Shown here one piece after another: positions 1 to 64,000 of a DNA stretch of 64,000 bases (positions are counted from its first letter, which is position 1; each line of letters starts with the position of its first letter). The translations under genes were made by a program, and so were the position numbers. The notes beneath the pieces were generated by a model. It saw only the letters and a list, made by a program, of their open reading frames with translations. It made no database searches and was not told where the DNA came from. The DNA comes from Octopus sinensis (taxonomy: Eukaryota): contig NC_043011.1 of assembly GCF_006345805.1 (NCBI RefSeq), positions 28,966,464 to 29,030,463 of the forward strand, written 5' to 3'.

Positions 1-289
1 CTTGTGGGGGTTTTTGTGTCATACTGTGATTATATTTCGGTTCATTTTTGTTTGTTTGTTTTATTGGGTCTTTTTTTTTTATTGAATCTATATTTTCATT
101 TCATTTTCTATTTCTTCTTTTCATTCTTGTTTTGTATTTTTGGAGGCTTTCTGAGTATAAAAGTTGTATTTAATGTACTTTTGTCACTGTCAAATAATAA
201 ATTCATATTACAAATATAACCAACCTAAATACTGTGTTCGGTTGTTGTTTTTTTCTTTTTCATTATCTTCTATATTTTTTTCTTTTATT

Positions 290-490
290 TGTTTCAGTCA
301 TTAGACTGTGGCAATGCTGGAGCACCACCCTGCAGAATATTTAGTCAAATTAATTGCACCCAGTATTTATTATATTTTTCTAAAGCCTTGTGCTTATTTT
401 ATCAGTCCCTTTTACTGAACCACTAAGCTACAGGGATGTAAACACACCAACACTGGTTGTCAAGCGGTGGTGGGGACAAACACACACACA
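290..490 (-). mobile_element. Interspersed SINE-type repeat body followed by (AC)n/(AT)n microsatellite
   Basis: The sequence 'tttcagtcattagactgtggc...acactggttgtcaagcggtggtggggacaaacac' recurs at ~5180-5400 and ~16305-16500. Orientation is inferred from the head segment seen in the other copies. Confidence 0.6.
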
Positions 491-536
491 CATAGATATA
501 CATATACATACACACACACACACACATATATGTATG

Positions 537-617
<81 letters not shown>

Positions 618-670
618 GTATATGTATATATACAGGCATACATACATACAGACATACATACATACATACA
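480..670. repeat. (AC)n/(AT)n/(ATGT)n microsatellite
   Basis: Read directly; it explains the YI/IH-rich spurious ORFs. Confidence 0.95.
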
Positions 671-789
671 TGTATTACATGGAAAAATGTGAGCATGAAA
701 AGTAATATTCTTAAGATTATAAACCTGGAAAAGTACAGGAGAAGTTATTACACCTGTAAAAGTATAGGACAAGCTATTACTTCTAGTGT

Positions 790-1075
790 GCAGGTGCAAT
801 GGCCCAGTGGTTAAGGTAGCGGACTCGCAGTCGGAGGATCGCGGTTTCGATACCCAGACCAGGTGTTGTGTGTGTTTATTGAGCGAAAACACCTAAAGCT
901 CCACGAGGCTCCAGCAGGAGGTGGTGGTGACCCCTGTTGTACTCTTTCACCCCAACTTTCTCTCACTCTTTCTTCCTGTTTCTTGAGTAACACTGCAATG
1001 GACTGGCGTCCCGTCCATCTGGGGGGGACACATAAGTCACAGAAACTGGGAAACCAGGCTCATGATCCTGGCTAG
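790..1075 (+). mobile_element. tRNA-derived SINE
   Basis: A-box-like TGGCCCAGTGG and B-box-like GGTTTCGATAC, then a non-tRNA body; the reverse-oriented copy is at ~4790-5146. Confidence 0.75.
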
Positions 1076-1439
1076 GCTTGTAAAGGGTGCATAAAAATAA
1101 AAGATTGCTTCTAGTAAAGTAAAGAATAAGAAACTTTTAACTTAAAATATTGCAGCAAAGAATGCCAGTTCTTCTAATTTATCACTCTTTACAGTTCTCG
1201 TGTTTTAAATTTATTGTACAAAACTGTTCAGCTAATTTGTAAGTTAGTCTAATTAGTCACTTTTTTCTGTATTTAAGGTAGTAAATTAGCCAAATTCTAC
1301 TTAAATAAGTATAGTGTTATTTGTAAACTATAATAAAATAATTTTAATATTCAAATTTTAATTTAAGCTGCAATATTTTAAGTAAAAAGTTTCTTATTCT
1401 TTACTTTACTAGAAGTAATAGCTTGTCCATACTCTGTAA

Positions 1440-1780
1440 CTTCTGACGAAATAACTTCTAAAATACAAAATTTTGTCAAAAACGTTAAAAGTAAACTCTG
1501 TTCTATGTGACACATTCTACCAGTATCGGAAGTTTGAAAGTGCTTAGTTAAAAAAAATTAATTAAGTAATCTGTATGTCTAATTGAAAAGATCCAAAATG
1601 GATGAAAGGCAAAGTTGACCTAGGCAGAATTTGAACTCAGAACGTAAAGACAGACAAAATACCACTTCTAAAATACAAAATTTTGTCAAAAACATAAAGA
1701 GTAAACCATGTTTTATGTGATACAGTCTACCAGTATCAGAAGTTGAAAGTGTTTAGTTAAAAAAAATTAGTTAAATAATC
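1440..1780. mobile_element. Two partial copies of the Merlin-like MITE end, mixed with SINE fragments
   Basis: Contains 'cacattctaccagtatcggaagtttgaaagtg...gaaaagatcc', shared with 11377-11784. Confidence 0.55.
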
Positions 1781-2376
1781 TGTACATCAAAGTCGACCTC
1801 GGCGAAACTTGAACTCAAAACACAAAGAAAGCAGGAATACCACTAAGCATTTTGCCTGGCAAGTTAACGTTTCTGCCAGCTCACCACCTTAGAATGTAAG
1901 CATTCATTTTAGAAATATATTCTTTATTCTTATTGCTTAAGCGTTACTCCCTTACTTACTGACATTAAATTTCATAACATTTGACTTCATAACTGTTTTT
2001 CTGCTAATTTTTGTTCAATGCGACTAACGATTCTGAATTCCTCATGCATTTTTCTATCATTTAAGCCTAAGAAAAGTATACTTTTAATTTAAAATTAAAG
2101 AGTTTATGTTAATTGAAGATGAATATCTGCCTTACTGCTCCCCTTGAGGTCACAGATATTTTGATGTAAGTTTTTACTACTGAACCAAATCTCAAGCTAT
2201 TTATGCCAAAGGGTAACTGAGGAGGTGTCCTCTTTATAACCATTAACAGTTTGCAGTTTAGTTGAGAACTGAATTAGTGGTGAAACTTGGAAGCTGCTGC
2301 GATTGACGAAATGGTGGACTTCAGAATATATTCAACCACTACCGTGGTTTAATGATATATATATATAGATATATAA

Positions 2377-2607
2377 GGCGGCGAGCTGGCTGAAACGTTA
2401 GCACGCCGGGCGAAATGCGTAGCCGTATTTCGTCTGCCGTTACATTCTGGGTTCAAATTCCACCGAGGTCGACTTTGCCTTTCATCCTTTCGGGGTCGAT
2501 AAATTAAGTACCAGTTACGCACTGAGGTTGATGTAATCGACTTAATCCGTTTGTCTGTCCTTGTTTGTCCCCTCTGTGTTTAGCCCCTTGTGGGTAGTAA
2601 AGAAATA
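2377..2607 (+). mobile_element. SINE (family 2)
   Basis: 'ggcggcgagctggc...ggttcaaattcc...gtcgactttgcctttcatcctttcggggtcgataaattaagtaccag'; degraded copies at ~6990-7160 and ~7580-7790. Confidence 0.75.
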
Positions 2608-2629
2608 TATATATAGATATAGATATATA

Positions 2630-3410
2630 TCATCATCATCATCATCATCGTTTAACGTCCACTTTCCATGCTGGCACAGGTTGGACGGTTTGACTGAGGG
2701 CTGGCAAGCCAGAAGGCTGCACCAGTCTCCAATCTGATCTGGCAAAGTTTCTACAGCTGGATGCCCTTCCTAATGCCAACCACTCCTAGAGTGTAGCGGG
2801 TGCTTTCACGTGCCACCGGCACGAGGGCCAGTTTAGCGGTACTGGCAGCGGCCATGCCCAAATGGTGCTTTTTACATGCCACCTGCACAGGAGCCAGTCC
2901 AGTGGCACTGGCAACGACCATGCTCGAATGGTGCTTTTTACATGCCACTGGCACAGGAGTCAATCAGTGGCCCTGGCAACAATCATACTCGAATGGGTTG
3001 TTAGCCTCCCATTGGCACAGGTGCCAATCAGGCAGTACTTTCATCAGCCAAGACAGCGATTTCACTAGCCTCAAAAGGTCTCCGCATGCATAGTTTATTG
3101 TCCAGTGATTGAAGGGTACTCTTAAATGGACTGGTTATACAGCACTGGCATAGGCCACGGTTATGGTCTTACTTGGCTTGCCGAGTCTTCTCAAGTACAT
3201 CATATCTCCAAATGTCTCAGTCACTTGTCATTGCCTCATGCTTCACCACCTCGTCCCAGGTCTTCCTGGGTCTGCTCCTTCTGCAGGTTCCCTCAACTGC
3301 TAGGGTGTGACACTTTTTCACACAGTTGTCCTCATCCATTCGCAACACATGACCATACCAGCACAGTTGTCTCTCTTGCACACCACATCTGATGCTTCTT
3401 AAGTCCAACT
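2630..3410 (-). mobile_element. RTE-clade LINE 3' fragment with (CAT)n tail and ~60-bp subterminal tandem repeats
   Basis: ORF 3217-3468(-) includes 'QERQLCWYGHVLRMDEDNCVKKC...RPRKTW', a typical RTE RT C-terminus. Repeats at 2800-3030. Confidence 0.75.
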
Positions 3411-3456
3411 TATATATATACATATATATCATATTATATATATATATATATATATA

Positions 3457-3820
3457 GTGAAGGCGCATGGCTCAGTTGTTAGAGAATTAAGCTTACGATC
3501 GTGAAGTTGTGAGTTTGATTCCTGAACCGGGCTGCATGTTGTGTTCTTGAGCAAAACACTTTATTTCACGTTGCTCCAGTTCACTCAGCTGTAAAAATGA
3601 GTTGCGATGTGACTGGTGCCAAGCTGTATCAGTCTCTGCCTTTCACTTGGATAACATCGGTGGCATAGAGAGGGGAGGCTGGTGTGCATGGACTACTGCT
3701 GGTCTTCCAAAAATCAACCCTAGGTTATGTGTTTGCCGGTAAGGCAACTTTCCACCCAGACTTGTACCCCAGAAGGGAACCTCTTAGGTGCACCAACAAT
3801 CATTCGTGACTGACGGAGTC
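3457..3820 (+). mobile_element. tRNA-derived SINE (family 3)
   Basis: A-box-like TGGCTCAGTTG and B-box-like GAGTTTGATTC, followed by the body 'gtgttcttgagcaaaacactttatttcacg'. Confidence 0.65.
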
Positions 3821-3822
3821 AA

Positions 3823-3865
<43 letters not shown>

Positions 3866-4099
3866 CACAATCAAAGGTGCAAAAACAATTTACTCTGAAG
3901 GAATTTAAAGGTAATGTAATCCAAGGGTAGAGTAAGAAATCCATGAATCAGATACTCCAAACCAGTCAGTAGGACATGGATGGTCCATGTGACCATGCAG
4001 TAAAAAGTCAATTCAAATATATGAATAAAATTAACAAGCAACAAGAGGACATGCACAAGGAATGTATTAGCTTAACACTCAGTGAAAAGACAGGGTTTG

Positions 4100-4125
4100 A
4101 CGTTTCGAGCACAGCTCTTCATTAG
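4100..4125 (-). other. Degenerate minimal hammerhead-ribozyme-like motif (Penelope-type terminal repeat remnant)
   Basis: Minus strand CTAATGAA-GAG-CTGTG-CTC-GAAACGT: CUGANGA core with one mismatch, 3-bp stem II, then GAAAC. Confidence 0.4.
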
Positions 4126-4204
4126 AAAGGAGAAAGGGAGAATTCCAAAGAAGGAAGAGAAATCATCAACAGCATGTATGTAGTTACATTGTGTAGTTAT
4201 ATAT

Positions 4205-4360
4205 ACAACAGGTTTCTTGCAGTTTCCGTGCACCAAATCCACTCACAAAGCTTTGGTTGGCCCAAGGCTATAGCAGAAGATGCCTAAGGTGCCACAGAGT
4301 GGGACTGAATCTAGAACCATGTGGTTGGGAAGCAAACTTCTTACCACACAACTATGGCTG
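4205..4360 (-). mobile_element. SINE head segment
   Basis: 'ttccgtgcaccaaatccactcacaaagc...gtgggactgaatc...cttaccacac'; also at ~5465-5625 and ~16545-16685. Confidence 0.65.
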
Positions 4361-4789
4361 TACCTATATATTTGTTGGGGGGTTTTTTTGGGGGTTTTTT
4401 TGTTTATTGTCAGAGAATTTTTATTGTTGTTGTTGCAGCAGAGTATTCTATTTCAGATATTAGTCAATTTATTCAGTTGTGGTATAATCTCAACCAATGA
4501 TTCCAAAGCAGACAAACGCCATTCCTCACTCCCACCTACTGAACAATTCAATTCCACACCATCGACCACCTATCCCTGATTACCATATTTTCTGGCATGG
4601 AAGTGAAATTCTTCAGACTGAAATTTATTACCAAAAAAGGATGGTTGACTTATACATCACGATAATTTTGGAAGATCAAAAATTCCATGTGAAATACAGC
4701 AGGATTTGGAAAGACATCATCAAAGTTTGAATGTTTACACTTCATGTTGAACACTAGATCATTGTGGCACTCCATCAGTTATGACGACG

Positions 4790-5146
4790 AGGATTCCAGT
4801 TGATTTGATCAACAGAACAGCCTGCTCGTGAAATTAACGTGCAAGTGGCTGAGAACTCCACAGACACATGTACCTTTAATGTAGTTCTCAGGGAGAATCA
4901 GCATGACATAGAGTGTGACAATGCTGGCTCTTTGAAATACAGGTACAACAGAAACATGAAGAAAGAGTGAGAGAAAGTTGTGGTGAAAGAGTACAGCAGG
5001 GTTCGCCACCACCCCCTGCCAGAGCCTCGTGGAGCTTTAGGTGTTTTCACTCAATAAACACTCACAACACCCAGCCTGGAAATTGAAACCGTGATCCTAT
5101 AACCGCAAGTCTGCTGCTCTAACCACTGGGCCATTGCTCCTCCACG
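4790..5146 (-). mobile_element. tRNA-derived SINE (same family as 790-1075)
   Basis: Reverse complement matches 790-970 (e.g. ctaaagctccacgaggctc; accactgggccattgc). Confidence 0.75.
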
Positions 5147-5179
5147 AACACTAGATACTACATCAACCCGTATCTTTTA

Positions 5180-5625
5180 TCTGTTACTCGTTCCAGTCAT
5201 TTGACTACAGTCATGCTGGGGCATCATCTTGAAGGGATTTTTAGTCAAACAAATTGACCCCAGGACTTTATTTTTTCCTTAAATCCTAGAACTTATTCTA
5301 TCAGTCTCTTTTGCCAAACTGCTAAGTTACAGGGATGTAAACACACCAGCACCAATCGTCAAGCAGTGATGGGGGACAAACATACACACAAAGACACATG
5401 CATATATGTATTTATGTATGTATGTATGTATGTATGTATGTATGTATGTATGCATGCATGCATGCACAACAGGCTTCTTTCAGTTTCTGTCTACCAAATC
5501 CACTCACAATGTTTTGGTCAGTCTGAGGCTATAGTAGAAGACATTTGTTCAAGGTGCCACACAGTAGGACTGAACCTGAAACCATGTGGTTAGTAAGCAG
5601 GCTTCTTCTTAACACACAGCTATGC
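5180..5625 (-). mobile_element. SINE with internal (ATGT)n microsatellite
   Basis: Same body and head arrangement as 16305-16685. Confidence 0.65.
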
Positions 5626-6519
5626 CTGCAAAATACAATAACTTTTTGAACTGCTAAGTACACCTTAGCAGGGCAAGATTTTGCTTGCAGCCTGGAAGAT
5701 GCAAAAAATAGACAGGTAGACAGTGTTTCACATGGAAATGGTGGACCCATACCAAACCTTGAGGTGGGGAATCTGTGAGGATTGTGAAGAGGAAGATATA
5801 TAACTATATTTAACAAAATGGTGATGGTTTCCAATTTTCTCAACTTGTCTCAGAACATAGCACAAATGATGACTCGTTTCAATAAAACAGCTAAATTCAT
5901 GTGCATATCTTTTTGAATGTCCCTTATTATTATTCATATTTTGCATGTACTTTTTTTTTGTTCACTTTGAAAATGTTTGTATTGTTGCATACACATATGT
6001 ATGCACCTTTCCTCACAGCCTGGCCTTGTGCATACATCTGCACACATGGTTCATACACACACAAATGCTATCTCTGTCACATTCATGCACCACACATGCC
6101 TTTCTCGCTTGTTTTCCATGCTCAATGCGCCCTTGTAGACACAACTCATCTCTGTAAGACCCTAGGTCGGTCATGCATACATAGAGAAAGTTGTTCGTCC
6201 CTTACAATGCGCCAGCATGCCACACTTTTGTTCCTGCACGATCAAGGCATATAGTACCTCATGCACCAGCCTTACTGCATTAATCACTGGCATATTCAAT
6301 ACTGTACACTGCATTTGTAATCAATGCACTAGCATTAACCTCAGCCTTGCAAGACCCTATTGCACACATGCACATGCATCTCTATTATGCATCTACTGCT
6401 TTCTTTTACAACACGTCTGCGTCAGCTCAATTCTTCTCCCGACTTGAAGCACATCAGATGATCACATGCTCTGCACTCATTTTTAGACATAATTTTAGAC
6501 ACACGCACATATATAAATA

Positions 6520-6883
6520 CACACACACACACACACATATATATGTATGTATGTGTATATATATATGTATATATATATGTATATATGTATATATATATAT
6601 GTATATATGGATATATATGTATATATATATATGTGTGTGTGTATATATATATATATATGTATATATATGTGTGTGTGTGTGTATATGTATATATATATAT
6701 ATGTATATGTGTATATATATGTGTCTGTGTGTATATATGTGTGTGTGTGTTTCCGAAATCCGCCGAAACTACACCTGATTATATATACACTTTAGATGAG
6801 TTGTAATGCACCTGAGCACTGTACACAATTATTATTATATATGTGTGTGTGTGTATATATATATATGTGTGTATATATATATA

Positions 6884-6930
<47 letters not shown>
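6520..6930. repeat. Compound (AC)/(AT)/(GT) microsatellites
   Basis: Read directly. Confidence 0.95.
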
Positions 6931-6933
<3 letters not shown>

Positions 6934-8295
6934 GTGACTAATAAACAATGCGTTTTTTATTACTATCATAATTTGGCACAATCTTTGACGCGTCAGACAT
7001 AATGCTTAGTAGTATTTCACCCGGCTGCTTACGTTCAAATACCGCCAAGGAGAACTTTGCCTTTCATCCATTCTAGGTCGATAAAATAAGTATCAGTTAA
7101 GTGTCGGGGTGGATGTAATCAACTTCCATGCAATCAAAATTGCTGGCCTTGTGCGAAAGTTAGAAAGAATCATTTTATATTACGGAAAAATCTTCCGTCA
7201 CCACCATACACAAAAAAAAAAGCCAAATTACTAGTGACGTCCCTTACATTGAAATTGTGCCTTTAGTTGAGTTACCTCCCTTAAAAACACGTCACCCTGA
7301 GATGCTCTTGAAATTAAAAATAAAGTATTACGCAATCCACATAGGAAGTCATAAAAAAAAAACAACTATATTTTGAAGTTAAAAATTTAGAAAACAATAT
7401 ATAGTAAACTAATTTACATTTTATTTTATTCATCTTACTTGTAAATATTAGAGCAAACTACCTTTACCAGTAGCCAGCTATCAGAGATCTGCATCCTTCA
7501 GAAATTCTATGCTTCCTGAAATTCACCAAAACTACAGCCAGCATGCCAAAGCACACTTTTTAATATTATTGCTGGCTGAATCATTAGCATGCTGGATGAA
7601 ATGCTTAGCAGTATTTTGCCCGTTGCTATGATCTGAGTTCAAATTCCACCAAGGTCGACTTTGCCTTTCATCCTTTCAGGGTCGATGAATTAAGTACCAG
7701 TGAAAAGACTGGGGTCAATGTAATCAACTTACCCTCTCCTCCAAAAATGGCTGCCCTTGTGGCAAAAATTTGAAACCATTATCACTAATATTATCATTAT
7801 ATCTTTGGCTTTTACTTTGTATTTTGTACAAGGTGACTCCAAGTCTCACCCAGTGACCTCAAGAGACAAGTTTAGTAGTTCAACCTGGTGTTATGACTAA
7901 AGTGCCATATATTTGGTCTTGCACAGAGTATTGTTCTAGAGAGTGTCTGTCAAAACATAAGTAAATTAGAAGTTTGTTTCCTCTTCTTCTTCATCATCAT
8001 CATTATCACCATCATCAACATTATTACTATTGAGTGAGAGAGCTGTGCATGCCATCAAAGTGACACTGGGGTATAAAATATGCAGTCCAGTATACCCATC
8101 ATGACTACCCATCTGACAAGGGTATGAATATATAATACTGTATGAATACGTAATACACAACATTACATACTCTGTATTTAGGTGTATGTAATCCTGAGTA
8201 TAAGCATACAAAATTCATCTACTCCTTACAACCAGCCATTATGTAGCCACTGATTGGCTAGAATGACCAAGCAAGTCTCTACCTTCAAAATAACC

Positions 8296-8754
8296 CTAAC
8301 CCTAACCCCAAATTTTAGCCTTTCGTTTTTTTTTTCTTAATTGTTAAATTGATTTAATTGTTACGCGTGTGTCTAAAATTATTCATTTTGTTTTTGTTTT
8401 GAGTTTTTGCTTTCATTTTAGCCTTTCGTTTTTTTTTTCTTAATTGTTAAATTAATTTAAGGATAACAATTAAGAAAAAAAAACGAAAGGCTAAAATTTA
8501 GGGCTAGGGTTAGGGTTAGTGACAGGATGTTGTCTCAGTTTTAGATGCAGCAAATGATTTTAGCTCAATAGAGGCCATCGATTGGTTAAAATTCGAAAAA
8601 TTAAACTACGTTAAACTTACAAATTACAATTTTCTCAAGAAAGCCAAGAGAAAAAAATGTTTTATTTTCACACATTCTACCAGTATACGAAGTTTAGAAG
8701 TGTTTAGTTAACTAGAAATTGTGTTAAAAACTGCCGTTCAAAAGGAAAAGATCC
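8296..8754. mobile_element. Merlin-like MITE remnant with internal inverted repeat and TTAGGG-like units
   Basis: Right end '...aaaggaaaagatcc' (8754) matches the TIR of 11377-11784. 8296-8346 and 8464-8519 are inverted repeats. Confidence 0.55.
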
Positions 8755-11376
8755 GAAAAATATTATTTAATTTGCGTAAAAAAATTATTTACATTGTTTA
8801 AAAAATAAAACATTTTCTTTGATATGTATTCAGCCTTGAAATACAAACATGTATCATTTGCATACGCGCAAGTCGTTGTAGGATTGACTACTTACTACTA
8901 GCAAGTGCGGATGTGCGAGTGCACGCACTGGGACTACTGTTCACTAGTAGTACCGAATTACCTGGGATTTGTATTCTACTTACATTTGCTGGTATCTAAT
9001 TGTTGAATATTGGTAACCAAATTGTTTTAATAATGAGTGCCTTTTTGATATCTGCCAGGATTTTTTAATCCCTTCTTTTTTCTTCAATAAAAATTTAACG
9101 GACAATATATGGATTTAACTTATCAGGTGTAACTCATATAAAAAAAAAAGCTCCTTTAATGGATCACTAAGCTGTCCCACAACAAATTAAATCCAGCGCA
9201 TGTTCTGATTGAAGGTAATCAATATAAATGTATAGCAAATTCAGCTTCACAATGACAGGAAAAGCTGACGATGAAGAATCTAAAAATGACATCATGAAAA
9301 CGCTTGGCCACCACAAGCCAGTTGTACATCAAGAAACTGCAGCACCAAGAGAAACAGCTATGGTGTAACTTTCATGCACAGAATTTTGCCCCCAATATCT
9401 CTTTCTCGTAGGTATAACACCTTTCTCCTGAAAAATTCATTGATGTTTCTTCCTCTGCTTTTATGCTCACCTACAAATCCAATGCTAAAGAGCTCATTTT
9501 GTGTAATAAAATCTCGTGTTTAAGACAGAAACATATAATGTGTTGTGTATCTCAGGTAACATGGTGAGAGTACAGTAAGATAAAAGGACAATGCTGTTAG
9601 TAGGAGAGGTTGGAAAGGTGTGATGTGAAGGAGGAAAAAGACAGAAGCAAAGAGACCATTGTGATAGTCTTACCTGTGAATCTGAAAGGTTCACTCACAA
9701 TGTCCACGTGCTCTGTCTGCCGCCGTACCATCTAACACATCTGCTCTCATATACTGTCCACCACCAACTGACTGCTCGTGCCTCACCAACACCGCATGAC
9801 CACTGCAGCCCTTCCAGTGGAGAGTGAAATAAAATTAATTAAAATTAAATAAACGAGATAAAATACAATAAAAAGTAGTAGAGTAGAAAGAGGTTTATTA
9901 TCTGTAATAGACTTATGAATATAAAAGTTTTGGCAGCTTGTGACCTGCAGAGAGCCTTGTTGCAGCTTGTGGCTTGTCTTGTTAGTGATTTCAAATCAAT
10001 GATTCTTCATCAAATATTCTTAATCACGATTTTTTTTTTAAATTTCTTTAAATATTTTATTGTTCTTTTTTGTGGGTTAAAGATCCTGGAATCAGTATAT
10101 GTATTTTGATGCATCTAGTTCATTACTGCGGTTCAGGCTAGGTGCCTTCTTACAAAGTGCTTCTGTAATTCTGAGGTTAATTCCATCCCCACCACACGGT
10201 TGGTGGTGTTAGAATACAGCACTGAGTGTTGTGGTCTTATGGATATGTATCTTCACCCTAAGGTGAAGTAGTCTTCTCGTGGATCCAATGAATGTTGCCC
10301 CACAAGAGCATATCAATTGATATACAATGATGGATTTAAAACACAGCCATTGGTTGTATTACTCTGATTGGACAGTGGTGTAGGCAGCATGCGTCCAGGG
10401 TGTTATTGGTGTTTGAGCATGTGGCCCCATCACATAATTCTAATGAGTAGACCAGATCCCTTGATGCTGTTTTTTTAGCTTGTTCTCTGTTGCCTTTCCA
10501 TAGTGTGGTAGATTAACATATGTTCTTCTTCTGCTTCTTTCTGTTGTTGCCATTGATGTTATTGTTGCTGTTGCCATCACCAGTTCATGGCATCATTTCT
10601 GATACGATGGTGTCTGTACAATACCATGAGTTGAGCAAGTCTGCAATTTGTGATATCGACTGTTGTTGTTATGGGTTTTGCTGTTCTCTTTTGTCTTGTG
10701 GACAGTCCTCTTGTGGCACCCTTGTTTCCATGTGCTTAATATGTCACACACTTTCTCTATGAAACATGGTTTGTATCCGCTTAGATACAGCATCTTAGTG
10801 AAATCCACTCATACTGAGTTCTCTATTTCAGCCTTATCACACCTGCTTAGGCAGCAATTTAATTTGTTAAAAGGCCACATTGTACTTCAACACCTTTGGT
10901 TATGCCAGATCTGAATGGAGGAAGATGCCTTTCTTTAACTCTTTCTCAAGGAATCAGATTGTTGCATGCCCTGAGGCAAAAGAGATGTTGAATTTCAAAG
11001 GGCTCCCCGCACTTAAAGCATCTGGGCCTACGTCCCTCCACTGACACACGAATTGTGTGCCCCTCCCCTACAAACACTCTGTCTGGCAAATTTTCCAGTG
11101 TTGTATTGTCAGCTTGCATGACCATCTCCAGCACTAGACCTTTCCAGTTTGAGGTCTCTCTCTTCCTCATTTGAAGGATTGATATTTTTCCCTCCACATT
11201 ATATATGACAGCCTCTGCTATCCACATCACGTCATACCCTCTGGGAATTTCACTGACAGTTACTTTTGCAGTTCTGCATCCCAAATACGTGGGTAGCAGC
11301 ATAATCTCTTCATTTTTTAAAGTCTAGGTAGACATTTCCTTTGCTACGCTAGCCAACTCAAAATGTGCCTCTATTG

Positions 11377-11784
11377 GGATCTTTTCGGTTTGCCAGCAGT
11401 TTTTTCTAGCGGTGTCATATGAAATTGTCACCCGTAATTATGACCCTAGTATCGATCTATTGCATTTCAATCTGTTTTAGGGTTAGGGGTGGGGGAAGAG
11501 TATCTTTTTTTCTTCACAAATGTAAATAAACCCAATCTGTTTCTTAAACGAGAGACATATTCATACGGCACAGAATGTTTTCACCTCAATAGACGTCATT
11601 GATTGGTTGAAATTGCAGAAATTAAAGAAAAAAAACAACAAATATCTTACAAACTATAGAATTTTCTCAATAAAGCCAAGAGAAAAGATGTTTTATAAAC
11701 ACATTCTACCAGTATACGAAGTTTAAAAGTGTTTAGTTACGTGGAAATTATTTTTAAAAACTGCCGTTTAAACCGAAAAGATCC
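11377..11784. mobile_element. Complete non-autonomous DNA transposon (Merlin-like MITE)
   Basis: 15-bp TIR GGATCTTTTCGGTTT / AAACCGAAAAGATCC; 8-bp TSD CTCTATTG at 11369-11376 and 11785-11792. GG termini with an 8-bp TSD fit Merlin. Confidence 0.85.
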
Positions 11785-11904
11785 CTCTATTGTGGCACTT
11801 CTCGTTCCACGGCTAACGTAGCATATTCTGTTCCAAACTGGTGACATACACTTCTCAACAACTTCGTTTTTAACTTCCATTATTCTCTTTTCTTTTATAT
11901 TGTA

Positions 11905-12702
11905 CTAGCAGTATCGCCCGGTGTTGCTCGGGTTTGTAAGGGAAATAACTATATAAGCATTTTTAGAGATGCAAAGTATAATAGCCATCTCAATATGGCT
12001 AACCACAAAGGGGGGGTGTTACTGTAGCTTTTTACGTTCTGAGATTTAATAAATTTTTAGAGAGTTACTTCCCTTATATATGCCAAAAATGCATTAAAAA
12101 TGGGAAAAATTGATGGTAATTTTTTTTTATAAATCGTAGACTCATCGTAGACGCGCGCTAATACCCAGAAGACCTCGATATGAATCACGACTATAAGATA
12201 CCCGGTTTTGGTTAAACTGCACCGCAAAATGTGGGAGTAGTTAGGAATCTAAATCGTAGGAGACAGACAGCACACAACCTTACTTTTATATATAAAGACT
12301 AGCAGTATCGCCCGGCGTTGCTCGGGTTTGTAAGGGAAATAACTATATAAGCATTTTTAGAGAGTTATAGCCAAAAAGTAGCAAAAAAATGCATTAAAAA
12401 TGGAAAAAAAATTATGGTAAATTTTTTTTTTTAAATTGTTGACTCATCGTAGACATTTTTAGAGAGTTACTTCCTTTATATAATAGCGAAAAAATGCATT
12501 AAAATGGAAAAAAATTATAGTAAATTTTTTTTTTAAATCGTAGACTCATCGTAGACGCGCGCTAATACCCAGAAGAGCTCGATATGAATCACGACTATAA
12601 GATACCCGGTTTTGGTTAAACTGCACCGCAAAATGTGGGAGTAGTTAGGAATCTAAATCGAGGGAGACAGACAGCACACAACCTTACTTTTATATATAAA
12701 GA
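11905..12702 (-). mobile_element. Tandem dimer of a non-autonomous Helitron (11905-12298 and 12299-12702)
   Basis: Each unit on the minus strand starts TCTTTATATATAAAA and ends with hairpin CCCGAGCAACGCCGGG...CTAG. Inserted at A|T with no TSD; removing it restores ORF1 codons 'KIYNIKEK'. Confidence 0.9.
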
Positions 12703-13161
12703 TATTTTGTAAATAGCAATTTTTTCTTTAATGGCTTGTATTGTTTCAGGGGGCGGTACCAACTTTGTTTCATCTCCGCATTTTTCTATAAATTTCCTAA
12801 ACTGAAATAATTTGTTCATGGTGACGTCCAACTCGATAACATTTCTGCCAACGGCGTCTGAAAAACTGTTTTTCCTTTGAATTCTTGACAGTTTGACTTA
12901 CAAGTCTTTTTCCCATCTCGGGAAAATCTTGAGTCGACGCAAGGTCGAAAACTGTAATTCCACTCGTCATAACTGACAAGAAAATTTTCAAAAACAAACC
13001 GTAACAGTTCACAAAGAACTTCAAAAACATGACCGTATTTTGAAAGACAACAGTTCCAATCCAAGTAAAGTCGTTAACAATAACGCAAAATAACAAAAAC
13101 CATAAGACGGAAACGAAATTACATAACGTTGAGTAGCTGGTGGAAAATACGACGTGTGCCA

Positions 13162-13269
13162 AGAGAAAAAGATGTTTTATGCGACACATTCTACCAGTAT
13201 ACGAAGTTTAAAAGTGTTCAGTTACAAAGAAATTATTTTTAAAATCTGCCGGTCAAAGTGAAAAGATCC
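13162..13269. mobile_element. Merlin-like MITE terminal fragment
   Basis: 'gccaagagaaaaagatg...cacattctaccagtatacgaag...gaaaagatcc'. Confidence 0.7.
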
Positions 13270-14760
13270 ACTTGGCGTTATAACAGCAAATTTTTATCGT
13301 TACAACTGCTGACTCCGATCTTACCCGTTACAATTGGTAACTACACTAATATAAACCTAACCGTTACCTATGAAATTGACGCTATTTTCCAGTGACAAGG
13401 TAGAAACTATGACATACCTATACAAACGTGGGTTAATTATCAAAATTTACCCAAATGTGTACCCCACCCGCACCGACTAGAAAAATGGATATTTTATCAA
13501 TGAAATTTTCTAGATTTCACTTATACCTGGAATTTGTTGTGAAAAAAATTTCCGGGGCTAGGGAGAGGATTTTCGGAAAATTTACTCTAACTTTCAGAAA
13601 AACGGATATTATTTTAAGAATCTTTGTTTTTTTATAAATACCTTTCAGAGCGTGTAGATAATGATTATTTTGGAACCTGAATATGAAAAAAATTCTCGTT
13701 GTGCTCGCATACATTCATAATGACACACAAAATGAAACTTGAAACTTCGAAAAAATTGTGCTGTCAGTATGTCTGTGTGTGCCCACCTTTTTAATTTCTC
13801 ACTTTTATTTCGATATAATCGCGATATATTATGCACACTCTGAAAGATATCTGTAGAAAATTTCATTGAAAATACCCATTTTTCGGAAAGTTGCAAGGAA
13901 AGAAATACGACGCGCATGAATTTTCCTAAACTTCCTTCCCCACCCACAGAAAAACAAAATTCTTATATAATCGGTATCTACACTCCCTGAAGCGTATTTG
14001 TTGAAAGTTTCGTTGAAAAATATCCATTTTTCTGAAAGTTATGAAGAAAGAAAATTGGGGGCGCGATTGTGTAGGTATGCCGTTAAAACTATGTTTGCGA
14101 CTTCCTTTCACGCTGTTTCCGAAAAAAAATGCCTTGTGTATAGTTTCACACAAAATAAAGTACTAAAATCCAGTTGTACATTTATAAAAATGATATAAGA
14201 TCGCATTTTTATAACACACGCTTTTTATTTATGTTTATGAAAAAGTAAATTACCTATTTAATTGTTATCGAACCGTTTGTTTGTTTTAAAACCCTGTTCT
14301 TTAACGGAAATAGTGGCAGATTATTTTAATATTACGAATTAATTAAAAGTCTCTGCGTAAGTTTTCAGGTTGTATAAATTATTTGAATTAATGTTTTATT
14401 TTAAGTGAAGCTTTAAGTATTTTCACTTTAAATAATTATCAGTAAACGAAAAAACAAGAGAAAAGATTTGTCGTAGTTTAAAAGTGTTCAATTACCTCCC
14501 TTGAATACTGGCGTATACAGGCAGTGAATGAGTTTTGAAAAGGATTTCAATTATTAAATCTCGAAAATCTGGATAAATAAAGTAAATTAAGTAAGTAGTA
14601 TGAGACAGAAATGTTGTAATTAATTGGATAAGTAAAGTGCAATTAGAGTTATTTTGTTTCTGAGGTGTATAAATAAATTAATTATAAATATTATTGGTAT
14701 AAAATCATCGAATGTATTGAACAGTAAAGGTTTAAATATATTTTTTCTAGGTTTTAAAGC

Positions 14761-14924
14761 ATACTTACCTGGCACAGGGGTAAACCATGATCAGCAAGGT
14801 GGTTCTCCCAGAGTGAGGCCCTTCCATTGCACTCCGGTTGGGTTGACCTTTGCGATCGCCCCAAATGTGGGCGACTCGGGTGCGCTATTTCTAAGTGTGG
14901 GGTCTGCGTTCGCGCTCACCCCGT
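14761..14924 (+). ncRNA. RNU1: U1 spliceosomal snRNA gene (copy 1)
   Basis: 5' ATACTTACCTG, stem-loop I (GATCAGCAAG loop), U1A loop ATTGCAC, terminal GCG-TTCG-CGC stem, 164 nt; 3'-box-like AAAGAACAGA follows. Confidence 0.95.
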
Positions 14925-16304
14925 AAATCAAACAAAGAACAGACTAATGATAATGAATCCTAGATTCAATTTAAAGTATACTTGCAAAGTAACTTTTCGC
15001 TGCTTTTTCTAGAAAGATGTTATCTGCGGATTACTATTATTGGTATTTTTTCTTGCGGATGCATGTGTAGTTTTTAGGTCAAGCCTTTATCTAATGGTTT
15101 TAGATAAACTATCATTCATATTCGATGCGATTGGGTTCATATTTTCACAATGTTGTATTCCTTTCGCTGCTATTTCTAGCAACTCGAATTATTCTCTTAT
15201 TAAATTCCATATACTGGGGTTCTTAATGTCACTGTACAGAATGAATTTTAGTTTACATTTATATGACGAAGTGTCTGCAGCTCGGAGCAGAATAGATATG
15301 TTGGATAACAACAGTACGTAAATGAGTTCAAATCTCGCCGAGGTCAGCGTGGAAGATTTAAATGCAGATAATAATAATCAAATAGTGTACAGTTGCCGAT
15401 CGTATGAGTGTCTTGGTACAACAATTTCTTTCACGTGTCTATTTTATATCTAACTCCTTTTATTCAACCCTTTTTTACTCAGTACTTTCGTAAATGGTGT
15501 TCCTTTGCAATAAATATATCTGTTTACATCTTTTAAAGATCATAAAATAATTTATCGACATTAACCCCTATTAACGTTGGTGATATAAATTGATGGGCTT
15601 GCTGTAAGGCAAAGTGGTATTAAAGTGAAAAATCAAAAATAACTTTGCTATTATTGGCATTCTTTCCTTTATTAGTTTGTAATTATTGATAGTTTATTCA
15701 CCGAAATATTTTTAGAGAAAGGAAATGAGATTTGTAGCGCTGACAATACAAATATAGAATTACGAATTCAGTTCGCCGAACGATTTGAAAACAAGGGGTG
15801 TAAACGTATAGTGGTATTAAGCAGGATGACATTTTCATATTTCTGTCGTTTTGATATAATTATTTATTCTGATGTGTGCTCCATTCCCTTCCATCTTCTA
15901 CTGCTTAATTCCTCCACTGTTTTTTAATTTTCTGTCACTTTGTTTCTTTGTAGTTAAATTGTGGTAATTATAACATAACGTTAAAAATTTAATACATCAT
16001 ACTGAAATAAAAATATTTCACTATGTTTACGGACTGAGAACTTGGAGGGAAAGCAGTCATATTAATAAAAAAAATTCAATTACCTCCCTTGAAAAATGCT
16101 GCTGGAAGCTGGAATTGAATCAGTAATTAAAGATATTAATTTAATTTATTAAATGTAGGTAAATAAAGAAAGGAAAATAGAAAGGCATGAAAGGTAAAGG
16201 TAATAAATAATTGGCTAAAGAAGAAAATTGCAAAATAATATTGATTTTATAGACGCGAAATACATGTGCGCACGATAATTTTAGGAATAATTCTTTTACT
16301 CTTT

Positions 16305-16685
16305 TACTTGTTTCAGTCATTTGACTGTGACCAAGCTCGAGCACCGCCTTTAGTCGAAGAAATCGACCCCAGCACTTATTCTTTGTAAGCCTAGTACTTA
16401 TTCTATCGGTCTCTTTTGCCGAACCGCTAAGTTACGGGGATGTAAACGCACCAGCATCGGTTGTCGAGCGATATTGGGGGACAAACACAGACACAAAAAC
16501 ATATATACACACACATACATTCATACACACACACACACACATATACGAAGGGCTTCTTTCAATTTCCGTCTAACAAATCAACTCACAAGGCTTTGGTCGG
16601 CCCGAAACTATGGTAGAAGACACTTGCCAAGGTGCCACGCAGTGGGACTGAACCCTGAACTATGTGGTTGGTAAGCAAGCTACTT
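16305..16685 (-). mobile_element. SINE with internal microsatellite; its head is displaced to 17688-17714 by an inversion
   Basis: Same family as 5180-5625; it breaks off at 'caagctactt'. Confidence 0.7.
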
Positions 16686-16972
16686 TATTTCATTAAGATT
16701 TGCCATAAAGGCATTACAAAGAGCAGCTTGCGGGCTGGACATATACATTGATGAGGTGAATGATGAAACAAGGATGATATTGTTGAGAGAAGGCAGAAAA
16801 CGCCCGCCGGTTTTCTGCTTCTCTAAAACATTGTTCTTTTTTTTTTCCATTAAAAACGACAATTATTGGACTTAATAGTCCATTACAAATATATATTATA
16901 AATTATTCAATGTACACACAATCTATAAGATCAATCCTCCTCATCGGAGCCTCCAAGCAAATGACACACCGC

Positions 16973-17619
16973 CTACATCGGCAGGTCGGGGCCCGGAAAG
17001 AGGAAAGCAAAATCTTCCTTATTACAGGTCACCATGACCTCGAACAGTTCCTTCTGACTCACGACGTCCGCAGCCACCTGCGGAGGCCAGTCTGGACAGT
17101 CTATACAAACCGTGTCCAATCGTTCCCGGCCTGGAAGACCGTCCAAGCACTTCTCGACAGGCCCTTCCCTGAGATAGAAAACGACGGGTTTCACGTCCTC
17201 CTTACGGGGAGGGGCCTCAGCCCGCTCTGTCAGTGGCACAATTCCCACTGACAGAGCTTCTTGCTCCGGTGGCTCACGTTCCACCGAAGGGGTTTCGGAA
17301 CATGCCGCCGGTGATGCCCCGTTTTTCTTTCTTTTCTTTTTCCCCCCTTTTTCGCGTCGGGAGAGCGAGGTTTGTCCGTATGTCCCTCCTTCCCTCCCGC
17401 CGCCACGGGATCCATCGATGGGCAACCATTGTTGTCCACATTCTTTTTTTTTTTTTTTTTTCCTTTCGAGGCGGTTACCTCCTCCTCGACTTGTTCTACA
17501 CCTCCCTCCTTTATATGCTCAGGAGGCTCCGTTGGAGGAAAAACATCCTCCTCTATTAATTTTTCCAGTGCCCTTGCATGGTTGTCACCATGACCTCGAA
17601 CAGTTCCTTCTGACTCACG

Positions 17620-17620
<1 letters not shown>
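16973..17620 (-). pseudogene. Frameshifted fragment resembling a LINE ORF1 tail (K/E/P-rich region plus globular C-terminal domain)
   Basis: GC-richer than the flanks. 'VVFYLREGPVEKCL...PDW...DVVSQKELFEVM' aligns by eye with 'VVWFIKARSHIKCF...PEW...DVTQEVM' of the Tx1 ORF1 C-terminus. Confidence 0.35.

Positions 17621-17621
<1 letters not shown>

Positions 17622-17687
<66 letters not shown>
17622..17687. repeat. (AT)n microsatellite
   Basis: Read directly. Confidence 0.95.
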
Positions 17688-17690
<3 letters not shown>

Positions 17691-18134
17691 GGCGCAGGAG
17701 TGGCTGTGTGGTAAATATAGGCTGTGTGGTAAGCGGTGGGCACTTTCTCCCATCCTTATCATCTTTGGATTATTATCATTTATTTCATTAATGTATTGTC
17801 CAGCCAGCAAGCTACCTAATCTATGTACTGTCTTAATGACAAATTTAATGAAATATAGTGGCATATGTCTGTGTGTGTGCGTATGTATATTATAGGGGTT
17901 TTCAGAGGCAAAGGTGTGCGATTCAAGTGAGATTTGGCTATTATTTTTAGCACATCCCAAGATCACCCTCTTCGTTTTCACGCTCACATTTATTGATGTT
18001 TTTTTCAATATTTTTCTCTCATTAAACACATTTTATGGAATTATGATGCCGAAGTGACACACACGTGGTCTATTTGTGGGAGATAAGCAACAACAAAAAC
18101 AAAAAATTTTTACCCCCACCTAAAATGTGTGTGT

Positions 18135-18616
18135 ATGTGTGTACTCTATTTGATTTGCCCACACCATCGCTGGACAACCAGCGCTGGTTAGTTTTCATCT
18201 TTGTAAAGATTAGAAGCCATTGTGTGTAATTTGAGGAAGATTTCGCTGTTATATCTAGCATGCCTAACGATCATGTAAGATGCTCTTTTGTTGGCTCGTT
18301 TTGTGTAGTAAATGTATTACCGTAAATATTTTTATCAGTAAACTTTCAAATAAAACTGGAATTGTCTCCCTTGTAGACTTGCCTTTACTGTTGAATTAAT
18401 CAAGACGATAATTTTTAAATTTCATAATATTTGATCGAATTGAAGCATTTAATTACTAAATCATTTAATTAGAAATAATGAGTTGTAGTAGTTGAATTGT
18501 AATATATATGAAGACATGCATTGAAAAATTAATAGTAGAATGTCATATTAGAGGCAATATCAGTGGAGTTACAATGCAAATATCGTTTATATGAGATTAG
18601 TGAACGCCTAAAAAAC
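18135..18616 (+). promoter_or_regulatory. U1 upstream/promoter region (copy 2)
   Basis: Conserved with 21685-22165(-) and 29532-29990. Contains TCAGTGGAGTTACAATGCAAAT at about -57 to -36 and AATTGTCTCCCTTG at -257 to -244. Confidence 0.7.
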
Positions 18617-18780
18617 ATACTTACCTGGCACAGGAGTAAACCATGATCATCTAGGTGGTTCTCCCAAAGTGAGGCCCTTCCATTGCACTCCGGTTGGGTT
18701 GACCTTTGCGATCGCCCCAAATGTGGGCGACTCGGGTGCGCTATTTCTAAGTGTGGGGTCTGCGTTCGCGCTCACCCCGT
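18617..18780 (+). ncRNA. RNU1: U1 snRNA gene (copy 2)
   Basis: As copy 1 with 4 substitutions (nt 19, 34, 36, 51); 3'-box-like AAAAATAGA downstream. Confidence 0.95.
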
Positions 18781-21520
18781 CATATAATCGAAAAATAGAC
18801 AGATAGAATCGAGAACAGTCTCTTATATTGTGTTGTATCGTTACAGACGTTCGTATTCTCCTGTAGTTCAAATAAATAATAGCAGCTCTCGCTTAAGAAC
18901 TACAAGTATTGTACACACACAATGTTCATTTTCTTTTTTCGTTGTCGAACTGACAAGCACTAGCCTCGCCCACGTACGAAAACGTTAGCGGAGATTTTTT
19001 TGTTTTAATCAATTTGCACTACTAACAAGGACTTGTTTTCCTATAGCATTTCAATGTTCGCAGCCCCTTCCTATATGAGATGATTTTTAATTACCCACAA
19101 AGGGTCGACAAAGAGGGGACAACGCAAATACATGTAGGGACACATGACACGAAAAACAAAATAAATAAATAAAGATGCTTGTGATTGATTCCGTATTTTC
19201 ATGTCTGTTACACTGAATATGAGGTTAGATGTTTGCTTTTCAAACACCTGGATCCGAGTTTAGTCCCAGTATGTGCACCTAGGGCAAGTGACTTCTGGTA
19301 TAACCCTGGGCAAATAAACCTTATCAAGATAAGTAGACAACTGGTGGTGATTTGTTTACATAACCGTTAATTAGCGATTTCGGTAAACCAATAGAATAAA
19401 TACTAGACTAAAAAAAACAACTGGGGTCGATTTATTCGACTATACCCTTTAAGGCAGCGCTCCAGCATGGCCGCAGTCCAGTGACTGAAACAAGCAATTG
19501 TAAAGAGATTTTGGGGTGATCTTTCGATATAAGAACTGTGTTTATGATTCTTAAACACGTGTATTTGTTTGTTCCTGAAGAAGATCGTCGCTTTCTGAAA
19601 TTTTTTTTTACATATGTGGTGTGAGGGGAAAGGGGATCTTTTGAAGTCGGTGTGAAAGCAAAAGAAACTGAGAGATCGCGATTGGATCAGCGAAGACCTT
19701 TTTTGTATGTGTGTGCGCGAGACAGAAAGTGTGGTGGGTATGTGAAGTTCTTTTGTTAGTGTGTGTGAAGAGATAGAGTAATGTTGCTGGTGTGTGTGTA
19801 TGTGAGAGTGAGAGAGGTTACTGAAGTTTTTTTTTAATTCACTTTTTGTAGTGAGTGATTGACAGAGAAAAAGCGAGAGAGAGGTTATGTGTGTATGAAT
19901 GGCCTCAGTACACATACACAAAACATATGTACGTACACCTATTGCATGCATGTTTGTTTGTACGCATACATGTTCATGTGCGTGTATATTTACTTTTTTT
20001 AGTGATTGACAAATTAAAAGAGAGGTTGTTATGTATGTATATATATATATATATATGTATATATATGTATATATGTATGTATGTATATATGTGTGCGCGA
20101 AGGGAGAGGTGGGGAATGAGTGACTCTTTAAACACCGCACAGTCAGTTTCTGTTATCTTCAGAAATGTAAACAAAGTCACGTGTGTACATATACCAAAGC
20201 ATCGCCATATATATATATATATGTATGTATGTATATATATATATACACATATACATAACAACCTCTCTCTTTTAATTTGTCAATCACTAAAAAAAGGTAA
20301 ATATACACGCACATGAACATGTATGCGTACAAACAAACATGCATGCAATAGGTGTACGTACATATGTTTTGTGTATGTGTACTGAGGCCATTCATACACA
20401 CATAACCTCTCTCTCGCTTTTTCTCTGTCAATCACTCACTACAAAAAGTGAATTAAAAAAAAACTTCAGTAACCTCTCTCACTCTCACATACACACACAC
20501 CAGCAACATTACTCTATCTCTTCACACACACTAACAAAAGAACTTCACATACCCACCACACTTTCTGTCTCGCACACACACACACACACGGCACGCCGGC
20601 TTCGAAAGATCTTCGCTGATCCAATCGCGATCTCTCAGTCTCTTTTGCTTTCACACTGACTTCAAAAGATCCTCTTTCCCCTCACACCACATATGCAAAA
20701 ATTTTTTTTCGGAAAGCGACGATCTTCTTCAGAAACAAACAAATACACGTGTTTAAGAATCATGAACACAATTCTCATATCGAAAGATCACCCAAAAATC
20801 TCTTTACATTTGTTTGTTTCAGTCACTGGACTGCGGCCATGCTGGAGCGCTGCCTTAAAGGGTATAGTCGAATAAATCGACCCCAGTTGTTTTTTTAGTC
20901 TAGTATTTATTCTATTGGTTTACCGAAATCGCTAATAAACGGTTATGTAAACAAATCACCACCGGTCGTCTACTTATCTTGATAAGGTTTATTTGCCCAG
21001 GGTTATACCAGAAGTCACTTGCCCTAGGTGCACATACTGGGACTAAACTCGGATCCAGGTGTTTGAAAAGCAAACATCTAACCTCATATTCAGTGTAACA
21101 GACATGAAAATACGGAATCAATCACAAGCATCTTTATTTATTTATTTTGTTTTTCGTGTCATGTGTCCCTAGATGTATTTGCGTTGTCCCCTCTTTGTCG
21201 ACCCTTTGTGGGTAATTAAAAATCATCTCATATAGGAAGGGGCTGCGAACATTGAAATGCTATAGGAAAACAAGTCCTTGTTAGTAGTGCAAATGGATTA
21301 AAACAAAAAAATCTCCGCTAACGTTTCCGTACGTGGGCGAGGCTAGTGCTTGTCAGTTCGACAACGAAAAAAGAAAATGAACATTGTGTGTACAATACTT
21401 GTAGTTCTTAAGCGAGAGCTGCTATTATTTTATTTGAACTACAGGAGAATACGAACGTCTGTAACGATACAACACAATGTAAGAGAATTTTCTCTCATCT
21501 GTCTGTTCTTGAATTATATG

Positions 21521-21684
21521 ACGGGGTGAGCGCGAACGCAGACCCCACACTTAGAAATAGCGCACCCGAGTCGCCCACATTTGGGGCGATCGCAAAGGTC
21601 AACCCAACCGGAGTGCAATGGAAGGGCCTCACTTTGGGAGAACCACCTAGATGATCATGGTTTACTCCTGTGCCAGGTAAGTAT
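21521..21684 (-). ncRNA. RNU1: U1 snRNA gene (copy 3)
   Basis: Exact reverse complement of copy 2. Confidence 0.95.
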
Positions 21685-22165
21685 GTTTTTTTGGCGCTCA
21701 CAAATCTCATATAAATGATATTTGCATTGTAACTTCACTGATATTGCCTCTAATATTATCTTGAAATATTAATTTTTCAGGAAATTTCATTATATTTATT
21801 ATATCTCAACTACTACAACTCATTATTTCTAATTCAATAGTTTAGTAAATTAATGGTTTAACTTCTTGAAATATTATAAAACTTAGAAATAATAGCCTTG
21901 TTTTATTCAACAGCAAAGGCAAATGGACAAGGGAGATAATTCCAGTTTTATTTGAAAGTTTACCGATAAAGATATTTACTGTAATACATTTACTACTCAA
22001 AACGAGCCAACAAAAGAGTATCTTACATGATCGTTAAGCATGCTAGATATAACAGCAAAATCTTCCCCAAATTACACACAATGGTTTCTATTTTTTACAA
22101 AGAAAAAAAAACTAACCATCGCTGGTTGTCAAGCAGTGGTGGGGGCAAATCAAATAGAGTATACG
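21685..22165 (-). promoter_or_regulatory. U1 upstream/promoter region (copy 3)
   Basis: Homologous to 18135-18616; octamer ATGCAAAT at 21720-21727(-). Confidence 0.7.
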
Positions 22166-22354
22166 CACTCGCGCACGCACCTATATGATGTCTGTATATA
22201 TACCAGTGTATGTACGACCGATTGTTTGATGCCTGGAATAAGTCTGCTCTGGTTTCTCAGGACCATGCGTTTAAGAAATTTCGACTGCGGGCCATGCTAC
22301 TCATGAAACGTTTTTGAGTTTGTTTCTGAGAAGTGAGACCAACGCGAAGCCATC

Positions 22355-23712
22355 ATGTTGGGCAGTGCGAGGGAAGTTGAAGAAATGAAGACGTATGCAG
22401 AGATCGCCAAAGCGCTGGAAACCGAGAACACATACAAGATAGAGCACGTGAGTATGGAATGTGATGTAGACAAGTTGAGGAAGTACAGCAAAATGGTGAA
22501 ACAAGAAGGAACGAACATAAAATTTGTCATGCCAGAAGAAGAGAAAAAGAAAGAGGAAAGAAAAACAGTCATTTTTAGAACATTTTCTAATGAGAACAGA
22601 AGGGTTGAGAGAGCCCCAGAAGATGAAATAGATCTAATAAGGGGCTGTATTGACGAGGAAATAATTTTCGTCACAAGAGGAAAATTTTACGAGACAGTGG
22701 CAGTAACATTTGGAACGGAAGAAGAGGCAGCACAGAACGTTAAAGACGTGATAGAAGGAGACAAATGGACACTATTACCACGCACACCAGGGAAGAAATT
22801 AGTAAGAATCAGAGTTGGGCGGATACCACCAATGATAGAGCCTGAGTGGGTGATAGTGGGCATTTTTGGCGAAAGACTTCAGAAAAAAAACCCCAGATCT
22901 AAATCCCCAAAAATTAGTGAGCAAGACCGAATACTGCAATTTTTGGGGATTTAGTTTAGAAATTGTCGGAAATGTAAACCCAGAGTATTATGAGAAAATA
23001 CCAGAAACAATAGAGCTGCCAACGGGAGAGAAGTTGGGAGATAATACTGATAAAAGATTCACTTAGTGAGCAAGACCGAATACTGCAATTTTTGGGATTT
23101 AGTTTAGAAATTGTCGGAAATGTAAACCCAGAGTATTATGAGAAAATACCAGAAACAATAGAGCTGCCAACGGGAGAGAAGTTGGGAGATAATACTGACA
23201 GGAAGACCACCCAAATGTTACAAATGCGGCAAGAGAGGACATAAAATGAAGAAGTGTCTGGAGGAGGAGTATTTAAGATATGCAGAAATACCTTTTATGA
23301 CACATAAAGAAAAACAGGTAGAGACAAAAAGCAGGAAAAGAGAAAGAAAGAAGTCTCCAACAACAGCAGAGATAAAGAGGAGTAAAGGAATGGAAGAGGA
23401 AATGCAACAAAGAACGGAATATGTTGAGGAACCATCAACAGAGATACCCGTAACAGAGGTGGGATTACAAAGCGACGAGGAGGCTGAACGAAAATGCCTA
23501 GAGATGCATGAAAAAGACACACAGAAAGAGGATGAGAAAGTGCAGTCGGCAGAATGCACAGACATGCAAGGGTGTGAAAGCATACAGATGAAAGGACCAC
23601 AGCAGAAAGTTGGATTGGAACAGCATGGAAACGGTAAAAAGAAATTGCAAAGTCCAGCCAGGCCATCGTGTAGCAGACGTGCGATACTAAGATATATATA
23701 AGAGGAAAAATA
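22355..23712 (+). pseudogene. Divergent Tx1-like ORF1 (second family) with CCHC zinc knuckle; frameshifted, no ORF2
   Basis: 'KTVIFRTFSNENRRVERAPEDE...LLPRTPGKKLVRIRVGRIP' parallels family-1 ORF1; CYKCGKRGHKMKKC at ~23217-23258; E/K-rich tail. Confidence 0.6.
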
Positions 23713-23794
23713 AAACTGAAGAAATGGAGGAGTACCAAATTTAAACAGCAGATTGCGACTTCCTTTGTCACGCTCTGCTTTTATCTGTGTATAT

Positions 23795-24030
23795 ATTGAA
23801 TGTCCAGCCCATCTATACTTGCTGCGTGTATACTCTGCGATGACATCTCTCACGCCGGACTTCTTTTTGATGATCTTGCTACTTATGTGCTCTCTCAACG
23901 AGATACCAAGCATAGACCTTTCCATGGCTCTTTGAGCCGTTACCAGTCTTTGCTCTTCTCTCTTTGTGGTAGCCCATGTTTCACTACCATATAACATTGC
24001 AGGCAGAACTGCACTGTTAATGAGGTTGGC
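23795..24030 (-). mobile_element. RTE-clade RT C-terminal fragment
   Basis: 'LYGSETWATTKREEQRLVTAQRAMERSMLGISLREHI...KYRWAGH'. Confidence 0.8.
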
Positions 24031-24346
24031 GCGATTTCAGGAGGACGATTGGGATCACGTGGATGAGAAAGGAGCGATCAAGAGAGGAGTGGACAGCGTG
24101 CTGTGACCAGCAGTGTCAAATGGACGCCTGACGGACTGGTCGGTCAAGGTGATATATGAATGTATGTATTTACGCACACATACACATCTCTCAACATGAT
24201 AAAAACACGTTTATTGTAAAATGGAACGAGAATTGAGAATTTCCGTTTCATGAAATTTCTCTTTAAAAAAACTTACGAATAAATAAGTATTCGTTGTTTT
24301 CTGTTAATCTTTTATAAGTTACCATATATCTATCTCTGTACCTGCC

Positions 24347-24540
24347 GGATCTTTTCAATCTCAGTCAATTAACTTTTTTTAACTAAACAGTTTGAAACTT
24401 CGGATACTGGTTGAATGTTTTATGTAGAACACGGTTTAGTCTTTACGTTTTTGACAAAATTTTGTATTTTAGAAGACATTTCGTCTTGAAGTTGTATTTG
24501 GGTGATTTTAATCAATCAATGACGTGTATTCAGCTGAAGG
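24347..24540. mobile_element. Merlin-like MITE fragment
   Basis: Starts GGATCTTTTCAATC; reverse complement of the segments at ~1440-1597 and ~27580-27755. Confidence 0.55.
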
Positions 24541-27500
24541 AAGTTACTGCTGTTTGCGAAAGTAATCGAGCAACAACTTCCGGGTAATCTGTGGTAAATT
24601 CATTTTTCAACAGCGTGTGGTTTATTCCCTTAGTTGTTCACCTTGGCTGCTGTCTTTTGGATATTTTTCACCACTGTCTTATTTTTGCGTGTAATTATTT
24701 TCGCCACAGGCGCAGAGAATACTCAGTAAACCGAAGTGTGTAGACAAAGGAGGAGATCTGCAGAGTGTGTAATGACAGTAGAGAGACCAGAAATGGTTTG
24801 TTGATCTGTGCTGGTATCTCTCAAATGATGATAAATTGTGTACATAAGGAATAGCGAGAATCAAAAAGATAACTTTATTCTTAATATGTTCTGGTATATT
24901 TGAATATTGAATATGCTAATCGATTACCATTTGGTAATTGTGATACTTGTACAATTGAAGATAATTTTAATAAAGAATGTATTATAGTAGCTGATACTTG
25001 CCTGTTATTTTTTAACATCTCATCATGTATATTATTGTTTGTAGTTTATGTGTGACCCCAATCATGCTGTATTGTCCCCTCTATGTTGGCCCTTAATGTG
25101 TAATAAAAAATTTTTTAAATACTTGTGTTGTTTACATTGTTCATATAAATGCCAGTACCAGGCAGAGGTGATTTCCAGCAGTAAGAATAAATAAATGGAA
25201 ATATGTCGGTGGAACAGGATACTCCTTCAAGACCAGAGTTAGAAACTACAAGTCACCTCTTACGTTCTCAGTGTTGTGATGAGAGTCAAGATACCCTCTT
25301 GTGGGGGGAATGGACTGAACCAAGAGTATATGGTTTGTGTTATTTCATAGTCAAGTTGAAAGTGTCGGTTGGTTTGTTCATTTGGAATATTTGTTGCTTC
25401 GTGAGAGATTGTTGTTCTTATTGCTGCTGCACTATCTTGTTATTGTACCACACTGTTACCGTGTATTGCAGGTCATTATCTCAATAGTGGTGGTACTACT
25501 ATATTGGATACAAACCACATTACAGTATCTGGCGACGAGAGGTTCGAAGCTCATGTAGGTTGTATTTCACCTGCAAACCAAGCATTAAATCCTTTCTTAC
25601 CAGATTGTCAGCCTTATGAAATTCTCTTGCCCATGTTTTTTGCTTCTGCAGCCATCAACATGATGTTCAAGACCAACTGTGTCAATCTTACCAGTTCTGA
25701 GTAGCCTGCAAAGACCATAGGCACAGCTCTTGCCTTTCGTCTCAGAAGGAATGAAAAAGCCAAGGATACAGCCCTTTTGTCCAACCAAATTGTTCAAATA
25801 AAACAGAAAAAAGAAAAAAAAAACAGCCTCTTCTATTCCTGTATATTAATAAGCTGTATACTATAAACTGAGCGTACATCATCTTCAACATTTCTCATAG
25901 CCCAAACCTTATACTAAATATTTTATCCAATCATTTCTCTCCAGAATGGCAACCTCTACAAGGAATCACTGTTTGGAAAAGCCTGCAGATGTTCTCTGAA
26001 CACCATTTTTTCTCTTGCTCATACTATATACAATAAAGCTAACAAGAATTTCAAACAAAGGCACAAAGCAAGAAATTTCATAGGAGGACACAATTAGCCA
26101 ACTATATTGACTAATACATACTTAACTAGTATTTTATTTTATTACCTTCAGAAACATAGGAATGTGAAGTAAAGTGTGTTAAAACTGCTAACCCTTTCAT
26201 AACTTAATTTCTGATAGGTAATCTGTTTCAATTAATCTTTAGTGCCACTCTAGCATGCAGTATACACAGCCATTTACACTTCGGCAGGCTATCTAACTCT
26301 AATTCTGAACCATAGCTCTAACCCTAACCTAACCCATAACAAGGCATGTACACAATATAAACAAAAGGAAAAACAATACAAACAGGTAAAGATTAAATCA
26401 ATTTTAATGCAAAATATTACACTTTGAAATGCACTATAAAATTTCATGGCAGTGTATACACAGTTCGGGTAGAGGTACATATGAGATAATAATCGGGTAG
26501 GTGTACAACACATACAGAAACAGGATACATTGAAAGAAACAAGCAGAGAGTTAAATCAATTTTAATGCAGGATATTACACTTTGAAAAGTACTGTAAGAT
26601 TTCATGGCAGTGACATACACAGTTTGGGCAGAGAAGCATAGAGGGGAAAAAAAAGAAAAAAAAGGCTGGACTAATTGGAAATAAGCAAATCAAAAAGAAA
26701 AAAGCAGGCAGGTGTAAGAAATAAACAGGCAGAGATACATCAACAAACACACATACACAAATACATTTAATCAAAATTTGAAAATCTTGCAAAGCATTGT
26801 AATAACTTTTCGAAAACATTGCACTTTTCATATTTTCTCTGCCACATAAATTCGCAGAGAAAGGAGTCAATCATAGAACGATGTGTACCACACCATCGCT
26901 CATTACTCTGCTTTCCACTTGTTGCGTGTATGTTCCATCATTGAAATTAAACTCGACATTCAATGTCAAAAACTATACCTCTCAATCTCTGGAATGTGTG
27001 AATATGCTTCGCATAGGTCGCTAAATATAGTGGTTCCCGAGAGAATCAAATGGCAGATACATTCTAGTGTGTTGCGATTCCGATAAGGTACTGCATAAAG
27101 AAAAAACTTGTCTGGTCTCATGACACACTCCTCCGAAAAGCACCCTCCCTCAATTATACTTTCTCCTAGAGAAGACAGTATTGTCTAACTCAACAATCTT
27201 CACAGGACCACCTATTTGAACTGGGTTGATGAGTAAATCCTATGCACATATTTCTCAGACATAACTGTTGAAATCCACAATAACAGTAGTCAGTTCCTTG
27301 ACACAAGAGTACAAAAAAATGACTACAGTCCGCAGAGGAAGTGGGATACCTTCCAGCCATGTACCTTTTCTGACGGGTACAGTCTCACTGCAGCCTTTGT
27401 GACTGCACCACCAGTAAAGATTCTCCTAGATGACTTTCTTTTTCATCAAGTGCCCATTTCTACACTTTTTAACTGAACGTATAATCGCCTACTCTGCAAA

Positions 27501-27579
27501 GTACGCTGCCACATCTACCTCGGTTTTAATTGCATCCACCAAATTGCAGAGGCTATATGATTTGGCTACAGCCATACTT

Positions 27580-27755
27580 CCTAATACAAAAAATAAAATA
27601 CAACAGGCAAGTAAACAAAAGTAGATGAAAATTTTGTCAAAAACGTTAAGAGTAAACTGAATTCTACAAGACACATTCAACCAGTATCTGAAGTTTCAAA
27701 CCATTTAGTTAAATAAAATTAATTTTAAAATCTGTAACTGAGATTGAAAAGATCT
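27580..27755. mobile_element. Merlin-like MITE fragment
   Basis: 'acacattcaaccagtatctgaagtttc...gagattgaaaagatct'. Confidence 0.55.
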
Positions 27756-27769
27756 CCAATTTCATTATA

Positions 27770-29163
27770 GTGGGGTGTTGGTCCTACTTAAAAGAGATCC
27801 AGTTTCAGAGAAAAAGTTAATTTTTTCTGACTCAGAGGGTAGGCTGGTCGTCTTGGATCTGACATTCAGTTGTGGTAAGGAGATCAGGCTGGTGGCGGTG
27901 TATGCACCTAGTTTACGTCAGACTGATTATTTTCGAGACCTAGAGAAATTTCTTGGTACGTCAAAATCCATAGTTATGTTAGGGGACTTTAACACTATTG
28001 TCAATGCGAGGGTTGATAGTGTTGGCTCGAACGAAGATAGGAAACCTAACAGTGGCTTCCGGGATCTACTAAGTCGCTTTCAGCTAGTAGATCCCTACAG
28101 ACTGGAATTCCCAGACGCTCAACTGTGGACGTGGTCAAATAGCGACGGGTCTTCCAAATCTTATATAAATAGGTTTTCTATTATAAAAATAGATAAAGAC
28201 ATAGTTAAGTGTCCACAGTTTCACTTGGTCAGTTACAGTGATCACAAGATGGTCACTGGTAAACTGTACCTAGATAAGTTATGTAGTAAGGGAACCGGTT
28301 ACTGGAAACTCAATAAGTCCTTTTTGGCGATTGAGGAGTACAGAAGCTGGATTAAGTTACTAATTCAGAGGGCGTTAACCGGTTCCATTATTAACAACAA
28401 ATAGTGGTTCGCCCTCAAAAGAGCCATAAAATATGAGTCCATTAGCTATAGAATAGGACTAGTAGCTAGAAGGCGTAAGGAAGAAAAGGGGCTAGTTAAG
28501 GCCTTAGAGGAAGCCATAAGATTTGGTGATGGGTCCCAAGTGAGGTTGAAGAGACTGGAATTAAACCAGCATCTCGAAACCAAACACATGAGTTGTATCA
28601 TCAGAGCTAGACTTTGCGCAATGGGGAGCGAGGGGATTAAGGCTGCCGGATGGGCACGAGTTGTGGAAGATCAACGTGGAAACGATTCTACAATTTGGTC
28701 TGTTACGAACAAACAAGGCGTTTTGGTAAACGAACCTGAGGAGATGTGTCGGACTTTTCAGGAGCACTTTGCCCAGCTTTTCAGGGGTAGTGGTGGGCCA
28801 GATGAGAGGGTGGACCTTACGGACTTCCTCGACGGGCTGCTGCGCCTCTCAGGGCAGGATGCGGAGAGCTGTGAAGGGTCAATCAAGCCTGAGGAGGTGA
28901 CTGAGGCCATAACTGACTGTGGCAGAGGTAAGGCGCCGGGACTATATGGTTTACCCTACAAGCTATATAAAAGTATGCCAGACTTGTTCGGGCCCGTACT
29001 GGCCAGCATTTTCGCGAACTGGCAGCAGAATGGGAGGATTCCCAGATCTGTACGCCGGGGAGTGGTGACGCTGATCACGAAGGACCTGGACAAGGAGGAT
29101 AGAATAGATAACTTTAGGCTCATCACCTTGCTGAACGTGGAGGTGAAGATTTTGGCCAAGGTG
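27770..29163 (+). mobile_element. Tx1-like LINE copy A: ORF2 fragment (APE endonuclease to RT start), divergent subfamily
   Basis: 'VAVYAP', 'LGDFN', 'SDHKMV', 'GYWKLN', 'GKAPGLYGLP', 'NFRLITLLNVEVKILAKV'. Confidence 0.9.
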
Positions 29164-29351
29164 TTTCAGAATATTCCCAACACAATCTTTTCCATTTTCT
29201 CCATACTGTTCTTTCCATAGAAACTCATCAAGGTACGAGTCCACCATGGTGGAATGTACCCCCATCATCATTTTAAATTTTCTTTTTGCATTCTTCCAGT
29301 AACGTTCCACAGAATTTGTGTGTACACCTGTTAGCGGATCCACAAAATTCC
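29164..29351 (-). pseudogene. Merlin / IS1595(ISXO2)-family DDE transposase C-terminal fragment
   Basis: 'NFVDPLTGVHTNSVERYWKNAKRKFK...DSYLDEFLWKEQYG' matches the characteristic 'NFVDP.TG.HTN.IE..W...K...YLDEF.W' motif. Confidence 0.85.
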
Positions 29352-29531
29352 GGGACCACTCTGCGATACAAGTACCCGTTTCTTATACTCCAATAATGTT
29401 TTACTTCCTTTACATAATTGTTTCTTGAATGTATGTTTATATTTCAATGAAACAAGATATTACTTATACTGGGCATCAAACAACTAGTCATACTACACTG
29501 GTATAAATACAGATATCGTGTGTACATGCTG

Positions 29532-29990
29532 TATTTGCCCCCCCCCCCTCCATTGACAACTGGTGCTGGCTACTTTTCATCTTTGTAAAAAAATAGAAAC
29601 CATTGTGCGTAATTTGGGGGAAGATTTTGCTGTTATATCTAGCATGCCTAACGATCATGTAAGATATTCTTTTGTTGGCTCGTTTTGTGTAGTAAATGTA
29701 TTACAGTAAATACCTTTATCTGTAAACTTTCGAATGAAACTGGAATTGTCACCTTTGTTCCTTTTGCCTTTACTGTTGTATTAAAAAAGGCGATAATTTT
29801 TAAATTTCATAATACTTAAAGAAATTTAAGCATTAAATTAACCACATCATTTAATTAGAAATAATTAGTTGTAGTAGTTGAGCTATAATGTATATGATAA
29901 TATTTAGAGAGAAATTAATATTTCAATGTAGTATTAGATGCGACATCAGTGAACTTACAATGCAAATATTTTATATATGAGATTGGTGAA
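29532..29990 (+). promoter_or_regulatory. Orphan U1 upstream/promoter region with no U1 gene; fused to LINE copy B
   Basis: Aligns continuously with 18150-18604 (e.g. 'atctagcatgcctaacgatcatgtaagat', 'ttacaatgcaaatat', 'gagattggtgaa'); homology stops at the equivalent of -13. Confidence 0.88.
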
Positions 29991-32900
29991 GTCAGAACCT
30001 CAGTGTCGGTTGCTTTATTTTTGTTGCGCGTATATTTCAATTGGTGTCTATTTGTTAGTGTGAGTTCGTCTCTGTGTTTTTTGTGTCATTTGAACTGTTG
30101 TCTTGTGACATACAGTAATTTTCGCCCTAAGGGGCAGAAAATTCCTGCATTTATAATTATTTCTTGTCAGTTGCGACAAGGTTATTTATTTTTTGGATAC
30201 GATGGAGTGTGACCTTGTGTCAAAAAAGGATTTTCCCCGAGATGGGAACAGTTAAAAATATCGGAAACGAAACGGTCAACAAGGACAAACAAAGCTTTTC
30301 AGCTGCAGTAGGTGGCAAAGTTATCGAACTGGAAGTAGTAATGGACAAGCTCTTCCAGTTCAGACAATACATTGTAAAAAAATGGCAAAGAGACTAAGCT
30401 GGTACCGCCCCTGGAAACTGTCCAGGCTATACGAGAGAAAACTGTCGTATACAAGGTATTCAACATCAAGGAGAAGAAAATTGCAGAGGTGAAGAACGAA
30501 GTGGTGGGGCGATGCATGGCTCCCATCTGGAACAAAGTACGCTATGTTAGCCGAGATGTGCGAAGTGCTACAGTTGAAGCGCAATTCGAGTCGGCTAACG
30601 TAGCAAAGGAGATATCCACGAAGACTCTCAAAAATGATGAAATTATGTTGTTACCGACTTATTTAGGCCGGCGAACTGCTAAAATTAGTTGAGGACATAC
30701 CTGCCGGTTATGATGTGATGTGGGTAGCAACAGCAGTCGTGTATGACATGGAAGCTAAGGTATTAATACTAAGCATGAGGATGAAAGAAGAGACGAACTG
30801 GAAGGGTCAGAGTTTGGAGATGGTTGTTCAAGGGGACAACAAAACCCTTGAAAGTTTGCCCGACAGGATCAATGTAGGGGAGGGACACACAATTCGTGTG
30901 TCGGTGGAGGGACGTAGGCCCAGATGCTTCAAGTGTGGGCAGAAAGGCCATGTTCGCTCTACTTGTACCAAAAAAAAAAAACAACAGTTGAAGTCCCCCC
31001 CAAAAAAACTGCTGTGAGGCAGGAAAACGATGAAAACGAAAAGAAAAAACAAATTGAAAAACAGAAGGAGGAGCAAAAAGAAAATGGAAGAAAGAATGAA
31101 GAACAGAAAAAAGAAGAGAAAAAACAAAAGGAAAGCGAACAGGTGGAATTTGTAACGGTGACGTACAAACGTAAAAAAGAAAGCACCCCAGACTCCCCTC
31201 CCCAAACAAAAAGAAAAACTGCAAGCACACATGAACAACAGCAAAAAATTCCCCAACCCCTCCCAGCTAACACTACCTTCGTAGGTCAGCATTTTAATAA
31301 ACCCCATCCCCCTGTGTTAAAAGGTATAAAAAAATCGGAAAAAATTATATCGTTTAATGAGAAGAACAAGAGAGTTTTAAGACTAATCAAGGCTAATAGC
31401 CGCATGAAAATTCTTAAAATAACTGGAGGCGAGCCCGACGCGCGATATGCAAAAGTCGGAGAGGAGGAGTTTAAAGTAAAGCTCCTCCAGGAACATTTGG
31501 TAAACAAAAACATCAGATGTTACCCAGGAGGCAATAGCTGGGAAGTTAATCATCAGCCCGGCAGCCACTCCTAACCAGAGACCAGTGGTAACGCCGGTGA
31601 AAAGCCCAGCAGCCTCGGGGAGTGAGAGGGAAGCTGGCAGACATAAACTGCCATGACCCCTCTCTCAACCATAAATAATTTATTTTCTTTTACTCAATGA
31701 TTAAGTTAGGTTGTTTGAATGTGCGTGGAATGGGGTCGAGATAGAAACAAGCTTGTTTTCTGAACGACCTCATGACACGGAATAGATGTTATTGTAACCG
31801 AGTCCAAGATGAGTGGACCTCAAGCGTTCTTGCCTCTTCTGTGTGGTTACGAGAAATTTATTTCTCCTAGCCGAGGAGGGGGAAGGGGTGTGGCAGTCTT
31901 TATCAGGAAGAGCTTGGACTTACAGATAAGTACCCTCTTTCTGGACCCAAAAGGCAAGCTGGTTGTACTAGATGTGACTCACATGAGTAAACAGTCCTTC
32001 AGGTTGGTAGCTGCCCACGCTCCTGAGAAGTGTAGGCAGTCTGGTTTTTACCGGAACCTGGAGCACTTTCTGGTGACGTCTAAAACGTTAGTTTTGGTAG
32101 GGGACTTCAACACAGTTTTGGTAGGGGACTTCAACACTATCCTCAATGCGCGGGTCGATAGTGTGGGCTCAACTGATAGGAAAGGGAATCCTTGCCTCAA
32201 GGGTCTACTAGAGAGCTATAATCTAGTAGACCATTACTGACTGGATGAGCCGAACGTTCCACAGTGGACATGGAGTAACAACGACGGCTCACACAGATCG
32301 TACCTAGATAGGGTATTCATTAAGGAAAGAGGTAAGAATAGAGTTAGTTGTCCACGGATCACAAACCTGTGACGTGTGAGGTACACACAGATAAATGTCA
32401 TAGATAGGGACTCGGATAGTGGAAAATGAACAAGTCTATTATGACTTGTGAAGCTTTCCGTACCTGGATTACGGAGTTAGTTCAGAGGGCATTATGTGGT
32501 ACCATCATTAACAATAGATGGTGGTACACCTTCAACAGAGCCATTCGTTCAGAGTCCATTAGATTTAGCAAGCAGCTAAGTTTAGATAGGACTAGAATAG
32601 AGGGCGATTTAGTTAAGAACTTAGATGAGACAATGGAATCTGGCTCTACATCTAGAGTGTTGGCGGTGAGAACAGTCTTGTGCCGCCACCTCAACGCCAA
32701 GCATGAAAGCTGCAGAGTCAGAGCCAAGCTACGCGCAGGGAAATGAGAAGGTTGGAGAGGTTGGGAGGCAATCCTAATGAAATTGGATGCGGTAAGTCTG
32801 TTTCTGCCTATGCTGATGACGTCACCTTCATCGTGTCCAACGAAGCACAGCTACCTCGTGTAGAAGGTGCTCTCCGAGGATACGAAGCGGTGACAGGGGC

Positions 32901-34365
32901 AAAAGTTAACAAGGACAAGTCCACCGGTTTGGGCCTTGGAACCTGGAGGAACAAGCCGATATCGTCCAGTGTTGTTGGACACTGGACAGATGGTCCTGTT
33001 AAATTGCTTGGAGTTTGGTTTGGTTCAGATTCCCAGACGGAGAAAAATTGGAGCGAGGTAGTGAACAAGGTAGAAGCATTAGTACGGAAGTGGTCCGGAA
33101 GGCATCTTTCCTTGAAAGGGAGGGCGGAGGCATTACAGGTGTTTATAGCATCCGTCATCACCTACCACCTGACTGTCGTGCCTTGCCCCAATTTGTGGCT
33201 AAGCAAGTTGGAACGACTCCTTTTCTGCTTTTTGTGGAAGGGAGGAAAGCCACTTGTAAGGCGCTCCGTGTGTTGCCAGGAACCGCTAAAGGGTGGGCTA
33301 CGGATGCCTTGGCTAATGATGTGTAGGCATGCGTTGAGGCTGAGACATCTCTGGTGCCACCAGGAGGGTGATAACGTGTGTAGTCCACTGGCAGAGGAAT
33401 TCTTCCCGCGACCGGATGCTTTGGAGAGATTTAAACCCGGTTTCATTAAAAGACGGAACCTGACTTTATGACAGAAGGAGTGCCAACAGGCACTCTGGCT
33501 GATCCACAAGATGGGCAAGGCCGGCAGCGGGAATACCACCTCGGTGTTCTATAAAGGGCTGGTAGAGGCAAAAGATGACGACGTCCTAGGAGGGGCTCTG
33601 GGGTTCGATGAGAATCAACTCTCCAACCTGTTAAGAAGACTTTCAGGCTGGGGTATTTGGATAATTATCAAAAATCCCTGACTTGGCAGTGCTATAGGAA
33701 TGCCTTACCTGTTCATGGTAAGTTATTTAGGTACAGAATGTCAGTGCCACCGCCGTGTCCAAGATGTGGGTTGGACGATGAAACCGTTCAACACGCGTTT
33801 GTACATTGTCAGGAGCTGTCAAGCTTGATAAGTTACGTAGAACACGTGTTGTTGCATCTGGGACGAGTACAGCTGTCAGCTGGTTCTATAATAAAGATGA
33901 TACCGCCAACTGGACTCTAAAAGGAAGGTGAGGCTTGTTTTCACTGTACGGTTGCTGTACTGAAAGAGTGTGTGTGGAGAACCAGAATGGAAGGTTTTGT
34001 GACAGGGTGCTTTGTCTCTGGCCCCGGTCTGTTAAACTACTTCAGATTTCATCTGAAGAGCAAGATGGAGTTGGAGAGGAGGAACCTGCCACAGAAAGAG
34101 TATGTGAAATGTTGGAAGGATGTGATAAGAAAGGTGGGTGTGAGTAACCCAGCTTAATCATCAATGAAAGGAGAAAATAGTTGCCGGGTAAAAGTCTGTA
34201 CTGTTCTATACTTACCTGGCTAATTAAAAAAAAAAATTTAAAGTGTAGTATTATATTATTCTAAATTTTTAAATACCATACGAACTACATAACTTTTTTG
34301 TAATTGTGTTTTGTCCTGTAGTGTCCTATCTTTGTATCGATTTTTATGATCATAATAAAGATTTT
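29991..34365 (+). mobile_element. Tx1-like LINE copy B: 5'UTR, ORF1 (ATG 30202), ORF2 (~31697-34157, most of RT deleted near 32745), 3'UTR ending AATAAAGATTTT
   Basis: ORF1 CCHC knuckle CFKCGQKGHVRSTC; EN motifs VGDFN; RT 'AYADDV'; C-terminal zinc finger CPRCGLDDETVQHAFVHC; several stops. Confidence 0.92.
34208..34220 (+). other. Perfect 13-nt copy of the U1 5' end (ATACTTACCTGGC) in the 3' region of copy B
   Basis: Identical to 14761-14773. Confidence 0.8.
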
Positions 34366-34380
34366 ATACTAACCTGTCAC
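34366..34380 (+). other. Degenerate U1 5'-end remnant between copies B and C (putative TSD)
   Basis: ATACTAACCTGTCAC matches U1 nt 1-15 at 13/15 and is preceded by AAAGATTTT as at 43664-43672. Confidence 0.7.
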
Positions 34381-36982
34381 TTGTCTTGGGAATCCTTTTT
34401 CATCTGCGAATCAAGAAATTGGCTGCCTATTTTTGTTAAGTGAGTTCGTTTTTTGCTCATTGTTGTTTTGTGTTTCTCACGTTAATTTGAACTATTGTCC
34501 GTTGTGTGACAATTTTCGCCCTACAGGGCTGAAAATTCTGTTTATGAACATTTTTATTACCTTTGTGGTAATTTTTGGAAAATTTGTTAAAACTTGTTTC
34601 TTGTCGTAATTTGACAAATGGAATTCGATTTAACGTCGAAAAAAGACTTCCCTGTGATGGGAAAAGGCAAACATAATAAGGATGTCGAGTTTTGAAAACA
34701 GTCTTTTTCGGCCGCAGTGGGCAGAACCGTAACGGAAGTGGAATTCAAAATAGAACAGTTGTTTGAATACCGGAACTTGGTCAAAAAGGAAGGCAACGAA
34801 ATAAAACTTGTACCGCCGCAAGTGATATTACAAGAGATAAAGGCCAAGACAGTTGTGTACAAGGTGTACAGTATCAAGGAGAAAAAAATAAGGTGTTGAA
34901 TAAAATTCGCTACATCAGTCGAGGTGCCACCGTTGAAGCACATTTCGACTTGGCTGATGTGGCAAAGGAGATTTCGTCAATGACTTTAAAAAATGAGGAT
35001 ATTATGTTATTACCCACCTATATGGGCAAAAGAACAGTAAAACTTTATGTGGAAGATATACCTATAGGATACAATGTAATGTGGGCAGCAGCAGTGGTTC
35101 TGCATGACATAGAGCAGAAAGTCTCAATTCTGCAGATGAAAAGGAAAGAGGTAAACTGGAAGGGACAAGCACTCGAGCTCCTCGTTCAAGCCGAGAATAA
35201 TGTACTGGAAAACCTGCCCGATTGGCTATTTATTGATGAGCGACTTTCAATGAGAGTAGCAGTGGATGGGCGGAAACCCAAGTGTTTCAAATGTGGTGAA
35301 AAGGGTCACGTCTGCTCCAACTGCGTAAAAAAAAGAAAATCAGTGAAGCCCCTCCTCAAAGTGCTTCAAATACAGAAAAAGAGGAGGGGAAAAAGGATCC
35401 CAAGACTGCAACAAGGGATAAAACCGGAACAGAAGAAAAGCAAGATAAAACGCAAGAACCAATGAATTTCACACAAGTAACATACAAAAGAAAAAAAGAA
35501 AATACCCTGGACTCCCCACCCCAAACAAAGAAAAAAACAGCAAACACTGCAGAGACACATCCAAAACAAATTCCCCAGTCCTATCCCCAGTTCGCCAAGC
35601 CCCACCCCATAAAACAAGATCCAAAAAATTGTTAAAAAAAGAATGAAAGAATTGTGGCATTCGATGAGAGGAACAATAGAGTGTTCAAACACTTCAAATT
35701 CTCAAAACTTAAGTTATTTAGCAAGTCTGCAGACACCAAGTCAACCACTCGTTTTGCTAAAATAAAGACGAGTGGAAAAAGAAAACTCTTCAAGAACATT
35801 TGAAAAATAATTACATTAGAGATGTAAGTAACGAAATACTGGAGGGCAAACTAACTATAACCCCGGCAACCACACCTACCCAGAGATGTGGCAACGCCGG
35901 TTAAGAGCCCTGCAGTTACGACCATAAGGGAGGAAGAAGAGGAAGCATGCAGACTCAAACTGCCATGCTCCCTGTCCCAATCATAAGTAAAATTTTTTTT
36001 CTCCGTCAATGGTCAAGTTGTGAATGTGCATGGAATGGGGTTGAAATGGAAACAAATTTGTTTCCTGCATGACCTCACGACACGCGGAGTGGATGTGGCT
36101 AAATGAGTCCAAGATGAGCGGGGCCCAAGCGTTCTCGCCTCTTCTGAATGGTTTCGAGAAATTTATTTCTCCTAGCCAAGGAAGAGGAAGGGGTGTGGCA
36201 GTCCTTATCAGGAAGAGCTTGGACTTGCAGGTAAGTACTATCTTTCTGGACTCAGAAGGTAGGCTGGTCGTTCTGGATGTGACACATGTAAGTAACAGTC
36301 CTTCAGGTTGGTGGCTGTCTATGCTCCTAACGAGTGTGGGCAGTTGGGTTTTTTTGGGGACCTGGAGCACTTTTTAGCGACGTCGAAAATGGTAGTTTTG
36401 GTAGGGGACTTTAACACTATCCTCGATGTACGGATCAATAGTGTTGGTTCCACTGATAGGAAGGGGAATCCTAGCCTCAAAGGTCTACTAGAGAGCTTTA
36501 ATCGAGTAGACCATTACTGACTGGATGAGCTGAATGTTCCACAGTGGACGTGGAGTAACAATGACAGTTCAAAAAGATTGTATATAGATAGGGTACTCAT
36601 TAGGAAAAGAGATAAGGATATGTTTAGTTGTCCAGTTTCACATTGTGCCTTCAACGGATCACAAATTTGTGACTTGTGAGGTGCAATTAGATAAGTGTCA
36701 TAGACAGGGACCCTCGAAGGGTAGAGCGGAGGTGGTGCAGGTGTTTATAGCATCTGTAATCACCTACCACCTGTTTGTTGTACCTGCCCCGATTTTTGTC
36801 TAAACAAGCTGGTACGACTCTTCCACTTTTTGTGGAGAGGGGGAAAGCCACTTGTGAGGTGCCCCGTGTGCTGTCAGGAACCACTAAAGGTGGCTTGGGG
36901 ATACCATGGCTAATGATGCACAGACATGCATTGAGGCTGACACATCTCTGGTGCCACCTGGAGGGTGATAAGGTGTGGAGCC
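34381..36982 (+). mobile_element. Tx1-like LINE copy C: 5'UTR, ORF1 (ATG 34618), EN, deletion at ~36715 into the post-RT region, 3'-truncated
   Basis: 'MEFDLTSKKDFPVMG', CFKCGEKGHVCSNC, EN motifs. Confidence 0.9.
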
Positions 36983-38002
36983 AACAAAAGGAAAAAATCC
37001 AACACCCCGGACTCCCCACCCCAAACAAAAAGAAAAATAAATGCAGACGAACAACACAAAAAAATTTTCCAAACCCACCCTGCTGGTACTACGTTTGTAG
37101 GACAGCATTTCATTAAACTCCAACCCCCAACTTTAAAAGGTTTTAAAAAAACAGATAAGTGTATAGCATATAATGCGAAAAATGAGAGAGTGGTGTGGTT
37201 TATAAAAGCAAGATCTCACATCAAATGTTTTAAAACCACAAAAAAAGACCCTGAATGGAAATACGCAAAGGTCGGCGAGGAAGAGAGACTCTTCCAACTG
37301 CATGTGAAGGACAATCTCATCAAAGATGTCACCCAGGAGGTGATGGCTGGGAAAGTGCACATCAGCCCGGCAGCCACTCCATCCCAGAGCCCGGTGGCAA
37401 CGCCGGTGAAATGCCCAGCAACAACGGAGAGTGTGGGGGAGGCAGGCAGACATAAGCTGCCATGCTCCCTCTCACAACCGTAAGTAGAAAACTTTCTTCT
37501 TTCATTGATGATTAAGTTGGGCTGTATAAATATGCGTGGAATGGGGTCGAAATGGAAACAGGCCTGTTTGCTGAACGACCTCACGACACACAGAATAGAT
37601 GTAGCCATTGTCACCGAGGCCAAGATGAGAGGACTACAAGCATTCTCGCCTCTTCTGAATGGTTACGAGAAATTTATTTCTCCTAGCCGAGGAGGAAGTG
37701 CAGGCGTGGCAGTCCTTATCAGGAAGAACTTGGACTTACAGGTAAGTACTGTCTTTCTGGAACCAGAAGGCAGGATGGTTGTACTAGATGTGACTCATAT
37801 GAGTAAACAGTCCTTCAGGTTGGTAGCTGTCCATGCCCCTAAGGAATGTAGGCAGTCTGGTTTTTACCGGGACCTGGAGCACTTTCTATTGGCGTCTAAA
37901 ACGTTAGTTTTGGTAGGGGACATCAATACTATCCTTGATGCACGGGTCGATAGTGTGGGCTCAACTGATAGGAAAGAGAATCCTTGACTCAAGGGTCTAC
38001 TA
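36983..38002 (+). mobile_element. Tx1-like LINE copy D: ORF1 3' half plus EN N-terminus
   Basis: ORFs 36965-37483 and 37505-37987. Confidence 0.9.
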
Positions 38003-41000
38003 AGATAGAACCACCACCAGAAACATTAAATGCTATCCGCGAAAAAATTGTAGTGTACAAAATTTACAATTTAAAGGAAAAAAAAATCAGTGATGTAAAA
38101 TACGAAGTAATCAAAAGGTGCTTGGCACTGATATGGGGAAAAATACATTACGTTAGCTGAGGAGTGAGAAGTGCAACAATTGAAGCTCATTTCAACTCGG
38201 CTAGTGTAGCAAAGGAAGTTTCAACGCAAACGTTGAAAAACGAACTAATTATGCTGCTGCCCACTTACTTGGACCGCAGAACGGTTAAAATAACAGTCGA
38301 AGACATTCCAGTCGGTTTTGACATGATGCGAGTGGCTGTGATTTTCGACGTGGAGCAGAAGATAACGGTATTGAGCATGAAGAAAAAAGAACCGGACAAT
38401 TGGAAGGGACAAATTCTTGAAATGGTCGTCCAAGCGGAAAATTCAACACTTGAAAATTTGCCAGATAGGGTTTTCGTGGGGGAGGGGCACACCATCCGTG
38501 TAGCGGTGGAGGGACGTAGGCCTAGGTGCGTCAAGTGCGGGCAAAAGGGCCACGTTCGCTCTGCCTGTATTAAGAAAAAAACGGGTGACGCCCTTCCTCC
38601 AAGTGCTGTGAAAATCACAGAAGATAAAAAATAAAACTGTAATGACTAAAGAAACCAAAGGAAAGAAACAAAGCGAAAACGAAAAGGAGGAAAATAAAGA
38701 AAAACAAAAAGGAGAGGAAGATAAACAAACAGAATCTGAAGAAATGGAGTATACAACTGTCACAAATAAAAGGAAGAAAACTCATACCCTGGACTCTCCA
38801 CCCTAAACAAAAAAGAAAAATAATACAGATGAACAAAATAAAAAAAAAATTCCCCAATGGCACTACTTTAATTGGCCAGCGATTCACCATACCCCACCCT
38901 CCAACATTCAAAGGTCTTAAAAAAACGGACAGAATAGTTATGTACAATGTGAAAAACAAGAAGGTGATTCATTTAATCAAAGCCCACCTGCGTATAAAAT
39001 CTTTTAAAAGTGCTGACAACGAAACTGATTTTCGTTACGCGAAGATCGGTGAGGAGGAGTGGAGAGAGAAGCTCCTCCAAGACCACATAAAAGAGAACCA
39101 AATAAGAGACGTTACACAGGATGTGATAGCTGGCAAACTAATCATCAACCCGGCAGCCACTCCTACCCAGAGCCCGGTGGCAAGCCCAAGAAAGAGCCCA
39201 GCTGAAGCGGAAAGCGTGAGGGAAGCTGGCAAACAAAAAGTGCCATGCTCCCTCTCACAACCGTAAGTGACTTCTTTTATTTTTTTCTATGATTAAATTG
39301 GGTAGTTTGAATGTGCGTGGAATGGGGTCGAAATGGAAACAGGCTTGTTTGCTGGACGGCCTCATTTCACATAGAAGAGATGTGGCTGTGATCACTGAGT
39401 CCAAGATGAGGGGACCTGAAGCGTTCTCACCCCGCCTCAATGGTTACGAGAAATTTACTTCTACGAGACTGAGGGGAGGTGCAGGCGTGGCAGTCCTGAT
39501 CAAGAAGGGCTTACTGATAAGTACCGTCTTTCTGGACCCAGAAGGTAGACTGGTTGTCCTAGATGTAACACAGGAAAGTAAGCAGTACTTCAGGTTGGTA
39601 GCTGTCTATGCTCCTAACTTGCATGGGCAGTTGGGTTTTTTTCGGAACCTGGAGTACTTTCTGTTGACATCTAAAACGTTAGTTTTGTTAGGGGACTTCA
39701 ACACTATCCTCAGTGCGCGGGGCGATAGTGTAGGCTCCACCCATAGGGAGGGGAATCCTTGCCTCAAGAGTCTACTATACAGCTTTAATCTAGTAGACCG
39801 CTACCGACTGGATGAGCCGAACGTTCCACAGAGGACGTGGAGTAATAACGACGGCTCATGCAGATCGTACATAGATAGAATTTTTGTTAACAAAAGAGAT
39901 AAGAATAGCTTTAGCTGTCCACAATTTTGTATTGTGCCTTACACAGATCACAAACTAGTGACATGTGAGGTACATCTAGATAAGTGTCATAGACAGGGAC
40001 CCGGTTATTAGAAAATGAACAAGTCCATTTTGGCTTGTGAACTTTCCATACCCGGATTAAGGAGATAGTGCAGAGGGCATTGTGGGACCATCATTAATAA
40101 TAGGTGGTGACACGCCCTCAAGAGAGCCATCCGTCTTGAGTTCATTAGATTTAGCAAGCAGCAAAGTTTAGATAGGACTAGAATAGAGGGTGACTTAGTT
40201 AAGAGTCTAGATGAGGCAATGGAATCTGGCTCCACATCCAGAGTGTCGGCAGCGAGAACGGCCTTGTACCGTCACCTCAATGCCAAACACGAAGGGTGCC
40301 GAGTCAGAGCTAAGTTACGTGCTGGGAAACGAGAGGGTATTAACGTAGCCAGATGGACATGTCATGTGGAGAGTCAGAAGACCTGTATTAAGTCTTTAAA
40401 TGACAAGCAGGGACGCAAGATTTATGGACAGGGGGAGATGCATTTTGCTTGGGTGTTTGGGGAGAGCGGTCCGCTTCAGCGCGGGGAGCCCTTAAGGGAC
40501 TTCCTAACTGGCGGACCTCGACTCTCGGCATTAGAGGCTGGATGCTGTGAGGGCCCAATCACTCCCGCAGAGGTGCTGGTCGAATGCACAGGAGAAAAGT
40601 CTCCGGGACTGGATGGTCTGCCATACGAGTTTTATCGTTCAATGCCGGATTTGTTTGGAGAGGTTATGTCCAGCGTCTATGCAAACTGACAGCAGAACAG
40701 GAGAATTCCCAGTACTGTGAGCCGGGGAGTTGTGATGCTGGTCCAGAAAGACCCAAGCAAGGGGGATAATATCAGTAACTACAGGCCCATAACTCTACTT
40801 AACGTAGAGTTAAAGATTTGGTCAAGGTGTTAGCAAAAAGGTTGACGGTTGTCGTGGAGAAGCTTGTCGGGAAGGCACAGACTCGTGCAATCCCAGGCAG
40901 GTCGATCTAGGACAAACTTCATCTTCTCCACTACACCTTAGAGAGGGCAAAGGAGGAGGGGCATTGATCCACTTGGACCAGAGTAAAGCATTCGATAGGA

Positions 41001-41388
41001 TAGACCACCGGTACCTGGGGTCGGTCATCGATGTGGCTGGGCTAGGCCCTGGTTTTCGCGGGTGGATCGCCGCAATGTATAGTGGCATCAAGTCCACCGT
41101 CCAGATAAACGGTAACCTAACGGAGCTGTTTTCGATTAAGCAGTCTGTTTGTCAAGGGTGCCCCTTGTCTCTGATTCTGTATGTTTTGACCCTGGAGCCA
41201 TCGCTGAGGAGGCTGGAGAAGTTAGGCGGCAACCCTAATGAGATTGGATGTTGTAGGTTCACTACTGCTTATGCGGACGACGTCACTCATCGTGTCTAAA
41301 GAAGCACAACTACCTCATGTAGAAGATGCTCTCCAAAGATATGAAGCGGTAGCAGGGGCAAAAGTTAACAAGGACAAGTCCATCGGTT
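38003..41388 (+). mobile_element. Tx1-like LINE copy E: 5'-truncated ORF1, EN, linker, RT through YADD
   Basis: 'NYRPITLLN', 'LDQSKAFDRIDH', 'QGCPLS', 'AYADDVT'; multiple stops and frameshifts. Confidence 0.92.
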
Positions 41389-43672
41389 ATTTGTGAAAAA
41401 TTTCTTTTTTCTTGTCATTTGTGACAAGTTCCTTGTTTTTATAATGGAACTTGAATTAATGTCAAAAACAGATTTTCCCGAGATGGGAGAAGGTAAAAAA
41501 TGGCTACACAGGCGAAACAAAGTTTTTCTAACACCTTAGGCGGCAGTAGAACTGGAAGTGGCAATGGAAAAGCTCTTCCAGTTCAGAAAATTAATTCAAA
41601 AAACCAGCAAGGAAACGCGATTGATACCACCCCCTGAAACCATGCAAGCAATCTGCAAGAAGAAGGTGATCTACAAAGTGTACAACATAAAAGAGAAAAA
41701 AATTGCAGACGTAAAAAATGAAATAGTAGAACGTTGTATGGCGCCAATTTGGAATAAGGTTCGCTACGTTAGCCGAGGAGTGAGAAGCACTACGATAGAA
41801 GCACATTTCGAGTTGGCTAATGTAGTGAAAGAAATTTCAACACAAACATTGAAAAGTGAACACATCCTGCTGCTGCCCACTTACTTAGGTCGCAGAACAG
41901 CAAAAGTTACAATAGAGGACATACCCAGTGGTTATGAAGTAATGTGGGCAGTAACAGCAGTCATTTTCGACGTAGAGGAAAAATTGACTATTTTGAGCAT
42001 GAGGAAGAAAGAGGTGAGAAATTGGAAAGGCCAACAACTTGAGATGATTATTCAAGCGGATAATTCTACGCTGGAAAGTTTGCCAGACAGGGTCTTCGTG
42101 GGGGAGGGGCATACTATACATGTATCGGTAGAGGGACGTAGACCCAGATGTTTCAAGTATGGACAGAAGGGTCATGATTGCTCAGAATGCACAAAGAAAA
42201 AAACGGTTAATGCCCCTCCTCAAAACACAGAACAACACAGAAACAACAAAAGAAAGCACGGGAAAAAAAAACAAACTGAAATTCAAAAGAAGGAAAAGAA
42301 AAAGAATGAAAAACAGGAAGAAATGGAATACACAACTGTGACAAACAAAAGGGAAAAATCCAACACCCCAGACTCCCCACCCCAAACAAAAAAAATAAAT
42401 GCAGATGAACAACACAAAAAAACTCTCCAATCCCACCCCGCTGGTACTACATTTGTAGGACAGCATTTCAATAAACCCTACCCCCAACTTTAAAAGGTTT
42501 TAAGAAAACCGATAAATGTATAGCATATAATGCGAAAAATGAGAGAGTGGTGTAGTTTATAAAAGCAAGATCTCACATCAAATGTTTTAAAACTACAGAG
42601 AAAGACCCTGAATGGAAATACGCAAAGGTCGGCGAGGAGGAGTGGAAGAAGAGAGTCTTCCAACAGCATGTGAAGGACAATCTCATCAAAGATGTCACCC
42701 AGGAGGTGATAGCTAGGAAAGTGCAAATCAGCCCGGCAGCCACTCCATCCCAGAGCCCGGTGGCAACGCCAGTGAAATGCCCAGCAACTACGGAGAGTGT
42801 GGGGGAGGCAGGCAAACATAAGCTACCATGCTCCCTCTCACAACCGTAAGTAGAAAACTTTCTTCTTTCATTGATGATTAAGTTGGGCTGTCTAAATGTG
42901 CATGGAATGGGGTCGAAATGGAAACAGGCCTGTTTGCTGAACAACCTCACGACACACAGAATAGATGTAGCCATTGTCACCGAGTCCAAGATGAGAGGAC
43001 CCCAAACATTCTCGTCTCTTCTGAATGGTTACGAGAAATTTATTTCTCCTAGCCGAGGAGGAGGTGCAGGCGTGACAGTCCTTATCAGGAAGGACTTGGA
43101 CTTACAGGTAAGTACTGTCTTCCTGGACCCAGAAGGTAGGCGGGTTGTCCTGGATGTAACTCGTGTGAGTAAGCAGTTCTTGAGGTTGGTAGCTGTTTAT
43201 GCTCCTAATGAGTGTAGGCAGACTGGTTTTTATCGGAACCTGGAGCACTGTCTCGATGCACAGGTCGATAGTGTTGGCCCGACTGATAGAAAAGGAATCC
43301 TTGCCTCAAGGCTCTACCAGCGAGCTTTACTCTAGTAGATCGTTTTCGACTGGATGAGCCAAACGTTGCGCAGTGGACGTGGAGTAACAATGACAGCTCA
43401 CGTAGATCGTATATAGATAGGGTATTTGTTAAGGAACGAGATAGGAATAGCATTAGCTGTCCACAATATTCTGTCGTGCTTTACACGGATCACAAACTTG
43501 TGACATGTGAGGTACATGTAGATAAATGCCATAGACATGGTCCAGGGTACTGGAAAATGAACAAGTCTATTTTGACCTGTGAAGCTTTTTGTATCCGGAT
43601 TAAGGAATTAGTCCAGAGGGCATTATGTGGCACCATCGTTAATAATAGATGGTAGCTCGCCCTAAAGATTTT
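41389..43672 (+). mobile_element. Tx1-like LINE copy F: partial 5'UTR, ORF1 (ATG 41444), EN; deletion to the terminal AAAGATTTT
   Basis: ORFs 41558-42493 and 42871-43335. The last 9 nt match the 3' end of copy B. Confidence 0.9.
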
Positions 43673-43689
43673 ATACTTACCTGGCACAG
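43673..43689 (+). other. Perfect 17-nt U1 5' end (ATACTTACCTGGCACAG) between copies F and G (putative TSD/target)
   Basis: Identical to nt 1-17 of all three U1 genes in the window. Confidence 0.9.
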
Positions 43690-46600
43690 ATTTTTCCTCG
43701 GATTACGTCGGATTATTTTACGCTGTAAGCTGTTATGTTAGTTCGTTCTGTTCTGGATTTACACGTACAATTTTTGGATTATTAACTTGTGGAACAAAGT
43801 AATTTACACCCTTCGGGGTAGAAAATTTCTTTTTATATATGAACTATTAACTCAGTGTGGAATTAACTTTTATCTTGTCACTTGGATTTCAATATGGATC
43901 TTGACTTAATGTCAAATTCTGATTTTCCCGAGATGGGAGAAGTTATAAATAATGGAAAGCAAAAGGATACAAAGGAGAAACAAAGTTTTTCGGAAGCCGT
44001 TGGAGGCAATGTTATAGAACTGGAAGTAGCAATGGGGGATCTCTTTCAGTTCAGAAAGTTAATACAAAGGTATGGAGAAGAAACAAGATTAATACCGCCC
44101 CCTGAAACTTTACAAGCAATCCGTGAGAAGACGGTAATTTACAAAGTATATAACATTAAGGAAAAAAAATAGCGGATGTAAAAAATGAATTGGTAGAACG
44201 GTGTATGGCGCCAATTTGGATCAAGGTTCGCTATGTTGGCCGAGGAGTGAGAAGTGCTACGATTGAAGTGCATTTCGAGTTGGCTAGCATAGCGAAGGAA
44301 ATTTCAACTCAAACGTTGAAAAGTGTAGACATCCTGTTGCTGCCCACGTACTTAGGCCGCAGAACAGCTAAGGTAACAATAGAGGATATACCAACAGGTT
44401 ACGATGTAATGTGGGCAGCAACAACATTCATATTCGACGTAGAGGAGAAATTGAACATTTTAAACATGAGGATGAAAGAGGCAAAATTTTGGAAAGGCCA
44501 GCAGCTTGAAATGATCGTTCAAGCGGACAATGCAACGCTGGAGAGCTTGCCAGACAGGGTCTTCGTGGGGGATGGACACTATGCGGGTATCAGTGGAGGG
44601 ACGTAGGCCCAGATGTTTCAAATGTGGGCAGAAGGGTCACGTTCGTCCAGAGTGCAAAAAGAAAAAACCCGTTAATGCCCCCCTTCAAATGGCTGTGGAG
44701 AACAAAGCAGACATCACAGCAACAACAAAAGAGAACACCCGGAAAAAGCAAAATGAAAGTCAAAAGGAGGAAAAGAAAATGAATGGAAAACAAAACGAAA
44801 ACGAATAGGAGGTGGAAAATAATTTATCAAATAGAAAAGAACTGGAAGTAATGGAATATACGACTGTAACCAACAAAAGGAAGAAATCCAATACCCCGGA
44901 CTCCCCACCCCAAACAAAAAGAGAAACAAACGCAGAAGAACAAAACAAAAAAATTATCCAATCCCACCCCGCTGGCACTACTTTTGTAGGCCAGCATTTC
45001 ATTGAACCCCAGCCCCCAACTTTAAAAGGATTCAAAAAAACAGATAGGTGCATTGCTTATAATGCGAAAAACGAAAGAGTAGTCTGGTTCATAAAGGCGA
45101 AACCAAACATAAAATGTTTCAAATCATTGGAAAAAGACCCGGATTGGAAGTATGCGAAGGTTGGAGAGGAGGAGTGGAAGGAGAGACCCTTCCAACTACA
45201 TGTGAAGGACAACCTGATTAAAGATGTCACACAAGAGGTGATAGCTGGAAAATTGAATATTAGCCCGGCAGCCACTCCATCCCAGAGCCCGGTGGCAACG
45301 CTGGTTAAATGCCCAGCAACAACGGAGAGTGTGGGGGAGGCAGGCAGACATAAGCTGCCATGCTCCCTCTCACAACCGTAAGTAGAAAACTTTCTTCTTT
45401 CATTGATGATTAAGTTGGGCTGTATAAATGTGCGTGGAATGGGGTCGAAATGGAAACAGGCTTGTTTGCTGAACGACCTCATGACACACAGAATAGATGT
45501 AGCCATTGTCACCAAGTCCAAGATGAGAGGAACCCAAGCGTTCTCGCATCTTCTCTGGTTACAAGAAATTTATTTCTCCTAGCCGAGGAGGAAGTGCAGG
45601 CGTGGCAGTCCTTATCAGGAAGGACTTGGACTTACAGGTAAGTACTGACTTTCTGGACCTAGAAGGTAGGCTGGTTGTCCTCGATGTAACTCACGTGAGT
45701 AAGCAGTCCTTCAGGTTGGTAGCTGTCTATGCTCCTAATGAGTGTAGGCAGACTGGTTTTTATCGGAACTTGGAGTACTTTCTAGTGACGTCTAAAACGG
45801 TAGTATTGGTAGGGGATTTCAACACTATCATCGATGCGCGGATCGATAGTGTGGGCTCGTCTGATAGAAGAGGGAATCCTTGCCTCAAGGGTCTACTGAC
45901 GAGCTTTAATCTAGTAGATCGGTTTCAAATGGATGAGCCGAGCATTCCACGGTGGACGTGGAGTAACAATGACGGCTCACGCAGATCGTATATAGATAGG
46001 GTATTTGTTAAAGAACGAGATAGGAATAACATTAGCTGTCCACAATTTTGTATTGTGCCTTACACGGATCACAAACTAGTGACGTGTGAGGTACATATAG
46101 ATAAATGCCATAGACAGGGACCCGGGTACTGGAAAATGAACAAGTCTATTTTGGCTTGTGAAGCTTTCTGTAACCAGATTATGGAATTTGTCCAGAGTGC
46201 ATTATGTGGAACCATCATTAATAATAGATGGTGGATCGCCCTCAAAAGAGCCATCCGTTTGGAGTCCATTAGATTTAGCAAGCAGCTAAGTTTAGATAGG
46301 ACTAGAATAGAGGGCGAATTAGTTAAGAACTTAGACGAGGCAATGGAATCTGGCTGTACATCTGGATTGTTGGCAGCGAGAACGGTCTTGTACCATCACC
46401 TCAGCACCAAGCATGAGAGGTGTAGAGTCAGAGCTAAGCTACATGCAGGGAAACGAGAAGGTATTAACGTTGCCGGATGGGCCCGTCGTGAGGAGAGTCA
46501 GAAGGGCAAAAAGTCCTCTATTAAGTCTTTAACTGACGAACAGGGTCACAAAATCTATGGACAGGAGGAGATGCAGAAGGTCTTTCACCAGCATTTCGCC

Positions 46601-47400
46601 CGGTTGTTTGGGGATGGCAGGTCTTAAAGGACTTCCTAGCCAGTGGGCCTCGATTCTCGGCATGTGAGGTGGAATGTTGTGAAGGATCGATCACTCCCGT
46701 GGAGGTAAGAGAGGTTTTGGCCAAATGCGCCGGGGCTGGATGGTCTGCCCTATGAGTTCTATTGTTGTATGCTGCACTGGTTCAGGGATATACTGGCAGG
46801 CGTCTATGCAAGATGGCAACAGAATGGGAGGATCCCCAGTTCTGTGAGCCGGGGAGTTGTGATGCTGGTCCAGAAAGACCCGAGCAAGGGGTATAGTATT
46901 AGTAATTATAGGCCCATAACTCTACTTAATGTTAAAGATTTTGGCCAAGGTGTTAGTAAAAAGGCTGACAGCTGTCGTGGAGAAACTTGTCAGGAAGGCA
47001 CAGACATGTGCAATCCTAGGTTGGTCGATCGAGGATAATCTTCACCTTCTCCGCTACACTATAGACAGGTCTTAAAGGTCTGTTTGCGATAAGTTATCTA
47101 GGCACGGAATGTCAGTGCCACCAACGTGTCCAAGATGTGGGTTGGACGATGAAACCGTTCAACACGCTTTTGTACATTGTCAGGAGCTGTCAAGCTTGAT
47201 AAGTTACGTAGAACACATGTTGTCGCATCTGGGACGAGTACAGCTGTCAGCTGGATCTATGATAAAGATGATACCGCCAACTGGACTCGCAAAGGAAGGT
47301 GAGGCTTGTTTTCACTGTACGGTGGCAGTACTGAAAGAGTGTGTGTAGAGAACCAGAATGGAAGGTTTGGTGACAGGATCCTTTGTCTCTGGCTCAGTCT
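43690..47400 (+). mobile_element. Tx1-like LINE copy G: full 5'UTR, ORF1 (ATG 43894), EN, linker, RT start, deletion near 47075 to the zinc finger, 3'-truncated
   Basis: ORFs 43882-45381 (frameshifted), 45602-46627 and 47109-47348. Confidence 0.92.
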
Positions 47401-47900
47401 AAAGCTGACTCCCTCAGAAGAACTGTTGAAAAGCTTAGCGAAGAGGACAGTAGTATACAGAACGTTGTCTACGTCCTCAAATAAGATAGAGTTAGCCCCA
47501 ACAGAAGAAATACAGGAATGCCTCGTGAATTTTAACAACTGACCACATTCTATACGTGGAAAAAAGTATGGCAACGAAGATACCATAAACCAATCCACGG
47601 ACCTGTTACGGACAACGAAATGGATACTACTTCTGACGTACTGTGGCAAATGCGTTGCCAGAGTGAGAGTTGGAAGAGTGCCCCCCCCCCCAAATCAAGG
47701 AAGAATGGTTGGTAGCAGCTATAATGCACGATATGAAGGATGGGGTAGAGATCCTCAAGATAACGAGGACCCCAAAGGCCAATTGGTGGGGATATAGCCT
47801 CAAAGTGACTATGTAGGTATCTTTGGAAGACTTGCATAGGTGTACAGAAGAAAGGTGAGGAATTGCAGCTGAATAGATATACAGACAAGCAAGAATTCGA
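47401..47900 (+). pseudogene. Fragment of a divergent Tx1-like ORF1 (similar to 22355 family)
   Basis: 'KRTVVYRTLSTSSNKIELAPTEEIQECL...RGKKY' and later 'RVGRVP...EEWLVA'. Confidence 0.5.
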
Positions 47901-48199
47901 AAAAATACAGAGTCGAATTACAGTGGAGAGGAAAACTAGAAGGGAATGGAAGATGTAAAAAACATCAAGGGAAACAGAAACATGAAGAAAAACAAAACGA
48001 GATAGGATGAAAAAAAGTAAGTATGATAAATTTGCAGAAAAACAATGAAAAAAAAAAGAACATGAACATTGTAAATTATGTTAAACAAAAAGAAAATAAT
48101 GAAAAAAGAACTGATGAATGGACAAGTATTTAGAGTTATAAAATAAAAAGAAAAAAGTTTAATTTTCGGTGGTAAAAGGACACATATGAACGGTTAAAT

Positions 48200-49592
48200 T
48201 AAAGGAAAAAATGAAAGGAAAGGTCACAGTTTCGCATAGTAGCAAAACTGAAGGATACTTGCTGAATCACATGATGAAAGGGAAGCATGTCTCGATGCCC
48301 AATGCAACAGAAATCAGGCAGCGAGACTTGCTGAATCACTTGATCAAAGGGAGGCATGTCTTGCTGCCGAGCGCATTCAACCACAACCAGACTGCAGAGC
48401 AGAGACAAGCTAGACGGTCTACAGCGTGACGAAAACGCCAGCAACACCAGGCTGCTAAGAGGGACGAGTTCTGGTACAGGGCTGCCTTCACCTACGATCC
48501 TGCTAAAAACTATGCCAACAAAGTGATAATCTGAAAGACGGACAAAGTTTGTTCTTCCTCTGGGGCCAAAAAGTGGGATTTCGATGCTCCCGGACTTTGC
48601 TGCTCTAAAGGAAAAGTCCGACTTTCACCGCTAGCTGATCCACCTCAGGTTCTTCGAGAATTGCTTACAAGTCCATCTGAGGGTGCTAAGCATTTTCGTG
48701 AAAGAATTAATAGGTTTAATTTGTGCTTCGCAATGACATGCTCTGGAACAACGAGCATACCAGGTTTAAAGACCACCAAAATCCAAATGTGCCAGGACCT
48801 TCAACTACTGCTTCGACATCAACTGAAAACCCCGATGTCCCCAGATCTTCATGGGCTGTCACGACACCAATAACTGAAAACCCCAATGTCCTTGGACATT
48901 CAAGGGCTGTTACAAGAACAATGATCGAAAACCCCAATGCCCCAGGACCTTCTAGGAACCCTAATGATGAGGATTCAGAGAAGTATGAACATTTCTACAC
49001 CAATAAAATTCATGCACAGTGCTACCATCAAATGGGAAGTCTTCAGCTGATGCCTGGAAAAGAGCCTAGATTCATGCAGATTTTCTTTGTTGGTGGTCAT
49101 GATGAGGAACTTGCTATCAGGAAAAAAACTAATCCAAAACCTGAGCAGGGTGTTATTGAAGTACTTCAGAGGATGCTCCACGAGATTCATCCTTACGTTT
49201 TTGAGTTGAAAAATGCTATGGAAACGTTGGATTCTCAGCCTGATTTAAAATTGGTGATACATGCCGACAAAACTCCTGCCAGTGAGCGTCTTGGTCGTTT
49301 CAATGCTCCAACTACGAATGAGGTTGCAGCACTCCTGGTTGATGAGGTCCATGGAAAGCGCGACATAATCCTCCGGCACTGCGATAAAGACATGACTTTT
49401 GTTTCCGAATTACACTGATGTTATGATTACTTGCAGTGCCCTCTCCTTTTCCCTCAAGGAGAGGATGGCTACTACTTACAAATTAAAAAGGTTGATCCCA
49501 CAACTCACACACCTCTTGACAAGGTTTCCTGCAAGGCATTTTATACCTATCGATTCACGGTGCGAGAAAATGATTTTAATTTAGTACTAAGG
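48200..49592 (+). mobile_element. Helitron family 1 fragment (RepHel N-terminal region)
   Basis: 23-aa STPR-like repeats (AESHDEREACL / AESLDQREACL), 'LCCSKGKV', 'YHQMGSL', 'RFNAPTTNEVAAL', 'YLQCPLLFPQGEDGY'. Confidence 0.85.
48770..48960 (+). repeat. ~48-51-bp tandem repeats (ENPxVP... peptide) inside an insert that interrupts Helitron 1
   Basis: Four units: QNPNVPGPS / ENPDVPRSS / ENPNVLGHS / ENPNAPGPS. Confidence 0.7.
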
Positions 49593-49596
49593 TTTA

Positions 49597-50598
49597 CAAC
49601 CCATTTGGAACAAAATAAAATATGTTGGACATGTGATAGAAAGTGCTACAGTGGAGGCACAATTCACTGACGAAAGTACAGCTAAAGAACTGTCTACACT
49701 GACACTGAAAAGTGAAGAGATAATTCTCCTGCCAACTTATCTAGGCAGGAGAACAGTGAAAATTAAAGTGGAGGAAATTCCAGCTGGTTTGGGTGTATTG
49801 GAAATTGCAGCAGCCATATTATACGACATGGAAGACTAAATGTTCATTCTTCAAATACAGAAAAAGGCGGCCGAAAATTGGATAGGTCAGTCACACGAAA
49901 TGGTGGTCCAAGCCAGACCAAAAATTCTCGAAGGGCTTCCTGATAGTGTTCATTGGGGAGGGGCTGAGCGTGAAAGGGAGTGCTGAGGGACGTAAGCCAC
50001 ACTGTTTTAAGTGTGGAAAAAAAAAAACCACAGAAGAAATAGAATTTACAATAGTAAAATTTCAAAAAAGGAAGAAGGCTTCAGCCCCAGATTCCCCTCC
50101 CCATACACAAAAAACATCAAAAGCTACTATAGGCATGCAAGAAAAAACTCCCCCACAACATCCGCCTGTTAAAACCCATTTCCAAACCCCACCCCAAGAC
50201 ACTGAACAAAACTGTGTCATTTAATGATAACAATGCAGTTTTATCCAGAGTCATTCGAGCACATTATAGAACTCAAGTTTACAAAGCAAATAAAGACATG
50301 CCACCTTACATCTGGATAGCTAGGATGGAAGTAGGATTGTTCAACAAATTAAAAGCCAAATACGCAGATGACATAAAGGACGTGAGCCAAGAAATGGCCA
50401 GCAGGAGTTTTATAGCAAGTCCAGCAGCTACACCACAGAAGAAAAAGGATGGGGAGGAAGCTGAGTTCATGCAGCCCCTCCCCAAACATAAAATGTAAGT
50501 ACCATTTTCTGTGGAAATTAAGCTAGGATGCATAAATGCGTGTGGCCTAGGGTCAAAATGGAAACAACCATCTCTCCTGAACAAACTTAGGTCACTAG
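49597..50598 (+). mobile_element. Tx1-like LINE copy H (divergent): ORF1 3' two-thirds plus EN start
   Basis: 'LLPTYLGRRTVKIKVEEIP', 'RKPHCFKCG', 'SPAATP', then 'IKLGCINACGLGSKWKQ'. Confidence 0.85.
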
Positions 50599-52111
50599 AA
50601 AAAATATACGGGAAAAGATGGAAGGACATGGAAAGGAGGTTGAGTTTGAATGACTCGGCTTAATTCTGTACATGGTGAATTCATACGGTGTAGCCGGTGG
50701 ACTTCCCAGCCAAAGTGTTAAATTCTAAATTCTAAATAATATATCTGTTATAAACCCAAACTTGAATATCAAATTTTAAAAGGTTTTAATTGACTAAAAA
50801 TACAGCAATATACAATACAAAGATTGCCAAAATTGTAAGCAAAACCAAACTTCAACGCAATAACATTTTTATGCAGCTAGTTGCTACATTCTTGACTGAC
50901 TAAAATCAATGCTGAACATGTCATCTGCAAACAGAACAGAAGTCTGCACAGTCGCACTGCAGGCATAGCACAGCAATCGAGACAATTAAAATCACGTGAT
51001 CAAAATTAAAATCACAACATTTTTCCCCACTAAAGAGAAAAAAGAACAATTAACCAACAAAATGCAAAATACAAACATAACCATGAGTCAATCACAACGA
51101 CGTAATAGTAAGGCTTTTCATAAGCGTAACACATCATCTTTATATAAAAAACTGAAGTTGTGTGTGTGAGAGTCTGTCTCCTCCGATTTAGATTCCTAAC
51201 TACTCCCACATTTTGCGGTGCAGTTTAACCAAAAGCGGGTATCTTATAGTCGTGATTCATATCGAGCCCTTCTGGGTATTAGCGCGCGTCTATTATGAGT
51301 CTACGATGATAAAAAAATTTACCATCATTTTTTCGCATTTTTTGCTCGGTTTATATAAGGGAAGTAACTCTCTAAAAATGCTTATATAGTTATTTCCCTT
51401 AGTCTTTTTTACATTTTTAATGCATTTTTGTTGATCAGCTGATCATTCATGCATAATTTTGCACGACTGCACGCTGACGTCATCTTGGAATATCGATTTT
51501 TCTCTTACATGCATTCGCATGCAATTTAAACTCAAATTCGCTGACGCACTGCTTAAATGTTTTCATACTGTTGTGTTTATTAAATGTGTGAAATTGAAGC
51601 GTTCCCTGAAAAAAATCAACATATTTTGATGGATAAAAATAAATTAGTAAAATTTAGGAAGAAAACCTGCATCTTTTTCAACTTATGACGATAAAAAAGT
51701 CTTAAAAATTGCAAAAAGATTGAATTATTCTTTTCATCGAAAATGTTGAAAGGCTCAATCATTCGTAAGTTATTATATTTTAACTTATTCTTGACTCGAC
51801 TGAATAAAAAACCAGGTATTTTTTATAAATGAATCAGGAGCTTAGGAAATGCCCCTGCTTAATTCAAATCAAAAATATAGAAATTTTGTTATAATGATTT
51901 GACTGAAAATTACAAGAATTGGTGTCTGACTGACTTATTAAAACCAATGTATTTTATTTTAAGATTTTATTGTTCAATTTCTACTATTCGTTACTGTTAT
52001 GCCGAAAAGAAAAAGAACAGTTTTGACATTAACAAAGATGCAGCTCCAAAATAAAAGGCAGCTTAGAGCTGAATCTTCCCTTCAAAGACAGTCACAGATT
52101 GCTCTGCTGAA

Positions 52112-54148
52112 GTGAGGGCTGTGGCCATCGATGAGGGTTGTTTGAATAAAACAGATAGTAACAATGATTTCAATGCACTTGCACATGCATTTGAAAGATC
52201 TACCGATGTTTTACTTCCAGACATCGGTAATACTCCTTCCAGTTCACGTGTGTGTAGTGTTGTGAGTGAACAAGAACATAAACAAAAGCTTGCAAAGAAA
52301 GCAAAGGCCAAAGCTGCTGCTCGAGCTGCAGAGAGTGAAGTTGCATGCTCACTTCGACAAAAGAAAGATACTGTGGCCAAAGCGGCTGCTCGGGCTTCAG
52401 AAAGTGAAATGCAGCGTTGTAATCCACTAAGAAGAAAAGCTACAGTCAACGCAAATGCAAGAGCTTCAGAAAATGATATCCAGTGTCAGCTTTGACTGAA
52501 TAAAAACGCTGAAGCAACTGCAAATGTAAGAGCTTCAGAGACGACAGATGATCGCCTCAATAGACTGGGAGAAGGTATTCAATATAAAAGCAGAATACAG
52601 GACATAAGTAGGGCATCTAAAACAAGATGGTCAATGAAGGCTTTTAATTATTACCCAAACAACAATTTTGCCTCGCAAAAGGATTTTCAAATAGGCTCAA
52701 TGAATAAAATATGTAGGTTTTGCAAAGCAAAAAAATGGTGTGGGGAGCCAATAGGAATATGTTGCTCTAATGGTAAGGTAAATTTACCAGCTATCCGCGA
52801 TCCACCTCAGCCATTAAGACTTCTTCTTACAGGTACTCATTCGCTATCAAGGGGAGGGGGTTTCTTAAGGACATCCGATATTATAATTGCGCTTTTCAAA
52901 TGACATCTTTCCGATCAGATTATCAACCAAAGGGCGTATTTACACCCACGATGAAAGTCCAGGGCCAGGTTTACCATTTTATTGGACTGTTGCCGCCTGA
53001 TGCCAACAAACAGCCTCAATGTCTCCAGGTCTACTTCATGCCAGATGTTTTGCAGCAAGCTTCAAGGCTAAATTCTTGTGCCTTTCGAAATGAAGGTCAA
53101 CAAAGCTCCTCTGCAGAAAACCAGAGACCAAAAGAGTACACAATAAAAGGAGAGGAGAGACTTGGACTCATTCTCGAACTTCAAGATATGCTACATAATA
53201 ATAACAGCTACGTTCAGAGTTTTAAATATGCATTAGAAGTAGCTCCTGCAGACAACTTCTATGTTGTCATTGATGCTGATCAGCGGCCGTTTGGAGAACA
53301 TGCAGGACGCTACAACTCTCCTTCTGTTAATGAGGTTGCGATTATTCTAGCAGGTGACCCGCACGGCACACGTGATACTGTCCTCTCGCATAGTAAACAA
53401 GTTGTAAAGACTATATGTGATACACATAGGTCGTATGATGCACTTCAGTATCCCTTGCTTTTTGTTTATGGTGAAGACGGATACCATTTCGACAACGTTT
53501 CATCCAAAACAGTTTCATGTAAAGCTTTCTATTCATTTCGATTCATGATTAGAGATAACTGTTTTAATCATCTCCATCGTTCTCAAGACCTCTTCAACCA
53601 GTATGCGACTGACATGTGTGCAAAAATGGAATCAGAAAGATTGTTATTCATTAAAAATAACCAGACTAAACTGCGACGTGAAAGTTACATACACCTACGT
53701 GATGGTATGAACAATGACGTGGATCCTGAAAGTCTGGGTACAGTTAAAATTCTGCCATCCACTTTTACTGGAGGCCCTCGTTATATGCATGAGAGGGCTC
53801 ATGATGCAATGCCAATTGTTCGGAAATTCGGTAGGCCCGAGTTATTCATAACCTTCACTTGCAATCCTAAGTGGAAGGAAATTGAGGATGAACTTTCTGG
53901 TCAGACAGTCAAACACCGTTATGATCTCTCAGCGAGGGTATTTCAACTTAAGTTACTTAAGCTCATGGATCTTACCAAATTAGGTGAGGTCTTTGGTCCC
54001 GTTATAGCTGACGTGTATACAATTGAATGGCAAAAAAGAGGGCTTCCTCATGCTCCTTTTCTCATCTGGTTGGCAACGAAGGTCAATTCAAACGATATTG
54101 ACAGCATAATCTCGGCAGAGTTCCCTGATCCTTCAATCGATAAGGACT
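52112..54148 (+). pseudogene. Helitron RepHel N-terminal part (23-aa repeats, Rep motifs 1-2)
   Basis: 'PELFITFTCNPKW', 'YTIEWQKRGLPHAP' (second His of HUH mutated); stops and frameshifts. Confidence 0.9.
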
Positions 54149-54639
54149 TGTAAAGACACGGTCATAGACCATAAAACACTCAACCAAGATCTAGTTTCTA
54201 CCGAGTCTGAACCAATCAGTCAACCACCATCTCCGCCGCAGTCATCATCATCGTTCAACAATACGTCTCAAGCATTTGTCAGCCATTCCATCGTCGACAG
54301 AAAATTTGACTTAAGCTGTTAGTGTGATCCATGCACCAAGCATAACAGGCAGTCCAACTTATATAAAGTTTAAAATACATAACATAAGAAAAAAAAAAAA
54401 AATTTTCATGTTAGCACACACGCACGAGAAAAAAAAATTTTTTTTATTCTCTGTGCATACAGTACAAAAAACCAACCCTTTTTTGGTAAATTTTACACGT
54501 AGAAAAATTTTATTGGTTCAATTGCTGGTCTTGTTTTTATTTTCTATTTATTTTTTTTCCTTTTGCGTCAGTTCAACTTTCATTCGTTGTTATTTTCCTT
54601 TCCTTTGACAGTCATCTATTAAAATTAAAAAACAACAAA

Positions 54640-57365
54640 ATGTCTATGGCATCATTACCCATTTTCACAGGAGATGCAACACTTTGGTTTGCACAACAGG
54701 AGGCATATTTTTGTGCACATAGTGTTTCTTCTGAGCAGCAGTTGCAAATCCTTTATAGTTGTATGCTTCCTCAACTTGCAACTACTGCCAGAGATCTTAT
54801 TACAGATCCTTGCCCAGACGCCACTTATGTGTTTGTTAAGTTAGAAATATTAAGAAGAAACACTAGAAGCGAGAAAAGTCGTTTCAACGAATTGATGACA
54901 GATGAAGAGTTAGGAGATAGAACTCCTTTAGAATTTTTATGACGGTTGAGAGAGTTAAGTGGTAAATCTGCTGACGCTCCTCTACTTCGAAAAATTTCTT
55001 TTCAAGGTTGCCTTCTAACATACAAACTATTTTGGCAACTGCTCGAGTCCAATACTGTGGACCAAATAGCAACCATGGCTGACAAAATAGTTGAATTTAC
55101 CATGCAACCATCATCACGTGCTGCTTGTGTCTGCTCTGAAACATCTTCTGCAGCCTCAATTGATGGCCTTACTAAACAAATAGAAAGTCTTACCAAAAGG
55201 ATGAATGCGATGGCAAGCGATTTTCAAGATCTCGTAGTCGTAGCCGTTCTTCATCTCGTTCAACACAGTCAAAGTCCAGACTGTGTTGGTATCACTCCAA
55301 ATTTGGAGAGAAAGCTCATTCGTGCATACAGCCATGAACCTATAAAGATTTAAACTAGCTTCGGAGGAGTTGAGCACGTCAACTTCCTCCACATCGTTTG
55401 CTAGTTATCGTGCATTTTTTGTTAAAGATCTAGTGTCGAAAAAATTCTTCATGGTAGACACTGGTTCTTGTTGCAGCATTTGGCCTCTGCGTCTCACAAC
55501 CAACAGGCCAAAATGAGCTACTGTTACTTTGCACGCTATTGACTCGTCACCAATAGCCACATTTAGGCAGATTTCTTTACGCCTCGACATAAATCTTCGA
55601 GATTTTCAGTGGGTTTTTGTGTGCGGATTTTCTAAATAACTTTGTTCTATTGGTAGATGTAAGGAATCGGAGGCTAGTCTACAGTTCGGCTACACTCTCC
55701 ACGCCGACCAGAGAATCTACCGATTCAGCTCTTAGCCCGACGTTTTTTGTTGCTACATCTGGAGATGTTTTTCATTCTCTTTTGGCTTCTTTTTCAGAGC
55801 TACCCGATATTACTTTTAATATGGCAAAACCCGTACACTCCACACTCCATTTCATTCCAAGTACTGGACTGCCTGTTTTTTCGCGCCCACGGCGTCTTGC
55901 ACCTGACCGTTTTAAAACAGCTAGGGCTGAGTTTGAGCATATGCTCCAGCTTGGTCTGATACGCCCATCCACCAGCTCATGGGCATCACTCCTTCATTTA
56001 GTTCGAAAAGGGGATACAGATTTTCGCCCGGTGGGAGATTATCGGCGTCTAAATTCTGTGACGATTCCTGATAGATATCCAATAAGGTATCTTCAGGATT
56101 TTTCAGCGAATATTCATGGCTGTACCATTTTTTCTAAGGTTGACCTCATACGTGCTTATCAAATACTGGTCAACCCAGACGATGTTCTTAAAACAGCAAT
56201 TACCACTCCTTTTGGTTGTTTCAAATTTCTATACATGAGTTTTTGTTTGCGGAACGCCACTAGTACGTTCCAACGTTTTATAGATGAAGTTGTTCGTGGA
56301 CTTAATTTTGTTTTTGCGTATGTCGATGATATCCTCATCGCAAGTGATACGCATGAAAATCATCTCCAGCACTTGTCTCAGCTTTTTCAGCGTCTTCGCG
56401 ACTATGGTGTTCGCATTAATCCAGACAAGTGTGCTTTTGGGCAATCATCATTGGTCGGACCGTGGCTTGTGAGTCACGGTTTCTCATATATTTTAACTTG
56501 TATCGATCGTTTCTTACGTTGGCCGGAAGCTATTCCTATAGCAGACATTTCTGCTGAAACTGTTGCAAAAGCTTTCGTGTCTAACTGGATTTCTAGGTTT
56601 GGTGTACCGTCCAGTTTAACCACAGATCGTGGCTGACAATTCGAAGCTGTTTTATTTCGTGAGTTATCACGAATCCTGGGGATGTATCATATACGCACCA
56701 CTAGTTACCATCCCGCTTCTAATGGGATGGTGGAGCGTTTCCACAGGCAACTTAAGGCCGCATTGCATGCCTCGCCGAATCCACAGTCGTGGACTGAATT
56801 TCTTCCTATCGTCCTGCGATTAAAGCAGACCTTGGTTTTTCTTCTGCCGAGCTCTTGTATGGTACCAGACAAGTCAGTCTCTTAATTTAGAGTCTTATGT
56901 TGCTCGACTACGCAGATATTTTTCTGCCCTTCCTCCTATGGGCCCCCGACACCAAAATCCTCCTTCTAATGTGCCATGAGATCTTGATTCTTGGACACAT
57001 GTTTTTGTTCGTGATGATTCTGTCAAAGGACCTCTTGTTTCTCCCTATAAAGGACCTTTTCGTGTGATTTCCTGCATGCCGAAAGTATTCAAACTTGACA
57101 CTAATGGTCGTTCGGAGACCGTCTTAAAAGGGCATATTTTGAGGTGTCCACAACCATCTTTGAACCTTCATATGCACCTTTGACAACATCACCATTTACA
57201 CATGCACCTTTATCAACACCAACATCTACACATGCACCTTTATCAACACCAACATCGGCAACACCACCTTCGTCATCGCAGCCCGCCTCGAACAAACCTT
57301 ATGTTACGAGGTCAGGCAGAACTGTTCACTGGCCAAAGAAACTTTCAAAGACTATTTATGTTTGA
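54640..57365 (+). pseudogene. Gypsy gag-pol (gag, protease 'FMVDTGS', RT 'YVDDILIAS', integrase core); RNase H deleted
   Basis: ORFs 54640-54942, 54946-55353, 55617-56636 and 56682-56885. Confidence 0.9.
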
Positions 57366-57591
57366 CATTCTCAATTGTGTTCCCAGTGACAGCTACGATA
57401 CTTATTGAACTTTGTTCATTTGAGTATCTTTTTTCCTTTTGGTGCATTCTTATTTATATTGTAAATTTTGTTTTGATTTGTCATATTGTGTGCCATACAT
57501 TTTTTTTTTTTGGTGATTTGGTAAACACCTTATTTTCTAAAGCCACTACAAGGAATTTTGTTTTGTGCTTCCGCACTCGAGGGGAAGCCTT

Positions 57592-57731
57592 TGTAGTGAC
57601 GTCATTTTCCAGTGTGCGTGTGCGGGGCTGGAACCTTCTGGAAAGGCCTAAGGAAGTTCCCTCATGCACATGCGCTGTAAAGGAACTGGTTGTGTCTTTA
57701 CACACGCACACTGGAAAATGACGGCACTACT
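57592..57731. repeat. Central fusion of two truncated LTRs (57592-57675 +; 57676-57731 -), each preceded by a polypurine tract
   Basis: PPT GAGGGGAAG at 57579-57587 then TGTAGTGAC; mirror PPT at ~57733-57745(-). Confidence 0.8.
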
Positions 57732-57959
57732 AAGGCTCCCCCTCGAGTGCGGAAGCACGAAACAAAATTCCTTGTCGTGGTTTCAGAAAATAAGGTGGTT
57801 ACCAAATCACTAAAAAAAAAAAAATGTATGGCACACAATATGACAAATCAAAACAAAATTTACAATATAAATAAGAATGCACCAAAAGGAATAAAAAATA
57901 CTCAAATGAACAAAGTTCAATAAGTATCGTAACTGTCACTGGGAACACAATTGAGAATG

Positions 57960-60305
57960 TCAAACATATATAGTCTTTGAAAGTTTCTTTGGCCAGTGAA
58001 CAGTTCTGCCTGACCTCGTAACATAAGGTTTGTTCGAGGCGGGCTGCGATGACGAAGGTGGTGTTGCCGATGTTGGTGTTGATAAAGGTGCATATGTAAA
58101 TGGTGGTGTTGTCAAAGGTGCATGTGAAGGTTCAACGATGGTTGTGGCAGTGGTGTCATCAACAGATGTGGACACCTCAAAATATGCCCTTTTAAGACGA
58201 TCTACGGTCTCCAAACGACCATTAATGTCAAGTTTTAATACTTTCGGCGTGCGGGAAATCATACGAAAAGGTCCTTTATAAGGAAAAACAAGAGGTTCTT
58301 TGACAGAATCATCACGAACAAAAACATGTGTCCAAGGATCAAGATCTCATGGCACATTAGGATTTTGGTGTCGGGGGCCCATAGGAGGAAGGGCAGAAAA
58401 ATATCTGCATAGTCGAGCAACATAAGACTAAATTAAGAGACTGTGACTTGTCTGGCACCAACATCGTACCAAGCAATGCCAGTGTGGTACCATACAAGAG
58501 CTCGGCAGAAGAAAAACCAAGGTCTGCTTTAATTGCAGTCCGATAGGAAGAAATTCAGTCCACGACTGTGGATTCGGCAAGGCACGCAACGCGGCCTTAA
58601 GTTGCCTGTGGAAACGCTCCACCATCGCATTAGAAGCGGGATGATAACTAGTGGTGCGTATATGATGCATCCCCAGGATTCGTGATAACTCACGAAATAA
58701 AACAGCTTCGAATTGTCGACCACGATCTGTGGTTAAACTGGACGGTACACCAAACCTAGAAATCCAGTTAGACACGAAAGCTTTTGCAACAGTTTCAGCA
58801 GAAATGTCTGCTATAGGAATAGCTTCCGGCCAACATGAGAAATGATCGATAGAAGTTAAAATATATGAGAAACCGTGACTTACAGGCCATGGTGCAACCA
58901 AATCAAGGTGGACATGGTGAAAACAGGCCTCAGGAGAAGAAAACTGTCCAAGTGGAGCACGAACGTGTCTATGGACTTTAGCACTCAGGCACCTCAAACA
59001 AGAGTGTGCCCAAGAGGTAATCGATCGTCGCATATTGGGCCAGAAGAACAGAGCAGTAACAAGCTTTACTGTGGCAGAGATACCCGATGTGACAGAACGT
59101 TGATGTTTTGTACGGGTTTTGCCATTTTAAAAGTAATATCGAGTAGCTCTGAAAAAGAAGCCAAAAGAGAATGAAAAACATCTCCAGATGTAGCAACAAA
59201 AAACGTCGGGCTAAGAGCTGAATCGGTAGATTCTCTGGTCGGCGTGGAGAGTGTAGCCGAACTGTAGACTAGCCTCCGATTCCTTACATCTACCAATAGA
59301 ACAAAGTTATTTAGAAAATCCGCACACAAAAACCCACTGAAAATCTCAAAGATTTATGTCGAGGCGTAAAGAAATCTGCCCAAATGTGGCTATTGGTGAC
59401 GAGTCAATAGCGTGCAAAGTAACAGTAGCTCATTTTGGCCTGTTGGTTGTGAGACGCAGAGGCCAAATGCTGCAACAAGAACCAGTGTCTACCATGAAGA
59501 ATTTTTTCGACACTAGATCTTTAACAAAAAATGCACGATAACTAGCAAACGATGTGGAGGAAGTTGACGTGCTCAACTCCTCCAAAGCTAGTTTAAATCT
59601 TTATAGGTGCATGGCTGTATGCACTAATGAGCTTTCTCTCCAAATTTGGAGTGATACCAACACAGTCTGGACTTTGACTGTGTTGAACGAGATGAAGAAC
59701 GGCTACGACTACGCAATCTTGAAAATCGCTTGCCATCGCGTTCATCCTTTTGGTAAGACTTTCTATTTGTTTAGTAAGGCCATCAATTGAGGCTGCAGAT
59801 GTTTCAGAGCAGACACAAGCAGCACGTGACGATGGTTGCACGGTAAATTCAACTATTTTGTCAGCCATGGTTGCTATTTGGTCCACAGTATTGAACTCAA
59901 GAGCAGTTGCCAAAATAGTTTGTATGTTAGAAGGCAACCTTGAAAAGAAATTTTTTGAAGTAGAGGAGCGTCAGCAGATTTACCACTTAACTCTCTCAAC
60001 CGTCATAAAAATTCTAAAGGAGTTCTATCTCCTAACTCTTCGTCTGTCATCAATTCGTTGAAACGACTTTTCTCGCTTCTAGTGTTTCTTCTTAATATTT
60101 CTAACTTAACAAACACATAAGTGGCGTCTGGGCAAGGATCTGTAATAAGATCTCTGGCAGTAGTTGCAAGTTGAGGAAGCATACAACTATAAAGGATTTG
60201 CAACTGCTGCTCAGAAGAAACACTATGTGCACAAAAATATGCCTCCTGTTGTGCAAACCAAAGTGTTGCATCCCCTGTGATAATGGGTAATGATGCCATA
60301 GACAT
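57960..60305 (-). pseudogene. Gypsy gag-pol second copy (gag, protease, integrase with part of the HHCC finger); RT and RNase H deleted
   Basis: ORFs 60003-60305, 59593-59937, 59066-59329 and 58428-59033 ('[12 protein letters not shown]'). Confidence 0.9.
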
Positions 60306-60746
60306 TTTGTTGTTTTTTAATTTTAATAGATGACTGTCAAAGGAAAGGAAAATAACAACGAATGAAAGTTGAACTGACGCAAAAGGAAAAAAAATAAATA
60401 GAAAATAAAAACAAGACCAGCAATTGAACCAATAAAATTTTTCTACATGTACAATTTACCAAAAAAGTTGTTTTTTTTCTTGTGCGTGTGTGCTAACATG
60501 AAAATTTTCATTATTTTTTTTATGTATTTTAAACTTTATATAAGTTGGACTGCCCGTTATGCTTGGTGCACGGATCACACTAACAGCTTAAGTCAAATTT
60601 TCTATCGACGATGGAATGGCTGACAAATGCTTGAGACGAATTGTTGAACGATGATGATGACTGCGGTGGAGATGGTGGTCGACAGATTGGTTCAGACTCG
60701 GTAGAAACTAGATCTTGGTTGAGTGTTTTATGGTCTATGACCAGAC

Positions 60747-60758
60747 TCGGGGTCACCA
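60747..60758 (-). other. Primer-binding site, tRNA-Trp type
   Basis: TGGTGACCCCGA lies 1 nt after the LTR end and matches the first 12 nt of the known tRNA-Trp PBS (TGGTGACCCCGACGTGAT). Confidence 0.75.
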
Positions 60759-60759
60759 C

Positions 60760-61203
60760 TGTAAAGGAACTGGTTGTGTCTTTACACTGTTTGGGTGCAA
60801 TGCAATTTCCTTTTTTGCTTCCAGAAACTACCAGTCAGGAACAAGAAAGCAACCTTGAAAAATATATGACTATTTTCTTATTTACAAAAAGAAGGCACGT
60901 TGGTATATTGGTAACCACTGGGTGTCGGTACAGCAAGGCTGAAGTTTAACACTTGTAAGATAAACCTCACAACAAATTCAGCAACAGAGCAGGTCAAATC
61001 CCAAGCGTCTGGGACAGGAGAATAGGCTAATCACACGTTTAAACACGTCCTCTCTCTTCAATAGCCATGTCTCAAGTCACTGATGCTAACAAGGAATGCA
61101 ATAGAATGTTTTTCCCCAGTTTTTAGCGCATGTGCATGAGGGAACTTCCTTAAGCCTTTCCAGGTTCCAGCCCCACACACACTGGAAAATGGACGTCACT
61201 ACA
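60760..61203 (-). repeat. Full 5' LTR (444 bp) of the minus-strand Gypsy copy
   Basis: TGTAGTGACG...CCTTTACA; the start matches the partial LTR at 57592. Confidence 0.85.
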
Positions 61204-63791
61204 GACTTGTACATGAAAGTTAAGGGTCATATGGTGCACGGTCCATGTGGGCCTGGTTTAAGAACTGATTTACCATGCGTTTCAGGCAATAAGAGATGTA
61301 CCAAAACATTTCCACGCCCTTTCGTCTGTGAAACTCAGACTGACACTGACAGCTACTCTTTGTACAGACATAGGCGCTCTGAAGATGGAGGTTTTACGGC
61401 CATTGTTAATGGTTACGAGGCTGACAACGGATGGGTTATTCCATATTGTCCATTTTTGTAGTTCTGTTAGGTGCATCCAATATATATGTAAGTACATAAC
61501 TAAGGGCTCCGACGCAGCTTCATTTACTCTATGTGGCGGGGACAGTAGAGACGAAGTGACGCAATATCAAGTTGGGCGCTACGTAAGTAGTAGTAAGGCC
61601 TTCTGGCGATTCTTTGGCTTCCCTATTCATGAAAGGCATCCTGCAATCATACACTTAGCCGTTCACCTCGAAAATGGTCAAAGGATGTATTATACACGTG
61701 AGAATGCTTCCTTTTTAGCAGAAACCCCTCGAGAGACAACGTTAACAGGGTTCTTCAAATTGTGTCAGAAAGATGATTTCACGAAAACATTGTTTTACAA
61801 TCAAGTTCCGTCATACTATACATGGGATAACAAAGAATAGAGTCGTCGAAAAAACGGCCAACCATTAGATGGTCAATCGGATATCAAGTTCAGATCTTCT
61901 TTGGGCAGAGAGTACACGGTTCCTCCAAATCAACATGAATGCTTTTATCTACGCATGCTACTTCATGAGGTAACAGGACCCACTTCATTTGAAGACCTAA
62001 AAACTATCGACAATCATGTCTATCCTACATTCCGAGAAGCCTGTCTGGCGTGTGGTATGCTAGAAGACGACTCACGATGGGACGCAACTTTGGTGGAGAT
62101 TGCTTTATCACATTCAGCTGGAACTGCGCGAGAACTGTTCGCAAAACTTCTTATACATTGCAACATAAGTGATCCGAACACGCTATGGCTGAAGTTTCGC
62201 AACCAATTGACAGAAGATTTCTTGCATCAGGCTCAGCAACAACTTCCTCATTTAGAAGTCGTCTTTATTGATGACATTTACAATCAGGCACTCATTGACA
62301 TAGAAAATAGGCTTTTACTTATGGGTGGCGCTGTTTTACCATCATACGGACTTCCACAAACTCATCAGACTGACTCTGAAGGTATTCCAACCTTCATCAT
62401 CCAGGAAACTTCTTATGATATCGATGCCCTATCAAAACAGGTTCTTGAAATGGAACCAAAATTACTTGCAGATCAATTGTCAGCGTACAACACAGTTGTT
62501 AACAACGTTTTCAGTCAATGTGGTGGCATTTTTTTCCTTGATGCTCCCGGATGTACCGGCAAAACATTTGTCACTAAATTATTTTTGGCAAAAGTTCGAC
62601 AAAATAAACTTATTGCAATAGCTGTAGCTTCATCAGGTATTGCTGCAACCCTTCTTCCTGGTGGCAGGACAGCACATTCAACTTTTAAGCTTCCCCTTAA
62701 TTTAACCTCCAGTGAAACTCCTACTTGTGACATTAAGAAGGTGTAGACTCATCATTTGGGATGAATGCACAATGGCCCACAAAGGAGCTATAGAGGCCCT
62801 CGACAGGACTCTACAAGACGTAAGAGACTGTCCACAAAGTATGGGGGGGGGGGCCTAACAGTATTGTTTTCTGGGGACTTTCGACAAATTTTGTCAGTAA
62901 TTCCAAAGGGCACAAGAGCGGATCAGGTTCGGGCATGCTTGAAATCTTTTTCATTGTGGTCACAAGTAACAACACTCAGATTAACCACAAACATGCGTGT
63001 TCGATTACATGGAGACATTGAACATGAAAAGTTCGCTGAAAATCTTCTTTTGAGTGACGGTAGGGTACCAACAAGACCATATTTCAATTCAGCATATGTG
63101 TTCCCTGGTTGGTAGTATCAATGATCTTAAATCGGCTGTTTTTCCACAATTGCCTGAAAATTTCCTCAATCATGCATGGCTTTGTGAAAGAGCTACCTTA
63201 GCACCTACAAACGTGACCGTCTCTGCAATCAATCGGCAATTGCTTGAAACACTTCCGGGAAATTCTATGGTTTTTAAATCAATTGATTCAAACGTTGACC
63301 CCTATGATGCTGTTAAATACCCTATTGAATTTCTTAATTCATTGGATCCTCCTGGTTTTCCTCCACACATGTTGTACCTCAAAGCAGGATGTCCTATCAT
63401 ACTTATCAGAAATATAACTCCACCTAAACTTTGCAATGGTACTCACCTTGTTGTGAATTGAATGTCAAATCACATCATTCATGCAACAATCATGTCTGGC
63501 TGTGGAAAAGGAGAGGAAGTTGTTATACCAAGGGTTACTCTTACAATTCCGGGCGCTGATACACTGTACTCTTTCAAAAGGACGCAATTTCCACTCCGTT
63601 TAGCTTTTGCAATGTCGATTAATAAATCTTAGGGTCTGACGTTAAACGTTGCAGGGCTGCATCTTGGAGATCATTGTTTTTTCACACGGCCAACTATACG
63701 TTGGATGTTCTCGAGTCGGCAGTAAAAACAAACTCTTCGCATTTGCTCCAAACAGGACAACAAAAAAAATTGTGTATGCAGAGGTTTTGTA
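61204..63791 (+). pseudogene. Helitron RepHel C-terminal part (Rep motif 3 region plus PIF1-like helicase)
   Basis: 'MVHGPCG', 'CKYITKG', 'LDAPGCTGKTF', 'ASSGIAATLLPGGRTAHS', 'GDFRQIL', 'LCNGT', 'QFPLRLAFAMSINKS'. Confidence 0.92.
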
Positions 63792-64000
63792 GATGATGTG
63801 GTCTCAAGTTTAAATCAAATGCAACCTTTCAAATCAGACAATTCAATCAATTGGATTCTGCGCCTTCACAAGATGCAATACAATTCTTCATTACAATGTC
63901 GGTCATATAATTATTGGTTGAATTATTCATTTGGATGTTTTGTTCTACAAAACTTAATATAAAAATGGACCGTCAATATCTTTTTTCTGGGAAAAATTTC

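What the first reader, a model, noticed from the sequence alone, without database searches (positions are those of the whole stretch)
29532..47400. Candidate U1-snRNA-targeting Tx1-like retrotransposon stacked in tandem under a captured U1 promoter
Seen: ~460 bp that align with the upstream region of U1 copies 2/3 stop 13 nt before the expected U1 +1 and run directly into the 5'UTR of LINE copy B. Six head-to-tail, same-strand, mutually divergent Tx1/L1-clade copies follow over 17.4 kb. The two junctions that retain element ends both contain the U1 5' end (34366-34380, 43673-43689). Known: Tx1-clade APE elements include sequence-specific families (Keno for U2 snRNA genes, Dewa for tRNA-gene spacers, Kibi/Koshi for microsatellites). 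Inference: this family inserts at the very start of U1 genes, regenerates its target as a TSD and is re-hit, building arrays. Each founder lands at the transcription start of a strong Pol II snRNA promoter. I do not recall a described U1-5'-end-specific family in molluscs; that needs a database check.
Basis: partly seen in the sequence, partly recalled or inferred. Interest (0 to 1): 0.92.

Follow-up and report, generated by a model that had tools for sequence, protein, structure and literature searches.

The report
Octopus LINE array inside U1 gene
A dead U1 snRNA gene in an octopus-like genome has been filled by at least nine separate insertions of one jumping-gene (LINE) family, all at the first 17 bases of U1, which points to a family that prefers the start of U1 genes, a target not described for LINEs in the papers I could search.

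Summary
29449-29990 is a relic of the U1_2/U1_3 upstream unit (80-82% identity). It stops at -13 and runs into a full-length LINE 5' end. The next 17.4 kb holds only same-strand pieces of one L1/Tx1-type family, at least nine lineage fragments rather than six copies. Two junctions read [family 3' terminus ...AATAAAGA-TTTT][U1 nt 1-15/17][full-length 5'UTR].

New evidence:
- Third codon positions differ about 2-fold more than first and second positions, and dN/dS is 0.2-0.3. The pieces are therefore independent retrotranspositions, not local duplications.
- A near-intact relative in Octopus sinensis has a perfect 18-bp TSD, matching the proposed 17-bp U1 duplication.
- That copy is not in a U1 gene. 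Its TSD still resembles the array junction, 12/18 in register (p about 4e-4).

Verdict: a U1-5'-end-preferring, array-building LINE is the best reading (about 0.6). The strength of the specificity rests on one locus plus one off-target copy. Promoter capture and Tx1-clade membership are untested. No U1-targeting LINE was found in the searchable literature. I rate it a new member of a known kind, of moderate interest.

The parts
14761..14924 (+). Intact U1 snRNA gene U1_1 (context: the natural target)
   Evidence: Rfam RF00003, 132.3 bits, full length
18617..18780 (+). Intact U1 snRNA gene U1_2. Its upstream unit is the paralogue of the promoter relic.
   Evidence: Rfam 133.4 bits; upstream alignment
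21521..21684 (-). Intact U1 snRNA gene U1_3, the palindromic partner of U1_2
   Evidence: Rfam 133.4 bits; inverted repeat
29449..29990 (+). Relic of a U1 gene upstream (promoter) unit. It ends at -13 relative to U1 +1. U1 -12 to +164 is missing.
   Evidence: 80.1% to U1_3 upstream over 564 nt and 82.5% to U1_2 upstream over 474 nt
29991..32752 (+). Piece B1: about 20 extra nt, a full-length 5'UTR, ORF1 (CCHC), then ORF2 APE up to aa ~353. An old lineage, 72% nt identity to the O. sinensis element.
   Evidence: mismatches at codon positions 1/2/3 are 0.20/0.16/0.36
32753..34207 (+). Piece B2: ORF2 aa ~653-1124 (C-terminal part of RT and the zf-RVT-type zinc motif), stop near 34157, and the proximal 3'UTR. 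A young lineage, 90% nt identity to the O. sinensis element.
   Evidence: near-uniform codon-position mismatches 0.09/0.08/0.12
34208..34220 (+). Perfect U1 nt 1-13. Either a shortened TSD spacer between B2 and X, or embedded in a continuous B2 3'UTR (unresolved).
34221..34365 (+). X: an A-rich start followed by the terminal ~125 nt of the family 3'UTR, ending TGATCATAATAAAGA-TTTT
   Evidence: 95/119 identical to the last 125 nt of the O. sinensis element 3'UTR
34366..34380 (+). U1 nt 1-15 with 2 mismatches (ATACTAACCTGTCAC), the spacer between X's 3' terminus and C's full-length 5' end
34381..36716 (+). Piece C: full-length 5'UTR, ORF1, and ORF2 up to aa ~241. The most divergent lineage in the array.
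36717..36980 (+). Fragment Cx: ORF2 aa ~777-877 (82% to the O. sinensis element)
36981..38002 (+). Fragment C2: ORF1 aa 328-496 plus ORF2 aa 1-165. 92% identical to F and 88% to G1.
38003..41387 (+). Piece D: ORF1 aa 64 to ORF2 aa 714 (through the RT YADD motif). Truncated at both ends.
41388..43668 (+). Piece F: the last ~55 nt of the 5'UTR, ORF1, and ORF2 up to aa ~281. Its ORF2 breaks off at ...CGCCCTAAAGA.
   Evidence: The AAAGA is a microhomology with the family terminus AATAAAGA.
43669..43689 (+). TTTT (the last 4 nt of the family 3' terminus) plus a perfect U1 nt 1-17, forming the spacer before G1
43690..47069 (+). Piece G1: full-length 5'UTR, ORF1, and ORF2 up to aa ~563 (80% to the O. 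sinensis element)
47080..47393 (+). Piece G2: ORF2 aa ~980-1074, the young lineage (92% to the O. sinensis element, 94% to B2). The array breaks off here.
27769..29166 (+). Fragment A: ORF2 aa 65-524 of a more distant relative (49% aa identity), 283 bp upstream of the promoter relic
11003..13190 (-). Fragment M: 5'UTR plus ORF1 aa 3-247 of the family on the opposite strand. No convincing U1 in its 5' flank.
49594..50664 (+). Fragment H: a distant relative (about 50% aa identity) with ORF1 aa 105-463, the ORF2 start and the ORF2 end. It lies among Helitron pieces and has no U1 at its 3' side.

Best explanation
An octopod L1/Tx1-type LINE family has filled a U1 gene by repeated insertion at the first nucleotides of U1.

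The element is about 5.5 kb. ORF1 carries a CCHC knuckle. ORF2 is APE endonuclease, RT, then a zf-RVT zinc motif. The 3' terminus is ...TGATCATAATAAAGA plus T4 or A4.

The family integrates by target-primed reverse transcription with cuts staggered by 17-18 bp, at a sequence of the form TTTY-AT..YTACCTGG. The extreme 5' end of U1 snRNA genes (ATACTTACCTGGCACAG) provides that sequence.

Shown:
- The 3' end of the element joins U1 at or just before +1.
- The 5' end joins after U1 nt 15-17.
- One U1(1-17) copy therefore lies between neighbouring elements.

Inferred:
- Each insertion duplicates U1 nt 1-17 and so recreates the recognition sequence on both sides.
- At least five diverged, then-active lineages re-hit the same gene and built a head-to-tail array.
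- Later microhomology-type deletions removed many termini and spacers and truncated pieces.
- The specificity is a strong preference rather than absolute. A young copy in O. sinensis sits in a U1-5'-like sequence outside any U1 gene.
For: 1. The array starts at a genuine U1 upstream unit that ends at -13. It lies 8 kb from three intact U1 genes.

2. Every junction that keeps element termini carries U1 starting exactly at +1:
- X-terminus|U1 1-15|C 5' end.
- F...TTTT|U1 1-17|G1 5' end.
- B2|U1 1-13.
The 13-mer occurs 5 times against 0.05 expected.

3. X is homologous to the terminal 125 nt of the 3'UTR of a TSD-bounded O. sinensis element. The sequence left of U1 +1 is therefore the true family 3' end.

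4. The pieces are independent insertions.
- Against the near-intact O. sinensis ORFs, third-position mismatches are 0.29-0.48 and first/second-position mismatches are 0.12-0.28, in nucleotide-level alignments.
- Pairwise dN/dS is 0.19-0.47, mostly 0.2-0.3.
- Pairwise identities range from 65% to 92%.

5. The O. sinensis copy has a perfect 18-bp TSD, TTTCATCGCTACCTGGTG. This matches the 17-nt U1 spacer in length. It matches the array junction TTTTATACTTACCTGGCA at 12/18 in the same register. The empirical p is 4e-4 in register and 1.8e-3 for any register.

6. Tandem copies 'sandwiching a TSD' through sequential insertion are documented for Tx1-mobilised elements (PMC4494074). Tandem insertion in U2 genes is documented for Utopia (PMC4640811).
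Against: - There is only one U1-associated locus. No genome-wide flank census was possible.
- The single near-intact relative (L005) is not in a U1 gene. The O. bimaculoides fragment (L001) has no U1 within 10 kb.
- U1(1-17) alone against the O. sinensis TSD gives only 9/14 (p = 0.05). The significance depends on including the TTTT, which natural U1 genes here do not have (they read AAAC or AAGC at -4 to -1).
- No U1 body (nt 18-164) is seen at the 3' side of the array, because it is cut off at 47393 and Helitron pieces follow.
- Five junctions lack U1 and need post-insertion deletions.
- B1 joins the promoter at -13 with about 20 unexplained nt instead of U1 1-17.
- Fragments M, A and H show no U1 flanks.
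- The 13-mer at 34208 may be internal to a 3'UTR rather than a spacer.
Confidence: 0.6

Rival explanations
1. Self-targeting rather than U1-targeting. One element landed by chance at the start of a U1 gene. Later copies were attracted by the composite site made of the element's own 3' terminus (…AAAGA-TTTT) plus whatever followed it, or more loosely by the family's own sequence. The U1 17-mer would then be a passenger TSD, and U1 genes as such would not be preferred.
For: The match between the O. sinensis TSD and the array junction becomes clearly significant only when the TTTT is included, and the TTTT comes from the preceding element rather than from natural U1 genes (U1 upstream sequences). 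Several Tx1 families are known to target other transposons (PMC4494074). Family fragments M, A and H in the window lack U1 flanks.
Against: The shared core between the O. sinensis TSD and the array spacer is the U1 part, TACCTGG. The first insertion would still have hit a U1 gene precisely at its start, which is improbable in a Gb-sized genome. The O. sinensis target is not preceded by a family 3' end.
Confidence: 0.15
2. Template-switch chimeras. The family's RT, on reaching the 5' end of a LINE RNA, jumps onto U1 snRNA, copies its single-stranded 5' arm to nt 1, and may jump on to another LINE RNA. This would give LINE-U1(1-13/17)-LINE concatemers in one or a few events, with no specificity for U1 DNA.
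For: The U1 pieces always end exactly at U1 nt 1 and start at nt 13-17, just before stem-loop I. Tx1-mobilised SINEU elements repeatedly acquired U1/U2 5' extensions, attributed to template jumps (PMC4494074). The 13-mer at 34208 lies between two 3'UTR parts where the O. sinensis element has an unrelated 13-mer.
Against: A non-transcribed U1 promoter unit directly abuts the array, which snRNA template switching cannot supply. The pieces belong to lineages that differ by up to 35%, so many separate events are needed anyway. The 17-nt spacer equals the family's TSD length. The O. sinensis copy has no U1 head.
Confidence: 0.1
3. Local duplication. A single chance insertion next to a U1 gene was amplified in place by unequal crossing-over or segmental duplication, and the copies then diverged by neutral decay.
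For: The arrangement is head to tail on one strand. Both spacers share the same TAAAGATTTT-ATACT context. Many illegitimate junctions show that the region is recombination- and deletion-prone.
Against: Divergence between pieces is concentrated at third codon positions and dN/dS is about 0.2-0.3. Most of the divergence therefore arose in functional elements before insertion. Identity varies from 65% to 92% without regard to neighbourhood. The 5'UTR starts of B1, C and G1 are barely alignable, while the U1 spacer is 15-17/17 conserved.
Confidence: 0.05

Closest known systems
Keno (Tx1-clade, APE-encoding LINE specific for U2 snRNA genes; Kojima & Fujiwara 2004, as summarised in PMC4494074 and PMC4640811)
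   Same: It is an APE-type LINE of the L1/Tx1 group that inserts in sense orientation at a fixed nucleotide of a Pol II spliceosomal snRNA gene. The 3' junction is precise and the 5' junction is more variable.
   Different: The target here is U1, at +1 to +17, the very start of the gene; Keno targets an internal U2 site. No U2 is present in the window. A phylogenetic relation to Keno was not tested. Specificity here appears leaky.
Tx1-Mar / SINEU-3 in crocodilians (PMC4494074)
   Same: These are Tx1-type machinery with a long TSD (16 bp there, 17-18 bp here). Tandem copies 'sandwiching a TSD' are produced by sequential insertion into the regenerated target. There is an association between Tx1-type RT and U1/U2 5' sequences.
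   Different: The target there is a Mariner transposon, not an snRNA gene. The U1/U2 sequences there are heads of the mobile RNA, not the integration site.
Utopia (RLE-encoding, U2-specific non-LTR retrotransposons; PMC4640811)
   Same: Several diverged lineages are co-maintained in the same low-copy snRNA gene family. Tandem insertions occur. Some families are leaky and insert into target-like sequences elsewhere.
   Different: Utopia has a restriction-like endonuclease and belongs to the early-branching clade. Its target is U2 nt ~38.
Dada-U1 DNA transposons (PMC3706591, PMC8869645)
   Same: They are the only transposons reported in the searchable literature as specific for U1 snRNA genes.
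   Different: They are class II elements with a DDE transposase and 6-7-bp TSDs. None of those features is present here.
Human LINE-1 ORF2p (PDB 8C8J, 8SXT and others)
   Same: It is the best solved-structure match to the RT region (E about 1e-41) and has the same APE-RT-C-terminal zinc motif layout.
   Different: L1 has loose TTTT/A target preference, a poly(A) tail and a coiled-coil ORF1p without a CCHC knuckle. This family has a CCHC ORF1, almost no poly(A) and a long, sequence-defined TSD.

Membership tests
L1/Tx1 group of APE-type non-LTR retrotransposons | ORF2 with an N-terminal apurinic-like endonuclease, a central RT and a C-terminal zinc-binding motif | tested here: met
   Exo_endo_phos, RVT_1 and zf-RVT hits in window ORFs and in the O. 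sinensis element. The best PDB match is L1 ORF2p.
Tx1 clade (as opposed to the L1 clade proper) | The RT domain groups with Tx1L, Keno, Kibi, Koshi, Mutsu and Dewa in an RT phylogeny | not testable with these tools
   No Repbase or Dfam reference sequences were available. The nearest named protein is a Ciona 'pol-like protein' at 27% identity. Indirect support: cephalopod repeat annotations report L1-Tx1 as a class expanded in coleoids and recently active in O. vulgaris (PMC13282606, PMC8967140).
Tx1 clade | ORF1 with a CCHC zinc knuckle, in contrast to the coiled-coil ORF1 of vertebrate L1 that has no knuckle (from my own knowledge of ORF1 types; I did not check it against a paper here) | tested here: met
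   zf-CCHC in window ORF 34893-35465 and in O. sinensis ORF1 aa 241-257, both just below Pfam's cut-off. The motif CFKCGQKGH is seen directly. No L1-type ORF1 domain hit was returned.
Target-specific LINE for U1 snRNA genes (new) | A substantial fraction of copies with intact ends are flanked by the same target (Kojima's working threshold is >20%, PMC4494074) | tested here: inconclusive
   In the window, 3 of 4 full-length 5' ends abut U1 nt 1-15/17 or the U1 promoter, and 2-3 of 3 3' termini abut U1 +1. All of these lie in one locus. Elsewhere, 0 of 1 copy with intact ends is in U1 (L005), though its TSD is U1-like.
Target-specific LINE for U1 snRNA genes (new) | A reproducible 3' junction at one nucleotide of the target | tested here: met
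   ...AATAAAGATTTT|ATACT at 34365/34366 and TTTT|ATACTT at 43672/43673, and also ...TGTTCT|ATACTT at 34207/34208.
Target-specific LINE for U1 snRNA genes (new) | The element-encoded endonuclease nicks the target sequence specifically | not testable with these tools
   This needs a biochemical assay.
Keno (U2-specific Tx1) | Insertion in U2 snRNA genes | tested here: not met
   Rfam finds only U1 in the window and no snRNA in the related loci.
snRNA-LINE template-switch chimeras (U6-L1 type, SINEU 5' extensions) | An snRNA-derived head fused to a retrocopy, the whole unit flanked by its own TSD at dispersed sites, with no snRNA promoter | tested here: not met
   The U1 promoter unit abuts the array. 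The U1 pieces are preceded directly by a family 3' terminus, not by a TSD. The dispersed O. sinensis copy has no U1 head.
Dada-U1 DNA transposon | DDE transposase, terminal inverted repeats, 6-7-bp TSD | tested here: not met
   Only APE, RT and CCHC domains are present, and the TSD is 17-18 bp.

The most novel reading that the evidence does not exclude
The family may be an obligate U1-gene parasite whose masters are transcribed from the host U1 promoter. Their RNAs would then begin with the U1 5' splice-site-recognition sequence. The U1 nt 1-13 embedded in the B2 3'UTR may be functional: an RNA element that pairs with the nicked U1 target to guide priming, or a U1 mimic. That would make target choice partly RNA-guided.
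Probability: 0.08. Interest if true: 0.75.

Novelty: new member of a known kind. Interest (0 to 1): 0.45.

Why it matters
Site-specific LINEs that live in multicopy RNA genes are the main natural models for safe-harbour, sequence-directed retrotransposition.

For spliceosomal snRNA genes, a 2015 survey (PMC4640811) counts only Keno and Utopia (U2) and the DNA transposons Dada-U1 and Dada-U6. A figure legend in PMC4494074 also lists a Tx1 family with a U5 snRNA target. A LINE that cuts at the first nucleotides of U1 would add a new target.

It would also give a clean example of array building through a regenerated 17-bp target site. And it would provide an APE domain with a long, definable recognition sequence for specificity studies.

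For octopus genomics, it would explain why U1 clusters carry stacks of L1-Tx1 copies.

Tried and rejected
1. I looked for the U1 body (nt 18-164) downstream of the array with blastn-short and Rfam. None was found, because the array is cut at 47393 and followed by unrelated sequence and Helitron/LTR pieces.

2. I looked for U1 next to relatives.
- O. bimaculoides L001: an APE-RT fragment, about 66% nt identity, no U1.
- L002: 54% aa identity on a 3-kb contig, so no usable flanks.
- L003 and L004: 38% aa identity, a high-copy family in an unnamed ENA assembly, ending ...GAAATAAA with unrelated 3' flanks and no U1.

3. I scanned JGI metagenome contigs for the junction pattern and for the ORF2 protein. 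Nothing was found.

4. I tested whether fragment M's 5' flank (13190-13260, minus strand) is U1 or a U1 promoter. There was no significant similarity.

5. I tested whether the ~20 nt between the promoter relic and B1's canonical 5'UTR are a decayed U1 -12..+17. They are not alignable.

6. I tried to decide whether 34208-34220 is a spacer or is internal to B2's 3'UTR.
- X is 80% identical to the O. sinensis 3'UTR end. B2's coding part is 90% identical, and its proximal UTR is 73-85%.
- These figures do not discriminate between the two readings.

7. I could not obtain Kojima & Fujiwara 2004 or any Tx1 reference sequences, so no clade phylogeny was done.

8. Cluster look-ups gave no organism names for the closest ENA and NCBI relatives.


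Full report
**Setting**

The window carries three intact U1 snRNA genes at 14761-14924(+), 18617-18780(+) and 21521-21684(-) (Rfam RF00003, 132-133 bits). U1_2 and U1_3 are the arms of a large tail-to-tail palindrome. The rest of the window is rich in transposons. Helitron and LTR-element domains lie at 48.7-62.7 kb.

Dispersed repeats are 85-90% identical to sequences in loci fetched from Octopus sinensis and O. bimaculoides. The closest protein relatives are from these two species. The window therefore comes from an octopod or a close relative.

- 29449-29990 aligns to the upstream units of U1_3 (80.1% over 564 nt) and U1_2 (82.5% over 474 nt). The two functional upstream units are 85.7% identical to each other.
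- The alignment ends at 29990, which corresponds to U1_2 position -13.
- Only the distal ~85 nt of this unit is a dispersed repeat. The proximal ~400 nt is found only at U1_2, at U1_3 and here.
- The U1 13-mer ATACTTACCTGGC occurs five times against 0.05 expected. Three are in the genes. One is at 43673 (a perfect 17-mer).

**Anatomy of the array**

tblastn with stitched conceptual ORF1 and ORF2, and blastn against a near-intact O. sinensis element, show that 29991-47393 consists only of same-strand pieces of one LINE family.

| Piece | Content |
|---|---|
| B1 | 5'UTR to ORF2 aa 353 |
| B2 | ORF2 aa 653 to the proximal 3'UTR |
| X | last 145 nt of a 3'UTR |
| C | 5'UTR to ORF2 aa 241 |
| Cx | ORF2 aa 777-877 |
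| C2 | ORF1 aa 328 to ORF2 aa 165 |
| D | ORF1 aa 64 to ORF2 aa 714 |
| F | last ~55 nt of the 5'UTR to ORF2 aa 281 |
| G1 | 5'UTR to ORF2 aa 563 |
| G2 | ORF2 aa 980-1074 |

B1 is 72% and B2 is 90% identical to the O. sinensis element. G1 is 80% and G2 is 92%.
- Domains are a CCHC knuckle in ORF1 and Exo_endo_phos, RVT_1 and zf-RVT in ORF2. The best solved-structure match is human L1 ORF2p.
- All pieces are dead. The longest ORF is 341 aa.
- More distant relatives lie at 11003-13190(-), 27769-29166(+) and 49594-50664(+).

**Independent insertions, not local duplication**

I aligned the pieces at nucleotide level to the intact ORFs of the O. sinensis element.
- The old pieces differ at third codon positions by 0.29-0.48, and at first and second positions by 0.12-0.28.
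- Pairwise Nei-Gojobori dN/dS between pieces is mostly 0.2-0.3. Those alignments are protein-guided and so biased downward, but the nucleotide-level result agrees.
- B2 and G2 show nearly flat profiles (0.09/0.08/0.12). They are decayed copies of the same lineage as the O. sinensis element.

Most divergence therefore accumulated under purifying selection in active lineages before insertion. At least five lineages inserted separately into the same spot. This rules out simple in-situ amplification.

**The family's true ends**

The O. sinensis ORF1 homologue (P0096, 63% identity) led to locus L005 (CM016868.1:55975496-56019094).
- L005 holds a 5,526-bp element at 9747-15272.
- ORF1 is intact. ORF2 has one frameshift.
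- The 3'UTR ends ...TGATCATAATAAAGAAAA.
- A perfect 18-bp TSD, TTTCATCGCTACCTGGTG, lies at 9729-9746 and 15273-15290.
- Window segment X aligns to the last ~125 nt of that 3'UTR (95/119).

AATAAAGA-TTTT at 34354-34365 is therefore a genuine family 3' terminus. The 5'UTR starts of C and G1 align with the start of the O. sinensis element, so they are full-length 5' ends.

**Junctions**

Two junctions read [family 3' terminus][U1 from +1][full-length 5' end].
- ...CATAATAAAGATTTT|ATACTAACCTGTCAC|C.
- ...CGCCCTAAAGA-TTTT|ATACTTACCTGGCACAG|G1.

In the second junction, F's ORF2 breaks off at AAAGA, where the other copies read CAAAAGAGCC. A 5-nt microhomology with the terminus AATAAAGA explains this. 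A deletion removed F's 3' 2.9 kb but kept its last four nt and the spacer.

At the left edge, B1 joins the promoter relic at -13 through about 20 nt that cannot be aligned. Five other junctions (B1|B2, C|Cx, Cx|C2, C2|D, D|F, and similarly G1|G2) join a 3'-truncated piece to a 5'-truncated piece without any U1. I read these as later deletions, or as insertions that came with a target deletion. This is inference.

**Target**

The 17-nt U1 spacer equals the family's TSD length. The O. sinensis TSD matches the array junction TTTTATACTTACCTGGCA at 12 of 18 positions in the same register.
- Against 200,000 18-mers drawn from L005, the empirical p is 4e-4 in register and 1.8e-3 for any register.
- The shared core is TACCTGG, which is U1 nt 6-12.
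- With U1 nt 1-17 alone the match is 9/14 (p = 0.05).

So the one dispersed copy with intact ends sits in a sequence resembling the U1 start or the array junction, not in a U1 gene. There is no U1 in the 43 kb of L005. This resembles the leaky Utopia families that insert into U2-like sequences (PMC4640811). It supports a sequence-defined target, but it warns against claiming strict specificity.

**Mechanism proposed**

The steps below are inferred, except where marked as shown.
- A bottom-strand nick is made at or just 5' of U1 +1.
- Reverse transcription is primed from the element terminus (shown by the junctions).
- A top-strand nick is made 17-18 bp downstream (shown by the TSD in O. sinensis and by the spacer length).
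- U1 nt 1-17 is duplicated, so both flanks again carry the recognition sequence.
- Re-insertion produces arrays with a single spacer between units.

Sequential insertion giving 'tandem insertions sandwiching a TSD' is described for Tx1-mobilised SINEU-3, with a 16-bp TSD (PMC4494074).

AATAAA lies only 6 nt from the 3' junction. Transcripts probably end inside the downstream U1 spacer, which could help priming by annealing. This is speculation.

**What is not supported**

Nothing shows that the U1 promoter drives the elements. Only B1 abuts the relic, at -13. The relic itself has diverged 18-20% from its functional paralogues.

Tx1-clade membership is plausible. The family has a CCHC ORF1, and cephalopod repeat annotations list L1-Tx1 as a class expanded in coleoids and recently active in O. 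vulgaris (PMC13282606, PMC8967140). It could not be tested, for lack of reference sequences.

**Unresolved**

The perfect U1 nt 1-13 at 34208 lies between B2's proximal 3'UTR and X. Two readings remain.
- It is a shortened spacer between two insertions. In that case B2 lacks the conserved family terminus.
- It is embedded in one continuous 3'UTR, at the place where the O. sinensis element has an unrelated 13-mer.

The identities do not discriminate. A template jump onto U1 snRNA that ended at its 5' end is a possible origin (compare PMC4494074).

**Novelty**

[quoted passage not shown] The Tx1 target list in PMC4494074 has U2, U5, 5S, satellites, microsatellites and transposons, but not U1. 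Six literature searches found nothing later. Repbase and Dfam could not be checked.

I rate this a new member of a known kind (site-specific APE-type LINEs in snRNA genes), of moderate interest. The central claim rests on one locus.

Noticed in passing
window 18192-22109: U1_2 and U1_3 are the arms of a large tail-to-tail palindrome. The outer arms (promoter plus U1) are 90% complementary. The inner arms are 96-99% complementary up to 20000/20290. The centre is only 289 nt.
   Followed up: partly
window 34208-34220: A perfect U1 nt 1-13 lies between the proximal 3'UTR of piece B2 and the terminal 3'UTR segment X. At this position the O. sinensis element has an unrelated 13-mer. Whether it is a spacer or is embedded in the UTR is unresolved.
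   Followed up: partly
window 30117-30146, 34513-34542, 43806-43835; L005 ~9877-9906: A conserved 5'UTR hairpin (AATTTTC-GCCC-loop-GGGC-A-GAAAATT) is shared by diverged lineages and by the O. sinensis element. One pair covaries (G-C / G-U / A-U). It may be a structured RNA element of the family.
   Followed up: partly
window 48720-49415, 52777-54150, 61841-62743: Pieces of a Helitron lie here: an N-terminal part, a Helitron_like_N domain and a PIF1 helicase. The Helitron is interrupted by LINE fragment H (49594-50664) and by LTR-retroelement RT and integrase pieces at 55593-56633(+) and 58431-59126(-).
   Followed up: partly
window 429-548, 5327-5456, 16432-16516: The distal ~85 nt of the U1_2/U1_3 upstream unit is a dispersed repeat that also occurs at these sites. 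Related SINE-like repeats at 16292-16685 are 83-90% identical to sequences in the O. sinensis and O. bimaculoides loci.
   Followed up: no
window 22914-23198: Two adjacent 137-nt direct repeats are 99% identical (22914-23050 and 23063-23198).
   Followed up: no
L005 9500-9600 and 15440-15560: The O. sinensis element is inserted inside a repeat that carries near-identical ~100-nt palindromic units on both sides (…CCATCTTATCATGGCTAACCACATTGGGGAGGGG…). The host repeat was not identified.
   Followed up: no
L003 5798-10161 and L004 5694-10075: High-copy relatives (38% aa identity, clusters of 352-435 member proteins) from an unnamed ENA assembly also end in ...GAAATAAA with almost no poly(A). Their 3' flanks are unrelated, so that branch shows no shared target.
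   Followed up: partly

What the first reader, a model, noticed from the sequence alone, without database searches (positions are those of the whole stretch)
43664..43689. Junction signature AAAGATTTT|ATACTTACCTGGCACAG defines the target site and a poly(A)-less 3' end
Seen: the F/G junction (43664-43689) and the B/C junction (34357-34380) share the same 9-nt element terminus. In copy B it overlaps an AATAAA. It abuts U1 nt 1 exactly, with no poly(A) tail, and the U1 match stops after nt 17 where the next 5'UTR begins. Inference: a ~17-bp TSD from nicks at U1 +1 and +17. Alternatively, nt 1-17 are copied as part of a U1-promoter-initiated element transcript (5' transduction). Either way the 5'-splice-site-pairing end of U1 is the recognised sequence.
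Basis: partly seen in the sequence, partly recalled or inferred. Interest (0 to 1): 0.8.

Follow-up and report, generated by a model that had tools for sequence, protein, structure and literature searches.

The report
LINE retrotransposon array in a U1 gene
At least six independently inserted copies of an octopus LINE-type retrotransposon are stacked directly behind a U1 snRNA promoter, with the first 13-17 bases of U1 between them; this is best read as the element's target-site duplication, making it a probable U1-directed relative of the known snRNA-gene-targeting LINEs.

Summary
U1 nt 1-17 occurs four times in the window: three start intact U1 genes. The fourth (43673-43689) sits between the element terminus TAAAGATTTT and the 5'UTR of copy G. 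The same terminus plus a 2-mismatch U1(1-15) lies at 34354-34380, and a third spacer, TTCT+U1(1-13), lies at 34204-34220. The array (29991-47393) starts at position -13 of a U1-type promoter.

The element has ORF1 with a CCHC knuckle and an ORF2 with APE endonuclease, RT and zf-RVT. Its closest solved relative is human L1 ORF2p.

Copies differ with dN/dS 0.2-0.44, against about 1 in shifted frames, so they are separate insertions and not local duplications.

A near-intact O. sinensis relative has the same termini and a perfect 18-bp TSD. Two diverged O. bimaculoides relatives lie in tandem, separated by a 19-nt copy of their 5' flank. A 145-bp 5'-truncated fragment in the window carries U1 pieces on both sides.

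The TSD reading is therefore favoured over 5' transduction. U1-specific recognition is only partly supported: there is one locus, and the relatives use a non-U1 repeat. No U1-targeting non-LTR element turned up in the literature I could search.

The parts
14761..14924 (+). Intact U1 snRNA gene (U1a), unoccupied
   Evidence: Rfam RF00003, 132.3 bits, model 1-166
18617..18780 (+). Intact U1 snRNA gene (U1b), unoccupied; reference for the promoter and nt 1-17
   Evidence: Rfam RF00003, 133.4 bits; sequence
21521..21684 (-). Intact U1 snRNA gene (U1c), inverted partner of U1b
   Evidence: Rfam RF00003, 133.4 bits; inverted duplication 18136-20079 / 22167-20206, 93%
29449..29990 (+). U1-type promoter copy that heads the array; homology to the U1b/U1c promoters ends at -13
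   Evidence: 80-83% identity to 18153-18604 and 21698-22256; alignment A7
29991..32752 (+). Copy B1 (5'UTR, ORF1, ORF2 to about aa 353). It abuts the promoter. U1 nt 1-12 and about 12 nt upstream appear deleted; a possible U1 14-17 remnant 'TCAG' is inference only
32756..34203 (+). Copy B2 (RT from motif region, zf-RVT, stop at 34155-34157, first ~46 nt of the 3'UTR). A different lineage from B1; 90% nt identity to the O. sinensis copy
34204..34220 (+). Spacer 1: TTCT + U1 nt 1-13 (exact)
   Evidence: 16/17 to TTTT+U1(1-13), 0 of 500 shuffles reach it
34221..34365 (+). Fragment X: last 145 nt of an element 3'UTR, a 5'-truncated copy ending GATCATAATAAAGATTTT
   Evidence: Homologous to O. sinensis 3'UTR L002 ~15160-15269 and to O. 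bimaculoides
34366..34380 (+). Spacer 2: degenerate U1 nt 1-15 (ATACTAACCTGTCAC, 2 mismatches)
34381..36999 (+). Copy C (5'UTR, ORF1, ORF2 to aa 241, then an RT fragment at 36785-36999); the oldest-looking copy
36980..38002 (+). Copy D (ORF1 aa 337-506, ORF2 aa 1-165); both ends truncated, no spacer
38003..41388 (+). Copy E (ORF1 aa 59 to RT aa ~254), joined directly to the last ~55 nt of F's 5'UTR
41389..43672 (+). Copy F (5'UTR end, ORF1, ORF2 to aa ~281), then TTTT; internal deletion with TAAAGA microhomology to the true 3' terminus
43673..43689 (+). Spacer 3: exact U1 nt 1-17 (the finding)
43690..47393 (+). Copy G (5'UTR starting ATTTTTCCTCGG, ORF1, ORF2 with an RT deletion, zf-RVT). Homology breaks at 47393; its 3' end is not in the window
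27769..29166 (+). Copy A, an older ORF2 fragment of the same family upstream of the array promoter
10892..13160 (-). Old reverse-oriented copy (5'UTR + ORF1 part) near U1a. Its 5' junction begins ATACT... but is not convincingly U1
49594..50600 (+). Copy H, a diverged ORF1 / ORF2-start fragment downstream of G, inside Helitron-like sequence

Best explanation
The window holds a graveyard array of an APE-type non-LTR retrotransposon of the L1/Tx1 group, from an Octopus-lineage genome. The element has been inserted repeatedly, in U1 orientation, at the very 5' end of one U1 snRNA gene.

Shown: the anatomy, the shared termini, the independence of the copies, and 18-19-bp TSDs in relatives.

Inferred mechanism: the endonuclease nicks the bottom strand at U1 -1/+1, or 4 nt upstream once a T run is present. 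Reverse transcription starts at the RNA end ...AAUAAAGA(U)n without a poly(A) tail. The top strand is cut after U1 +17. Fill-in then duplicates U1(1-17) on both sides of the element. Each insertion therefore gives promoter-U1(1-17)-element-U1(1-17..), which regenerates the target. Later insertions land in the spacers and build a head-to-tail array, and the first copy comes under the U1 promoter. Microhomology-associated deletions later removed most spacers and copy ends.

The shared CATnnnTACCTGG between U1 -1..+12 and the O. sinensis TSD suggests that this motif is part of what the endonuclease or the priming step recognises.
For: 1. Three spacers carry identical U1 starts: U1 1-13, 1-15 (2 mismatches) and 1-17.
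2. The array begins at -13 of a U1-type promoter, inside a cluster of three intact U1 genes.
3. The O. sinensis copy L002 9747-15272 is 80-91% identical in nucleotides and has a near-intact ORF1 and ORF2. It starts ..ATTTTTCCTCGG, ends ..GATCATAATAAAGA, and is flanked by a perfect 18-bp TSD, TTTCATCGCTACCTGGTG.
4. The O. bimaculoides locus L003 has two copies in tandem with dS 1.23 and dN/dS 0.23. The 19-mer TTTTTCAAACAGCTGGTCG lies both 5' of copy 1 and between the two copies.
5. Array copies differ with dN/dS 0.20-0.44 and dS 0.16-1.4. Shifted-frame controls give 0.85-1.6, and third codon positions differ about twice as often. The copies are therefore separate retrotransposition events.
6. 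The 5'-truncated fragment X is flanked by U1 pieces on both sides.
7. Domains: Exo_endo_phos, RVT_1 and zf-RVT. The best solved relative is human L1 ORF2p, E=8e-42 for the RT part.
Against: - The predicted terminal structure, element 3' end followed by a full U1 gene, is not visible. G is interrupted at 47393, and no extra U1 body is found even at E<=5.
- There is only one U1 locus. The three intact U1 genes in the window are unoccupied.
- The relatives in O. sinensis and O. bimaculoides sit at the same position of a partly homologous non-U1 repeat, and O. sinensis/B2 are 90% identical in nucleotides, so U1 specificity is not a fixed property of the family.
- The TTTT before U1 nt 1 does not match the AAAC/AAGC found upstream of real U1 genes, so the exact nick position and the origin of the T run are unresolved.
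- The promoter/B1 junction lacks a recognisable U1(1-12).
Confidence: 0.55

Rival explanations
1. One founder insertion happened to land in the U1 5' end, perhaps through a weak preference for ..A[C/G]CTGG. The array then grew because occupied sites attract further insertions: either the TSD plus an element end is recognised, or read-through RNA pairs with its own flank. U1(1-17) is still a TSD, but U1 as such is not the recognised target.
For: Widely diverged lineages share one site both in the window and in L003. Near-identical elements (B2 and the O. sinensis copy, 90% nt) sit at different sites. The three junctions share only TTT-N7-A-N-CTG(G/T). The other three U1 genes in the window are empty.
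Against: Site-specific elements with few targets also pile up at single sites. The O. sinensis TSD resembles U1 -1..+12 (CATnnnTACCTGG). L002 and L003 hit the same position of a partly homologous repeat, which argues for sequence-specific targeting in this family. Other family fragments (copies A, old and H) cluster around the U1 genes.
Confidence: 0.25
2. 5' transduction. Masters driven by a U1 promoter produce RNA that starts at U1 +1, so U1(1-17) is a leader carried by full-length copies, and no 17-bp TSD is made.
For: The array's first copy really does sit behind a U1 promoter. Co-transcription with the target is known for R2 (discussed in PMC4494074).
Against: The near-intact O. sinensis and O. 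bimaculoides relatives have no U1 leader; they carry their own flank repeated instead. The 18-mer on both sides of L002 cannot arise by transduction. The 5'-truncated fragment X has U1(1-13) on its 5' side.
Confidence: 0.1
3. Template switch of the reverse transcriptase onto U1 snRNA at the end of cDNA synthesis adds a U1 'head', as proposed for the crocodilian SINEU and Tx1-Mar families.
For: Some crocodilian Tx1-Mar families carry U1-derived heads and target a Mariner (PMC4494074). The octopus relatives also target a repeat.
Against: All three spacers begin at U1 nt 1 and none extends past nt 17 (13, 15 and 17 nt), whereas reported extension ends vary by up to 22 nt. The array is physically attached to a U1 promoter. 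Relatives lack any head. A U1 piece precedes a 5'-truncated fragment.
Confidence: 0.05
4. The repeated junctions are copies of one junction, produced by local tandem duplication or unequal crossing-over of a single insertion.
For: The array is heavily rearranged, and several junctions are deletion joints.
Against: Between-copy divergence is strongly frame-dependent: dN/dS 0.2-0.44 in frame against about 1 in shifted frames. The copies therefore diverged as active, coding lineages before insertion.
Confidence: 0.03

Closest known systems
Keno (Tx1-clade LINEs specific for U2 snRNA genes; Kojima & Fujiwara 2004, as summarised in PMC4494074 and PMC4640811)
   Same: An APE-type LINE that inserts in a Pol II snRNA gene in a fixed orientation and position, with a precise poly(A)-less 3' junction.
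   Different: The target here is U1, not U2. The site is the first 17 nt, so the promoter and transcription start are captured. RT-tree membership in Tx1/Keno could not be tested here.
Tx1-Mar families and SINEU of crocodilians (Kojima 2015, PMC4494074)
   Same: Tx1-type LINEs that insert at fixed positions of another repeat, as the O. sinensis and O. bimaculoides relatives do. Some of them carry U1-derived sequence at the 5' end.
   Different: Their U1 heads are about 50 nt and travel with dispersed copies, and were attributed to template switching. Here the U1 piece is 13-17 nt, behaves as a TSD, and the array sits in a real U1 locus.
Utopia (RLE-type, U2 gene-specific; PMC4640811)
   Same: An snRNA-gene target, occasional tandem insertions, 20-bp TSDs in reptile families, and off-target insertions at sites resembling the target.
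   Different: Utopia has a restriction-like endonuclease, belongs to the NeSL group and targets U2.
Dada-U1 (DNA transposons specific for U1 genes; PMC3706591, PMC8869645)
   Same: The same target gene family (U1).
   Different: Dada-U1 is a DDE DNA transposon with 6-7-bp TSDs and a different insertion mechanism.
Tx1L of Xenopus laevis (from my own knowledge; the paper PMC85248 was not available)
   Different: Its target is the Tx1D DNA transposon.

Membership tests
APE-type non-LTR retrotransposon, L1/Tx1 group | ORF2 with an N-terminal apurinic-like endonuclease followed by a reverse transcriptase | tested here: met
   PF03372 (E=2.6e-10 and 1.5e-7) and PF00078 hits on window ORFs. Collinear ORF2 of 491+663 aa in L002.
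APE-type non-LTR retrotransposon, L1/Tx1 group | C-terminal zinc-binding domain after the RT, and ORF1 with a CCHC knuckle | tested here: met
   PF13966 zf-RVT, E=1.8e-9. CFKCGQKGHVRS.C is seen in the ORF1 translations.
APE-type non-LTR retrotransposon, L1/Tx1 group | Closer to L1-type ORF2p than to other solved retroelement proteins | tested here: met
   Human LINE-1 ORF2p scores E=8e-42 (RT) and 7e-12 (EN+linker). R2 proteins score 2e-25 or weaker.
APE-type non-LTR retrotransposon, L1/Tx1 group | Target-site duplication from staggered nicks (TPRT) | tested here: met
   Perfect 18-bp TSD around L002 9747-15272. A 19-nt repeat is present in L003.
Tx1 clade | RT domain groups with Tx1L/Keno in a phylogeny | not testable with these tools
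   No Repbase or Tx1 reference sequences could be fetched. Protein hits carried no clade names.
Tx1 clade | Sequence-specific insertion with a defined, poly(A)-less 3' end | tested here: met
   The same 3' terminus, TGATCATAATAAA[G/A]A, is found at three loci in three genomes. L002 and L003 lie at the same position of a partly homologous repeat.
snRNA-gene-specific LINE (Keno-like, but for U1) | Element flanked 5' by the target gene's upstream part | tested here: met
   A U1-type promoter abuts copy B1, and U1(1-17) precedes copy G.
snRNA-gene-specific LINE (Keno-like, but for U1) | Element flanked 3' by the rest of the target gene | tested here: inconclusive
   Only U1(1-13/15/17) follows the 3' ends. 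The array's last copy is interrupted, and no further U1 body is found.
snRNA-gene-specific LINE (Keno-like, but for U1) | A sizeable share of genomic copies lie in the target (more than 20% of flanks, the criterion used in PMC4494074) | not testable with these tools
   The source genome cannot be searched. Three relatives elsewhere (L001-L003) are not at U1.
U1-headed Tx1-Mar / SINEU type | U1-derived head carried at the 5' end of dispersed copies whatever the flank | tested here: not met
   The L002 and L003 full-length copies have no U1 sequence at their 5' ends.

The most novel reading that the evidence does not exclude
Target choice in this family may be carried partly by the RNA rather than fixed in the protein. 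Transcripts would take along a copy of the TSD, as a U1(1-17) leader from the U1 promoter and/or as 3' read-through into the next spacer. That sequence would pair with the nicked target, so a lineage re-homes to whatever 'address' its master occupies.

This would explain why near-identical elements sit at different targets while very diverged ones share a target. It would also offer a TSD/co-transcription origin for the U1 heads of crocodilian Tx1-Mar and SINEU, in place of template switching.
Probability: 0.12. Interest if true: 0.8.

Novelty: new member of a known kind. Interest (0 to 1): 0.5.

Why it matters
snRNA-gene-targeting transposons are rare. The reviews I could read list Keno and Utopia for U2, and the DNA transposons Dada-U1 and Dada-U6 (PMC4640811). 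A Tx1 phylogeny figure also lists U5 as a target (PMC4494074). I found no non-LTR element reported for U1.

An element that duplicates the first 17 nt of U1 has three consequences:
- It regenerates its own target, which explains the tandem arrays.
- It places itself behind a strong Pol II snRNA promoter with the U1 start site intact.
- It separates the regenerated U1 body from that promoter.

It also gives a concrete, testable route by which Tx1-type LINEs and their SINEs could acquire U1-derived 5' heads. Finally, it offers a compact endonuclease whose nick positions on a universally conserved 17-mer can be mapped.

Tried and rejected
- **In-situ duplication of one junction.** Rejected by dN/dS with shifted-frame controls.
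- **The 145-bp piece 34221-34365 as unrelated sequence.** Rejected. It has no other copy in the window but is homologous to the 3'UTR end of the O. sinensis and O. bimaculoides elements.
- **An RNA 'guide' in the UTRs matching each locus's TSD.** Only the window's B2 gives a significant match, and that is better read as a third spacer. The O. sinensis and O. bimaculoides UTRs give p=0.17-0.93.
- **The host repeat of L002/L003 as a tRNA, SINE or snRNA.** No ARAGORN or Rfam hit.
- **More copies from public data.** L001 (O. bimaculoides), L004 (Argonauta hians) and L005 (3-kb contig) gave no usable junctions. Two metagenome scans, one for the 3' junction and one for the 5'UTR hairpin, found nothing. 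The window's own ORFs are not in the protein collection, so the source species is only placed as Octopus-like.
- **Partial U1 bodies after array members.** None, even at E<=5; the other weak Rfam hits are microsatellite noise.
- **The old reverse copy's 5' junction (about 13160-13195, minus strand).** It starts ATACT.. but cannot be aligned convincingly to U1.
- **A tool artefact.** The file L002.fa also holds L003, so an apparent 'second copy in L002' is really the L003 tandem pair.
- **Christensen et al. 2000 on the Tx1L endonuclease.** The paper could not be read.
Full report
**1. What is at the coordinates**

43664-43689 reads AAAGATTTT|ATACTTACCTGGCACAG and is followed by ATTTTTCCTCGG. 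34357-34380 reads AAAGATTTT|ATACTAACCTGTCAC and is preceded by AATAAA.

Rfam finds three complete U1 snRNA genes at 14761-14924(+), 18617-18780(+) and 21521-21684(-), scoring 132-133 bits. All three begin with that 17-mer. The 17-mer has four matches at up to 2 mismatches in the window against 0.01 expected. The fourth copy is the finding, and it is not followed by the rest of U1. AAAGATTTTATAC has three matches against 0.22 expected.

**2. The element**

The region 29991-47393 is a head-to-tail series of degenerate copies of one retroelement, all on the + strand (self-BLAST; map). I call the copies B1, B2, X, C, D, E, F and G. Further fragments lie at 27769-29166 (A), 10892-13160 on the minus strand ('old'), and 49594-50600 (H).

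- ORF1 carries a CCHC knuckle.
- ORF2 has Exo_endo_phos, RVT_1 and zf-RVT domains.
- The closest solved protein is human LINE-1 ORF2p, with E=8e-42 for the RT part and 7e-12 for the EN part. R2 proteins are weaker.

It is therefore an APE-type LINE of the L1/Tx1 group. Tx1-clade membership proper could not be tested because no reference sequences were available.

The best protein relatives are from Octopus: 52-69% identity to O. bimaculoides and O. sinensis gene models. The window is therefore from an Octopus-like genome.

**3. The array sits in a U1 gene**

29449-29990 is 80-83% identical to the promoters of U1b and U1c. The three-way alignment holds up to position -13 (GAGATTgGTGAA). It then runs into the B1 5'UTR instead of into U1.

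About 24 nt, from -12 to +12, seem to be missing. A remnant of U1 14-17 ('TCAG') before CCTCAG is possible but is only inference.

**4. Relatives give the termini and the TSD**

*O. sinensis.* The gene model P0005 led to L002. L002 9747-15272 is a 5.5-kb copy that is 80-91% identical in nucleotides to the window copies. It has a 506-aa ORF1 and an ORF2 broken by a single frameshift.
- It begins TTTTTTGA-ATTTTTCCTCGG.
- It ends GATCATAATAAAGA-AAA.
- It is flanked by a perfect 18-bp direct repeat, TTTCATCGCTACCTGGTG, with unrelated sequence beyond it.

This shows that the 145-bp piece 34221-34365 in the window is the 3'UTR end of the element, that ..AATAAAGA(+T/A run) is the true poly(A)-less terminus, and that ATTTTTCCTCGG is the true 5' start.

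*O. bimaculoides.* L003 holds two copies in tandem. The 19-mer TTTTTCAAACAGCTGGTCG lies both 5' of copy 1 and between the 3' end of copy 1 (..GATCATAATAAAAA) and the 5'UTR of copy 2. The two copies differ by dS 1.23 with dN/dS 0.23.

The L002 and L003 upstream flanks are partly homologous, so the same position of a related repeat is hit in both species. That repeat is not a U1, tRNA or Rfam family.

**5. The copies are independent insertions**

I used the O. sinensis proteins as a coordinate frame. Pairwise dN/dS among B1, C, D, E, F and G is 0.20-0.44, with dS between 0.16 and 1.4. When the same aligned codons are shifted by one or two bases, the ratio becomes 0.85-1.6. Third codon positions differ about twice as often as first and second positions.

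The copies therefore diverged while still coding, as distinct active lineages. They are not local duplicates. At least six separate insertions hit this one U1 unit.

**6. A third spacer and a TSD-type test inside the window**

34204-34220 is TTCT+ATACTTACCTGGC, which matches TTTT+U1(1-13) at 16 of 17 positions. None of 500 shuffles reaches that score.

The local order is therefore:

B2 (3'UTR cut short) - [TTCT U1 1-13] - X (145-nt 3' fragment) - [TTTT U1 1-15*] - C

It cannot be produced by a 5'-transduced leader. The 18-mer on both sides of L002 likewise cannot arise by transduction.

**7. Corrections to the finding**

At F/G, copy F is not complete. Its ORF2 reads in frame ...ctc gcc cta aag a (L-A-L-K-R; compare G at 46240-46255) and then TTTT. 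The 'terminus' there is therefore ORF2 sequence that shares TAAAGA with the real terminus. This is a microhomology joint of an internal deletion, or possibly internal initiation.

B2 ends similarly at ..actgTTCT, where the O. sinensis UTR has ..actgTTTA.

The other joints (C/D, D/E, E/F, B1/B2) are a 3'-truncated copy joined to a 5'-truncated copy with no spacer. The array has lost most of its original junctions.

**8. Mechanism**

The shown parts are the anatomy, the termini, the independence of the copies, and the TSDs in relatives.

The inferred steps are:
- a bottom-strand nick at U1 -1/+1;
- priming on an RNA that ends AAUAAAGA(U)n;
- a top-strand nick after +17;
- fill-in that duplicates U1(1-17).

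This regenerates the target, allows re-insertion, and puts the first copy behind the U1 promoter.

The three junctions align as TGATCATAATAAA[G/A](A)n | TTT-N7-A-N-CTG(G/T). The O. sinensis TSD shares CATnnnTACCTGG with U1 -1..+12. This suggests a recognition core and a possible route for switching between the repeat site and U1.

Unresolved: real U1 genes have AAAC or AAGC, not TTTT, before +1. The T run is therefore either part of the element RNA's end or part of a 21-bp duplicated unit within the array.

**9. What is not shown**

- The array's downstream end is not in the window. G breaks at 47393, and no further U1 body is detectable.
- Only one U1 locus is seen, and three U1 genes in the window are empty.
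- B2 is 90% identical in nucleotides to the O. sinensis copy that sits at a non-U1 site.

A founder insertion followed by homing to the occupied site therefore remains a serious rival. I give it 0.25.

**10. Comparison with what is known**

Reviews list Keno and Utopia (U2) and Dada-U1 and Dada-U6 as the snRNA-gene-targeting transposons (PMC4640811). The Tx1 phylogeny legend adds U5, 5S rRNA, satellites and transposons as Tx1 targets (PMC4494074). Three literature searches found no U1-targeting non-LTR element, and a 2022 paper still cites only Dada for U1. Repbase itself could not be checked.

Crocodilian Tx1-Mar families target a Mariner, and some carry U1-derived heads that were attributed to template switching. 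The octopus family shows repeat-targeted members and a U1-gene array side by side. This makes a TSD/co-transcription origin of such heads worth testing.

**11. Verdict**

The feature is real. U1-specific recognition is plausible but unproven. I classify it as a new member (new target) of the known kind 'site-specific APE-type LINE in snRNA genes'. Interest is moderate.

Noticed in passing
window 18136-22167: U1b and U1c form a ~4-kb inverted duplication (arms 18136-20079 and 22167-20206, 93% identical), so the two U1 genes face each other with their promoters on the outside.
   Followed up: partly
window 30112-30148, 34511-34547, 43806-43842; L002 9876-9912; L003 9899-9935 and 15540-15576: A conserved hairpin in the element 5'UTR (AATTTTCGCCC-loop-GGGnAGAAAATT) is kept in all six copies compared, with 3 pairs showing compensatory changes. 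It could be an RNA signal or part of an internal promoter.
   Followed up: partly
window 48723-63000: Helitron-like sequence: Helitron_like_N at 52900-54153 and PIF1 helicase at 61901-62746. It includes an RT/integrase fragment of an LTR-type element at 55617-56636 and a 1.7-kb inverted repeat (54160-55837 against 60742-59109, 95%).
   Followed up: no
window 11904-12702 and 51137-51380; L002 9491-9660 and 15447-15560: A hairpin-forming MITE-like repeat is tandemly duplicated inside the old reverse LINE copy. Part of it (window 11969-12034) is 79-82% similar to part of the repeat that flanks the O. sinensis insertion on both sides.
   Followed up: partly
window 22297-23997: Fragments of a different LINE: an ORF1-like 199-aa ORF on the + strand and an RT C-terminal-like 259-aa ORF (MLYGSETW...) on the - strand. 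Neither has a Pfam hit at the thresholds used.
   Followed up: no
L002 9707-9746 + 15291-15400 (reconstructed empty site): The O. sinensis target 18-mer lies inside a ~110-nt inverted repeat (TATTTGCAAAGGAGCC ... GGCCTCCCTTTGCAAATA) of an unclassified repeat, next to a mariner-type transposase reading frame.
   Followed up: partly
window 34226-34236; L002 ~15040-15150; L003 15090-15250: The middle of the element 3'UTR is hypervariable between copies: an A11 run in the window, a duplicated ~25-nt unit in O. sinensis, and a (TG/TA)n microsatellite in O. bimaculoides. The last ~110 nt are conserved.
   Followed up: no
window 500-680, 5370-5470, 6500-6930, 8410-8500, 17560-17770, 19900-20390: Dozens of sub-threshold Rfam 'miRNA' hits (mir-297, mir-466, mir-3149 and others) fall on low-complexity or microsatellite DNA and appear on both strands; they are almost certainly artefacts.
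   Followed up: no
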